DNA of 64,000 nt from Octopus sinensis (GCF_006345805.1 NC_043000.1:119102001-119166000); one strand, 5' to 3'; numbered from the stretch's first letter, positions 1 through 64,000 are shown. Program-made: numbers and translations. Notes: generated by a model from the letters alone, not told the origin.

Positions 1-780
1 TATTCTCCGTGGATATGGTACATTTATAGATTACATTATTTTCCCCACATAGACCAGGTGCCGGGCATTTTGATTTTATTCTACACTTACACACAGGAGG
101 AGCAACTTCAGGCTTTGGATTATTCTTGGGTAGATGTCTTAAGTTCCTATTATTTTGATTATCATTTCTATAGTTGGTGCTGATATCTAAAGTATTGCTA
201 TTATTTATTGATCCTTCAGCTTCATCATTTAGGTTTAAAGCCCTACCATGATTTCTTATATTATTGGTAATGTTACTATTATTGTTAGTCTTTTTTTCCG
301 ACTGCATATTGCTGTTATAAATATCACTGATATTTTCATTCTCCTTATTTTCTCCATTAGCCTTATATCTATTATTTCTATTATTAACATTATTACTTCT
401 ATTAATATCGGCATTGTTATTATTACTATTAATGTTAATGTTATTAGTCATTCTGTGGTTACTAATTTCACCTATGTTTTGATAGTTGCTATTGTTGTTT
501 TTATTGTTGGTAGTATTATTATAATTGCTATTGGTATTCATGCTGATATTATTATTTTTATTTCTATCTTTCCTGGCTAGTTTAATGTTTTTATTATTAA
601 TCTTAGCTATTAAAGTGGACATATTTGGGAGGGTTGAATAAGAAATCCTAACTGTTTTCCTAGATATAATTCTATGATATCTATGAGAGATAGGGAAATT
701 TTTTTCCAGAATTACTTTGAATTTGTTCTATATATCCGATTGTATCGCACAGTTGAAAGGGATATTCAGCCATAATATAT
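1..780 (-). mobile_element. Penelope-like retroelement relic (RT C-terminus into GIY-YIG region)
   Basis: The minus strand translates to WLNIPFN...EKNFPISHRYHRII..RKTVRISYSTLPNM and CKCRIKSKCPAPGLCGENNVIYKC, which is typical Penelope RT thumb and pre-GIY-YIG sequence. It is homologous to 18900-19100. Confidence 0.7.
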
Positions 781-786
781 CTTTTT

Positions 787-850
<64 letters not shown>
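787..850. repeat. (TA)n microsatellite
   Basis: Direct reading. Confidence 0.95.
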
Positions 851-953
851 CAGAGTAACCACAACAATGCGAGACAGGATCGGGAAAATAGTACCCGAAT
901 ACCGGAGGTAGAGTAATATGCTTTATTAAAAAAGCAGCAAAAATATCACAAAG

Positions 954-993
954 ACTGTTATTCAGAGTTTCACGTACCCGTTCTTCGGACAGT
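954..993 (-). ncRNA. Minimal type I hammerhead-like motif, U4C core (family A), degenerate stem III
   Basis: Minus strand reads ACTGT CCGAAGA ACG-GGTA-CGT GAAA CTCTGAA TA ACAGT. Stems I and II pair. It lies in a dispersed Penelope-like terminal segment (about 851-1270). Confidence 0.45.
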
Positions 994-1611
994 TTTGTTT
1001 AGAATGGAACAAAATAAGGATATTTGCATACATATACAATTACTGTTGAACATGGTTTTTGTTTCGTTGGTCCTTTGAACTAACAGTCTTTTCAATAAAC
1101 GGTTGCATGAAATTACAATTGCGGTTGAAAATCATATTATTATAATATTCGAAGAAAACCTTAAATCAAAGAAGATTATGTAGAAGGAAGAAGCCCTGAT
1201 TACCCAGGGTAAGTAATTCGTGGCAAAAAAATAGTAAATTTAAATAAATTATATCAATGAAAAGATATAAACGTTTAAAAAACTTTCACAAAGAAATAAC
1301 ATCCTGAAATACATATACATTTAGCAATACATACACATACCAAACAACCTATATAGACATACATTATATACACTAAATATACAGGCGTTGGTACCTGACT
1401 GCATACATATACAGACAAATATAGGCTATACATAAATATATACAAATGCATAAACACACACGCACATAATACCTTAGTAGACAGAGGCGAGAGAACGAAA
1501 ACGAAATGAAACTCAGAGAATAACAAGTGGTGAGAGAAAGAAAAAGGAAAAGAAGAAAAGAAATAAAAGAAAAAGAAACAAAATTAGAAAGAGAAAATAG
1601 ATAGACAGTCT

Positions 1612-2108
1612 TTGTGCATCTCCTGGCGAAGAGTTATTGTGGAAACTGGGTTTACGAGGTGGTCTTTAAGCTCTGCAATAATTTTGGGAGCTGTACTTTT
1701 GTGATCCTTCCTAACAATTCGCATAAGAATCCGCCGGTCCCTATCTGAAAATTTTGGTTTTCTTTCGGAGTTCTGTTTCAACGAGGAGGTTTTTCCCTCT
1801 TTCTCAAAGGCTGTGATTACTTTCGAGACAGTACACCAAACATTTCGGCTGTTTTCGTTACGCCAGCGCCTGCCATACGAGCACCAACAATTTGAACTCT
1901 TTGAAAGACCGATAGATCGGTCATTTTAATGAATTTTAATTATCTTTTTCTGATGATATCTGAAAAAAAACCAGGAATTTTAGCAAAACATTAAGCAACA
2001 CTAATAATAAATATATAAATAAACATAAAGATAAACAAGCTTTTGACGGTTTTATAGATATTTCAAAATTATGATGCTAGGTGTTTCCATTATTTTGACC
2101 AACCCCTG
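1612..2108 (-). mobile_element. Tc1-like DNA transposon, 5' fragment (TIR plus HTH domain)
   Basis: TIR-like end CAGGGGTTGGTCAAAATAATGGAAACACC. Translates to ...KTSSLKQNSERKPKFSDRDRRILMRIVRKDHKSTAPKIIAEL. Confidence 0.8.
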
Positions 2109-2184
2109 TGTATGCATTTGTATATATTTATGTTTTACCCATATGTGTCTGAATATGTATGTAGCCATATGCCAATGCATGTAT

Positions 2185-2552
2185 ATTTCTTGGCTTTCCG
2201 TCGGTTATGACGACGAGGGTTCCAGTTGATCCGATTAACGGAACAGCCTGGTCGTGAACTTAACGTGCATGTATCTGAGCACTCCACAGAAACGTGTACC
2301 CTTGACGTAGTTCTCGGGGAGATTCAACGTGACACAATGTGTGACAAGGCTGGCCCTTTGAAATACAGGTACAACAGAAACAGGGAGAAGGAGTGAATGG
2401 TATTGTGAAAGAGTACAGTAGGGTTCGCCACCACCCGCTGCCGGAGCCTCGTGGCGCTTCAGGTGTTTTCACTCAATAAATACTCACAACGCCCGGTCTG
2501 GGAATCGAACCCGTAAGTTTGCCACCCTAATCACTGGGCCATTGCGCCTCCA
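2185..2552 (-). mobile_element. tRNA-derived SINE
   Basis: Head GGAGGCGCAATGGCCCAGTG...GGTTCGATTCCC carries A/B boxes. The head is homologous to 33083-33390; a duplicate lies at 21635-21998. Confidence 0.75.
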
Positions 2553-3448
2553 CGATGAATGTAAATAACAGAAAGAGATTGCTGTTTTCTGATGGTGCAT
2601 TGTTTGAGGATAATAGAATGGACATTGTCCACTCGAAGCGACCAGATTTAACTAGTGTATGTTGTGAGATACTTCATACACGCGAAGCAAAGAAGGTGGT
2701 TTCCTCTGCGGGTATACTGCTTCTTGAACCATCGTCATTGTAAAGTTGCATGAAGAAAGTTTCTATAAAGTTTGCAGAAATAAGTTTAGTAAGTGACCAA
2801 CTTTAAGTCTAAGACTCACGAGGGCTTTCAACCGGTGCGAGTTACGGACCTACCCGTTGCAGTTCCAAAGATGGTCTTACAGGTGTTGCAGTACCGCGTG
2901 CAGCGTGTAGTGCTAGCGATTTTTCTCCAGGTGTGGGGTTCTGTGTTCTTTACATGAATTGTTGCAGGGCATCTATTATCGAACTACTTGTAGGATTGAG
3001 GTCATGTTTACATGTGGATTGCTTTCAATCTCATGCCTACCTATTTCTCATCACTCACAGGTAAAGTACATTTATTGCCAGGGATAACTGGTATGAGAAC
3101 CGATGGAGCTATAATCAGTTAGCTGACATGAAATGTTATTGTTTGCAGAAGGTGGGTGTGGTGTAGATCTAAGTCATAGCTGAGCATGCGCGGACTAGTT
3201 ACGCTAAAGCAATCGTTGGATGACCCTCCAAGTGCATAGATGTGAAGTGAGATAAACACTTTCGAAGCAGGAAGAAATACAGTCGAAAATTGGTAGCTTA
3301 AGTTCACAGAGTGCTTGAGGTAATATATACCTTGTAGGAGGGCGAAGAAATAAAGTCTGAGTCAGTTAAGTGGAAGTCCTTGTTGCCGATGTCCAAGGGA
3401 ATGTGTGAGTGTAAATGAATGAAATCAGTATAGTTACAGGCAACTTTA

Positions 3449-3662
3449 GGCAGCTAGCTGGCAGAATTGTTAGCATGCCGAACAAAATGCTCAGCGACAT
3501 TTCGTCTGTCTTTATGATCTGAGTTCAAATTCCGCCGAGGTTGACTGCCTGTTATCCTTTCGGAGTCGCTAAATTGAGTACCAGTTGAGCAGTGGGATCG
3601 ATGTAATCGACTTACCCCTTCCACCGGAGTTTGCTGGCTTGTGCCAAAATTTGAAATCACTA
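3449..3662 (+). mobile_element. SINE with Meta-like core domain
   Basis: Contains GAGTTCAAATTCCGCCGAGGTTGAC...CCTTTCGGAGTCG..AAATTGAGTACCAG. There are many copies in the window (about 7040, 9905-10095, 11065-11290, 16483-16700, 22890-23100, 50500-50630, 51400-51530, 54470-54650, 55150-55450). Confidence 0.7.
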
Positions 3663-4309
3663 TAGTTTTGGGCAGCACTTTCTGGAGTGAGCTTTGAGTA
3701 AAGAGTCTAATCTGGACCTCGAAACTAATCTATTGATAAAGACGAAAATATTCGCGCCTTGAGAAGATCAGAATGTATGATATGCTAGCCTGTTAAGAAG
3801 TGATGTACAACGTTGAGGTTGGATCGGAATACAGGGATGTTAGAGAAGCGGGGGAGGTAATTGTCTAGAATATTTAGCGTTAGTTTTTGACATCTTGGGA
3901 AGTATAGACGGGAAGTTATGACAATCTCCAGTCACGAACCTGTTCCATACGCTTGCAACAGCGAACTACACTAAAGTCTACTAAATAGAAGAGACCACGT
4001 CTAACACCCCAAAGAATTTGTAATTTTAATCGCAGAAGAAATAAATAAATATATACTGTGATCGTTTTTTTTAGTCGAATGTAATGCACTCAAATTACTC
4101 TACAAATATTCTTGGTAAAGCCTGAAAGGCCCGCAGTTCCACCGATCTGTATTCGTGGCCTTGAGGTGGGAAACTTTTGCTGCGTAAGTGAGGCGACATA
4201 GAATCGGTAGGGAATGGAAACGTGGAAAGTAATTGCAGCGTGGAAGGTGTTTATAAGCCATTTAAGAAACACACACAAACCGTTAGATTCACTTCAACAT
4301 TAAATTTAT

Positions 4310-4360
4310 TTTGCCAAAATATTTTCATCGCTTTCAGACCGCGACCTGATCACTGACAAA
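4310..4360 (-). ncRNA. Type I hammerhead-like motif with G3-C8 swapped core (family C)
   Basis: TTTGTCA GTGATCA G GTCGC-GGTCTGAAA-GCGAT GAAA ATATT T TGGCAAA. Confidence 0.55.
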
Positions 4361-4379
4361 ATTCCATGCTGTACGGAAT

Positions 4380-4430
4380 TTTGTCAGTGATCAGTTTGCG
4401 GTCTCAAAGCGACGAAAATATTTTGGCAAA
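4380..4430 (+). ncRNA. Family C hammerhead-like motif, stem II damaged
   Basis: TTTGTCA GTGATCA G TTTGC-GGTCTCAAA-GCGAC GAAA ATATT T TGGCAAA. Confidence 0.4.
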
Positions 4431-4684
4431 ATAAATTTAAATGTTGAAGTGAATCTTACTGTTTTTGTGTTTCCTAAATGACTTATAAACACCTTCCACG
4501 CTACAGTTGTTTTCATTCTAGCACACGATCTTAGATCAGGTCACTTGCTATGCAAGTACATCTCCGTGATTTAGAAAGTGTTTTCTGTTATTAAAACGTC
4601 CTTGTGAAGCATGACATTGCATTCTACATTCACTCTCACATTCACAAAAACTTGTTACCGAAAAAAAAAAACTCGTCAAACGCC

Positions 4685-4917
4685 TGCTCTCTTTCTTTCT
4701 TTATTTCTTTCTTTCTTTCTTTCTTTATTTCTTTCTTTCTTTCTTTCTTCTTTTATTTTTTCTTTCTGTCTTCCTTTCTTTTTTCTTCCTTTCTTTTTTC
4801 TTCCTTTCTTTTTTCTTTGTTTCTTTCTTCCTTTCGATCATTCTTCCTTTCCTTTTTCTTTCTTTCGTTCTTTCTTTCTTTCTTTCGTTCTTTCTTTCTT
4901 TCTTTCTTTCTTTCTTT
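4685..4917. repeat. (CTTT)n polypyrimidine tract just upstream of the chitin deacetylase 1 promoter
   Basis: Direct reading. Confidence 0.9.
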
Positions 4918-4961
4918 ACAATAAGGCTTGTCCCACTGCATAGACGATGTGAGAGAATGAT

Positions 4962-5043
4962 GGGCGGAATTTTTTAAAAAGTTATACGTAACCTCCCCAT
5001 TAATAGTCATTGTGGTTCGTTCTATGTTACAAAGTGTATAAAA
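4962..5043 (+). promoter_or_regulatory. Putative core promoter: GC box (GGGCGG 4962-4967) and TATA box (TATAAAA 5037-5043)
   Basis: Both motifs lie upstream of ATG 5163 in a segment conserved in the paralog (GC box 54060-54065, TTTAAAA about 53975-53981). Confidence 0.5.
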
Positions 5044-5162
5044 GCAATAAAGAAATCAAGCAATTTCAGTCGCAGCCTAAACTTCAGACTTTATGCATAA
5101 CACTTTAATCAATATATATATATATATATATATACATTTATATTGACAAAGAGTTCATCGAA

Positions 5163-5928
5163 ATGGGCTTTCAAGGTTTTTACCTGAAACGCCAACACAC
5201 ATTTTGGCTGCCATTAATTTTGCTCCATGTCTTATTTATTATTCCATCATATTCTCAGGAAAGCTGTACAAAAGACGGTGAATATAAGTGCCATGAAACA
5301 GACGATTCCAAATTCTATCATTGTACAGGACCTAAACACGGCATATTGAAAAATTGTGGTAAAGGACTAGAATTCAATCCACAGTATAACGTCTGTGACT
5401 GGGAAGTCGATGGCGATGGCTATTGCAAATCAGATAGAGATCAGTCAAAAACCACCCATGATGTTGGAGCTACTACCAAATCACCTACAAAGTCTGTAGT
5501 TACCACTCACAGTGTTCCTTTCAAGCGAAGTTCAACACTCAGTAAAATTTTGTCAACCACTACTTCTAAACCATCAACTCATTCTCAAACTACTTCTAAA
5601 CCATCAACTCAATCTCAAACTACTTCTAAACCATCAACTCATCCTCAAACTACTTCTAAACCATCAACTCATTCTCAAACTACTTCTAAACCATCAAATT
5701 CTCTGAATAGCTGTAGAAAAAGCAATGAATATAAGTGCCATGAAACAAACAATTACCAATTCTATCTTTGTACGGGATTTGAAACAGGCGCATTAAAAAC
5801 TTGTCCTGAAGGATCTCATTTCAATCCAGTAGCTAGCATCTGTACCTGTTCAAATATTCCAAACGCTGTCAAGTGCCACAACCAGGATGATCAGTCAAAA
5901 ACCACTACTTCTAAACCCCAACTCACTG
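5163..5928 (+). CDS. Chitin deacetylase paralog 1, exon 1: signal peptide, CBM14 #1 (5265-5426), Ser/Thr mucin-like linker, CBM14 #2 (5712-5876)
   Basis: Hydrophobic N-terminus ending PSYS/QES and two 6-Cys peritrophin-A type domains. The phase-1 donor G|GTAAGT at 5928/5929 joins in frame to the acceptor at 7810/7811. Confidence 0.9.
5559..5697 (+). repeat. Coding 30-bp tandem repeat (about 4.6 copies; TTSKPSTHSQ)
   Basis: Unit ACTACTTCTAAACCATCAACTCATTCTCAA. Confidence 0.95.
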
Positions 5929-7810
5929 GTAAGTAATATATTTTCAAGAATTTTATGTACCAAATCTCTTCTTTCAGTGATATTTTTATCTCTTGCCACA
6001 GTAGTAACTCAATAAGAAATAAGTGGTCTCTGATTGTCGAACTAGAGTTATATATAATCCAGTTTACAACACTCTGAATTTGGTATTTATTCAAAACTGC
6101 TGTTCTTTCTCTTATCTTTTAAGCTTAAAATATTTCCTATTCTAAGCAGTCATTTATCGATTTTATGTTGCTTCTTACGAACGACCATTTCTTAAAATAT
6201 TAAACGGCGTAAAACATGAGTTTATATCCGAAATTGTAATTCACCACCTGTTAACGATCTTGTGTACAAGTTTGATAGATTATTTTAGATAAGAGGTATT
6301 GTATATAGTATAGGATATAGTCATTTTAACTACTATATTTCATACTGAAAAGGTGACTTTGGACTCAATTCTCGGACTGTGTTGCGGGTTGGGTTTTTGA
6401 ATAGGGTATTTTATCTCCTGTTGCTCCAGTAAACTCTGATAATCAGGATCAACATAGTTTTGAGTCATAAAATAATGAGAGTAATTGGCGATAAAATGAG
6501 TAATACTGTCACAACTGGAAGTGACGAGGGCGGAAACCCAAAATGAAAGTATATTCTGTAATATTCTGCATAGATAACAAAAAAAAAACGCCACTGAAGC
6601 AATGACATAGAAGAGATTTAAACTAGAAAATAAATTAAACTTGAAAACAATGTTTGCAAGAAATTTTTCTTTATAAGCAAAACATGTCATATGAAATCAG
6701 ATTCGTGAATGACAGTTCATGGTTTCCGAATATACTTCTCCAAAAACACCCCTGCAGATACGATGAATATAAAGCACAGCCCATTCTGCATTGTCGCCTT
6801 GGCTGTTTTTGTTTATTGGCGAGCACCCATCTCACTTCGATTGTTTAAACATTCAAATAACGGGATAAAATGGAGATTTAAGTTTTGTATTCCACAAACA
6901 TCAGCTCAAGTGGTCTGTGTAATATACATTGTCTGATATGAATGCGTCAGATAGGTTAAGTTTAGTTAAGAGCCATTCAACTAAAATGAGGTATTGTTAA
7001 CATTGGTGGAAATCTCCCCATATTATTACAAAAGAACTGAAGGCGGAGAGCTAGCATATTCGTTAGCGTGTTGGGCTAAATGCTTAGCGGCCTTTCTTGC
7101 GTCTTTATGCTCTGAGTTCAAATTCTGCCAAGGTCTGCTTTGCCTTTCATCCTATCCGGTTTGATAAAATATATACCATTATATTACTGTGTAATATACA
7201 TTGACTGATATAAATGCGTCAGATAGCTTAAGTTTAGTTAATAACCATTCAGCTAAAATGAAGTATAGTTAACGTTGATGGAAATCTCTCTACGATATTA
7301 GAAAAGAACTGCGTTCACTGATATTCCTCGATAAGCAAGCCATGGAGTCGCTTTAACAGCGGCGTTCACCGGGTGTATTTCTATGCATAACATACACGTT
7401 CAGATCTATGTATTTTCACGAAGAATTTCAGTGATCTTTGAAATTATTAATTTATAGTGTTATATAATTATTTATTTTTCTCCGATAGCAATAATCGTAT
7501 AAATGGTTATGTTTACAAGATAACTGCATCATTCTGCTCTCTGTTGATGAACAACCTTCCAAAATCCCCACGACAAATGAAATTTTTGTGCCGTGTTCTC
7601 TGATTCCACAGATTTTCCCTATTGTTTGTATAATTGCATTTTTACACCCGTATCAATGGTTGGAACTCCTGTTTCGTTTTTTATTATTGTAGACCAATAG
7701 CTCTAGGCCTCATTCCATATAAGAGTTAGTTAGCAGATGTGTGTTCGTATCCATTAAAAAAAAAAAACTTTCATCTTTTGGTTTGATTTTATGGTTTTTT
7801 TACTTTGCAG
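5929..7810 (+). other. Phase-1 GT-AG intron of chitin deacetylase paralog 1
   Basis: GTAAGT...TTTTTACTTTGCAG. The spliced CDS is 1710 nt (569 aa plus stop), and the intron position is identical in the paralog. Confidence 0.9.
6916..7311 (+). repeat. 124-bp direct repeats (6916-7039, 7188-7311) flanking a SINE fragment
   Basis: TGTGTAATATACATTG...AAAAGAACTG occurs on both sides. The same structure is in the paralog intron (about 50365-50755). Confidence 0.85.
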
Positions 7811-8754
7811 GTCCCTGTCAACCAGAACGTTGCAAGCTACCGAAATGTAAATGTCCTGGGCCGGAAATTCCAGGCTCCCTTCCAACAAATGCAACTCCGC
7901 AGATAATTCTATTGACTTTTGACGACGGAATTTACTGGCAAACTTTCGATTATTACAGAAATTTGTTTAGCATGAACCTAACCAATCCAAACGGCTGTCC
8001 TGTTGGAGCAACGTTTTACGTGTCCGACAGCAAATATTCTGATCCTGCTCTCGTGAAAGAATTATATGACCTAAAGCATGAAATAGCTACTCACACCCAA
8101 ACGCATAGACTCCCATCTACATACTGGAATAATGCTAATTCCAGTGATTATTATCGAGAAATTGTTGGCATGAAAAACTGGCTTAGTGAAAAGGCCAGTA
8201 TTCCAAAAGAAAAAATTGTAGGATATCGTTCACCGTATCTTGAACAAGGGGGCGACACCCAGTTCGGAACTTTGAAACTTAATGAATTTCTCTACGATAC
8301 TTCGATGGTAACAGGTTCATTTTCTAATACTACATTGAAACCAATATGGCCCTTTACACTTGATTACCCGGTTATCAAAAAATATTGCCAACTTAGAGTC
8401 TGCCCAAAGAACTCATATCCAGGATTTTGGGAATTCCCTCTTAATCGTTGGTACAATGAAGCAGGAGATTCTTTTTCAATGACTGATGAAAATAGAGTTC
8501 CTCAAAACTCAAAGGATGTTATAAGTTACTTGAAATACAACTTTAATCGCCATTACAAAAGAAATAAGGCACCTTTCGGCATATTTTTGCATATGCCATG
8601 GCTTATGAAGAATTTAGCTGCATTGCAGACATTTTTGAAAGAAGTTGCCCTCAATAACGATGTATGGATTGTGACTGTGTCTCAAGCTTTGCAATGGATT
8701 CAGAATCCAGTACCATTGGACAAAATTTCTAAATTCAAGAATTGGAAATGTTAA
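7811..8754 (+). CDS. Chitin deacetylase paralog 1, exon 2: CE4 (polysaccharide deacetylase) catalytic domain, arthropod CDA-like
   Basis: Motifs TFDDG, HEIATHTQTH, GYRSPYL, YDTSM and PFGIFLH are present, with a Cys-rich N-terminal CQPERCKLPKCKC. Stop is TAA 8752-8754. Confidence 0.92.
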
Positions 8755-9318
8755 TTAAATAACTGAGAAGGAGAAACAAACAAGATGATGGGTATTTTTC
8801 GATTGAAAATTTAAACTATTTAAAATGTCACTTATTGTTCTCGGAATTTTGCCATTCTTTGGGTGTTTTTTAATAGTTTGCTCTTCATCAATCTTTTACA
8901 TATTTTCTTATTTCCCTTTATGAAGTTTTATCGCTTAACTGAATAAATTACGTAGAAATACGTAGAAATGTATTACTACCACTCTTAAGAAATCAATTGA
9001 AAATTTTTAAAGCTTTGCTAAGTAATCTTATTAAAATATGCCATTATAAAATTATGAATTGCTTAATTTTTATTACAAACTCGTATGAAATTTGAAAATA
9101 TTTTATATCTTATATATATTAGATGAAATACGAATTAAGACTGAATTTCTAGTAGATTTATACAGTTCATTATGTAAATATACTTCGCTTCAATAAAACG
9201 AGGTTTATAAATGACTACAATTGCCTTCAAACTTTGCTTTTCTGACCTGAACATCAATGTTTTGAAACTGACCAATTTTCCATTACATTTCTACTTGGTA
9301 GACGGAAAATGAAAGGTT

Positions 9319-9324
<6 letters not shown>

Positions 9325-9371
<47 letters not shown>

Positions 9372-9373
9372 GT
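9325..9373. repeat. (TG)n microsatellite
   Basis: Direct reading. Confidence 0.9.
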
Positions 9374-10779
9374 AGTGGCTATAGGATTGATCTCTGGTAA
9401 AAATATTAGGGTACATATTGTCTGTGTTTGTCCCCATCACTGCTTGACAACTGGTTTTGATGTGCTCATGTGCTTCGCGGCTCAGCAAAGAGACCGATAG
9501 AATAATCACCAAGCTTTAAAAAGACAAGTGCTGGGGTTGATTTCGTTCGTCTAAAATTCTTGAAAGTGATGCCTCAGCTTGGCTGCAGTCTAATGATTGA
9601 AACAAGTAAAAGAAAAGATATTCTTGAATAGAAGTAAGAGAAATTGAAAGTTTAGTAATCTACGAAATGAAATATAAAACAATGGAATCTGAGAGAACAA
9701 AACTTGTATGTAAACTGATTGAAATAATGAGGTTAATTTTATGCTGTGAGAGCAAGAAATAGATCGAATAAAAATAGTTACTTTGAAAACTTAGCAAAAT
9801 ACTGTAAGACATTTGGTAAAGTGCAGTATAGGTTATTCAATGTAGGGTATTTAGTGTATAATGTTGCCGCAACAACTACGAATAATTAATATAACGATTT
9901 CAAATTTTGGTACAAGTCCATCAAGCTCGGGGAAGGAGATAAGTCTATTACAATGACGGCAGTGTTCAACTGATACTTATGTTATCGACCCCGGAAGTCG
10001 ACCTCAACGGAATTTGAACTCAGAATGTAAAGACGGATGAAATGTCGCTAAGCATTCTGTTGGGCGTGCCAACGATTCTGCCAGCTCGCCGCTTTACGAA
10101 TAGTTATATAACAAGAAAATTTCTTTGACGCAGTCTACGTATAAATGTGAGGTGAATTCTAGATATATCTTAAATGGTGTGTTGATATGTTACACTCTCT
10201 CCATCTTACGACTGCTCTTCACGAACACAAAATAGTACCAGACGCTAAACATAAATATACTGAGTTCATAAAACCAGTACGGGTTGTTTAATTTTACACT
10301 GTATCATGAGAGTAAGAAGTACCATTCGAAGCTTTGGCATGTGGCACGAGAAGGAAAGAAACGACTATCCACCGGCCGGCTCGATCGAGCTCGTGTGTGT
10401 GTTATGCTCCAAATTATTTGTTTCGACGTCAGAGCGAACGAGTGGAACGTGATGCGGGTAAGCGTTACTAAGATACCAGAAGCTGACGATGACCGTTGCA
10501 GCACATCTGCGCGAGCAGATATTGAAGCCACTGGATTTTCAAGTGATCTCTTCTTCTCTTCTACGTTTTTGAGTTATTCTTTTAACCCTGTTATGCCTGG
10601 TAAAAGGACTCTCTGAGCCGTTTTTTTATTATTATTTTCATAACTTTCGAAAGAAGATTTTTCTCTGAAACTGGGTTACTTAGCCTGAAATTTATCCTGC
10701 TAAAAGCTCATATCACTGATTTCGAAAAAAGTTTTCTTCGTTGCCCTAGAAACGGTAGGAGTTGAACAGGTGGTATATC

Positions 10780-10994
10780 TCTCTTTTCTCTCTTTTACTT
10801 GTTTCAGTCATTTGACTGCGGCCATGGTGGAGCACCGCCTTTAGAGCAAATCGACCCTGAGACTTATTCCTTGTAAGCCCAGTACTTACTCTATCGGTCT
10901 CTTTTTGCCGAACCGCTAAGTTACGGGGACGTAAACACACCAGCATCGGTTGTCAAGCAATGCTAGGGGGACAAACACAGACACACAAACATAT

Positions 10995-11066
<72 letters not shown>

Positions 11067-11462
11067 CTTTACTACCCAAAAGGGGCTAAACACAGAGGGG
11101 ACAAACAAGGACAAACAAAGGGATTAAGTCGATTACATCGACCCCAGTGCGTAACTGGTACTTAATTATCGACCCCGAAAGGATGAAAGGCAAAGTCGAC
11201 CTCGGCGGAATTTGAACTCGGAACGTAACGACAGACGAAATACGGCTACGCAGGTCGCCCGGCGTGCTAACGTTTCTGCCAGCTCGCCGCCTTATATATA
11301 TATTTATATATATATACGACAGGCTTCTTTCAGTTTCCGTCAACCAAATCCACTCAAAAGTCAATTTTCGGCCCGAGGCTATAGTAGATGACACTTTCCC
11401 AAGATGCCACGCAGTGGGACTAAACCCGGAACCATGTGGCTGGTAAGCAAGCTACTTACCAC
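10780..11462 (-). mobile_element. Microsatellite-containing tRNA-derived SINE with a Meta-core SINE nested in its TA tract (about 11065-11290)
   Basis: Head ..GTGGTAAGTAGCTTGCTTACC..GGTTCCGGGTTTAGTCCC and tail ...CAGTCAAATGACTGAAACAAGTAAAAGAG. Confidence 0.85.
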
Positions 11463-12626
11463 TTAATTTTTCTGTCTGGTTAAATAAAATTTGATTATAC
11501 AATAGAAACAATAGCAAAATTGCTGTTACAAAAAAAATATTTGTTTGCTACTGATGTATATTCTCGCCAAATTTCATATCATAGTATGAGTAGTTCCTGG
11601 AAACTTTCAACAAATAGAAAGGCAAAATGTTTCTTGTTTTAAATTGGGTAAATTTGATGACGTCATTTTTTAAATTATTAAAATTTTTTTTTCCTGTGCT
11701 GTACCCTTATCCCTGTAAAGTTTCATGGTCATTGTCTTACTGGTTTTGGAAGACATTTTGAACACTATAGGAGACCTAAATTTTAGCTCATCTGAGAACA
11801 ACTGATGATGTCATCAGAAGAATGGCCGACGTCAACAAGATTTTTATAATGCTGAAATATTTACCTATCAATTGTCTATACATATGTCAACTTTCATTGT
11901 CATAAATTTAGTAGTTCAGGAATAAAGGAGGCGAGTGCCCTGAGATCCACGTCCAACAGGCTTATGGAGCCCCTAAAACACCAGGGTTTTATAGGGCTAG
12001 AATGTATCTTGCAAGCCGAGCTGTTTCATACATTTTTCTCAAGGCATTTCTGGTCAAAGGACTTTTGGCCCCAGCACACTCTCCTTATTTGATGGACCAG
12101 CTGCAGAATAGCTGAGATTTGTAAAAGTAAATTTATTGCCTCACACCACATTTCCATTTCACTCTCCATCAGACCAGCAGGTCACTTCCGATCGTTTCTA
12201 AAAGAACACTCACTATAAAGATTCCTTTTCATAAACGCTTTCGAGATCGTTTCTTCAAATGATTTGACACTGAATGATTTTTGGAAAACGCATTTTAATG
12301 TTCCTGATGCAGTGTTAAGGATTGTAGCAACATAAATGCAGCCTTGGCCTGTTGGAAACATATAGTTACAAATCTGCACAAAAGGCGGCAGGGTTCTTGT
12401 CTTAACAATTACTAACATGTTTTCATGGACAGGAACTGTTTTCCGTAGAGAATATTCTGTCTGAGCAGCTCTTTCAAGGAGAACATTTCTCACCTAGATA
12501 CACTGGAAAAGTGCTAAAAAAGTGCAATAAAAATTGTCTGTCGTTCCTCTGCTGGTTAGTTTACTGCGGCGAACGGTGGTTTAATTTAGCAGGAATGAAC
12601 AAAGAACTGATACAAACAACGATAAC

Positions 12627-12716
12627 ATGTATGGAAGGAATAAGGTTTCTCTTAACCTGGCCTATTGGAATGTGAGAAGCCTTTTAGATCAAGCAGATAG
12701 CCCTGAAAGGAGCACA
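12627..12716 (+). mobile_element. RTE/BovB-like LINE endonuclease N-terminal fragment
   Basis: MYGRNKVSLNLAYWNVRSLLDQADSPERST resembles the WNVRTL...RPERRT start of RTE ORFs. Confidence 0.4.
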
Positions 12717-12809
12717 TAAATGTGAAACAAAATGGAAGATATAGTACTCGAATGCCAGAGGTAGAGGACTATGCTTTACTGAAAAGCAGCAGATATATCA
12801 CAAAACTTA

Positions 12810-13218
12810 TTCTCTTTTACTCTTTTACTTGTTTCAGTCATTTGACTGCGGCCATGCTGGAGCACTGCCTTTAAACGAGCAACTCGACCCCGGGACTTAT
12901 TCTTTGTAAGCCCAGTACTTATTCTATCGGTCTCTTTTGCCGAACCGCTAAGTGACAGGGACATAAACACACCAGCATCAGTTGTCAAGCAATGCTAGGG
13001 GGACAAACACAGACACCCAAACATACAGGCACACACACACATATATGTATTTACATATATACGACGGGCTTCTTTCAGTTTCCGTCTACCAAATCCGCTC
13101 GCAAGGCAATGGTCGGCCCAAGGCTACAGTAGAAGACACTTGCCCAATGTGACACGCAGTGGGACTAAACCCGGAACCATGTGGCTGGTAAGCAAGCTAC
13201 TTACCACACAGCCACTCC
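12810..13218 (-). mobile_element. tRNA-derived SINE (same family as 10780)
   Basis: Full head, core, internal microsatellite and tail. Other copies at 16086-16482(-), 34114-34524(+), 45978-46384(-), 62150-62270(+, partial) and 62804-63190(-). Confidence 0.9.
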
Positions 13219-13279
13219 TGCGTATATATACATACATACATATACATATATACATGTTATATAAACATACATATATTTG

Positions 13280-13311
<32 letters not shown>

Positions 13312-13560
13312 GTTGTGTCTGAGGAGTGTAATTTCTTTTAAGTGCTTTATTATTTAACACACTCGCAGGTAAAGCTCCCATTCATTTAGTCATTTCCTAA
13401 AATTTTCTCTGCATCATGTAACCTTTTCAATAGTCGTTGACTCTGTCCTTTATCTGAGCTACGTTCTTTTTGTTTGTTTGTGCGCAAATGTGTGGGTCAG
13501 TGTGTGTGTGCATACCTAATCCAAAGACGAAATTTCACACAATATGATATATATATATAA

Positions 13561-15207
<1,647 letters not shown>

Positions 15208-15262
15208 TTCGTTTCAGCACACGATCTCAGATCAAATTACTTGCTATGCGAGTACATCTCCG

Positions 15263-15330
<68 letters not shown>

Positions 15331-15333
<3 letters not shown>

Positions 15334-15602
15334 GGTCTCACCAAGGAAATGACTAGAGACCGAGACCTATGGAAGTATGCTGTGCGTGAGAAGACCCGGC
15401 GGGACAAGTGAGACCATAACCCATGGCCTCTACCTGGGATGTAGCCAGTCGACATATGCATACCTTTCCTTCTTGGGACACAAATCTACACTTGTGAAGA
15501 CCTGTTGAGGCAAGTGGAAATCAGAACCAAACTCGAAGTCGATCAACATCAATGGAAATTGCTAGCATGGAAAGCGGACGCTAAATGATGATGATGATGA
15601 TA
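15331..15602 (+). mobile_element. RTE LINE 3' end
   Basis: Encodes GLTKEMTRDRDLWKYAVREKTR*, has a (GAT)n tail and is homologous to 44380-44560. Confidence 0.8.
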
Positions 15603-15816
15603 TATACAAACACACACATAAATCAGTATTTTTCAACTGGGGACCATATGACCTGCTAGTAGTTAGGTTCTATTGACCATCTCAACTTCCAAGTGGGATT
15701 TGTCAAACCAGTGGCTTATAGAAGCTACTTGACGTCGCTGAATTCAAGGCTGTCGAAACCCATATCACGACTACTATTAGTGTAGTTGCTATTGCCAGTT
15801 CCAGTACATTTGCTAG

Positions 15817-15870
<54 letters not shown>

Positions 15871-15900
15871 ATACTACTACTACCACAACCACCACCACCA
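15817..15900. repeat. (TAC)n trinucleotide tract
   Basis: Direct reading. Confidence 0.9.
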
Positions 15901-16040
15901 GCTTCAGTACAGTTAGTTACTTTCACCATACATATATACATATATACATACATTCATACATACACACACATGTATATATGTATATACATATATATATATA
16001 CATATACTCATACATGTATATATATACATACACACACACA

Positions 16041-16085
<45 letters not shown>

Positions 16086-16087
<2 letters not shown>

Positions 16088-16700
16088 TCTTTTATTCTTT
16101 TACATGTTTCAGTCATTTGACTACGGCCATGCTGGAGCACCGACTTTAATCGAGCAACTCGACCCCGGGACTTATTCTTTGTAAGCCCAGTACTTATTCT
16201 ATCGGTCTCTTTTGCCGAACCGCTAAGTAACGGGGACATAAACACACCAGCATCGGTTGTCAAGCAATGCTAGGAGGACAAACACAGACACAAACACACA
16301 CACACACGCATATATATATATACATATATACGACGGGCTTCTTTCAGTTTCCGTCTACCAAATCCACTCACAAGGCATTGGTCGGCCCGGGGCTATAGTA
16401 GAAGACACTTGCCCAAGGTGCCACGCAGTGGGACTGAACCCGGAACCATGTGGTTGGTAAACAAGCTACCTACCACACAGCCAAAAGGCGGCGAGCTGGC
16501 AGAAACGTTAGCACGCTGGGCGAAATGCGTAGCTGTATTTCGTCTGCCGTTACGTTCTGAGTTCAAATTCCGCCGAGGTCGACTTTGCCTTTCATCCTTT
16601 CGGGGTCGATAAATTAAGTACCAGTTACGCACTGGGGTCGACGTAATCCGTTTGTCTGTCCTTATTTGTCCCCTCTGTGTGTAGCCCCTTGTGGGTAGTA
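16086..16700. mobile_element. Two head-to-head SINEs: 16086-16482 (-) and Meta-core SINE 16483-16700 (+)
   Basis: Both match the other window copies of their families. Confidence 0.85.
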
Positions 16701-16703
16701 AAG

Positions 16704-16798
<95 letters not shown>

Positions 16799-16849
16799 TA
16801 TAAACATACTTAAAAGCACAAAATAAGAAATAATGAAACGAAAAATTGT

Positions 16850-17070
16850 ATTTTCCGAATGTACATATAATGCCATTTTATTTCATTATGTTTTAAAATT
16901 AAATCAGCTAAATGCTTCCCATCATTGTCAACACACTGTTGGAGACGTTCATGAAAGTTATCGATAATTCTAGGGATCATTTCTTCTGGAATTGTGAAAT
17001 GCGATTTCTTCTTGTGGGGATATTTAAAATCAAAAGTATTCAGTCATCGCCCTCAATCTATTGATGAATG
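16850..17070. mobile_element. IS630/Tc1/mariner transposase C-terminal fragments in opposite orientations (DFFLWG type, resembling DD41D/rosa)
   Basis: Plus 17003-17070 reads DFFLWGYLKSKVFSHRPQSIDE. Minus about 16998-16890 reads IPEEMIPRIIDNFHERLQQCVDNDGKHL. Confidence 0.6.
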
Positions 17071-17141
17071 AAAATGTGCAATATATATACACACATACAT
17101 ACATACATATATATATACACGCATACATACATATATATATA

Positions 17142-17480
17142 GGAATAGCCAGAATGTTATTCTTTAAAATATCTAAAGGTACGGGTGGCACAGTGTATAC
17201 AAGATGCTCCTAGATCAAAACGGTTGTTCAATAAGTTTATATTATCCCTATATTTCAAAATTTCATATATCTCCATAGAATAAAGTTCACATCCATCTCT
17301 ACTATTCTTATAAGGCTGCGCCTGTCTTATTATATCCCATTTAAGGCTAAATCCGATATTTTTTCTTTCAACTCCCAAATTTTTCTAGACAGCGTTATGC
17401 AACCTGCCTTATGTTTAAGTCTAAAGCTAGACAGATGGTTGTTTATACTTTTCTTCAGGTCTATAGAACATCGAAAATAA
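17142..17480 (-). mobile_element. Penelope-like element, GIY-YIG C-terminal segment (inverted relative to the adjacent RT)
   Basis: NNHLSSFRLKHK..TLSRKIW...LKWDIIRQAQPYKN...CEL..ME.YEIL...LLNNR. Confidence 0.7.
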
Positions 17481-17659
17481 AATAGCTATTATTTGAAGTC
17501 ATTTCTGTACATTTATAAATTACGTTTTGGACCAGACACCGACCAGATACCAGAACTGAACTTGAAATATAAAATAACTACAAGGAAGAACTTGCGGGAT
17601 ATAAATTTAGAAATAAAAAAAGGTTATGATGAAATACGATTTAGTTGACAGGACAGAGC

Positions 17660-19105
17660 CATTAACACCGTGTGAACCTCAAATTAATCTGAGACCACAA
17701 GAAAAATTTCTGTGAGAACCCTTCTGTAAGACTTATATGCCCAACTAAGTCGGATATTGGCCGGCTTACTAAGTCTATTTTGGACAATATTCTGCCCCAT
17801 ATAATCCCTAGCCTTCCTTTGAAATTATGGATTAACACAGACATGGTAATCCATTGGTTTAAATCTTTAAATAATAATAGCGGATATTCCTTCATCCAAT
17901 TCGACATTAATAATTACTATTCTAGTATATCTCATATTCTCCTAAATAAATCACTCATTTCCGCTAAAAAACCTCTTTCTCATAACTAGGGAAGAAATTG
18001 ATATTATTTTACTAGCTAGGAAAACTATCATAGAATTTGAAGGAAAATTGTGGACCAGGGCTGATACCCCAATTAATTTTGATATATCCATGGGCTCCAG
18101 TGACTCGGCGGAGGTCACTAATTTAGTAGGAACTTATTAAAATTTTTAAGTAGAGAGATCCCTGAATTGCAAGGAGGTTTATATAGGGATGATGCATTAT
18201 TCATCGTCCCTAGCAATAATAAATCGATCATTGAGAGAATAAGAAAGAAAATTAGTAGATTTTTCAAAGATTTCAACTTAAGTATTACTTATGAATATAA
18301 CACTAAGATAGTTAACTTTCTAGATGTTACTTTGGATTTAAACTCGAAATTATATTACCCATGTAGAAAAGATGGTGAAATTACTAGATATGTAAATAAA
18401 TTATCAAATCACCCCCCTCCCCAAATATACTGAAATCGATAGTTAAAAGTATTTCGAGAAGAATTACTAAATTATCTTCTAACAATGAAATTTGTAATTC
18501 TCACTCATATCATTACAATGTTGCCTCATCTAGAGCAGGATATAACCAGGAAATTGCCTTCCTAGATCTTGATAATACAAGCCTTTCGAATAAGAAAATG
18601 AATAAAAATGGCTCAAATAATATAGGATCTTCAACTTTAAAAAAATATGAATCAACCAAAACAGATAACCTATCATATAAACCTGATACAAATAATAGAA
18701 ATGGTAGACAAGACACAAATAAGTATAAAAAGATTAAGTTAAGTTAAATAAATACAAATGAAAATATGAAAATCTCTCCCACTGATAAAAAACCTATTAA
18801 ATATATGTATAAGACTGAAGATAATAACAAAACTCTGAGGGATATGGATATCACCAATCTTTCCTACCCTTACTCAAATAAAAAATTTCATAAGTACAAA
18901 TATTGTATGGTTGAATATACCTTTCAACTGGGTAATTTCTACGAACATATATGACAAATTTATGTCCATACTAGAAACAAACTTCCCTGCTTCCCATAAA
19001 TATTATAAAATATTTTCTCGTAAATCAGTTAGAATATCATACTCTACTCTTCCAAATATAAGAACTATAATAGCTAGATTAAATAGGAAAAATATTAATT
19101 ATTAA
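17660..19105 (+). mobile_element. Penelope-like retroelement RT relic (frameshifted)
   Basis: FIQFDINNYYSSIS, MGSSDSAEVTNLVG, GGLYRDDAL, VNFLDVTLDL, RYVNKLSNHPP, WLNIPFN..RISYSTLPNI. Confidence 0.85.
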
Positions 19106-20026
19106 AAGATTTAGTAATATAAATAAATTGAATGAAGTAGAATAAAATATTTTAAAATTTCTATAACTATTACATAAATTCCATATATCTAGTGAAATTA
19201 TTAAGTTTTAATTGAAATGGTACTTTCCATATCTATTTCTGCAAGAATTCTACTACACCTAATTTCCCCCTTTTTTTATAAATATTACCCCTAACTGGCC
19301 TAATTTATTATACCCCATATAAACCATATTTCATTCTTGAATACTAAATTAATAATCCCTAATTCTAAAGACTTCCATCTTGGTTAATTCCCTTCCATTG
19401 TATTTTAAAATATTTTAAAGGCTCTTGATATATGTGCTAATTAATATTTTTTTTGCTAGAAATTTTCTCATAAAAATTTCTTCTAAATCCCCTTAATTAA
19501 TATTCAAAACCTGACAATTGAATAGATAATAATATCTTTTATTTAGTCTCTATTTTTATAATGGTCTTACAAAGTATAATGCTCACAGCAGCTAAATTTT
19601 GATATTAACATGGTCCGATTTGAATTTTTTCTTCCACGAAAGAAAGAGCAAACCTTCTTCTATCATACTCCCAATTGTGGTCAACTTGCGCCGCACGGTT
19701 TCAGAGGAGAGCGTGTTAGTTGAAGGCTACCAAGCCTACCACAAACACACACGCAGACAACTCCAGGTCAATAAATATAAGGTTCATTCTGGATTAGCCT
19801 CGTGTTTATATGGTTGGCTACATCACCTCTCAGATGCTGAGAGCGTGATAAAACGATAGTTGGTATGGTGAGAGGGGTTGTTTTTAGGAATGAAACTTAC
19901 TGTAGCATATTTCCGAAGAAGGTGATATGGTGATATATTCCGGGACATAAAGATGGTGATGTATATGTAACTACACACGTGCTGTTGGCGATTTCTTTCT
20001 ACTTCTTTGAGCTTTTCCGTTTCTAC

Positions 20027-20059
20027 TTTCCGACGAAGAACTATGTTCCAAACGTCAAA
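20027..20059 (+). ncRNA. Degenerate minimal hammerhead-like motif (U4C core, G12 mutated)
   Basis: TTT CCGACGA A GAAC-TAT-GTTC CAAAC GTC AAA. Confidence 0.3.
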
Positions 20060-20271
20060 AACTCATTTCTCCTACTGAGCGACCATGCTGGAGCACCGCC
20101 TTGAAGGGATTTAGTCCACAAAATCACCGCCAGGACGTATTTCTTAAGCCCAATACTTATTCTTATGGAATCCTTTGCCGAACCGCTTAGTTGCGAGAAC
20201 GTAGACACACCAACACCGGTTGGTTTTCAACGGTGATGGAAGACAAACACAGTCAGAAAGACCACACAAAC

Positions 20272-20318
<47 letters not shown>

Positions 20319-20399
20319 ATCGGGATCGGGAAAATAGTACCCGAATACCGGAGGTAGAGTAATATGCTTTATTAAAAAAGCAGCAAAAATATCACAAAA

Positions 20400-20439
20400 A
20401 CTGTGATTCAGAGTTTCACGTACCCGTTCTTCGGACAGT
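20400..20439 (-). ncRNA. Family A hammerhead-like motif (U4C)
   Basis: ACTGT CCGAAGA ACG-GGTA-CGT GAAA CTCTGAA TC ACAGT. Confidence 0.45.
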
Positions 20440-23400
20440 TTTGTTTAGAATGGAACAAAATAAGGATATTTGCATACATATACAATTACTGTTGAAAATG
20501 GTTTTTGTTTCGTTGGTCCTTTGAACTAACGGTCTTTTCAATAAACGCTTGCATGAAATTACAATTGCGGTCAAAAATCATATTATTATAATATTCGAAG
20601 AAAACCTTAAATCAAAGAAGATTATGTAGAAGGAAGGAGCCCTGAATACCCAGGGTAAGTAATTCGTGGCAAAAAATAATAAATTAAAATAAATTATATC
20701 AATTAAAAGATATAAACGTTTAAAAAACTTTTACAAAGAACTAACATCCTGAAATACATATACATTTAGCAATACATACACATACCAAACAACCTATATA
20801 GACATACATTATATACACTAAACATACAGGCGTTGGTACCTGACTGCATACATATACAGACAAATATAGGCAAAACATAAATATATACAAATGCATAAAC
20901 ACACACGCACATAATACCTTAGTAGACAGAGGCGAGAGAACGAAAACGAAAAGAAACTCAGAGAATAACAAGTGGTGAGAGAAAGAAAAAGGAAAAGAAG
21001 AAAAGAAATAAAAGAAAAAGAAACAAAATTAGAAAGAGAAAATAGATAGACAGTCTTTGTGCATCTCCTGGCGAAGAGTTATTGTGGAAACTGGGTTTAC
21101 GAGGTGGTCTTTAAGCTCTGCAATAATTTTGGGAGCTGTACTTTTGTGATCCTTCCTAACAATTCGCGTAAGAATCCGCCGGTCCCTATCTGAAAGTTTT
21201 GGTTTTCTTTCGGAGTTTTGTTTCAACGAGGAGGTTTTTCCCTCTTTCTCAAAGGCTGTGATTACTTTCGAGACAGTACACCAAACATTTCGGCTGTTTT
21301 CGTTACGCCAGCGCCTGCCATACGAGCACCAACAATTTGATCTCTTTGAAAGACCGATATATCGGTCATTTTAATGAATTTTAATTATCTTTTTCTGATG
21401 ATATCTGAAAAAACCCCAGCAATTTTAGCAAAACATTAAGCAACACTAATAATAAATATATAAATAAACATAAAGATAAACAAGCTTTTGACGGTTTTAT
21501 AGATATTTCAAAATTATGATGCTAGGTGTTTCCATTATTTTGACCAACCCCTGTGTATGCATTTGTATATATTTATGTTTTACCCATTTGTGTCTGAATA
21601 TGTATGTAGCCATATGCCAATGCCTGTATATTTCTTGGCTCTCCGTCGGTTATGACGACGAGGGCTCCAGTTGATCCGATTAACGGAACAGCCTGGTAGT
21701 GAAATTAACGTGCATGTGGCTGAGCACTCCACAGAAACGTGTACCCTTAACGTAGTTCTCGGGGAGATTCAACGTGACACAATGTGTGACAAGGCTGGCC
21801 CTTTGAAATACAGGTACAACAGAAACAGGAAGAAAGAGTGAATGGTATTGTGAAAGAGTACAGTAGGGTTCGCCACCACCCGCTGCCGGAGCCTCGTGGT
21901 GCTTCAGGTTTTTTCACTCAATAAATACTCACAACGCCCGGTCTGGGAATCGAAGCCGTAAATTTGCCACCCTAATCACTGGGCCATTGCGCCTCCACGA
22001 TGAATGTAAATAACAGAAAGAGATTGCTGTTTTCTGATGTGCATTGTTTGAGGATAATAGAATGGACATTGTCCACTCGAAGCGACCAGATTTAACTAGT
22101 GTATGTTGTGAGATACTTCATACACGCGAAGCAAAGAAGGTGATTTCCTCTGCGGGTATACTGCTTCATGAACCATCGTCATTGTAAAGTTGCATGAAGA
22201 AAGTTTCTATAAAGTTTGTAGAAATAATTTTAGTAAGTGACCAACTTTAAGTCTAAGACTCACGAGGGCTTTCAACCGGTGCGAGGTACGGACCTACCCG
22301 TTGCAGTTCCAAAGATGGTCTTACAGGTGTTGCAGTACCGGGTCCAGCGTGTAGTGCTAGCGATTTTTCTCCAGGTGTGGGGTTCTGTGTTCTTTACATG
22401 AATTGTTGCAGGGCATCTATTATCGAACTACTTGTAGGATTGAGGTCATGTTTGCATGTGGATTGCTTTCAATTTCATGCCTAGCTATTTCTCATAACTC
22501 ACAAGTAAAGTATAACTGGTATGAAAACCGATGGAGCTATAATCAGTTAGCTGACATGAAATGTTATTGGTTGCAGAAGGTGGGTGGTGTAGATCTAAGT
22601 CATAGCTGAGCATGCGCGGACTAGTTACGCTAAAGCAATCGTTGGATGACCCTCCAAGTGCATAGATGTGAAGTGAGATAAACACTTTCGAAGCAGGAAG
22701 AAATACAGTCGAAAATTGGTAGCTTAAGTTCACAGAGTGCTTGAGGTAACACATACCTTGTAGGAGGGCGAAGAAAGAAAGTCTGAGTCAGTTAAGTGGA
22801 AGTCCTTGTTGCCGATGTCCAAGGGAATGTGTGAGTGTAAATGAATGAAATCAGTATAGTTACAGGCAACTTTAGGCAGCTAGCTGGCAGAATTGTTAGC
22901 ATGCCGGGCAAAATGCTCAGCGACATTTCGTCTGTCTTTATGATCTGAGTTCAAATTCCGCCGAGGTTGACTGCCTGTTATCCTTTCGGAGTCGCTAAAT
23001 TGAGTACCAGTTGAGCAGTGGGATCGATGTAATCGACTTACCCCTTCCACCGGAGTTTGCTGGCTTGTGCCAAAATTTGAAATCACTATAGTTTCGGGCA
23101 ACACTTTCTGGAGTGAGCTTTGAGTAAAGAGTCTAATCTGGACCTCGAAACTAATCTATTGATAAAGACGAAAATATTCGCGCCTTGAGAAGATCAGAAT
23201 GTATGATATGCTAGCCTGTTAAGAAGTGATGTACAACGTTGAGGTTGGATCGGAATACAGGGATGTTAGAGAAGCGGAGGAGGTAATTGTCTAGAGTATT
23301 TAGCGTTAGTGTTTGACATCTTGGGAAGTATAAACGGGAAGTTATGACAATCTCCAGTCACGAACCTGTTCCATACGCTTGCAACAGCGAACTACACTAA

Positions 23401-23832
23401 AGTCTACTAAATAGAAGAGACCACGTCTAACACCCTAAATAATTTGGAATTTTAATCGCAGAAGAAAGAAATATATATATACTGTGATCGTTATTTTTAG
23501 TCGAATGTAATGCACTGAAATTACTCTACAAATATTCTTGGTAAAGCCTGAAAGGCCCGCAGTTCCACCGATCTGTATTCGTGGCCTTGAGGTGGGAAAA
23601 ATTTGCTGCGTAAGTGAGGCGACATAGAATCGGTAGGGAATGGAAACGGTATGGAGAAAATTAAGATTTTAGTTTGGAAAGTAATTGCAGCGTGGAAGGT
23701 GTTTATAAGCCATTTAAGAAACACACAAAAATCGTTAGATTCACTTCAACATTTAAATTTATTTTGCCAAAATATTTTCATCGCTTTGAGACCGCGTCCT
23801 GATCACTGACAAAATTCCATGCTGCACGGAAT

Positions 23833-23883
23833 TTTGTCAGTGATCAGGTCGCGATCTCAAAGCGACGAAAATATTTTGGCAAA
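23833..23883 (+). ncRNA. Family C hammerhead-like motif (G3-C8 swap), stems intact; damaged mirror copy at 23763-23813 (-)
   Basis: TTTGTCA GTGATCA G GTCGC-GATCTCAAA-GCGAC GAAA ATATT T TGGCAAA. Confidence 0.6.
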
Positions 23884-24031
23884 ATAAATTTAAATGTTGA
23901 AGTGAATCTTACTATTTTTGTGTTTCCTAAATGACTTATAAGCACCTTCCACGCTACAATTGTTTTCATTCTAGCACACGATCTTAGATCAGGTCACTTG
24001 CTATGCAAATACATCTCCGTGATTTGGAAAT

Positions 24032-24244
24032 TTAACGTTGATGGAAATCTCTCCACGATATTATAAAAGAAGTGTTCACTGATATTCCTCGATAAGCAAG
24101 CCATGGAGTCGCTTTAACAGCGGTGTTCACCGGGTGTATTTCTATGTATAACAAACATATTCAGATCTATGTATTTCCGCGAAGATTTCCAGTGATCTAT
24201 GAAATAATTATTCATTTTTTCTCCGATAGCAATAATCGTATAAA
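24032..24244 (+). pseudogene. Remnant of a third chitin deacetylase locus (intron fragment fused to the duplicated upstream region)
   Basis: Homologous to intron segment 7269-7503 and joined directly to the equivalent of position 4577. Confidence 0.8.
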
Positions 24245-24819
24245 ATTATATGTAATACTCAAATATGTAATATGTAATATAATGTAATACTCAAAAATAC
24301 GTAATACTCAAATTAAATTATATGTAATAATAATATTTATTATGCTTTATTATTATTTTCATAATGTGATTTAACGTATTACATATAATTTAATTTGAGA
24401 ATTAGTTTTGTAAGACAATACATTACTTAATAATTAGGTGGTATATTTATTACGTAGTCTTACATTTAAGTAAATAGTTTTACATTAATTGATATTTTGG
24501 TCAACTATATTATTGAGTGAAATTATAAATCTATTGATACTACACATATATTAATAATATAGTTAGTTTATCTAGGGGGCGGATATATTTGAACCATTTC
24601 CTATTTTTGATTCTAGCATTTATAGCTTGTACTAGCATAGTGTATATTACTTAACATTAAGGTTTTTAGTATAAATTGCTTAATGGGTATGAGACTTAAT
24701 TTGGATGCTTATTAAATAAATAAATTAATTAATTAAAATTTGTTTTAATGTATATAGTTTAATTTGTAGTATTTAGTTTTCACTTAATTTATATTTTGTA
24801 TCTTATATATATATATACA

Positions 24820-25389
24820 TCTGTGCTTTCCCCACTCTCGCCTCCCCCACCTCCCCACAACATCACACCACCACACTACACTACACCATACCACGTTACA
24901 CATCACATCACAACACACCACCCACACACCCATCCCCGCCTCTTTACACCTACACATACATACACACATCACATCACAACACAACACCCACACACCCATC
25001 CCCACATCTGCACACCCACACATACATACACACATACGTCCAGACCACCAGCCCTCTTTCACACGCACATACATACTCTCTTATACACACACGCACCCTT
25101 TTGTTGGGGGCTCATTCGTATTGGAAGTCACTTGACCCTGTTATCTCCCCTACTGTCTCTCTCGCGTCTGACCATTCTGTCCGAAGTCAGACGCCATGAT
25201 AGATCGTTAGCTACTACACGCATTCTTTTCTCTCCTTGTTTCTCTCCTTGTTTTTTCTGTGTATCTTTCTGTGGAAGAGCCTAGGCTCGAAACGTAAAAG
25301 ACTTTTTCTATTCCTGAGCGCTATACTAATACATTTGCTTGTTTGTACACCACCTACCTTCGTCTTTTGTTTTTTTTCGTAAACTTTCC

Positions 25390-25395
<6 letters not shown>
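24820..25395 (+). mobile_element. Solo 3' terminal segment of a Penelope-like (Neptune-type) element
   Basis: Similar to the reverse complement of 38640-39200 (CA-rich tract, terminal repeat) and ends at (TA)n. Confidence 0.6.
25264..25301 (+). ncRNA. Minimal type I hammerhead-like motif, A6U core (family B)
   Basis: TCTTT CTGTGGA A GAGC-CTAG-GCTC GAAAC GTA AAAGA. Confidence 0.55.
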
Positions 25396-25427
<32 letters not shown>

Positions 25428-25625
25428 TATATATGTATATATATTTTAAATATTTTAATTAACTGTATCTCATTTTTTAAACAAGAATATATTTCTTAAG
25501 ATATTTCGTATTTTACAAGATTATTTACGTATATTTATTAATCTATCAAATTAATTGTTTTATTATTGTTGTTATCTTTAATCTGAAGAGTGGCAATATT
25601 TGTATTCAGGGGATTTTACTACTAT

Positions 25626-25657
<32 letters not shown>

Positions 25658-25809
25658 TTTTTACTATTATCATTTCTTAAATATAGCACGAAACACGTGT
25701 CGTTATTCTACCAAATATATACGTTTTATTTATTATTTTGCACATTACTTAATCATCATTATATGTTTTATATTATATTTAATCTTTCTATAATAAGTCA
25801 TTTTTCTAA

Positions 25810-26150
25810 ATGTTTTTCACGTACCACCGGCACGAGTGCCAGTAAGACGAAGCTGGTAACGATCACGCTCGAATGGTGCTTTTTACGTGCCACAGGCACG
25901 TGGGCCAGTCAGCAGCCCTGGCAATGATCATGCTCGGGGTGGGGTGCTCTTAGCGCTCCACTAGTACGGGCGCCAGATTTCGAAATTCACTTGCCTCAAC
26001 AGGTCTTCGCAAGCAGAGTTTAGTGCCCAATGAAGGAAAGGTACGCCTGAGTGGGCTGGTTACACCACTGGTATCGGCTACGGGTTATGGTCTCACTTGG
26101 CTTGCAGGGTCTTCTCAAGCACAGCATATTTCCAAAGGTCTCAGTCACAT
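25810..26150 (-). mobile_element. RTE LINE 3' UTR fragment
   Basis: Homologous to the reverse complement of 44430-44720. Confidence 0.75.
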
Positions 26151-26510
26151 TGCAGAATCTCATTGTTAGAGTTAAGAAACACTATTGATCCTTTATTCTC
26201 AAACACCAAGTAAAATCCATCAATAGGATTTCAAATTGTACAAAATTTTCAAACATCTCAGCTCATTAATTTGTATAAAATGAGTCTGAACGAATAAAAT
26301 TATTAGCAACCCCGTGTAAAAAAAAAACAAGAAAAACAACAACCAATCCTGGTTCTTTTAATGTTTTTACTTTTTCAGTAAGTTCAATGATAAGTGAAAG
26401 TATCTTTCAATATGATTTCAATAGAAGATGCCGTGTCATGATCAAAGATTTTACAATTAACTTCAAGGAGAGACTAACAATATGCACAATACAGTGGTTG
26501 TGGCGATGTC

Positions 26511-26554
<44 letters not shown>

Positions 26555-26783
26555 AAATAATAGCAATAGGTGTTGTTTTTGCTGTTGCTTGTTAGCACCA
26601 GGTCAACCTTGATTATGATCTCAAAAGTATTATGACCTTAGACATGCCATTTGATTTATATATATATATATATGTGTGTGTGTATGTGTGTGTGTGTGTG
26701 TGTGTGCATGTGTGTGTGTGTGTGTGTGTGAATGTCTACCTATCTACTCAATAAATGAAAAATGCATTAAATACTACAAAACA

Positions 26784-26887
26784 TACATGTAGGACAGACA
26801 CAGAAGGACCTCAATTCTTCAGCGATGGACCTTAATTCTTCATCACTGATGATAAATTAGGGTCCTTCCGCGTCCGTCCCACATGTA
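26784..26887. mobile_element. Small MITE-like hairpin (33-bp imperfect inverted arms)
   Basis: TACATGTAGGACAGACACAGAAGGACCTCAATT / AATTAGGGTCCTTCCGCGTCCGTCCCACATGTA. Confidence 0.5.
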
Positions 26888-27487
26888 CGCCTCGCAATAC
26901 TTAATGCATTTTTCATTTACTGAATAACAGAACGCCAGGCATCACAACTTTTGTTAACAGTAAAGTTTCCATAGATTTTTTGCGACTATCTTCTTTCTTT
27001 CTTTCTCTCACATCCCCTTATTCGTTTTCTAGCATCCCTACTTCCTCTCTCCCTCTCTCTCTCTCTCATCCTCCTTCCCCTCTATCTACTGCTCACATGT
27101 GACCCTTGACTAGTTCTCTCATCCCTACCTTTTCACCACCAGACGCTTCACTGGCTGGTCAACATTTTCTCCTCTCTTACTATTTCTCTTTTTATATCAA
27201 TTTGAGGATTTCTTCTAGGCATTACCCATCACTCTCGTGTTTAGCCAAAAGGTTTTATTCATTCTATCTTCGTCTATCATTTCAAATTACTTTTGTTTTC
27301 TTTCTTATGTACTCCATCTATTGTCTTGTTTGCTCGAGCTTTAACTCTTCGCAATTTTTGCGAGAGCCGCCAATATAAGAAGTTCTCAGTTTTTTCATTA
27401 AAGGCACAAAACTGAGTATTAGTACCTTTCGATGATAACTCACGAAGAATTAAGGTCATTCTGTGTCTGTGCTAGGTGAACATTTTC

Positions 27488-28589
27488 TTCATCATCATCG
27501 TTTAACGTCCGTGTTCCATGCTAGCATGGGTTGGACGGTTCGACCGGGGTCTGGGAAGCTAGGAGGAAGCCAGATGGTCTTCCTAACGCCAACCCCTCAT
27601 TGACTGTAGTGGGTGCTTTTTACGTTCCACTGGCACAGGGGCCAGGAGAGGCTGGAAACTGACACGATAGGTTGGTGCCTTTTACGTGCCACCGGCACGG
27701 AAGTCAGTCAAGGCGGCGCTGGCATTGGCCACGTTCGAATGGTGCTTTTTACGTGCCACTGGCACGGGTATATCAACTACAATTCCCATTTGATTTTAAT
27801 TTTGATGTTGATGTACTTGACTCAATAGGTCTCCTCAAGCACAGCAGGCCGTCCTACGATCCAAGGTACTTTGGATGGGCTGGGGCTGGTTATGTGACGC
27901 TGGTGAAGCTGGTGCAGGAACAGCCATGAACTCACGTTATTTGTCGGGTCTTCGCAGTCACAGCATATCTCCAGAGGTCTCGGTCGTTCGTCATTGCGTC
28001 TGTGAGACCCAACGTTCGAAGGTCATGCTTGACCACCTCATCCCATTTCTTTCTTGGTCTACCTCTACCCCGGATTCCTTCATCTGTTTGGGAAGTGGCA
28101 CTTCTTCACACATCTCTCCTCATCAATCTGTAGTACATGACCATACCAACACAAACGTCTCTCTTGCACACCACATCCAATGCTTCTTATGTCCAACATT
28201 TCTCTCAGGGCGCTTACACCACTCTGTCGTGCGTCCACACTGACATTACACATCCATCGGATCATGCTAGCTTCATTTCTTTCGAGCCTACGCATGTCCT
28301 CCGTAGTCACAGCCCATGTTTCACTGCCGTGAATCATGGCAGTTCGCACACATGCGTCATACAATCTACCTTTCACTCTGAGCGAGAGGCCCTTTATCAC
28401 CAGTAGGCGTAGAAGCTTTCTAAACTTTCCCCGCGCCATTCTTATTCTAGTGGTGACACTCTCTGAGCATCCAGCTCCACTACTAACATGGTCAGCTAGG
28501 TAGCGGAAGCTATCAACTACTTCTAGTTTCTCCCCCTGGAGTGTGATGGAATCTGTTTTCTGAGTTTCTGTGGTGTCTATTGCCCCTGT

Positions 28590-28590
<1 letters not shown>
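27488..28590 (-). mobile_element. RTE LINE 3' fragment
   Basis: [45 protein letters not shown], with a (GAT)n tail. Confidence 0.9.
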
Positions 28591-28805
<215 letters not shown>

Positions 28806-28814
28806 GTTTAAGAG

Positions 28815-29170
28815 ACAAGAGAATATGGTGGATAGGGGGATCCCAGTCAAGTTCTTGCAACGTTGTACGGGTAGCAATAAGGCACATGTAGTTGGGCATT
28901 GTCTTGTTGGAACACCATATCTTTCCTGTTGGCAATTTCCGATCTCATTTGGCGGGGTTCAAATTTGCCAGATAACGACAGTACACATCAGAACTATTGG
29001 CCTAGTTTTATGGGAGAAACTCATAATAGAAAATGCTTTATGATCCCACTAAACACAATGCATATTCTTTGGCATAAATATTCGTCTTTAGTTGCTGTTT
29101 TGGGGGATCCTTAGGAAAACAACAGGATTTTTTCGGACTACGTTGTCGTACACAATCTTAGCTTCCAAGC
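28815..29170 (-). mobile_element. mariner (DD34D-type) transposase relic
   Basis: YDNVVRKKS.. and [20 protein letters not shown], with frameshifts. Confidence 0.7.
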
Positions 29171-29273
29171 TAAACTCTCCATGCATATTTATATATATAT
29201 ATATATATGATACATATAATCACACATATATACATAGGGTCACGCACATACATACATACACACACACATATAA

Positions 29274-29352
<79 letters not shown>

Positions 29353-29556
29353 AAGTAGTAAATATATGACACAACTAAGTACCGTTATTTACTGGAAATA
29401 GCGAACGTAATAATACGACGCTAATGTATAGCTTCACCGCGTATGTATCAGCAAAAATGCGTGCGTGCAACAAACTAGAAAAGATTGTCTTACCTCCAGG
29501 GAGAACATCTGAAAGATGAAATACCTGGAAGGCGATACTCTAGTATTGCATTACTA

Positions 29557-29609
<53 letters not shown>

Positions 29610-29864
29610 ACGACCTCGAACTCACGAGTGTAAACAAGAGAGACAGAGAAAGGCAGAAACAAGGGAAATGCCACATATATTTGAACACTATTTTTTTTTT
29701 TTAAAACTTTGCTTTTAATTTTTCTAAATTAAATAATTTAATTTTTACAGTTGAAAAGGTCTTAAATGACCGAAACTGAAATGTTCTTTATAAAATTATG
29801 TTAGCATTTTCTATCTTGACTTGTTTTTTCATATATATCAACTCGTGTGTTCCCTTTCATCCTT

Positions 29865-29909
<45 letters not shown>

Positions 29910-29913
<4 letters not shown>

Positions 29914-30125
29914 GGAGTAAACACATAAATGTGAAACAAGGTGGAAAAAAGACTACTCAAATACCAGTGGTAGAGTAATATGCTTTATTTAAAGCAGCAG
30001 AGAATTCAACAAAACCTGTTACTTTGAGTTGTATGTATGTATGAATGTATATATGTATATGAACGGCAACGGGAAACTCAGAGTAACAGGTTTTGTTGAA
30101 TTTTCTGCTGCTTTAAATAAAGTAT
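29910..30125. mobile_element. Family A terminal segment with fold-back (48-bp arms 29983-30030 / 30075-30122); partial hammerhead-like motif 30061-30090 (+)
   Basis: ..GA ACG-GCAA-CGG GAAA CTC-A-GAG TA ACAGG. The arms are reverse complements. Confidence 0.65.
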
Positions 30126-30447
30126 ATATATATAAGGATCAGATCGTTAATTTAAATTAAATAACAATCTTATCAAGTGGCCAACATGGAAATAAAAAAA
30201 CTTCAAAAGTAATAATTATTATTAAAATTATAACTTAGGGGATCTACGAGATACCGCCATGCTGAAAATAGCAGCCAGCATCTGACTCTAAGACCACATT
30301 AAGTGTTCATATAGCACAAGGAGAGAAGACAAAAAGACAAAATAAAACTAGTAAAACATTACTGGATAATTCCAGATCCCGGATTTCTGACTTTGCATTT
30401 AGAAATGCTTCGCCTCATCAGTGGAATACACGCAGAGAGAAACATAA

Positions 30448-30488
<41 letters not shown>

Positions 30489-31029
30489 ACATGCGTATAC
30501 TTACATATACAAACGTATACACACATATATATGCACGTATGCAACATGACCAGTTTAAAATGCCCGCTTACTTAACGATCTTCTCCTTATTTACGATCTT
30601 ATACATATTTATATAAATTTAAATTTATTTCGTCATTAAGTTTGTGGAAGTGTTTATACTTGCCTGTGTGTAATGTCACATTAATATCGAAGAAATTGAG
30701 TCCTTTAAGCTTGCTACTAACTGTGATATTTAAAATGAGTTGAGAAAATAGCTTGCATAAATTTTTCCTATCCAGAACGTGACCATTCTTATTTTGAACT
30801 ACACATTGACCCTTCCCTATATAACCTTATGTAAGCATCATTTATTTCCTTAAGTATATCTAAGGTTTATAAGGCAGGCAAGGCCAGTACCTCTGCTCCA
30901 TCGTGGATACCTATAGAAACTTTAAAGAGTACATCGACATTTTTTCACCCAACAAGAAAACAGGAATGATTTTCTTGAATTTATTTAATCTTAACGTCGG
31001 TATCGTTATCAATTGTGTAAGCAGAATGA

Positions 31030-31077
<48 letters not shown>

Positions 31078-31080
31078 ATA

Positions 31081-31174
31081 ATAATTAAGGGTTTAGCAAC
31101 GAGTTGCTTAACTACATACCGAAAAATTGTTTTCAGTATGTGGTTAAGCAACTCGTTGCTAAACCCTTAATTAT
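31081..31174. repeat. Near-perfect hairpin, about 45-bp arms
   Basis: TAATTAAGGGTTTAGCAACGAGTTGCTTAAC...GAAAA / TTTTC...GTTAAGCAACTCGTTGCTAAACCCTTAATTA. Confidence 0.9.
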
Positions 31175-31453
31175 TGTTATAATTATATATAAAACTTCTT
31201 GTATAAGTTTTTACCGAATATGGTTCTTTTCCATACTGAAACTACTTGGTGAAATTTATTAATTATAAATTAATAATTTTTTACCCTATATCTATAATAT
31301 ATATATATATAGAGAGAGAGATCAATAAATGGTGGGGTTGTGTTGACCGCACGTGGAGAAATGATAAGTAAGGAAAATTTTTTTAAAAATGCAGAATGCT
31401 CAAATGAAAGAAAATTTTAATAAAATGAGAAAATGATAAAATATATAAATGTA

Positions 31454-31540
<87 letters not shown>

Positions 31541-31587
31541 ATAATATCGATATTATCAAGAGGCCAGCATGGGAATAAATACCATAC

Positions 31588-31904
31588 AAAGGTAATAATT
31601 TTTACAACTATAAATAAGGGTATCTGAGAGACACCACCATGCCGAAATAGCAGTCAAAACCCTGACTCTAACAACCACTTTAAATGTTCATATCGCACCA
31701 TGAGATAAGACAGAAAGACAAAATAAACTAGCAAAAGATTTTACTGGATAATTCTTTTTGCTAGTTTATTTCGTCTCTCTGTCTTATCTCATGGTGCGAT
31801 ATGAACATTTAAGGTGGTTGTTAGAGTCAGGGTTTTGACTGCTATTTCGGCATGGTGGTGTCTCTCAGATACCCCTATTTATAGTTGTAAAAATTATTAC
31901 CTTT
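31588..31904. repeat. Near-perfect about 317-bp palindrome (about 150-bp arms, about 14-nt spacer); single-arm relative at about 30130-30372
   Basis: AAAGGTAATAATTTTTACAAC...CTAGCAAAAGA / TCTTTTTGCTAG...GTTGTAAAAATTATTACCTTT. Confidence 0.92.
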
Positions 31905-31909
31905 ATATA

Positions 31910-31945
<36 letters not shown>

Positions 31946-31963
31946 TGTATGTATGTATGTATG

Positions 31964-32078
<115 letters not shown>

Positions 32079-32093
32079 TTTCTTTTCTGTGTA

Positions 32094-32131
32094 TCTTTCT
32101 GTTGAAGAGCGTAGGCTCGAAACGTAAAAGA
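32094..32131 (+). ncRNA. Family B hammerhead-like motif (A6U)
   Basis: TCTTT CTGTTGA A GAGC-GTAG-GCTC GAAAC GTA AAAGA, in a solo terminal segment (about 32075-32230) flanked by (TA)n. Confidence 0.55.
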
Positions 32132-32353
32132 CTTGTTTTATTTATATTCCTGAGCGCCATACTAATACAATTGTTTGTTTATATTCCACCTGCCTTCGTC
32201 TTTTGTTTATTTTCATAAAGTTTCCCGTTATATATATGGCCTGCTCACTTAGCCAGCGGGGTGGCATCATTTGAAGGTTAAAACAATGCGAAGCGTATTG
32301 TGACCAGCGATGTGTAGCAACATCTGATAGCCTGGTCGGTCACGGTGATCACG

Positions 32354-32438
<85 letters not shown>

Positions 32439-32459
32439 ATATGTATGTATATGTATATG

Positions 32460-32514
<55 letters not shown>

Positions 32515-32515
<1 letters not shown>

Positions 32516-32695
32516 TTTATTCAAAAGCAGCAGAAATATAACAGAAGCTGTTACTCGGAGTTTCACGTTCCCGTTCGGACATGCGTAAAAGCTTTTGTAA
32601 TATTTCTGCTGCTTTTAAATAAAGCATATTACTCTACCTCTGGTATTTGAGCACTCTTTTTCCCATCTTGTTTCACATTTATGTGCTTACTCCGG
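32515..32695. mobile_element. Family A terminal segment with fold-back (34-bp arms) and a core-deleted hammerhead-like motif 32548-32580 (-)
   Basis: GT CCGA--- ACG-GGAA-CGT GAAA CTC-C-GAG TA ACAG. Confidence 0.6.
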
Positions 32696-33029
32696 TATAT
32701 ATATATATATAAATAATTTCTCAATAAATTTTTTTCTCTAAACTGTTTTTAACATATTATTATCAGAGAATGTATATAAGTATTGCAACTTTTTGTGCTC
32801 AATATTTTAATGAACTTTTTTGTATTTTCCCAAGATTTTTCTCTGTAAACTGTTTTTAACATGTTCTTCTTATTATCAAAGAATGTATATATATATATTG
32901 TAATATTTTATGACAACCAGTACCTAACACAACAAAGCTATTACATGTTACTTTTGACAATCTTTTTCTAAAAAAGTGAAAACGGTCAAGTAAATAGACA
33001 TCTTTTAAAATTGTGTTTTCAAACCTTCT

Positions 33030-33082
<53 letters not shown>

Positions 33083-33085
<3 letters not shown>

Positions 33086-33386
33086 GACGCAATGGCTCAG
33101 TGGTTAGAGCAGCGGACTCACGGTCGTAGGATTGTGGTTTCGATTCCCAGACTGGGCGTTGTGAGTGTTTATTGAGCGAAAACACCTAAAGCTCCACGAG
33201 CCTCCGGCAGAGAGTGGTGGAGATCCCTGCTGTAGTCTTTCGCCACAACTTTCTCTCTCTTTTTTCTGTTGGCCTGCTCGCTTAGCCAGTGGGGTGGCAT
33301 CATTTGAAGGCTAAAACAATACGAAGTGCATTGTGACCAGTGATGTGTAGCAACATCTGATATCCTGGTCGGTCACGGTGATCACG

Positions 33387-33390
<4 letters not shown>
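33083..33390 (+). mobile_element. tRNA-derived SINE with (CACGGTGAT)2 tail; 3' part repeated at 32238-32357
   Basis: A box TGGCTCAGTGG, B box GTTTCGATTCC. Confidence 0.8.
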
Positions 33391-33452
<62 letters not shown>

Positions 33453-33512
33453 GTATATATATAAGTAGTTATGTGTGTGTGAGAGAGAGAGAGAGAGTGT
33501 GTGTGTGTGTGT

Positions 33513-33572
<60 letters not shown>

Positions 33573-34278
33573 CAGGAAGAGAGAGAAAGAGTTGTGGGAG
33601 GGGTGAAACGAAACTGGTATGGAAAACTTACAGTCAGAATTAAGAGATTCTCGATATCAATACAATGTTCGCTAGCGCTCATCGGTTGCTGCATGCTTAA
33701 TAATACGAGTGAAAACTACTCAAGGGAAATAATAATGAAATAAGTACGTATGTGAGTTACCTCCCTTAAACTTCGTATATCCGTCTTTCACTGTATTCCA
33801 GTTGCCAATGTTAGCAGTCGTAGAGTCTTGTAAGTCTAACGTCATCAATTTCTAAGTAAGAAGGATTATAAATATACTTGAAGGCTTCATAATTTCGATG
33901 GTTCGAATGAAACCAATTAACCAATTCTGGCAGTCTAGATCCACAAATAATTAAAGTATCAGTATGATTAAATAAATCACTCTTCGTCGATATCGTGTGT
34001 GTGTGTTTCTTTCTCCCTCTCTTTCTCTTCTTCTCCCCCTTCCTCTACTCTCTCTCTCTTTCTTACTCCCTCCCTCTCTCTCTCTCTCTCTCACTATATA
34101 TATATATATATATGGAGTGGCTGTGTGGTAAGTAGCTTGTTTACCAACCACATGGTTCTGGGTTCATTCCCACTGCATGACACCTTGGGCAAGTGTCTTC
34201 TACTATAGCCTCGGGCCGACCAAAGCCTTGTGAGTGGATTTGGTAGATGAAAACTGAAAGAAGCCTGTCGTATATATG

Positions 34279-34334
<56 letters not shown>

Positions 34335-35099
34335 TGTTTGTTCCCCCAACATCGCCTGACAACCGATGTTGGTGTGTTTACGTTCCCGTAACTTAGCGGT
34401 TCGGCAAAAGAGACCGATAGAATAAGTACTAGGCTTACCAAGAATAAGTTCTGAGGTCGATTTGCTCAACTAAAGGCGGTGCTCCAGCATGGCTACAGTC
34501 AAATGACTGAAACGAGTAAAAGAGTATATATACATAAGATATAGATAGATATGCATACACGAGATAGAGATCCGTAAGTGTGTGTATATGTAAATACATG
34601 TATTGAGTCAGCCTATAAATAATTGTTTTTTTTTTTCATTTGCATGAGCTAAAAGCCTTGTAGTACTCGAACCCATGTTATACATGGTGCAGTTCACATT
34701 CTGATGAGCCTTATAGCACCATGTCGAATACAAAAAACCGCCGACGGCTCCTACACGCCAAGATTTTGGTACCAATTCCACCACGACTGTGCATATCAAT
34801 GTATTTCTTAAAATTTATGAAAAGGAGAGGTGCCAATACACAGCCCTTTCTAATCGCAACACCTCCGTTCAAAAGTATCTACTTAGCACCATTAATTTGA
34901 GTATAAACATCTGAACACTTGTATAGAAACTTTATGGCAAAGAGACTTATTATCTCTCTCTTTTTAATATTAGCAATTATCACTCACTATTGCCATTGCT
35001 TTGCTGTTTATTTTGCCAGTGGTTGAAACCAGCTGATATACACAAGTCAACCAGAGAATGCCTTCTCTATTTAAATCTTCTTTCTCTCCAGCGGCCTTA

Positions 35100-36400
35100 C
35101 AACATCTGACCACTTTAATCGCCTCTACTATTTCAGTTTCTGTGAGGTTACTCGTCACCTTTGGATATATTCTCAAGTGATGGAAGCAGCATGTTGAATC
35201 GGATGCTAGGATTGCAGGAGTTGGCACAGTAATGCACCAACTCCAGCATTCGTTCCTCAGAATAGCTGAGGTTGGCAAAAAAAACCCCAAAGAACTCGCT
35301 GTCACCAATTCGGTTTTCCTGCTTATCGTTACCTATGAATATTGGCTAATAGCTGAAAGGAAATTGTCGCAAGTACAAGCGGTTCGAGGTAGTCAATTCT
35401 ACCGTTGGCGGCACAGTTCCTCGCAACTGTGTCTCTTCCTTTGCCAGTGGCACAACTCCTACCGGCAAGGTTCCAGGATATTCCGGTGCTATGTCACCGA
35501 CTGCCGGCAATGTCCCGGTTCTCTTCATCTTCCTCTTTTTCCTCTCAACTGAGGGATAGTGCGACTCCTCCGTCACCGGGAGATTCACCTCCCCTCCCTC
35601 ATCCCCAGGATCCTTCGGTGAGCACCCATTGTTGCTCACCTTCTTCCTCTTGCGGCCCTTCCCTGAGGAGTCCTCCGTCTCCTTAGCCGCCTTCGTTTCC
35701 TCTTTTACAGAGGTATCAATTGACTGCTCCAGGACTCCGCCTTACTCCCGAAGACAGTTCTTCTTTATATGGCCAGGCTTCAGGCACCGATGACACCTGG
35801 GTGGGGGTGGGGCGACCATCAAGAATCACCGGGTACCTGCACCCGGCCATTTTCAATAAATCTGGCATAACCAGATTCGTGGCTGATTGGGTCTACAGGG
35901 TCAAAACAGCTTTTGACCCAACCAAATCAGCCGCAGGAAGAATTTTCCCATTGAGGAGCCTGGCTCCGCTGCCACCCAGACCCCGACGAATATTATTCTC
36001 TATCCATTGGGGTTCAATTACGGGTTGCAAACCACAGACCCAGTCCCTCGTCAATTTTTTCTTACAATAAGTGGAAAGAAACAAAATTTCTTTACTCTGA
36101 ACGGGCTGGCTCGCAAAACTGCGAGTCTCCTCTGGGGTGTCAAACAGCAACCACGCCGCTGCAGACAGACAGACAGATGGAAGGACGGATGGATGGATTG
36201 ATGGATGGATGGATGAATGGATGGATGGATGGATGGATGGATGGATGGATGGATGGATGGGTGGATAAACAAAAATGAACAAGAATCCAAGGGAGAGGAA
36301 GTTCCTCATGAGACGCCGCACGAAGTTCCTCATGAGACGCCGCATGAGACGTCGCTTCAACCAATAAAAATTAAAACACACACACACTGATCCAATACCA
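35100..36400 (-). mobile_element. Tx1/L1-like LINE ORF1 relic
   Basis: The minus strand encodes a CCHC knuckle PRCHRCLKPGHIKKNC (about 35745-35800) followed by MSNNGCSPKDPG... Confidence 0.55.
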
Positions 36401-36419
36401 CCTTCCCACTTTACCAACT

Positions 36420-37580
36420 AAAATGTCAAAAGTAGTGAAAGGTCCCGCCTAAAAGTATCACTGATGAAGATTGAAAAAAGCCTGCAACAATGATATGTTA
36501 AAGAGAGAGCATACAAAGAAGCCTGGGTTTTAAAAAAATATCAACTCAAACCCAAAGCCTTCTTTCATTATGCCAAAGAAGCAGCCTCATTTCGCTGCAA
36601 AATAGGACCCCTCTTCCAAATGGATGGCTCCCTCACAGATAACCCAACCAGAATCAGTGAGGTACTGAATGACCAGTTCAAAAGTGCCTTTACCACCCTG
36701 TTGGAACACAGACGAGTGAACAAACCAGTGGATTTCTTTGCCGCTTCACCAGCGAGGCAGTTGTGATGGATTATATCATTGGCGAAGAAAACATAATACT
36801 AGCCATAGATGAGATGGAGGCAAACTCAACTGCGGGCCTTGATGGTTTTCCGCAATCCTCCTTAAATCGTGTAAGCTTGCCCTGGTGAAACCACTACAGA
36901 TTCTCTTACAGAGTTTTCTTGCAAATGGCAGGCTGCCAAGCAAATTGAAGGAGGGAATATGCCCAATCCATAAAGGATACAGAGCAAATGCCAATACTAA
37001 TAGGCCTATCTCTCTGACTTCGCACATCAGAAAAGTCATGGAACGGATAGTCAGAGGGAAACTCATTGCATTCCTTGAAGAAAAAGACTAGTTTAGTGAT
37101 ATCCAGCATGGAATTTGACCAGTTTGGAGCTACCTGACTTAGCTCCAACAGCACTATGACTGGGTGTTGAGGAGGTTAATCAGCAACTCAAATGAAGACG
37201 TAATATACCCTGACTTTACAAAAGCTTTTGATAAAGAGTCATGGTATGATATGCCAAAAACTGCGTGATTTTTGCATAGCTGGAAAACTTGGAGAGTGGT
37301 TACATAACTTTCTGAAAGGCAGAAGCAAGGCAGTAGTGGCCAATGGACTCACGTCAAATAAAACACATGTAGTGAGTGGTGTTCCACAGTACACTGTCTT
37401 GGGACCACTGCTTTTCATAGTGGCTCTCTTAGATATGCCCTTAGCAGCCCGGATAGTCTCACAGAAAGTACAAAACCCTTGCGATGTTGCACGTCTGTAA
37501 CAGGAGTTAGACACAATTTACAGATGGGATGAGGACAATAATATGCAGTTTAATGCTGGATGATTACAAGCCCTGAGCTA
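36420..37580 (+). mobile_element. CR1/L2-group LINE RT relic
   Basis: NRPISLTSHIRKVMERIV, DFTKAFDK, VVSGVPQYTVLGPLLF; multiple stops. Confidence 0.85.
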
Positions 37581-37619
37581 CCAGCGACCAAAACTGAAAG
37601 TAAAATTTACAGGGTACAC

Positions 37620-38020
37620 TGACCCAACAATGGTTGCCCACCGAACGACCCTAAAGCTGCTGGAGGGGAGGAAGATTCTCCGGATAAAGCGGAAGTACCA
37701 CATCCTCCCGTAGCAAAGGGGAGAAAAGGAACGGGACATTGCCGGCGGTTGATAGTACACTGCCAGCATGCCCTGAAAGTTTGTCGGTGGGAAGTGTGCC
37801 ACCGACAGAGGAAACTGTGGCCCCCTCCCAGAGCGAAGAGAAATTATTTTGTTATCTTCTTCCATAAGGGAGGGGCAATACAGAGCTTCTTAAGAAAGCT
37901 AGAGGGCCGGAGGGAGGAGCCCATGACCTGGACTGATGACCCGGATTGGCCTCTGCAGGTGACTACGGAGGTCGTATTGGAAGTCGATATGTTCAGGGTG
38001 ATTGACTCCTTCCCGAAGGA
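37620..38020 (+). mobile_element. Second fragment of the 35100-36400 family, opposite orientation
   Basis: NNGCPPNDPKAAGGEEDSP matches NNGCSPKDPGDEGGEVNLP; DNA similarity around GGCACA...GCCGGCAATGTCCCG. Confidence 0.55.
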
Positions 38021-38639
38021 CCAGTTTAGTTACGTAGAATTGTTCACACTTATGTATCTATGTAAAAGGTGGGCTTTTCGAATTGCATCTCGGTACACGT
38101 GTTTATTCAGGATAAAATTCAGCAAGGAATATATTCCGGTTAAATTTACAATTTAAAAATAGGATAAAATCTTTATAAGAATTTATCAAGTAGTTAGCAT
38201 GAAAAACTTCATAAGGGAAAAATCTATTAATTATTCCTTTTAAATATATTTATATATATTAAGGGCATTACTATACATAAATGCCTCACGCTAGGAGTGA
38301 CTCTTAAGGTCAAAACTACCATAATAAAGACATTGTACCGAACGCGGGGGAATGCAACTCTCGAAGCGAGCCTTTTAAAAACAGATTCAGCTGCAGCTCA
38401 TATGATTTCATAATTAGTGCACAAAATGCACTTTTTAATCGTCAGTGCAAGCATAATCAAGACACATAAAAATGAACAAAAAATCAACATACCAGATAAA
38501 CACCAAATGTATCCAGCATAATACATAGAATTGTTCACACTTATATATCTATGTAATAGGCGGTTTTTCGAATTGCATCTCGGTACACGTATTTATTCAG
38601 AATAAAATTCAGCACTGAATATATTCCAGTTAAATATAT

Positions 38640-39256
38640 AGTGAGAATTTACAAAGAGACGAAGACGAATGTGTAAACAACAAACAGGTGTATTAGCTTA
38701 ACGCTCGGGAAGGTGGGAAAGTCTTTTACGTTTCTAGCCTACGCTCTTCAACAGAAAGAAACACAAGAAAATAAACAGAGAGAAAATAAAAAAAGAAAGC
38801 TTTAGTAACTATTGGTCAATCATGGCGATGGCCGGACAGAGGTGGTCAGACAGGAGAGCTAGGAAGAAGGGGAGATAATAAAGTAGTGGTGATCCCAAAA
38901 CGAATGTGCGCGTGTGTTTATGAGATCGTTTGTGCATCTGGATAGGGGATGGTGACCTTGACGTGTGGGTGTGTGCATGTGTAAGTGTGTGGATGATGGT
39001 GTGAGTGCTGGGAAGTGGTCAGTGCTAGTGTGTGCGGGGTGGTGTGATGTGGTGTGGTGGCGTGTTGTGTGTTGTGGTGTGATGGTGTGGGATGATGTGG
39101 TGGTGGTGTGATGATGTTGGGGTGTGGGGGATGCAAGTGTGAGGTGATGCATGAGTGGGGTGTGGGGTGGGTAATGGTGTGGTTTGTGGAGAGAGTGTAG
39201 GGGCATGGTATGTAGGAATGGGTTGTGAGGGAGGTGTGAGGATGAAATGGTATATA

Positions 39257-39291
<35 letters not shown>

Positions 39292-40650
39292 ATGGTGGAG
39301 TTGGGATGTGTAGGGGTGGGGTAATGATGGATGGGTGACGATGAAGGGAGATAGTGAAGGGAGAAGGTGGGTAGGAGTGAAGAGAGGAAGTTGGTGTCAG
39401 AGCAAGAGATGAGAGGTGGTTGGGAGTAAAGAGATGAAGTAGGGGTGAGAGGAAGTAGTTTCGAGAGGAAGTAGGTGTGAGAGGAAGTAGATGTGAGAGG
39501 AAGTAGATGTGAGAGAAGTAGATGCGAGAGGAAGAGAGGAGGGGAGTTAGAGGAAGTGGGAGGGGAGTTAGAGGAAGTGGGAAGGGAGTTGAACCTATGT
39601 GACTCAAAGGAGCGAAGAGAGAAGATTAATTCTTGTTCACGGTGAAGACGGGATTCCGGATGGCCCCTGTGCAAGGACAATCCGAACACGGACAGGTGTT
39701 GCAAAGAGTGACCGGTAGAGCGGAAATAGCGCAAGACTGAGATGTCGTTGCTGAGTCTGATGTCTCGGAGGTGTCTTGTTTGACCGATGCACAAAGAAGG
39801 ACAGAGAGAGCAGGTGATACAGTACATGGCGTTGCTAGAAATGCAGGTGAAGGAGTCAGAGATATGATGGTGTCGATGATGAGTGCCTTTGAGAAAGGTG
39901 GTGTTGGAGAGGTAGGGACAAGTGCGGCAGCGTGGGCAGAAGCAGGGGAAGGAGCGGAGTTGGGAGTTAGGGTTAGGAAAGAAACTGTGGACCAGGAAGT
40001 CATGTAGGTTTTGACCTGGTTTGAAAGGGCGGAGAGGTAGGTTGGAGCAGAAGTGCGAAGTGGAGGGGTCGGACTGGAGTCGACGGAAGGCTGGGAGAAT
40101 GGTGCGTTGGAGAGGTAGGTTGGTAGGCTGGTAGGTGACGGGAAACGGAAGACGGGAGGAGGGGCGGAGAGAGAGAGCAGATGCATGGTCCACGAGACAT
40201 ACTCTGGCAAGGGAGGTGTGGATAGTGGTGACGGGATATACACGAAGGATGAATTGGCGAACCATGAGTTGAGACTGAGTCTCACAGTCATGGTGGTCAC
40301 TGCAGAGCCTGCGCAGACGGAGGAATTAGGAGTAGGGGAGAAGTTGAGATATGAGTGTGAGTAGGTGTGTTTGTAGTGGATGGAGGTAGTGAGAGTAGAG
40401 TGATGAATACTGACCAAAATGTCCAGAAAGGTGATAAAAGGGTTGTAAATATTGCAGGAGAATTCGAGGACAGGATGGAAGGTTTTGACAAAAGAGAGGA
40501 AAGAATCTAGTAGTTCGCTTGAGAGCAAGGTCGCACCAATATACAGTGGTCAATATAACGACCGCATAGTTCGGCAGTGGGACCGGTGAATCTTGAGAGT
40601 ATTTGGGCCTCAACGTAGCCAACAGATAGGTACGCATAGTTGGGGCCCAT
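38640..40650 (-). mobile_element. 5'-truncated Penelope-like element (Neptune-type): RT C-half, GIY-YIG endonuclease, terminal repeat
   Basis: FLSFVKTFHPVLEFS..ITFLDILV..HSYLNF, then CPRCRTC..FTCISSNAMYCITCSLCPSLCIGQT..RLHREQELIFSL. Confidence 0.85.
38722..38759 (-). ncRNA. Family B hammerhead-like motif in the 3' terminal repeat of the Penelope-like element
   Basis: TCTTT CTGTTGA A GAGC-GTAG-GCTA GAAAC GTA AAAGA (one stem II mismatch). Confidence 0.5.
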
Positions 40651-40694
40651 TCTCGATTCTATGGCTACTCAAGAGACATGCTGGTAAAAATCAC

Positions 40695-40928
40695 CCACAC
40701 ACATATATATATACATACAAATATATACACATATATATATACATACACATGTACATACATACACACAAATATATACATACACACATATATATATATATAC
40801 ACACACACATATATATATCCACACACATATATACATACATATATATATATACATACACATATATATACACATACACACATATATATATACACATACACAC
40901 ATATACATATACATACACACATATATAT

Positions 40929-40959
<31 letters not shown>

Positions 40960-41052
40960 CATACACATATATATATACATACGCATATATATTTATATAC
41001 ACATACACATATATATACATACACATATATATATACACATATATATATATAT

Positions 41053-41113
<61 letters not shown>

Positions 41114-41180
41114 TACATACATATATATATATACATATATACATACATGCATATATACATACACATACATATATAAACGT

Positions 41181-41279
<99 letters not shown>

Positions 41280-41290
41280 TACACACACAC

Positions 41291-41328
<38 letters not shown>
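40695..41328. repeat. Long (TA/CA) mosaic microsatellite
   Basis: Direct reading. Confidence 0.95.
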
Positions 41329-41469
41329 TTCAAATATCTCGGCTGAAAATATGAATCCCAGAAGATGCCCAGATAAGTTCTGTCATTTTCAACCCCATCA
41401 TCTATTCTTCTATTTTTGTGCAGATTATAAACTCCTTATTAGCTCCTTTTCATTATTCTGTCTATTTCA

Positions 41470-44400
41470 GTACCACGTTGGTACACTGAAAGTTAGGTCT
41501 GGTTTATTGAGATGCTTGAACGGAGATGTGTCGATATGTGCTGCATCGAAGAAGTAAGGTGGAGAGGAGATTCTGCTATTTTCCTCACAGGCAAAGAACA
41601 CAGGTACAAGATTTTCTGGGCAGCGAACACTGACCGGGTCGGGGGCGTGTGTATACTTCTTGCGGAGAAATGGGTAGATAAGGTAATTGAGGTAGTCAGA
41701 GTATGCGACAGAATACTTAAGATTAGATTAGTGCTTCATCATGGGTTAGCAACCATTATCTCGGCCTATTCTCCTCAGCCTGGGCTACCCGATGGACAGA
41801 AGGACCGATTTTGTGACACCCTCTTGCAGACTACTGCGTTGACGAATGACAGGGACCTTCTCTTTTTGGCTGGTGACTTCAATGGACATGTTGGACAACA
41901 TGCCGGGGGCTTCCATGGCGTACATGGAGGCTACGGTTTTGGCTCCCGCTATGAGGAGGGAACCAGGTTGCTGGAGTTCTGCGATGCAAATGATTTTATG
42001 GTTTGCAATACTAACTTCAGAAAACCTGTCTGTCACCTAGTTACCTACTGTTCTGGCAAACACTAGCCAAATTGACTACATCCTCAACAGAAAAGGGAAA
42101 GATGGCTGCTTATAAATGGCAAAACCTTCACAGGCGAAGAATGTAGCCCACAACATAGGCTTGTAGTTAGTGAGTTCAGAATCAGGGCTAAGTGAATACC
42201 CAAAAGACGACCAGCATGGCGGAGAAGAGTCTGGAAGCTTAAAGATCCTGCCAATAGACAGAGATTTAGAGACATATTACTCGAAGCCTTTGACAAAATA
42301 GCAGGGGATATAACTTCACACAATGTAGAAGCCAACTGGAGGTTTCTACGGGGCAATCTGCTGGGGGCCACTGACCAGATCTGTGGATGGTGCAAAGTTC
42401 TCTCTCGACCCAAAATAATATGGCGGTGGAACAATGTTGTTGACAGGGCTGTTAGAGAAAAGAAACAGGCTTGGAAAGACTGGAAATACTGGAAGAACGG
42501 TGGTAGCAGCTATGAGACAGGTTTATCTAGCCAGAGGGCAAGCAGATAAAAAAATTTGCCAATGTTCTGCGCCGCGAGGACCAAAGATTTGCGGTATTTC
42601 GTGTTGCAAGACAGTGTGTGAGAGAGAATCGTGATGTTGTAGGAGAGAAATGTATTCGCATTGATGATGGTTCACTTGCACTAGACGAGGCTACAAAGAG
42701 AGAGGTATGGAGATGCCACTATGAAAGGTTGCTAAATAAAGAGAATGAATGGGAGAAAGAGAGCCAACCGAATGCCGACGTAACAGACGGACGAGCTATC
42801 CGAATTGACAGTGCCTTGGTAGATAAAGCTATTAAGGGTAAGAAGACAGGGAAAGCCCCCGGCCCATCAGGAATCACCGCAGAGATGCTCAAAATATCTG
42901 ACAGTGTCACCTATAGCCTAGTCACCCGTATAGTCAACCAGGTGGTACATACCCAATGACTGGTGTAACAGCACCATAGTCAACTGCTACAAAGTTAAAG
43001 GTGACACTTTAGATACAAATAATTACAGAGGTATCAAGTTGTTGATCAGGTAATGAAGGTCACTGAGAGGGTCGTAGCCCAACTAATTAGGGAGAGAGTC
43101 AGTTTAGATGAGATGCAGTTTGGGTTCGTGCCAGGGAAAAGCACCACTGATGCCATATTTCTGGTGAGACTGCTGCAGGGGAAATACCTAGCCAAAGATA
43201 AACCTCTGTACCTGGCTTTTGTTGACATGGAGAAAGCTTTTGACAGGGTCCTCCGATCCCTTATCTGGTGATCAATGAGGAAACTAGGAATAGATGAATG
43301 GTTAGTGAGAGCTGTGCAAGCCATGTATAGCGACGCTTTCAGTAAAGTGAGGGTTGGCAACGAGTACAGTGAAGAATTCTGGGTGGAGGTAAGGCTCCAC
43401 CAAGGTTCAGTCCTTAGACCTCTCCTATTTATCATAGTCCTCCAGGCAATAACAGAGGAATTCAAGACAGGATGTCCCTGGGAGATCCTCTATGCTGACG
43501 ACCTTGCTCTAATTGCTGAGTCACTATCAGAACTAGAGGAGAAGTTTCAGTTGTGCAAACAAGGATTAGAATCGAAGGGCCTTAGAGTCAACCTAGCTAA
43601 AACCAAAGTCCTAATAAGTAAGAAGGCAGGCAAAGTCCTAATAAGTAAGAAGGCAGGCAAACCACAAATCCCTTCAGGTAGATGGCCCTGCTCGATCTGT
43701 AGAAAAGATGTACCCAGTGTAAGCTATGGACACATAAGAAGTGCAGCAGTATCAAAGGAAGGCTAACTGGGAAGATAGTTTTTGTATGTGGCAGATGCTC
43801 AGGAGCAATAAACACAGAGAATTTGCAGAGAACAACTTCCGTCACATTCCAGGGAGAAAAACTAGAAGTAGTTGATGACTTCCGTTACCTAGGTGACGAA
43901 GTCAGTAGCGGGGGAGGGTGTGCTGAAAGTGTAGCTGCTAGAATAAGAATAGCCTGGGCAAAGTTCAGAGAGTTTTACCTCTGCTGGTAACAAAGGGCCT
44001 CTCCCTCAGAGTTAAAGGTAGACTGTATGACGCATGTGTGCGAACAGCCATGCTACATGGCAATGAAACATGGGCCGTGACTGCTGAGGACATGCGTAAG
44101 CTCACATAGAATGAAGCCAGTATGCTCCGATGGATGTGTAATGTCAGTGTGCATACTCGACAGAGTGTAAGCACCTTGAGAGAAAAGTTGGACCTAAGAA
44201 GCATTCGATGTGGTGTGCAAGAGAGACGACTGTGCTGGTATGGCCATGTGGCGACAATGGATGTGGATAGCTGTGTGAGAAAGTGCCACACCCTAGCGGT
44301 TGAGGGAACCTGTGGAAAGGTTAGACCCAGAAAGACCTGGGATCAGGTGGTGAAGCATGACCTTCGAACATTGGGCCTCACTGAGGCAATGACTGGTGAC

Positions 44401-44940
44401 CGAGACCTTTGGAAATATGCTGTGCTTGAGAAGACCCGGCAAGCCAAATGAAACCATAACATTGTGGCCTATACCAGGGGCGTAACCAGCCCACTTATGC
44501 ATACCTTTCCTTCACTGGACACTAAACTCTGCTTGCGAAGACCTGTTGAGGCAAGTGAAATCGATATCAAATTTGATGACTGGCATCCATGCTAGTGGAG
44601 CGCTAAGAGCACCATCCGAGCGGGATCGTTGACAGAGCGGATAACTGGCGTCCGTGCCGGTGGCCCATAAAAAGCACCATTCGAGCATGATCGTTACCAG
44701 AGTCACCTTACTGGCACTTGTGCCGGTATGCAGGTGGCTGGCCCTCGTGCCGGTGGCTGGCCCTCGTGCCGGTGGCATGTAAAAGCACCCACTACACTCT
44801 CGGAGTGGTTGGCGTTCGGAAGAGAATCCAGCTGTAGAAACTCTGCCAGATCAAGATTGGAGCCTGGTGCAGCCATCTGGTTCGTCAGTCCTCAGTCAAA
44901 TCGTCCAACCCATGCTAGCAGGGAAAGCAGACGGTAAATA
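41470..44940 (+). mobile_element. Near full-length RTE LINE (APE endonuclease plus RT), inactivated
   Basis: [67 protein letters not shown]. Stops and frameshifts; 27-bp in-frame duplication at 43604-43657. Confidence 0.92.
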
Positions 44941-44970
<30 letters not shown>

Positions 44971-44974
<4 letters not shown>

Positions 44975-45947
44975 ACAATCAAGGAACGGCCATAATAGGC
45001 CATTCACCCACTAGAAATAACAGCCAAAGCTTCAACCGCAAATAAAAGTCAATTCCGTAAACAGGAGAAAATTTAAAAAACATTTACCCTGTAATTTCTT
45101 ATACGATGCACCGTTTCGTCTGCTGTTTAATGGTAAACTAACCTGATTAAATTAAATCAAGCCAATCTTCCATAGGCCCTCAGATTCTTCAGTAAGAAAT
45201 AGCCACAAGTCGGAACAGATATTTTCACGAGGCATTTCCGACCCTGCCAAGTTAATATCTGACCTAAAATTTTCAAATCATCGCACTCGCGCCAAATTTA
45301 TCGGCAGCAAATAAATATAAGCCGTCGATTCCATTACGGAATTAACCAGAAAATTCATAATTAATCAATATAGGGTGCCAAAAAAAATTTTGTAGAATCT
45401 TTTTGCCACCAGCGGCCTAGTGGGAAAAAATTAAATAGTCATATACCATTTTTAAGTTCAACATCAACAATCAAGGAACGGCCATAATAGGCCATTCACC
45501 CACTAGAAATAACAGCCAAAGCTTCAACCGCAAATAAAAGTCAATTCCGTAAACAGGAGAAAATTTAAAAAACATTTACCCTGTAATTTCTTATACGATG
45601 CACCGTTTCGTCTGCTGTTTAATGGTAAACTAACCTGATTAAATTAAATCAAGCCAATCTTCCATAGGCCCTCAGATTCTTCAGTAAGAAATAGCCACAA
45701 GTCGGAACAGATATTTTCACGAGGCATTTCCGACCCTGCCAAGTTAATATCTGACCTAAAATTTTCAAATCATCGCACGGTTGAAGCTTTGGCTGTTATT
45801 TCTAGTGGGTGAATGGCCTATTATGGCCGTTTCTTGATTGTTGATGTTGAACTTAAAAATGGTATATGACTATTTAATTTTTTCCCACTAGGCCGCTGGT
45901 GGCAAAAAAATTCTACAAAATTTTTTTTTGGCACCCTATATTGATTA
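44971..45947. repeat. 492-bp tandem duplication followed by a 170-bp inverted copy
   Basis: 44971-45462 is repeated at 45463-45778 (truncated). 45778-45947 is the reverse complement of 45362-45530. Confidence 0.92.
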
Positions 45948-46432
45948 AAAATAAATATATATATATATATATATATATTCTTTTTCTTTTTTTTTCTTTT
46001 ACTTGTTTCAGTCATTTGACTGCGGCCATGCTGGAGCACCGCCTTTAGTCGAGCAAATCGACCCCGGGACTTATTCTTTGTAAGCCCAGTATTTATTCTA
46101 TCGGTCTCTTTTTGCCGAACCGCTAGCTGACGGGGACGTAAACACACCAGCATCGGTTGTCAAGCAATGCTAGGGGGACAAACACAGACACACAAACATA
46201 CACACATACATATATATATATACATATATACGACAGGCTTCTTTCAGTTTCCATCTACCAAATCCACTCACAACGCATTGGTCGGCCCGAGGCTATAGTA
46301 GAAGACACTTGCCCAAGATGCCACGCAGTGGGACTGAACCCGGAACCATGTGGTTGGTTAGCAAGCTATTTACCACACAGCCACACATACACACATATAC
46401 ATACACACATATTCATATATACATATATACAT

Positions 46433-46482
<50 letters not shown>

Positions 46483-46533
46483 GCACATATACATTCACAC
46501 ATATACACACATATACATACACACAGACACATA

Positions 46534-48158
46534 CAGTTACGGTCAAAATGTTCAGAACGGCATTGTTTTCGTTAGAAAAGTAGGTATAAGTTTTTATCAA
46601 AGTAGTTTTATATTCTATAATTTTCACAGACAATAAATACAATATTAATTGTTATTGTCTGATATTTTGGTGTAATTTGAGAGGATAATACAAAAGTTAT
46701 GGATGATTTAGTGATTTATTACAAAACCCATGGCGGCCAAAATAATCAGAACGATTGAAAAAATAACAAAATAATCAAAAATGACAGAGAATACTGGAAT
46801 TATTTAATATTTAGTGTGAAGCCCTTTACACTCTGACATCTTCGACTGCATGAGGAAATTAAATTTTCAATTTCTTGCTGGGTGATCTTATTCCATTCTT
46901 CCTGAAGGACATTCCATAATTGCTCAGTTGTTTTAGGATTTCTGGCTTTCGAACGTTCTCCTAGAATATTCCATACATTTTCAATAGGATTGATGAGATC
47001 TGGGCTTTGAGCAGGCCAATCCATAACAATAACCTTTTCAGCCTTGAGAAAGTTTATGACCACCTTAGCCTTGTGACATGGGGCATTGTCCTGCATGAAT
47101 ATGGGTGGTCGCTTAGTTAAATATCTCAACACAGGCAAGACATGATCTTTTACAAGTTGTTTATAAACTCCTGCATTTACCTTTCCATGTAATCGCACCA
47201 AAGGGCCCACACCATCTCCAGATATCATCCCCCAAACCATGACACTTCCTCCACCGAATTTAACACTAGTCTTAAGGCATTTAGGCGACAATTTTTCATC
47301 TACTTTTCTATAACGTACCTTTTCCCATCTGAGCCAAATAACATAAACTTAGATTCATCACTGAAATGCACCGTTTGCCATTTTTCTTGAGACCACAACA
47401 CATGTTCGGTTGCAAAGGTAAGACGACACTTTTTTATTCTTGGAGCTGATAAGTGGCTTCACTGCAGGTGCTCTTGCTTGTAGGTCATGTTCAACTAAAC
47501 GACGAAACACAGTTTTTCGAGATAAAGTTTTCTTCAATAAAATGCTCATTTTCCGAGAAACAGCAGCAGCAGTTTTAAATCTGTCCTTTTTAACCAACTT
47601 CACCATAGCACGATCTTCTCTCTTGGTCGTTTTTCTTGGCCTACCTGTAAACTTTCTTGCTTCACACGAACCACAATCATCGTAGACCTTAAGAATACCG
47701 TGTACAACACTTTTTGACTTGTTAACAATCTTTGCAATAGATCCAATACTTAAATTATCCTTCCTTCGAAGCTTAATAATCTGCTGACGAATTGGTAACG
47801 GAGTAAGTGGCATTATATCAACAAAGTACACTGCAAATATTCTTACTAATGTTTAGTAAACGAACCGTCACGTAAACAAATCCAAAACATTAGAGTTCGC
47901 CGGTTAAATATACTAAAACACGGAGTAAAAGCAACCGTTCTGATCATTTTGGCCGCCATGGGTTTTTGCAGTAAATCACTAAATCATCCATAACTTTTGT
48001 ATTATCCTCTCAAATTACATCAAAATCTCAGGCAATAACAAATAATATCGTATTTATTGTCTGTGAAAATTACAGAATATAAAACAACTTTGATAAAAAA
48101 CATTATATCTACTTTTCTGACGAAAACAATTCCGTTCTGAACATTTTGGCCGCCACTG
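46534..48158 (-). mobile_element. Full-length Tc1-like transposon (1625 bp) with about 225-bp IR/DR-type TIRs and TA target duplication; transposase frameshifted
   Basis: TIRs 46534-46757 / 47932-48158 each contain a direct repeat (GTTCTGA..ATTTTGGCCGCCA-like). Transposase runs from ATG 47813 to 46800 with GRPRK, FSDESKF, FMQDNAPCH and SPDLINPIEN. Confidence 0.93.
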
Positions 48159-48159
48159 T

Positions 48160-48710
48160 ATACACATATACATTCATGCACACATATACATACATATACA
48201 TACACACGCACATATGCATACATACATATATATATATGACTACATAAACACATACATATATATATGCATACATACACACATATATATCCACATATATATG
48301 CACATATATGCATACACACATATATGTACGCATATATATACATACATATTTGCATATATACACCATTATGCATACATATACATATATATACGAATATATA
48401 TACATATATATATATATACACACATATAGATACACATATATATATACACATATATATATAGACATATATATACACATATACACATATATACATACCTATA
48501 TATACACATATATATATACATACATATACACATTATATATATACATAAACACACACACATATATACACATATATATACATTCACACATATATACATATAT
48601 CTAAATACATATATATATGTACATACAAGCATATACACGTCTATGTATACATACAAACATATACACCTATATATACATACAAACAATATACACGTATATT
48701 TATTTATACG
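48160..48710. repeat. (TA/CA) mosaic microsatellite
   Basis: Direct reading. Confidence 0.9.
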
Positions 48711-48915
48711 TGTTATTTGTTTATGAATTGATTTATGAAGTGCAGCAAGAATATATTTCAGTATATCTCAATTTATTCAATTAAGCGATAAAACTGCAAA
48801 AATGGAAATGGTAAAAATGTAAAAATGGTAAAAATGTAAAAATTCCGAGAACAAGTATATATTTAAATACTTCAATTTTGAATCATAAAATATCCATCAT
48901 CTTGTTTGTTTCTCC

Positions 48916-49868
48916 TCAGTTATTTAATTTACATTTCCAATTTCTGAATTTAGAAATTTTGTCCAATGGAACTGGATTCTGAATCCATTGCAAAGCTTGA
49001 GACACAGTCACAATCCATACATCGTTTTTGAGGGCAACTTCTTCCAAAAATTTCTTCAATGGTTTTAAGTTATTTTTAAGCCAAGGTGCATGCAAAAATA
49101 TGCCGAAAGGTGCCTTATTTCTTTTATAATGGCGATTAAAGTTGTCTTTCAAGAAATTTACGACAGCCGATGAGTTTGGAGGAATTATACAGGAATCAGC
49201 CATTGAACAAGCACTTCCTTTGTCATTGTACCAACGTATAAGTGGGACTTCCCATAATCCTGGATATGAGTTCTCTGGGCAGTATTTAAGTAGGCAATAT
49301 TTTTTGTTAACCGGGTAATCAAGTGTAAAGGGCCATGTCGGTATCTCTGTAGTAGTAGAAAGTGAACCTGTAACCATCGAACTATCGTAGTAAAATCTAT
49401 TATCTTTCAACATTTTGAACTGGGCATCTTTTCCCATTGCAAGAAACGGTGAGCGCATTCCACGAATATCTTTTGCTGGAATATCGGCCTTTTCACTAAG
49501 CCAGTTTTTCATGCCAACTATTTCATCGGAATAAGTCTTGTAATCAGAATTCAACCAATAGGCGTGTGGAAATTTATGCGATTTGCTATGAGAAGCTATT
49601 TCATGTCCTTGGCCATATAATTCTTTCACATCTTTATAAATAGTATAATCGCCGGAAACGAAAAATGTTGCTTGAATAGGACAGCCGTTTGGATTTGTTA
49701 TGTTAGAACCAAACAAATCCCTGTAATAACCGATATTGTGCTCATTAATTCCGTCGTCAAAAGTCAATAGAATTATCTGCGGAATTGCATTTATTGGCAA
49801 TGAGCCTGGAATTTCCGGCCCAGGACATTTACATTTCGGTAGCTTGCAATATTCTGGTTGACAGGGAC
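48916..49868 (-). CDS. Chitin deacetylase paralog 2, exon 2: CE4 catalytic domain
   Basis: Acceptor TTTACTTTGCAG|GTCCC at 49869/49868. Motifs TFDDG, HEIASHSKSH, GMRSPFL, YDSSM and PFGIFLH are present; ends KCKLNN*. Confidence 0.92.
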
Positions 49869-51789
49869 CTGCAAAGTAAAAACAAAAAACAAAATCAAAT
49901 CAAAAGATGAACGTTTTTTTTTTTAAATGGATATGAACACACATCTGCTAATTAACTCTAATATGGAATGAGGCCTAGAGCTATTGATCTACAACAATAA
50001 AAAAAGAAACAGGAGTTTCAACCATTGATACGGGGGTAAAATTGCAACTATGCAAACAATAGGGGAAATCTGTGGAATCAGAGAAAACTGCGCAAAAATT
50101 TCATTTACCGTGGGGATTTTTGGAAGGTTGATTTTCAAGAGAGCAGAATGATGCAGTTATCTCGAAAACATAACCATTTTACTATCGGAGAACAGAAAAT
50201 ATTTATATTACACTATAAAGTAATCATTTCAAAGATCACTGAAATTCTTCGTGGAAATACATAGATCTGAACGTGTATGTTATACGAAGAAATACACCCG
50301 GTGAACGCCGCTGTTAAAGCGACTCAACGGCTTGCTTATCGAGGAATATCAGTGAACGCAGTTCTTTTCTAATATCGTGGAGAGATTTCCATCAACGTTA
50401 ACTATACTTCATTTTAGCTGAATGGTTATTAACTAAACTTAAGCTATCTGACGCATTTATATCAGTCAATGTATATTACACAGTAATATAATGGTATATA
50501 TTTTATCAAACCGGATAGGATGAAAGGCAAAGCAGACCTCGGCAGAATTTGAACTCAGAGCATAAAGACGCAAGAAAGGCCGCTAAGCATTTAGCCCAAC
50601 ATGCTAACGAATATGCTAGCTCTCCGCCTTCAGTTCTTTTGTAATATTATGGGGAGATTTCCACCAATGTTAACAATACCTCATTTTAGCTGAATGGCTC
50701 TTAACTAAACTTAAGCTATCTGACGCATTCATATCAGACAATGTATATTACACAGACCACTTGAGCTGATGTTTGTGGAATACAAAACTTAACTCTCCAT
50801 TTTATCCCGTTATTTGAATGTTTAAACATATCCATTGCTAGAGATTACTCTTTTCGTTTAATTTGCTGAGAGGCTACAAGTCTATGAGGTCGCAATTTAC
50901 GTAGATTTTCAAGTAGTTTAGACTGAGAACACAACACTGCCCCGCCTAACAAGATGCCAGTCGTTTGCAGAGTTTAGTTCCAGGTGCTATAGGTACTCAT
51001 TTTGGTTAACAGGCAGCTCCGTCCAAAAGAATGACGATTAATTGCCGGAGAAATTAAACAAATAAACTACGAGTGATGTCAGTGAAATACCAAGATGAAA
51101 GTAATTAACCAAAATAAATTCTACATTATCTATCAAAAATTTACTGACTTCATAAGTCGATCATGCGACATCCAACAACAAATTTTCTATCGTCTGGTTT
51201 TGTCTGAAATATTGCTGATGTAGCTGAATCAGACTGCTGTAAGGTAGTATACCCAGAAACGAATACCCCTGAAAAAAAGATCCCGTGATTTGTTTATCGA
51301 GGCATGCTAGTGTGTGTGCTCAGAAACAACCGATGCAATAGTCTTAGTAGATTTATCTTTTCTACTATAGGAAATTGTGGGGAAAAGTTAAGTGCTCAGC
51401 TGGTACTTAATTTATCGACCCCGAAAGGATGAAAGGCAAAGTTGACCTCGGCAGAATTTGAACGCAGAATGCAGCGGCAGACGAAATATCGCTAAGCATT
51501 TCGCCAGGCATGCTAACGATTCTGCCAGCTCAGAATTAACGAGTCGTTCAGAAAGAGCTGATGGCAAGCGCTGGCGATGTGGTTTCACTCGCTGCCTAAG
51601 AGCTCATTTTTTCCCCCACGAGAACGGTTACCTAATCTTATCCACACTAATTCGTTTCATGCATCTTCACCTAACAGACTGCGCTCAGACTGAGAAGAAT
51701 TTCGAAAAAGGAACCGAGCAATAATACCGTTTTTGATTGGTGTAACACTATGAGAAATGTTTGTGAGCAATAAATGGTAACTACGCAGC

Positions 51790-52135
51790 AACTCGGTGGA
51801 TTAGATTACGCAGGGTTTCCCTTTATCGTAGATTTAGATGAATCGAAATACATGTATCGGAAATATCATTGGGGAAAGTGGGACGATGCGAGTCATTGGG
51901 CGTTTGACTCAATAGAAAGACGTACAGGCAAAGGCTGTCTATGAAAGCCGATCGTAGGCGGGAAACACTTTGGTTGATTATAACCTTGTGGTTATTGGTA
52001 GAGAAGCGTACGATATGCAATGGATGGGCGTCCTATGTTAGTTTTGGTAATACTGTAAATCTAGGGTGAATACTTGATAAGTGTAAGCACCTGTATACGC
52101 CAGCTAGTGGCAAAGGTGAGAGGGTATATGTATCA
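51790..52135 (+). mobile_element. Merlin (IS1016/IS1595-like) DNA transposase relic
   Basis: QLGGLDYAGFPFIVDLDESKYMYRKYHWGKWDDASHWAFDSIERRTGKGC matches the VEIDESK..RKY.RG....WVFG.IER.TG pattern, followed by DRRRETL and NGWASY. Confidence 0.7.
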
Positions 52136-52140
52136 AATGA

Positions 52141-52431
52141 AATCAAAAACAGAACACAAAGGATGTCGCGGTACATGTGTTTCAAGCTTTATAAACGACC
52201 TATTCTTACATCTTTCTCAGGGAGACTTGATATACCTATCATTATGGAAAATACTAAATGTACCTTTCGGATTTTTCCTAATATTATGTAACTCTTTGGT
52301 ATAACAATTGCATGCGGCTGAAGAGAGCTTTAACCCATCCTTTATGTCTATTATACACTGGTGTAAGAATAGGTCGTTTATAAAGCTTGAAACGCGTGTA
52401 CCGCGACATCCTTTGTGTTCTGTTTTTGATT
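52141..52431. repeat. 70-bp inverted repeat (52141-52210 / 52362-52431), 2 mismatches
   Basis: AATCAAAAACAGAACACAAAGGATGTCGCGGTAC...TATTCTTACA and its reverse complement. Confidence 0.9.
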
Positions 52432-53419
52432 AGTTTAGGTAATATGTATAGACATGAAGTTGTAAGCCATACTTTTAAATTCGTAAATCAAAACAATGAG
52501 AGTATACATGCTCAAACAATCGAAGTGAGATGGGTGCTCGCCAATAAACAAAAACAGCCAAGGCGACAATGCAGAATGGGCAGTGCTTTATATACATCGT
52601 ATCTGCAGGGGTGTTTTTGGAGAAGTATATTCGGAAACCATGAACTGTCATTCACGAATCTGATTTCATATAACATGTTTTGCTTATAAAGAAAAATTTC
52701 TTGCAAACATTGTTTTCAAGTTTAATTTATTTTCTAGTTTAAATCTGCTCAGTGTCATTGCTTCGGTGGCCTTTCATTGCGGGTTTTTGCTCTCGTCACT
52801 TCCATTTGTGTCAGTTTTACGCATTTTATCGCAATTTACTTCCATTATTTTATCACCCAAAATTGTATGTTAACGCTGATTTTCAGAGTTTACTGAAGCA
52901 ACAGGAGATGAAGTATATTGCTCAAGGATTCAATCCACAACACAATCTGAGAACTGAGTCCAATGATACGTATGCATGACATAATATGTGACTTAAACTT
53001 TTACTCCAAACGAATAGCACCAATATTTCGGCTGTTTCATAAGCGCATAGTTGCATACAATACCTCGTATCTAAAATAATGTATTAAATTTATACGAAAG
53101 ATCGTTAAAAGGCGGAGAGTTATAATTTGAAAGGCAAACTCATTAACGTTTTGTGAAATTTAATATTAGAAAAACAAAACAGGTTGCCGTGGGAAACAAA
53201 ACGCTAAATGACTGCTTGGAATAAGAAATATTTCAAGTTTAAAAGAAAAGAGAAAAAAAATCAGTTTTCAATAGACACCAGTGCTGTAAACTGATTTATA
53301 TGTAACTCTAGTTCGACAATCAGAGATCACTTCCTTCTTTTTGAATGACAACTATGTCAAGAGATAAAAACTTCAGTGAAAGATTTGGTATGTAAAATTA
53401 CTGAAAATATATTACTTAC

Positions 53420-53870
53420 CTGTGAGTTCAAATATCTTTGTAGTTTGAGGATGAGTTGATGGTTTAGAAGTAGTGGTTGGCAAAATTTTACTTAGTAATG
53501 AACTTCGTTTGAAAGGAACACCGTGAGTGGTAACTACAGACTTTGTAGGTGGTTTTGTAGCAGCTCCAACATCATTTAACTTGGTGGTTTTTGATCGATT
53601 TATCTGTGCACTGCAATCATTAGAGTTTGGCCAGTTACAGACGTTAAATTCTGGGTCAAAATGTAGTCCTGTATTGCAAGACATTAATATTTTCCTCTTA
53701 TATCCAATGCACCGATAGAATTGGCTAGGGTTTTCTTCGTGGCACACAAAACCACCACTTGCCGCACAAATTTCATTAGAATATGATGGAGTAATAAATA
53801 AAACATGTCCCAAAATTAATAACAACCAAAATTTATATTGATATTTATGAAAAACTCCTTCAAAGCCCAT
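53420..53870 (-). CDS. Chitin deacetylase paralog 2, exon 1: signal peptide, single CBM14, short Ser/Thr linker
   Basis: MGFEG... aligns with the paralog 1 start (in-frame alternative ATG at 53876). 6-Cys domain CAASGGFVCHEE...CNWPNSNDC. Donor G|GTAAGT at 53420/53419. Spliced length is 1404 nt (467 aa plus stop). Confidence 0.9.
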
Positions 53871-53974
53871 TTCCATGAAATATTCGTCGATATAAACGTA
53901 TATGTCGATTTGAAATGTTAAACGTACTGCTAGAAATTTAGGCTGAGACTGATATTGTTTAACTTCTTTATCGC

Positions 53975-54065
53975 TTTTAAACACTTTGTGGCTTAAAACA
54001 AGCCACAATGACGAGTTAATGGGAGGGGAGATAAGTTATTTATAACCAGTCAGAAAGTTCCGCCC
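53975..54065 (-). promoter_or_regulatory. Paralog 2 putative promoter (GC box retained; TATAAAA changed to TTTAAAA)
   Basis: Alignment to 4962-5043. Confidence 0.4.
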
Positions 54066-54365
54066 ACCATTCTCACATTAAGTGCAGAGGGAAGAGCCCT
54101 ACTACCAAAAAAGCAGGTATTTGATAGTTTTTTTTATTTGTTTTTCATTCTTCTATATCCTTTCTGTTTGATTTGTTTGGTTTTTGTTAGAAGTCAACTG
54201 TTTGTGAATGTGAGGTAGAGTCCAATTTTATGCTTCACACGGTCGTTTGAATAACAGAAAGCGCTTTTCAGACCAGAATCTTAATGTCTATGTGGTTTCG
54301 ATTCCCTGCCGATTCTATTTCACTTACGCTGCAAATTTTGCCGCGAAAATAAATTGATGGAAGGA

Positions 54366-55678
54366 TTTAGCAACAAAATTGTAGAGTAACTTTAGTACAT
54401 TAGATTAAGGATAATTAGGTCAGGAAATGGAGAAATTTATAACACTCACCATATGAGTGCATCGTAATATGCTTAGCGGCATTTTGTCCGTCTTCACGCT
54501 CTGAGTTCAAATGTCGCCGTGGTCGACTTTGCTTTTCATCCCCTCGGGGGTCTTTAAAATGAGCTTCACTTGACTACTTGGGTCGATGCTATCGACTATA
54601 TCCCCTCCACGAAATTGCAGGCCTTGTGCCAAAATTTGAAATCAATATTGATACATAATATATAAATGGCTTTCTTATATAAACAAATACATACTTTCAC
54701 TTAAACACACCTTTATATAATTGTAAAGTAAATATGAATATATGGTACAGTTACGCTACACTAACTGTACCATATATTCAGATCTAATACAATAAAACCA
54801 TAAATCCTGGTATATTGCTAATACTGGTATATTAAAATAAAATAATTGCACCCTTTTTAAAGCCTAGCCAGGCTCATGGGCCCGGTTCCCCCGTTTCTAT
54901 GGCGCATGTGTTCCCCAGCTGGACGAGACGCCAGTCCATCGCAGCGTTACTCATTTTTGCTAGCTGAGTGGACTGGTTCAATGTGAAATGAAATGACTTG
55001 CTCAAGAACACAACGCGTCGCCCGGTCCAGGAATCGAAACTACAATCTTACGATCATGATGCTGACACCCTAACCACTAAGCCACGCGCCTCCACAATAC
55101 TGGCATATTACTAATTATAACATATTCTTTTCTACTCTAGACACAAGGATCGAAATTTGGGGGGAAGGGACCAGTCGATTAAATCGACCCCAGTACGCAA
55201 CTGGTACTTAATTTATCGACCCCGAAAGGATGAAAGGCAAAGTCGACCTGGGCGGAATTTGAATGTAAAGACAGACAAAATACCTATTTCTTTACTGCCC
55301 ACAAGGGGCTAAACCCAGAGGAGGCAAACAAGGACAGACAAACGGATTAAGTCGATTATATCGACTCCAGTGCGTAACTGATACTTATTTAATCGACCCC
55401 AAAAGGATGAAAGGCAAAGTCGGCTTCGGCGGAATTTAAACTCAGAAAGTTTATTTCATGTTCATGAAATCTATGGAATTAAGGGTCATTAAGGCTTTAG
55501 CCACAAAATTGTAGAGTAATTTTAGTACATTAGATTAAGGATAATTAGGTTAGGAAATGGAGGAATTTATAACACTTACCATATGAGGGCATCGTAATAT
55601 GCTTAGCGGCATTTCGTCCGTCTTCACGCTCTGAATTCAAATTCCGCCGTAGTCGATTTTGCCTTTACCCCCTCGGGG
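54366..55678 (+). repeat. About 185-bp direct repeats (54366-54549, 55496-55678)
   Basis: TTTAG..ACAAAATTGTAGAGTAA...CCTCGGGG occurs on both. Confidence 0.85.
54840..55093 (-). mobile_element. tRNA-derived SINE (third family; CORE/V-like centre)
   Basis: Head GGAGGCGCGTGGCTTAGTGG...GTTTCGATTCC and centre TCTTGAGCAAGTCA...CCACTCAGCT..AAAATGAGTA. Confidence 0.7.
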
Positions 55679-55806
55679 TCGATAGTTCTCTCAGTAGCTT
55701 CTGGATTGATAGGCTTTTACTACTAACTCATGTTGTAACTTGATCCAAGCAAGAGCAGTAGCAAGCGCACATGCTAATTTACTAATGGAATAATAAGAAG
55801 AATATA

Positions 55807-62094
<6,288 letters not shown>

Positions 62095-62279
62095 ATGTAT
62101 GTATGTATGTATGTACGTATGTATATGTGTGTGTATATGTGTGTGTGTCTGTGTTTGTCCCCCCAACATCGCTCGACAACCGATGCTGGTGTGTTTACGT
62201 CTCCGTAACTTAGCGGTTCGGCAAAAGAGACCGATAGAATAAGTACTAGGCTTACAAAGAATAAGTCTTCGCTGGATTT

Positions 62280-62770
62280 GCAATCTCAGTGTGCATATAC
62301 AACAGACTGTAAGCATCTTGAAAGAAAAGTTAGGCATAAGAGGTGTCAGATGTGATGTGGAAAGAGGGAAGACTGCGTATGGAACGCGTATGGACAATGA
62401 CACTTGTGTAAAGAAGCGCCAGTCTCTAACTGTGGAGGGAATCTATGGAAGAAGTAGGCCCAGAAAGACATGAGACGAGATAGTGTTGCATTGTCTTCGG
62501 ATGCTGGGTCGCACAGAGGCGATGACAAGTGATCGAAACCTTTGGCGATTTGGTGTGCTTATCAAGCCAAGTGAAATCGGAGTCGTGGACAATGCCGGTG
62601 ACACGTAAAAGGCATCCACCACACTCTTGGAGTGGTTGGCGTCCGGAAGAGCATCCAGCCGTAGAAACAAACCAAAGCAGACACGAGCCTAGTACAGCTC
62701 TCCAGTATGCCAATTCCTATCAAGCCGTCTAATTCCTGCCAGCTTGGAAAACGTACGTTAAATGATGATG
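62280..62770 (+). mobile_element. RTE LINE 3' fragment
   Basis: Homologous to 44150-44940, with a (GAT)n tail. Confidence 0.8.
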
Positions 62771-63192
62771 ATTCGAATATACATGAATATAATGACTATA
62801 TATTCTTTTATTCTTTTACTTGTTTCAGTCATATGACTGCGGTCATGCCGGAGCACCGCCTTTAGTCGATCAAATCGACCCCCTGACTTATTCTTTGTAA
62901 TCCCGGTACTTATTCTATCGGTCTTTTTTGCTGAACTGCTAAGTTACGGGGACGCAAACACACCAACATCGGTTGTCAAGTGATGGAGGTGGGTTACAAA
63001 CACAGAAACACAAACACATACATATATACATACACGACAGGATTCTTCCAGTTTCCGCCACAAATCCACTCACAAGGCTTTGGTCGGCCCAAATCAATAG
63101 TAGAAGATACTTGCCCAAGTTGCCACACAGTGGGACTGAACCCGGAACCATGTGGTTGGGAAGCAAGCTCATTACCACACAGCCACTCCTAC

Positions 63193-63240
<48 letters not shown>

Positions 63241-63512
63241 GTATGTATATGTATGTATATGTATGTATATGTATATATACATACAGCTGAGTATACTATC
63301 ATAGAATAGACTAAAGCATTAGAAAATTTTAGCTCTTATTTCTAGCAATGTAGGTGTTTCTAACATTCTGGTCATATTTAAGTGACAATTATAGTTTTCC
63401 TATTTGGTAAAACATTGCATATTGCTGTCTGTATTAATTTTCTGTTAAATCATCCATAGATTTTGGGGGTGAAAACATATATACTGACAGAGAATTCAGT
63501 CTTGTAACTGCC

Positions 63513-63573
63513 GAAATCCTTTCTGATGAGGCAACGGAAATTGCTGAAACTGACCGGTGAGTATAAGGAATTC
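63513..63573 (+). ncRNA. Type I hammerhead ribozyme candidate with canonical core
   Basis: GAAATCCTTT CTGATGA GGCAA-CGGAAA-TTGCT GAAA CTGACCGGTGAG TA TAAGGAATTC. Predicted cleavage is GUA after 63563. Confidence 0.7.
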
Positions 63574-63609
63574 TCGATCGGTATTTTCGGGTGGTTATAG
63601 TTCCTGTTA

Positions 63610-63640
<31 letters not shown>

Positions 63641-63642
63641 TG

Positions 63643-64000
63643 ATCAGAGACAGAAAATGGAATTCACGTGATTCTTTATTCAAAATCAGAGACAGAAAAT
63701 GGATCAGAGGCAGAAAATGGAATTCATGTGATTGTTTATTCAAAATCAGAGACAGAAAATGGATCAGAGGCAGAAAATGGAATTCATGTGATTGTTTATT
63801 CAAAATTAGAGACAGTAAATGGATCAGTGGCAGAAAATGGAATTCATGTGATTGTTTATTCAAAATCAGAGACAGAAAATGGATCAGTGGCAGAAAATGG
63901 AATTCATGTGATTGTTTATTCAAAATTAGAGACAGTAAATGGATCAGTGGCAGAAAATGGAATTCATGTGATTGTTTATTCAAAATCAGAGACAGAAAAT
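63643..64000. repeat. 60-bp minisatellite (about 6 copies, runs off the window end)
   Basis: Unit AATTCATGTGATTGTTTATTCAAAATCAGAGACAGAAAATGGATCAGAGGCAGAAAATGG. Confidence 0.97.

What the first reader, a model, noticed from the sequence alone, without database searches (positions are those of the whole stretch)
4940..9000. Inverted pair of secreted CBM14-chitin deacetylase genes
4940-9000 and about 48725-54080 are an inverted duplication covering promoter, two exons, the same phase-1 intron and 3' flank. Both copies keep all five CE4 motifs. The architecture (signal peptide, CBM14 x1-2, mucin-like linker, CE4, no LDLa) resembles arthropod cuticle or peritrophic-matrix CDAs, here in what appears to be a mollusc. 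This points to a chitin-to-chitosan remodelling module that could act in beak, radula, sucker or gut lining (inference).
Basis: partly seen in the sequence, partly recalled or inferred. Interest (0 to 1): 0.7.

Follow-up and report, generated by a model that had tools for sequence, protein, structure and literature searches.

The report
Octopus chitin deacetylase gene pair
Two real, tail-to-tail paralogous octopus genes encode secreted chitin-binding chitin deacetylases; they belong to a larger octopus-specific gene cluster, one is already in RefSeq, and the other is a faster-evolving, apparently unannotated copy, so this is a sound but fairly ordinary gene-family finding.

Summary
The window is Octopus sinensis chromosome CM016862.1.

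**Copy A (+ strand).** CDS 5163-5928 and 7811-8754, 569 aa.

**Copy B (- strand).** CDS 53876-53420 and 49868-48916, 469 aa.

Both are complete two-exon transcription units. They share the proposed GT-AG phase-1 intron, a TATA-like box and a poly(A) signal. Their stop codons are 40.2 kb apart, and the spacer holds only transposon debris.

Both encode signal peptide, CBM14, a Ser/Thr-rich linker and a CE4 domain. A has a second CBM14. All catalytic and zinc-binding residues are kept. Motifs 4 and 5 are the insect-type variants, not the canonical ones.

They are not haplotypes. They share 57-68% amino-acid identity, and the same arrangement exists in O. vulgaris.

- B is exactly RefSeq XP_029635468.1 ("chitin deacetylase 7-like"). 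A's protein is in no database searched.
- The pair belongs to a cluster of at least five copies that forms an octopus-specific clade, not orthologous to any sampled insect CDA group.
- A 0.9-kb intron tract is 97% identical against 72-80% elsewhere. This is an old gene conversion that predates the O. sinensis/O. vulgaris split.
- A is the derived copy, with 2.5 times more substitutions, stem dN/dS about 1.1 and a lost conserved cysteine pair.

Tissue, expression and enzyme activity remain untested.

The parts
4904..5162 (+). Copy A 5' flank/promoter shared with copy B (about 73-75% identity). It holds a TATA-like box TATAAAAG at 5037-5044, about 125 nt upstream of the ATG. It is bounded upstream by a (TCTT)n microsatellite at 4690-4917.
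5163..5928 (+). Copy A exon 1 (CDS). Signal peptide is about aa 1-32. CBM14-1 is aa 35-88. The Ser/Thr-rich linker includes 4.6 copies of a 30-nt repeat at 5559-5697. CBM14-2 is aa 184-238, followed by a short linker. The exon ends with the first base of a Gly codon.
5929..7810 (+). Copy A intron, 1882 nt, GTAAGT...TTTGCAG, phase 1.
6586..7491 (+). High-identity tract inside the intron. It is 96-99% identical to 52774-52508 plus 50828-50179 in B. A-versus-B fixed divergence is 2.6% here, against 20-28% in the neighbouring sequence. I read it as a gene-conversion tract older than the O. sinensis/O. vulgaris split.
7811..8754 (+). Copy A exon 2, the whole CE4/NodB catalytic domain plus C-terminal loops (aa 256-569). 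Stop codon TAA at 8752-8754. Key residues are D293, D294, H350, H354, R395, D481 and H516.
8755..8998 (+). Copy A 3' flank shared with B (76-87% identity). AATAAA at 8942.
8999..48725 (.). Spacer of about 40 kb between the two 3' ends. No cellular gene was found. It holds reverse-transcriptase and Tc1/mariner transposase fragments, microsatellites, and a solo copy (20275-24030) of the 3.8-kb segment that lies upstream of copy A.
48726..48915 (-). Copy B 3' flank shared with A. AATAAA at 48777.
48916..49868 (-). Copy B exon 2, the CE4 catalytic domain. Stop codon TGA at 48918-48916.
49869..53419 (-). Copy B intron, 3551 nt, phase 1. It contains a B-only 1679-nt insertion at 50829-52507, which is also present in O. 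vulgaris B.
53420..53876 (-). Copy B exon 1 (CDS). The ATG is at 53876 as in RefSeq isoform X1; the ATG aligned with A's start is at 53870. It encodes the signal peptide, a single CBM14 and a short linker with one repeat unit.
53877..54097 (-). Copy B 5' flank/promoter shared with A. TTTAAAAG at 53981-53974.

Best explanation
These are two genuine paralogous genes of Octopus sinensis. They lie tail to tail, 40 kb apart, inside a larger octopus-specific cluster of chitin deacetylase genes.

**Shown.** Each gene is a complete two-exon unit. Exon 1 encodes the export signal, the chitin-binding CBM14 module(s) and a Ser/Thr-rich linker. Exon 2 encodes the whole CE4 (NodB-type) catalytic domain.

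**Inferred mechanism.**
- The protein is secreted.
- The linker is probably O-glycosylated.
- CBM14 tethers the protein to chitin.
- The CE4 domain uses a Zn2+ held by Asp294, His350 and His354 (A numbering).
- Asp293 acts as base and His516 as acid, hydrolysing N-acetyl groups of chitin to give chitosan-like polymer plus acetate, as in Bombyx CDA8.

**The two copies.**
- Copy B is the conservative copy and is already annotated as XP_029635468.1.
- Copy A is the derived copy. It gained a second CBM14 and extra linker repeats, and lost a conserved cysteine pair flanking motif 4. It took about three times as many amino-acid replacements as B after the duplication, but is still kept open and now looks constrained. 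The most likely reading is sub- or neofunctionalisation.

The copies have exchanged sequence by gene conversion in the intron and at the start of exon 2.

**Not established.** Whether, when and where the genes are transcribed, which chitin they act on (the animal's own or foreign), and enzyme activity.
For: **Anatomy and identity**
- Inverted homology and exact junctions.
- B is identical to RefSeq XP_029635468.1.
- CBM_14 and Polysacc_deac_1 score above Pfam gathering thresholds.
- Closest solved structures are Bombyx CDA8 and CDA1, with E 1.9e-61 for A and 1.6e-72 for B.
- The AlphaFold model of A has CE4 pLDDT above 90. Foldseek to 5z34 gives TM 0.81 and rmsd 1.8 A. The CBM14 modules match tachycitin and Der p 23. 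The linker is disordered and there is an N-terminal helix.
- Both N-termini have basic residues followed by a 12-aa hydrophobic core, KD 2.6-2.9.

**Active site**
- All catalytic and metal residues sit on invariant or nearly invariant family columns.
- Motif definitions come from PMC6415152 and PMC6463723.

**Not haplotypes**
- The copies share 57-68% amino-acid identity.
- B(+)/A(-) tail to tail with about 38 kb between them also exists in the independent O. vulgaris assembly. Orthologous loci are 98.6-99.4% identical.

**Selection keeps the ORFs open**
- 178 random substitutions in A exon 2 give a mean of 7.8 stops, with P(no stop) = 0.0002.
- Between species, exon 2 dN/dS is 0.35 for A and 0.63 for B.

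**A is the derived copy**
- With C copies as outgroup, A has 100 lineage-specific substitutions against 40 for B (p = 4e-7). The A stem has 81N/19S and the B stem 27N/13S.
- A lacks the cysteine pair present in 29 of 36 relatives.

**Gene conversion**
- In the tract, 23 of 901 sites are fixed A|B differences and none group by species.

**Clade**
- The octopus copies are monophyletic with 99% bootstrap.
Against: - No transcript evidence was available for either copy.
- Copy A's protein is absent from a 15-billion-protein collection, and no O. sinensis A-like model turned up. RefSeq therefore apparently does not call it protein-coding.
- Paralog dN/dS in exon 2 is about 1.0, and about 1.1 on the A stem. 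This also fits a period of relaxed constraint.
- The difference in N:S ratio between the A and B stems is not significant on its own (81:19 against 27:13).
- Motifs 4 and 5 are non-canonical. From my own recollection of the insect CDA literature, some insect CDAs with the same variants show little activity alone.
- The A-like paralog A' in O. vulgaris has an in-frame stop in exon 1, so members of this subfamily do decay.
- The NJ tree samples only insect groups I and V and has weak deep support.
Confidence: 0.75

Rival explanations
1. Copy A is an unexpressed gene on its way to becoming a pseudogene, and only copy B is a working gene.
For: - The A-stem dN/dS is about 1.1, and A has 2.5 times more substitutions than B.
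- A's protein is in no database and no O. sinensis model resembles it.
- A lost a conserved cysteine pair.
- Its sister copy A' in O. vulgaris carries a stop codon.
- A exon 1 differs between species by 15 nonsynonymous and 1 synonymous change.
Against: - The ORF, splice sites, TATA-like box and AATAAA are intact in both O. sinensis and O. vulgaris.
- Under neutral drift about 7.8 stops are expected, with P(no stop) = 0.0002.
- Every catalytic residue is retained.
- Between-species exon 2 dN/dS is 0.35.
- The O. vulgaris annotation does call it a gene, P0001.
Confidence: 0.15
2. One or both proteins are chitin-binding, matrix-organising proteins with little or no deacetylase activity (pseudoenzyme-like). 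They would shape chitin by binding rather than by catalysis.
For: - Motif 4 lacks the canonical DxxD(W/Y) aromatic wall, and motif 5 lacks the canonical Leu.
- The insect CDA review says that measuring activity has been a major difficulty (PMC7953033).
- A carries two CBM14 modules.
Against: - The catalytic base, acid, Zn triad, motif-3 Arg and motif-4 Asp are all conserved in both copies across three octopus species.
- BmCDA8, which has the same motif variants, is the closest structure.
Confidence: 0.2
3. The enzymes act on foreign chitin (crustacean prey cuticle in saliva or gut, or fungal/parasite chitin in immunity) rather than on the octopus's own beak, radula, sucker or gut cuticle.
For: - Tandem expansion, lineage specificity and fast amino-acid evolution are typical of digestive, venom and immune genes (inference).
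- A chitin deacetylase transcript is among the 20 most abundant in cuttlefish haemocytes (PMC7551771).
Against: - No paper links a CDA to octopus salivary glands.
- The cuttlefish transcript was not shown to be related to this cluster.
- There are no expression data for these genes.
Confidence: 0.2
4. The two copies are haplotypes or an assembly duplication wrongly placed in inverted orientation.
For: None was found.
Against: - Amino-acid identity is 57-68% and nucleotide divergence is 20-28% over most of the unit.
- The copies differ in domain content and in one intron insertion.
- The same arrangement is found in an independent assembly of another species.
- O. bimaculoides has a B-type ortholog that groups with B, not A.
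Confidence: 0.01

Closest known systems
Bombyx mori chitin deacetylases BmCDA8 (PDB 5Z34, group V) and BmCDA1 (5ZNS/5ZNT, group I)
   Same: - The CE4 (beta/alpha)7 barrel plus C-terminal loops, at 33-39% identity. The model of A superposes on 5Z34 with TM 0.81 and rmsd 1.8 A.
- The same motif set: TFDD, H(S/T)xxH, RxP(Y/F)L, the xMxDx variant of motif 4 and the aromatic-x-H variant of motif 5.

   Different: - BmCDA8 has no chitin-binding domain. BmCDA1 has CBM14 plus LDLa.
- The octopus proteins have CBM14 (one or two) plus a mucin-like linker and no LDLa.
- They fall in a separate molluscan branch of the tree.
- Copy A lacks the Cys pair flanking motif 4 that both Bombyx enzymes keep.
Insect group IV (CDA5) and group III (CDA4) chitin deacetylases
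   Same: The domain plan is the same: a signal peptide, one peritrophin-A/CBM14 domain, a catalytic domain and no LDLa. [quoted passage not shown]
   Different: - No sequence of these groups was available here, so orthology is untested.
- The octopus copies form a lineage-specific clade with gastropod CBM14-CE4 proteins as nearest relatives.
- Copy A has two CBM14 modules.
Gastropod CBM14-CE4 proteins (Haliotis P0009, Pomacea P0011, Bradybaena P0012) and the shell-matrix chitin deacetylase of Lottia
   Same: These are the nearest non-octopus relatives, at 49-50% identity to B in the CE4 domain. P0009 and P0012 carry the same CBM_14 + PF01522 Pfam combination; P0011 lists PF01522 only. A chitin deacetylase is a minor secreted component of the Lottia shell matrix (PMC3374290).
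   Different: - Octopuses have no mineralised shell.
- The octopus genes have multiplied into a local cluster.
- The grouping with gastropods has weak bootstrap support.
RefSeq 'chitin deacetylase 7-like' of Octopus sinensis (XP_029635468.1, XP_036358301.1, XP_036358302.1)
   Same: XP_029635468.1 is copy B exactly.
   Different: - The name implies insect group V (catalytic domain only), which fits neither the architecture nor the tree.
- Copy A has no counterpart among the O. sinensis models found.

Membership tests
CE4 / NodB-homology chitin deacetylase (animal type) | NodB homology domain recognised by the family profile | tested here: met
   PF01522 scores 30.4 bits (A) and 33.7 bits (B) against a cut-off of 23.1. 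phmmer to BmCDA8/BmCDA1 gives E 1e-61 to 1e-72.
CE4 / NodB-homology chitin deacetylase (animal type) | Motif 1 TFDD (catalytic base Asp plus metal Asp) | tested here: met
   TFDD is present in A, B and all octopus copies. The definition is from PMC6415152.
CE4 / NodB-homology chitin deacetylase (animal type) | Motif 2 H(S/T)xxH (two zinc-binding His) | tested here: met
   A has HTQTH and B has HSKSH.
CE4 / NodB-homology chitin deacetylase (animal type) | Motif 3 RxPY | tested here: met
   A has RSPYL. B has RSPFL, with Phe as in BmCDA8 RIPFL. The Arg is invariant in 36 of 36 sequences.
CE4 / NodB-homology chitin deacetylase (animal type) | Motif 4 in its canonical form DxxD(W/Y) | tested here: not met
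   A has SMTDE and B has SMADS. Only the buried Asp is kept, and the aromatic residue is absent. BmCDA1 (AMVDS) and BmCDA8 (SMVDG) deviate in the same way. This separates the animal subfamily from microbial CE4 enzymes. It does not exclude A and B from the animal subfamily.
CE4 / NodB-homology chitin deacetylase (animal type) | Motif 5 LxH (catalytic acid His) | tested here: met
   The His is present as FLH in both copies. The canonical Leu position is Phe, as in BmCDA8 (FVH).
CE4 / NodB-homology chitin deacetylase (animal type) | (beta/alpha)7 barrel fold with C-terminal loops | tested here: met
   In the predicted model of A, CE4 pLDDT is mostly above 90. Foldseek finds 5z34 at E 1.8e-32, TM 0.81 and rmsd 1.8 A. 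This is a prediction, not a solved structure.
CE4 / NodB-homology chitin deacetylase (animal type) | Measured de-N-acetylation of chitin or chito-oligomers | not testable with these tools
   This needs recombinant protein and an acetate-release or mass-spectrometry assay.
CBM14 / peritrophin-A chitin-binding domain | Profile match and six-cysteine pattern | tested here: met
   PF01607 scores 30.0 bits (A, two stretches) and 33.0 bits (B) against a cut-off of 22.1. The Cys spacing is C-7-C-10-C-10-C-12-C-7/9-C. A's second module has a seventh Cys. The fold matches tachycitin 1dqc and Der p 23 4zce. The second module is modelled with lower confidence, pLDDT 57-68.
CBM14 / peritrophin-A chitin-binding domain | Binding to chitin | not testable with these tools
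   This needs a pull-down on chitin beads or colloidal chitin.
Insect CDA group III/IV (CDA4/CDA5) | Architecture: one CBD plus catalytic domain, no LDLa, with a long S/T/P/Q linker in group IV | tested here: met
   B fits. A fits except that it has two CBDs. There is no LDLa hit in Pfam.
Insect CDA group III/IV (CDA4/CDA5) | Phylogenetic placement within the insect group | not tested
   No group III/IV sequence was in hand. The octopus clade is separate from the ecdysozoan sequences sampled, which were groups I and V plus a tardigrade.
Insect CDA group V (CDA6-9, the group implied by the RefSeq name 'CDA7-like') | Catalytic domain only, no chitin-binding domain | tested here: not met
   Both copies carry CBM14. 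They do not group with BmCDA8 or the lepidopteran group V-like proteins. The group definition is from PMC7953033.

The most novel reading that the evidence does not exclude
Copy A is an octopus-specific, neofunctionalised chitin deacetylase. After duplication it went through a burst of adaptive amino-acid change. Stem dN/dS is about 1.1 overall, and about 3 in the segment that contains the cleft-forming loop and motif 4. It lost a conserved disulfide next to motif 4 and gained a second CBM14 and a variable-length mucin repeat. Together these would give it a different substrate or site of action from B, for example prey cuticle, sucker-cuticle turnover or defence. Gene conversion between the inverted copies would keep the shared intron and 5' end of the CE4 exon homogeneous.
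Probability: 0.2. Interest if true: 0.5.

Novelty: new member of a known kind. Interest (0 to 1): 0.27.

Why it matters
Chitin deacetylases tune the stiffness, hydration and protein binding of chitin. They are well studied in insects and fungi but almost unstudied in cephalopods. Cephalopods build beaks, radulae, sucker linings, stylets and gut cuticle from chitin.

This locus gives a defined set of candidate genes: one conservative, one fast-evolving and apparently unannotated, both in an octopus-specific cluster. They could be tested for roles in those materials, or in feeding and immunity. The locus is also a clean small example of duplication, gene conversion and asymmetric divergence.

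It does not reveal a new kind of enzyme or mechanism.

Tried and rejected
- **Haplotype or assembly artefact.** Rejected on divergence and on conserved synteny in O. vulgaris.
- **High-identity intron tract as an independent transposon insertion in both copies.** Rejected because homology continues in register on both flanks. The 23 A|B fixed differences are shared by both species.
- **Recent within-species gene conversion.** Rejected because no sites group by species.
- **An 11-nt target-site duplication at the B-only insertion.** Inspection shows only about 4-5 nt (TGTTT) repeated, so this stays inconclusive.
- **More CDA copies inside the window.** None were found.
- **Other cellular genes in the spacer.** Only RVT_1, DDE_3, HTH_Tnp_Tc3 and Exo_endo_phos fragments were found. 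There are no tRNAs.
- **The 'MDIVHSKRP...' leader exon of the O. vulgaris models as a true first exon.** Considered unlikely. It replaces the signal peptide and lies in a repeated 3.8-kb segment.
- **RefSeq isoform X3.** Its 60-nt gap has GT..CA ends, so it is not a canonical intron.
- **Literature on octopus or cephalopod CDAs, squid pen, salivary gland.** Nothing specific turned up. The only lead was a CDA among the top haemocyte transcripts in cuttlefish.
- **The look-up of encoding contigs for P0003.** It failed because only the longest product is on record.
- **Searches not run.** I did not run the large representative search or a second homology search, because the family assignment was already unambiguous.


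Full report

Yes. A repeat scan and a self-BLAST show three colinear inverted blocks:
- 4950-5593 matches 54077-53440 at 72%.
- 5920-6852 matches 53428-52508 at 75%.
- 6842-8998 matches 50828-48726 at 85%.

ORF listing and translation show CBM14-like and CE4-like reading frames in both places.
- In A the sequence reads ...CTCACTG|GTAAGT...TTTGCAG|GTCCCTGT.
- B has the same context.
- Both are GT-AG in phase 1.
- The joined ORFs are 569 aa (A) and 467/469 aa (B).

A tblastn of both proteins finds no other CDA exon in the window.

**2. Where does it come from, and what is already known?**

- The 469-aa product of B is identical to P0005, which is XP_029635468.1, 'chitin deacetylase 7-like isoform X1 [Octopus sinensis]'.
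- Locus L002 from chromosome CM016862.1 (GCA_006345805.1) matches window 64000-38916 at 100%. The window is therefore O. sinensis.
- Copy A's exact protein is not among about 15 billion sequences.
- The homology search returned no O. sinensis A-like model. The best hit is the O. vulgaris ortholog P0001, at 91% overall and 96% in exon 2.
- I infer that A is not annotated as protein-coding in O. sinensis, although its ORF is intact.

**3. Anatomy**

Each copy is a complete unit.
- A shared 5' flank of about 220-260 nt holds a TATA-like box: A has TATAAAAG at 5037-5044, and B has TTTAAAAG at 53981-53974.
- Exon 1 encodes the N-terminal modules.
- One phase-1 intron follows, of 1882 nt in A and 3551 nt in B.
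- Exon 2 encodes the entire catalytic domain.
- An AATAAA lies about 190 nt (A, 8942) or 140 nt (B, 48777) after the stop.
- Homology ends just beyond that signal.

The stops are 40,161 nt apart. The spacer contains only reverse-transcriptase and Tc1/mariner fragments, microsatellites and other repeats. There are no tRNAs.

Protein features:
- Pfam finds CBM_14 (two stretches in A, one in B) and Polysacc_deac_1 above the gathering score. It reports nothing else, so there is no LDLa.
- The N-termini have two basic residues followed by a hydrophobic core, LPLILLHVLFII in A and LLLILGHVLFIT in B. A small-residue SYS motif follows, which fits a cleaved signal peptide. This is a heuristic, not a predictor.
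- The linker is 49% Ser+Thr in A. It contains 4.6 copies of a 30-nt repeat (TTSKPSTHSQ). B has one copy and O. vulgaris A has three more than A.

**4. Is the enzyme likely to be competent?**

The closest solved structures are Bombyx mori CDA8 (5Z34) and CDA1 (5ZNS). E-values are 1.9e-61 and 2.4e-61 for A, and 1.6e-72 and 5.4e-70 for B. I used the published motif definitions (PMC6415152; PMC6463723) and a 36-sequence CE4 alignment.

| Motif | Copy A | Copy B |
|---|---|---|
| 1 | TFDD | TFDD |
| 2 | HTQTH | HSKSH |
| 3 | RSPYL | RSPFL |
| 4 | SMTDE | SMADS |
| 5 | FLH | FLH |

- Motif 4 is the insect-type variant seen in BmCDA1 (AMVDS) and BmCDA8 (SMVDG), not the canonical DxxD(W/Y).
- Motif 5 keeps the catalytic His, with Phe in place of the canonical Leu as in BmCDA8.
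- The base Asp, metal Asp, both His, the Arg, the motif-4 Asp and the acid His all sit on invariant or nearly invariant columns.

An AlphaFold model of A built on a 28-sequence alignment gives these confidences:
- pLDDT mostly above 90 for the CE4 domain.
- 70-90 for CBM14-1.
- 57-68 for CBM14-2.
- Below 35 for the linker.

Foldseek returns 5Z34 (TM 0.81, rmsd 1.8 A) and 5ZNS first, then bacterial and fungal CE4 enzymes. It also matches tachycitin and Der p 23 for the CBM14 part.

One difference stands out. The two cysteines that flank motif 4 are present in 29 of 36 relatives, including both Bombyx enzymes and B. Both are replaced in the A lineage (A, O. vulgaris A and A').

**5. Not haplotypes, and not only a pair**

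A and B share 57-68% amino-acid identity. Outside one tract, nucleotide divergence is 20-28%.

In the independent O. vulgaris assembly (OX597817.1):
- The B ortholog is on + at 48189812-48194773.
- The A ortholog is on - at 48232792-48236477.
- They are tail to tail, about 38 kb apart.
- The loci are 99.4% (B) and 98.6% (A) identical to the window.

Both species carry more copies:
- Two tandem C-type copies lie upstream of B (L002 118-1077 and 10001-15251; L003).
- O. vulgaris has an A-like copy A' beyond A (L004).
- A more distant CE4 gene sits at the edge of L003.

These all lie outside the window. The second C copy in O. sinensis has frameshifts in exon 2. That could mean a pseudogene or assembly indels. 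A' in O. vulgaris has an in-frame stop in exon 1.

**6. Phylogeny**

I built an NJ tree from 313 columns with Kimura distances and 200 bootstraps.
- All octopus cluster copies group in one clade at 99%.
- A+A' has 100% support and B (three species) has 100%.
- A+B against C has 75%.
- The nearest outgroups are gastropod CBM14-CE4 proteins, with weak support.
- BmCDA1, BmCDA8, lepidopteran proteins and a tardigrade protein form a separate branch.

Three conclusions follow. The cluster is a lineage-specific expansion. The A/B split predates the O. bimaculoides/O. sinensis divergence. The RefSeq label 'CDA7-like' is a best-hit name, not orthology. Group V insect CDAs lack a chitin-binding domain, whereas the octopus architecture is that of groups III/IV (PMC7953033).

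**7. Mosaic divergence and gene conversion**

A-versus-B fixed divergence varies sharply along the unit:

| Segment | A coordinates | Divergence |
|---|---|---|
| Promoter | 4904-5162 | 24.6% |
| Exon 1 (shared part) | 5163-5593 | 23.3% |
| 5' intron | 5929-6585 | 20.6% |
| Intron tract | 6586-7491 | 2.6% |
| 3' intron | 7492-7810 | 8.4% |
| First 138 nt of exon 2 | 7811-7948 | 10.1% |
| Mid exon 2 | 7949-8248 | 27.6% |
| End of exon 2 | 8249-8754 | 14.2% |
| 3' flank | 8755-8998 | 20.8% |

In a four-way alignment of A and B from both species, the tract has 23 of 901 sites of type AA|BB and none of type Os|Ov. The homogenisation is therefore much younger than the duplication but older than the species split. 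The simplest explanation is non-allelic gene conversion between the inverted copies. This is an inference. The 1.68-kb insertion in B's intron is shared with O. vulgaris B.

**8. Selection**

Nei-Gojobori estimates:
- A versus B exon 2 has dS 0.21, dN 0.22 and omega 1.03. Exon 1 has omega 0.64.
- Between species, A exon 2 has omega 0.35 (8 S, 11 N) and A exon 1 has 1 S and 15 N.
- B exon 2 has omega 0.63 (2 S, 5 N) and B exon 1 is identical.

An omega near 1 might suggest decay. However, 178 random substitutions in A's exon 2 produce a mean of 7.8 stop codons. Only 0.02% of simulations stay open. There are also no frameshifts in either species. Coding capacity has therefore been maintained.

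I polarised the changes with the C copies as outgroup:
- A has 100 lineage-specific substitutions (81 N, 19 S, omega about 1.1).
- B has 40 (27 N, 13 S, omega about 0.5).
- The Tajima relative-rate test gives p = 4e-7 at the nucleotide level.
- At the amino-acid level the counts are 36 against 11, p = 3e-4.

A is therefore the derived copy. The pattern fits a burst of replacement after duplication followed by constraint. I cannot separate positive selection from a relaxed phase with these tools. Converted tracts, small counts and the simple method all limit the inference.

**9. Function**

The family assignment and mechanism follow from homology (section 4). They rest on established knowledge of CE4 enzymes (PMC6415152, PMC6463723). 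In brief, this is a secreted, chitin-tethered, zinc-dependent de-N-acetylase that converts chitin towards chitosan.

The substrate and tissue are unknown. I found no paper on octopus or cephalopod CDAs. The only leads are:
- A chitin deacetylase among the top 20 transcripts of cuttlefish haemocytes (PMC7551771).
- A minor CDA in the Lottia shell matrix (PMC3374290).

The other literature searches gave nothing. Action on prey or pathogen chitin is an equally open alternative.

**10. Verdict**

The finding is real and correctly interpreted at the level of gene identity and architecture. It is a new member of a known kind. One copy is already in RefSeq, and the other is an apparently unannotated, faster-evolving paralog. 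Interest is modest (0.27). The added value lies in four points:
- the cluster context;
- the old gene-conversion tract;
- the asymmetric divergence, with loss of a conserved cysteine pair in A;
- the correction of the 'CDA7-like' label.

Noticed in passing
window 813-4577 and 20275-24030: A 3.8-kb segment ends about 590 nt upstream of copy A's ATG. It is repeated in direct orientation at 95.9% inside the A-B spacer, with no CDA exon beside it. The same segment lies upstream of both A and A' in O. vulgaris (L001 8194-11789, L004 7195-11950), so it belongs to the A-type duplication unit. The solo copy may be the relic of a lost A-type gene. It contains a palindrome of about 290 nt at 4225-4514.
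   Followed up: partly
window 2618-2695 and 22062-22139: Both sites encode 'MDIVHSKRPDLTSVCCEILHTREAKK' at 100%. The O. vulgaris gene models P0001 and P0004 use this as a leader exon in place of the signal-peptide start. Because it sits in the repeated 3.8-kb segment and removes the export signal, it is probably an annotation artefact.
   Followed up: partly
L002 1-15251 (O. sinensis, upstream of B and outside the window); L003 (O. vulgaris): Two further tandem C-type CDA copies lie upstream of B. In O. sinensis the second one has frameshifts and stops in its CE4 exon (L002 14335-15251). RefSeq isoform X2 (XP_036358301.1) joins its first exon to B, giving a 34-kb gene model. The O. vulgaris model P0002 (780 aa) fuses two tandem copies.
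   Followed up: partly
window 53537-53478: RefSeq isoform X3 (XP_036358302.1) lacks these 60 nt (VVTTHGVPFKRSSLLSKILP). The gap has GT..CA ends, so it is not a canonical intron. It may reflect repeat-region misalignment or cross-mapping from a paralog.
   Followed up: partly
L004 about 13070-13100 (O. vulgaris A'): The A-like paralog A' has an in-frame stop in exon 1 (VKCHN*DD). The annotated model P0004 skips exon 1. It is likely a pseudogene or a truncated, CE4-only gene.
   Followed up: no
window 5559-5697: The 30-nt coding tandem repeat (TTSKPSTHSQ) varies in copy number. There are 4.6 copies in O. sinensis A, three more in O. vulgaris A and one in B. This is a length-variable mucin-like linker.
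   Followed up: partly
window 50829-52507: A 1679-nt insertion is present only in B's intron, in both species. It is flanked by a short TGTTT repeat and contains a copy of a dispersed SINE-like repeat. That repeat is also seen at 3456-3591, 7048-7178, 9961-10087, 54466-54648 and 55160-55684.
   Followed up: partly
window 41512-43766, 46800-47831, 56676-59808: These are transposon remnants: RVT_1 at 43275-43766 and 56676-58340, Exo_endo_phos at 59323-59808, and a Tc1/mariner-type transposase (DDE_3 at 46800-47291, HTH_Tnp_Tc3_2 at 47358-47831).
   Followed up: partly
window 45380-45530 and 45778-45928: A 151-nt inverted repeat, 99% complementary, has its arms 247 nt apart. It could be a MITE or a hairpin-forming element.
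   Followed up: no
window 6915-7039 and 7187-7311: An internal 272-nt-period duplication (about 88-90% identity) lies inside the high-identity intron tract and is present in both A and B.
   Followed up: no
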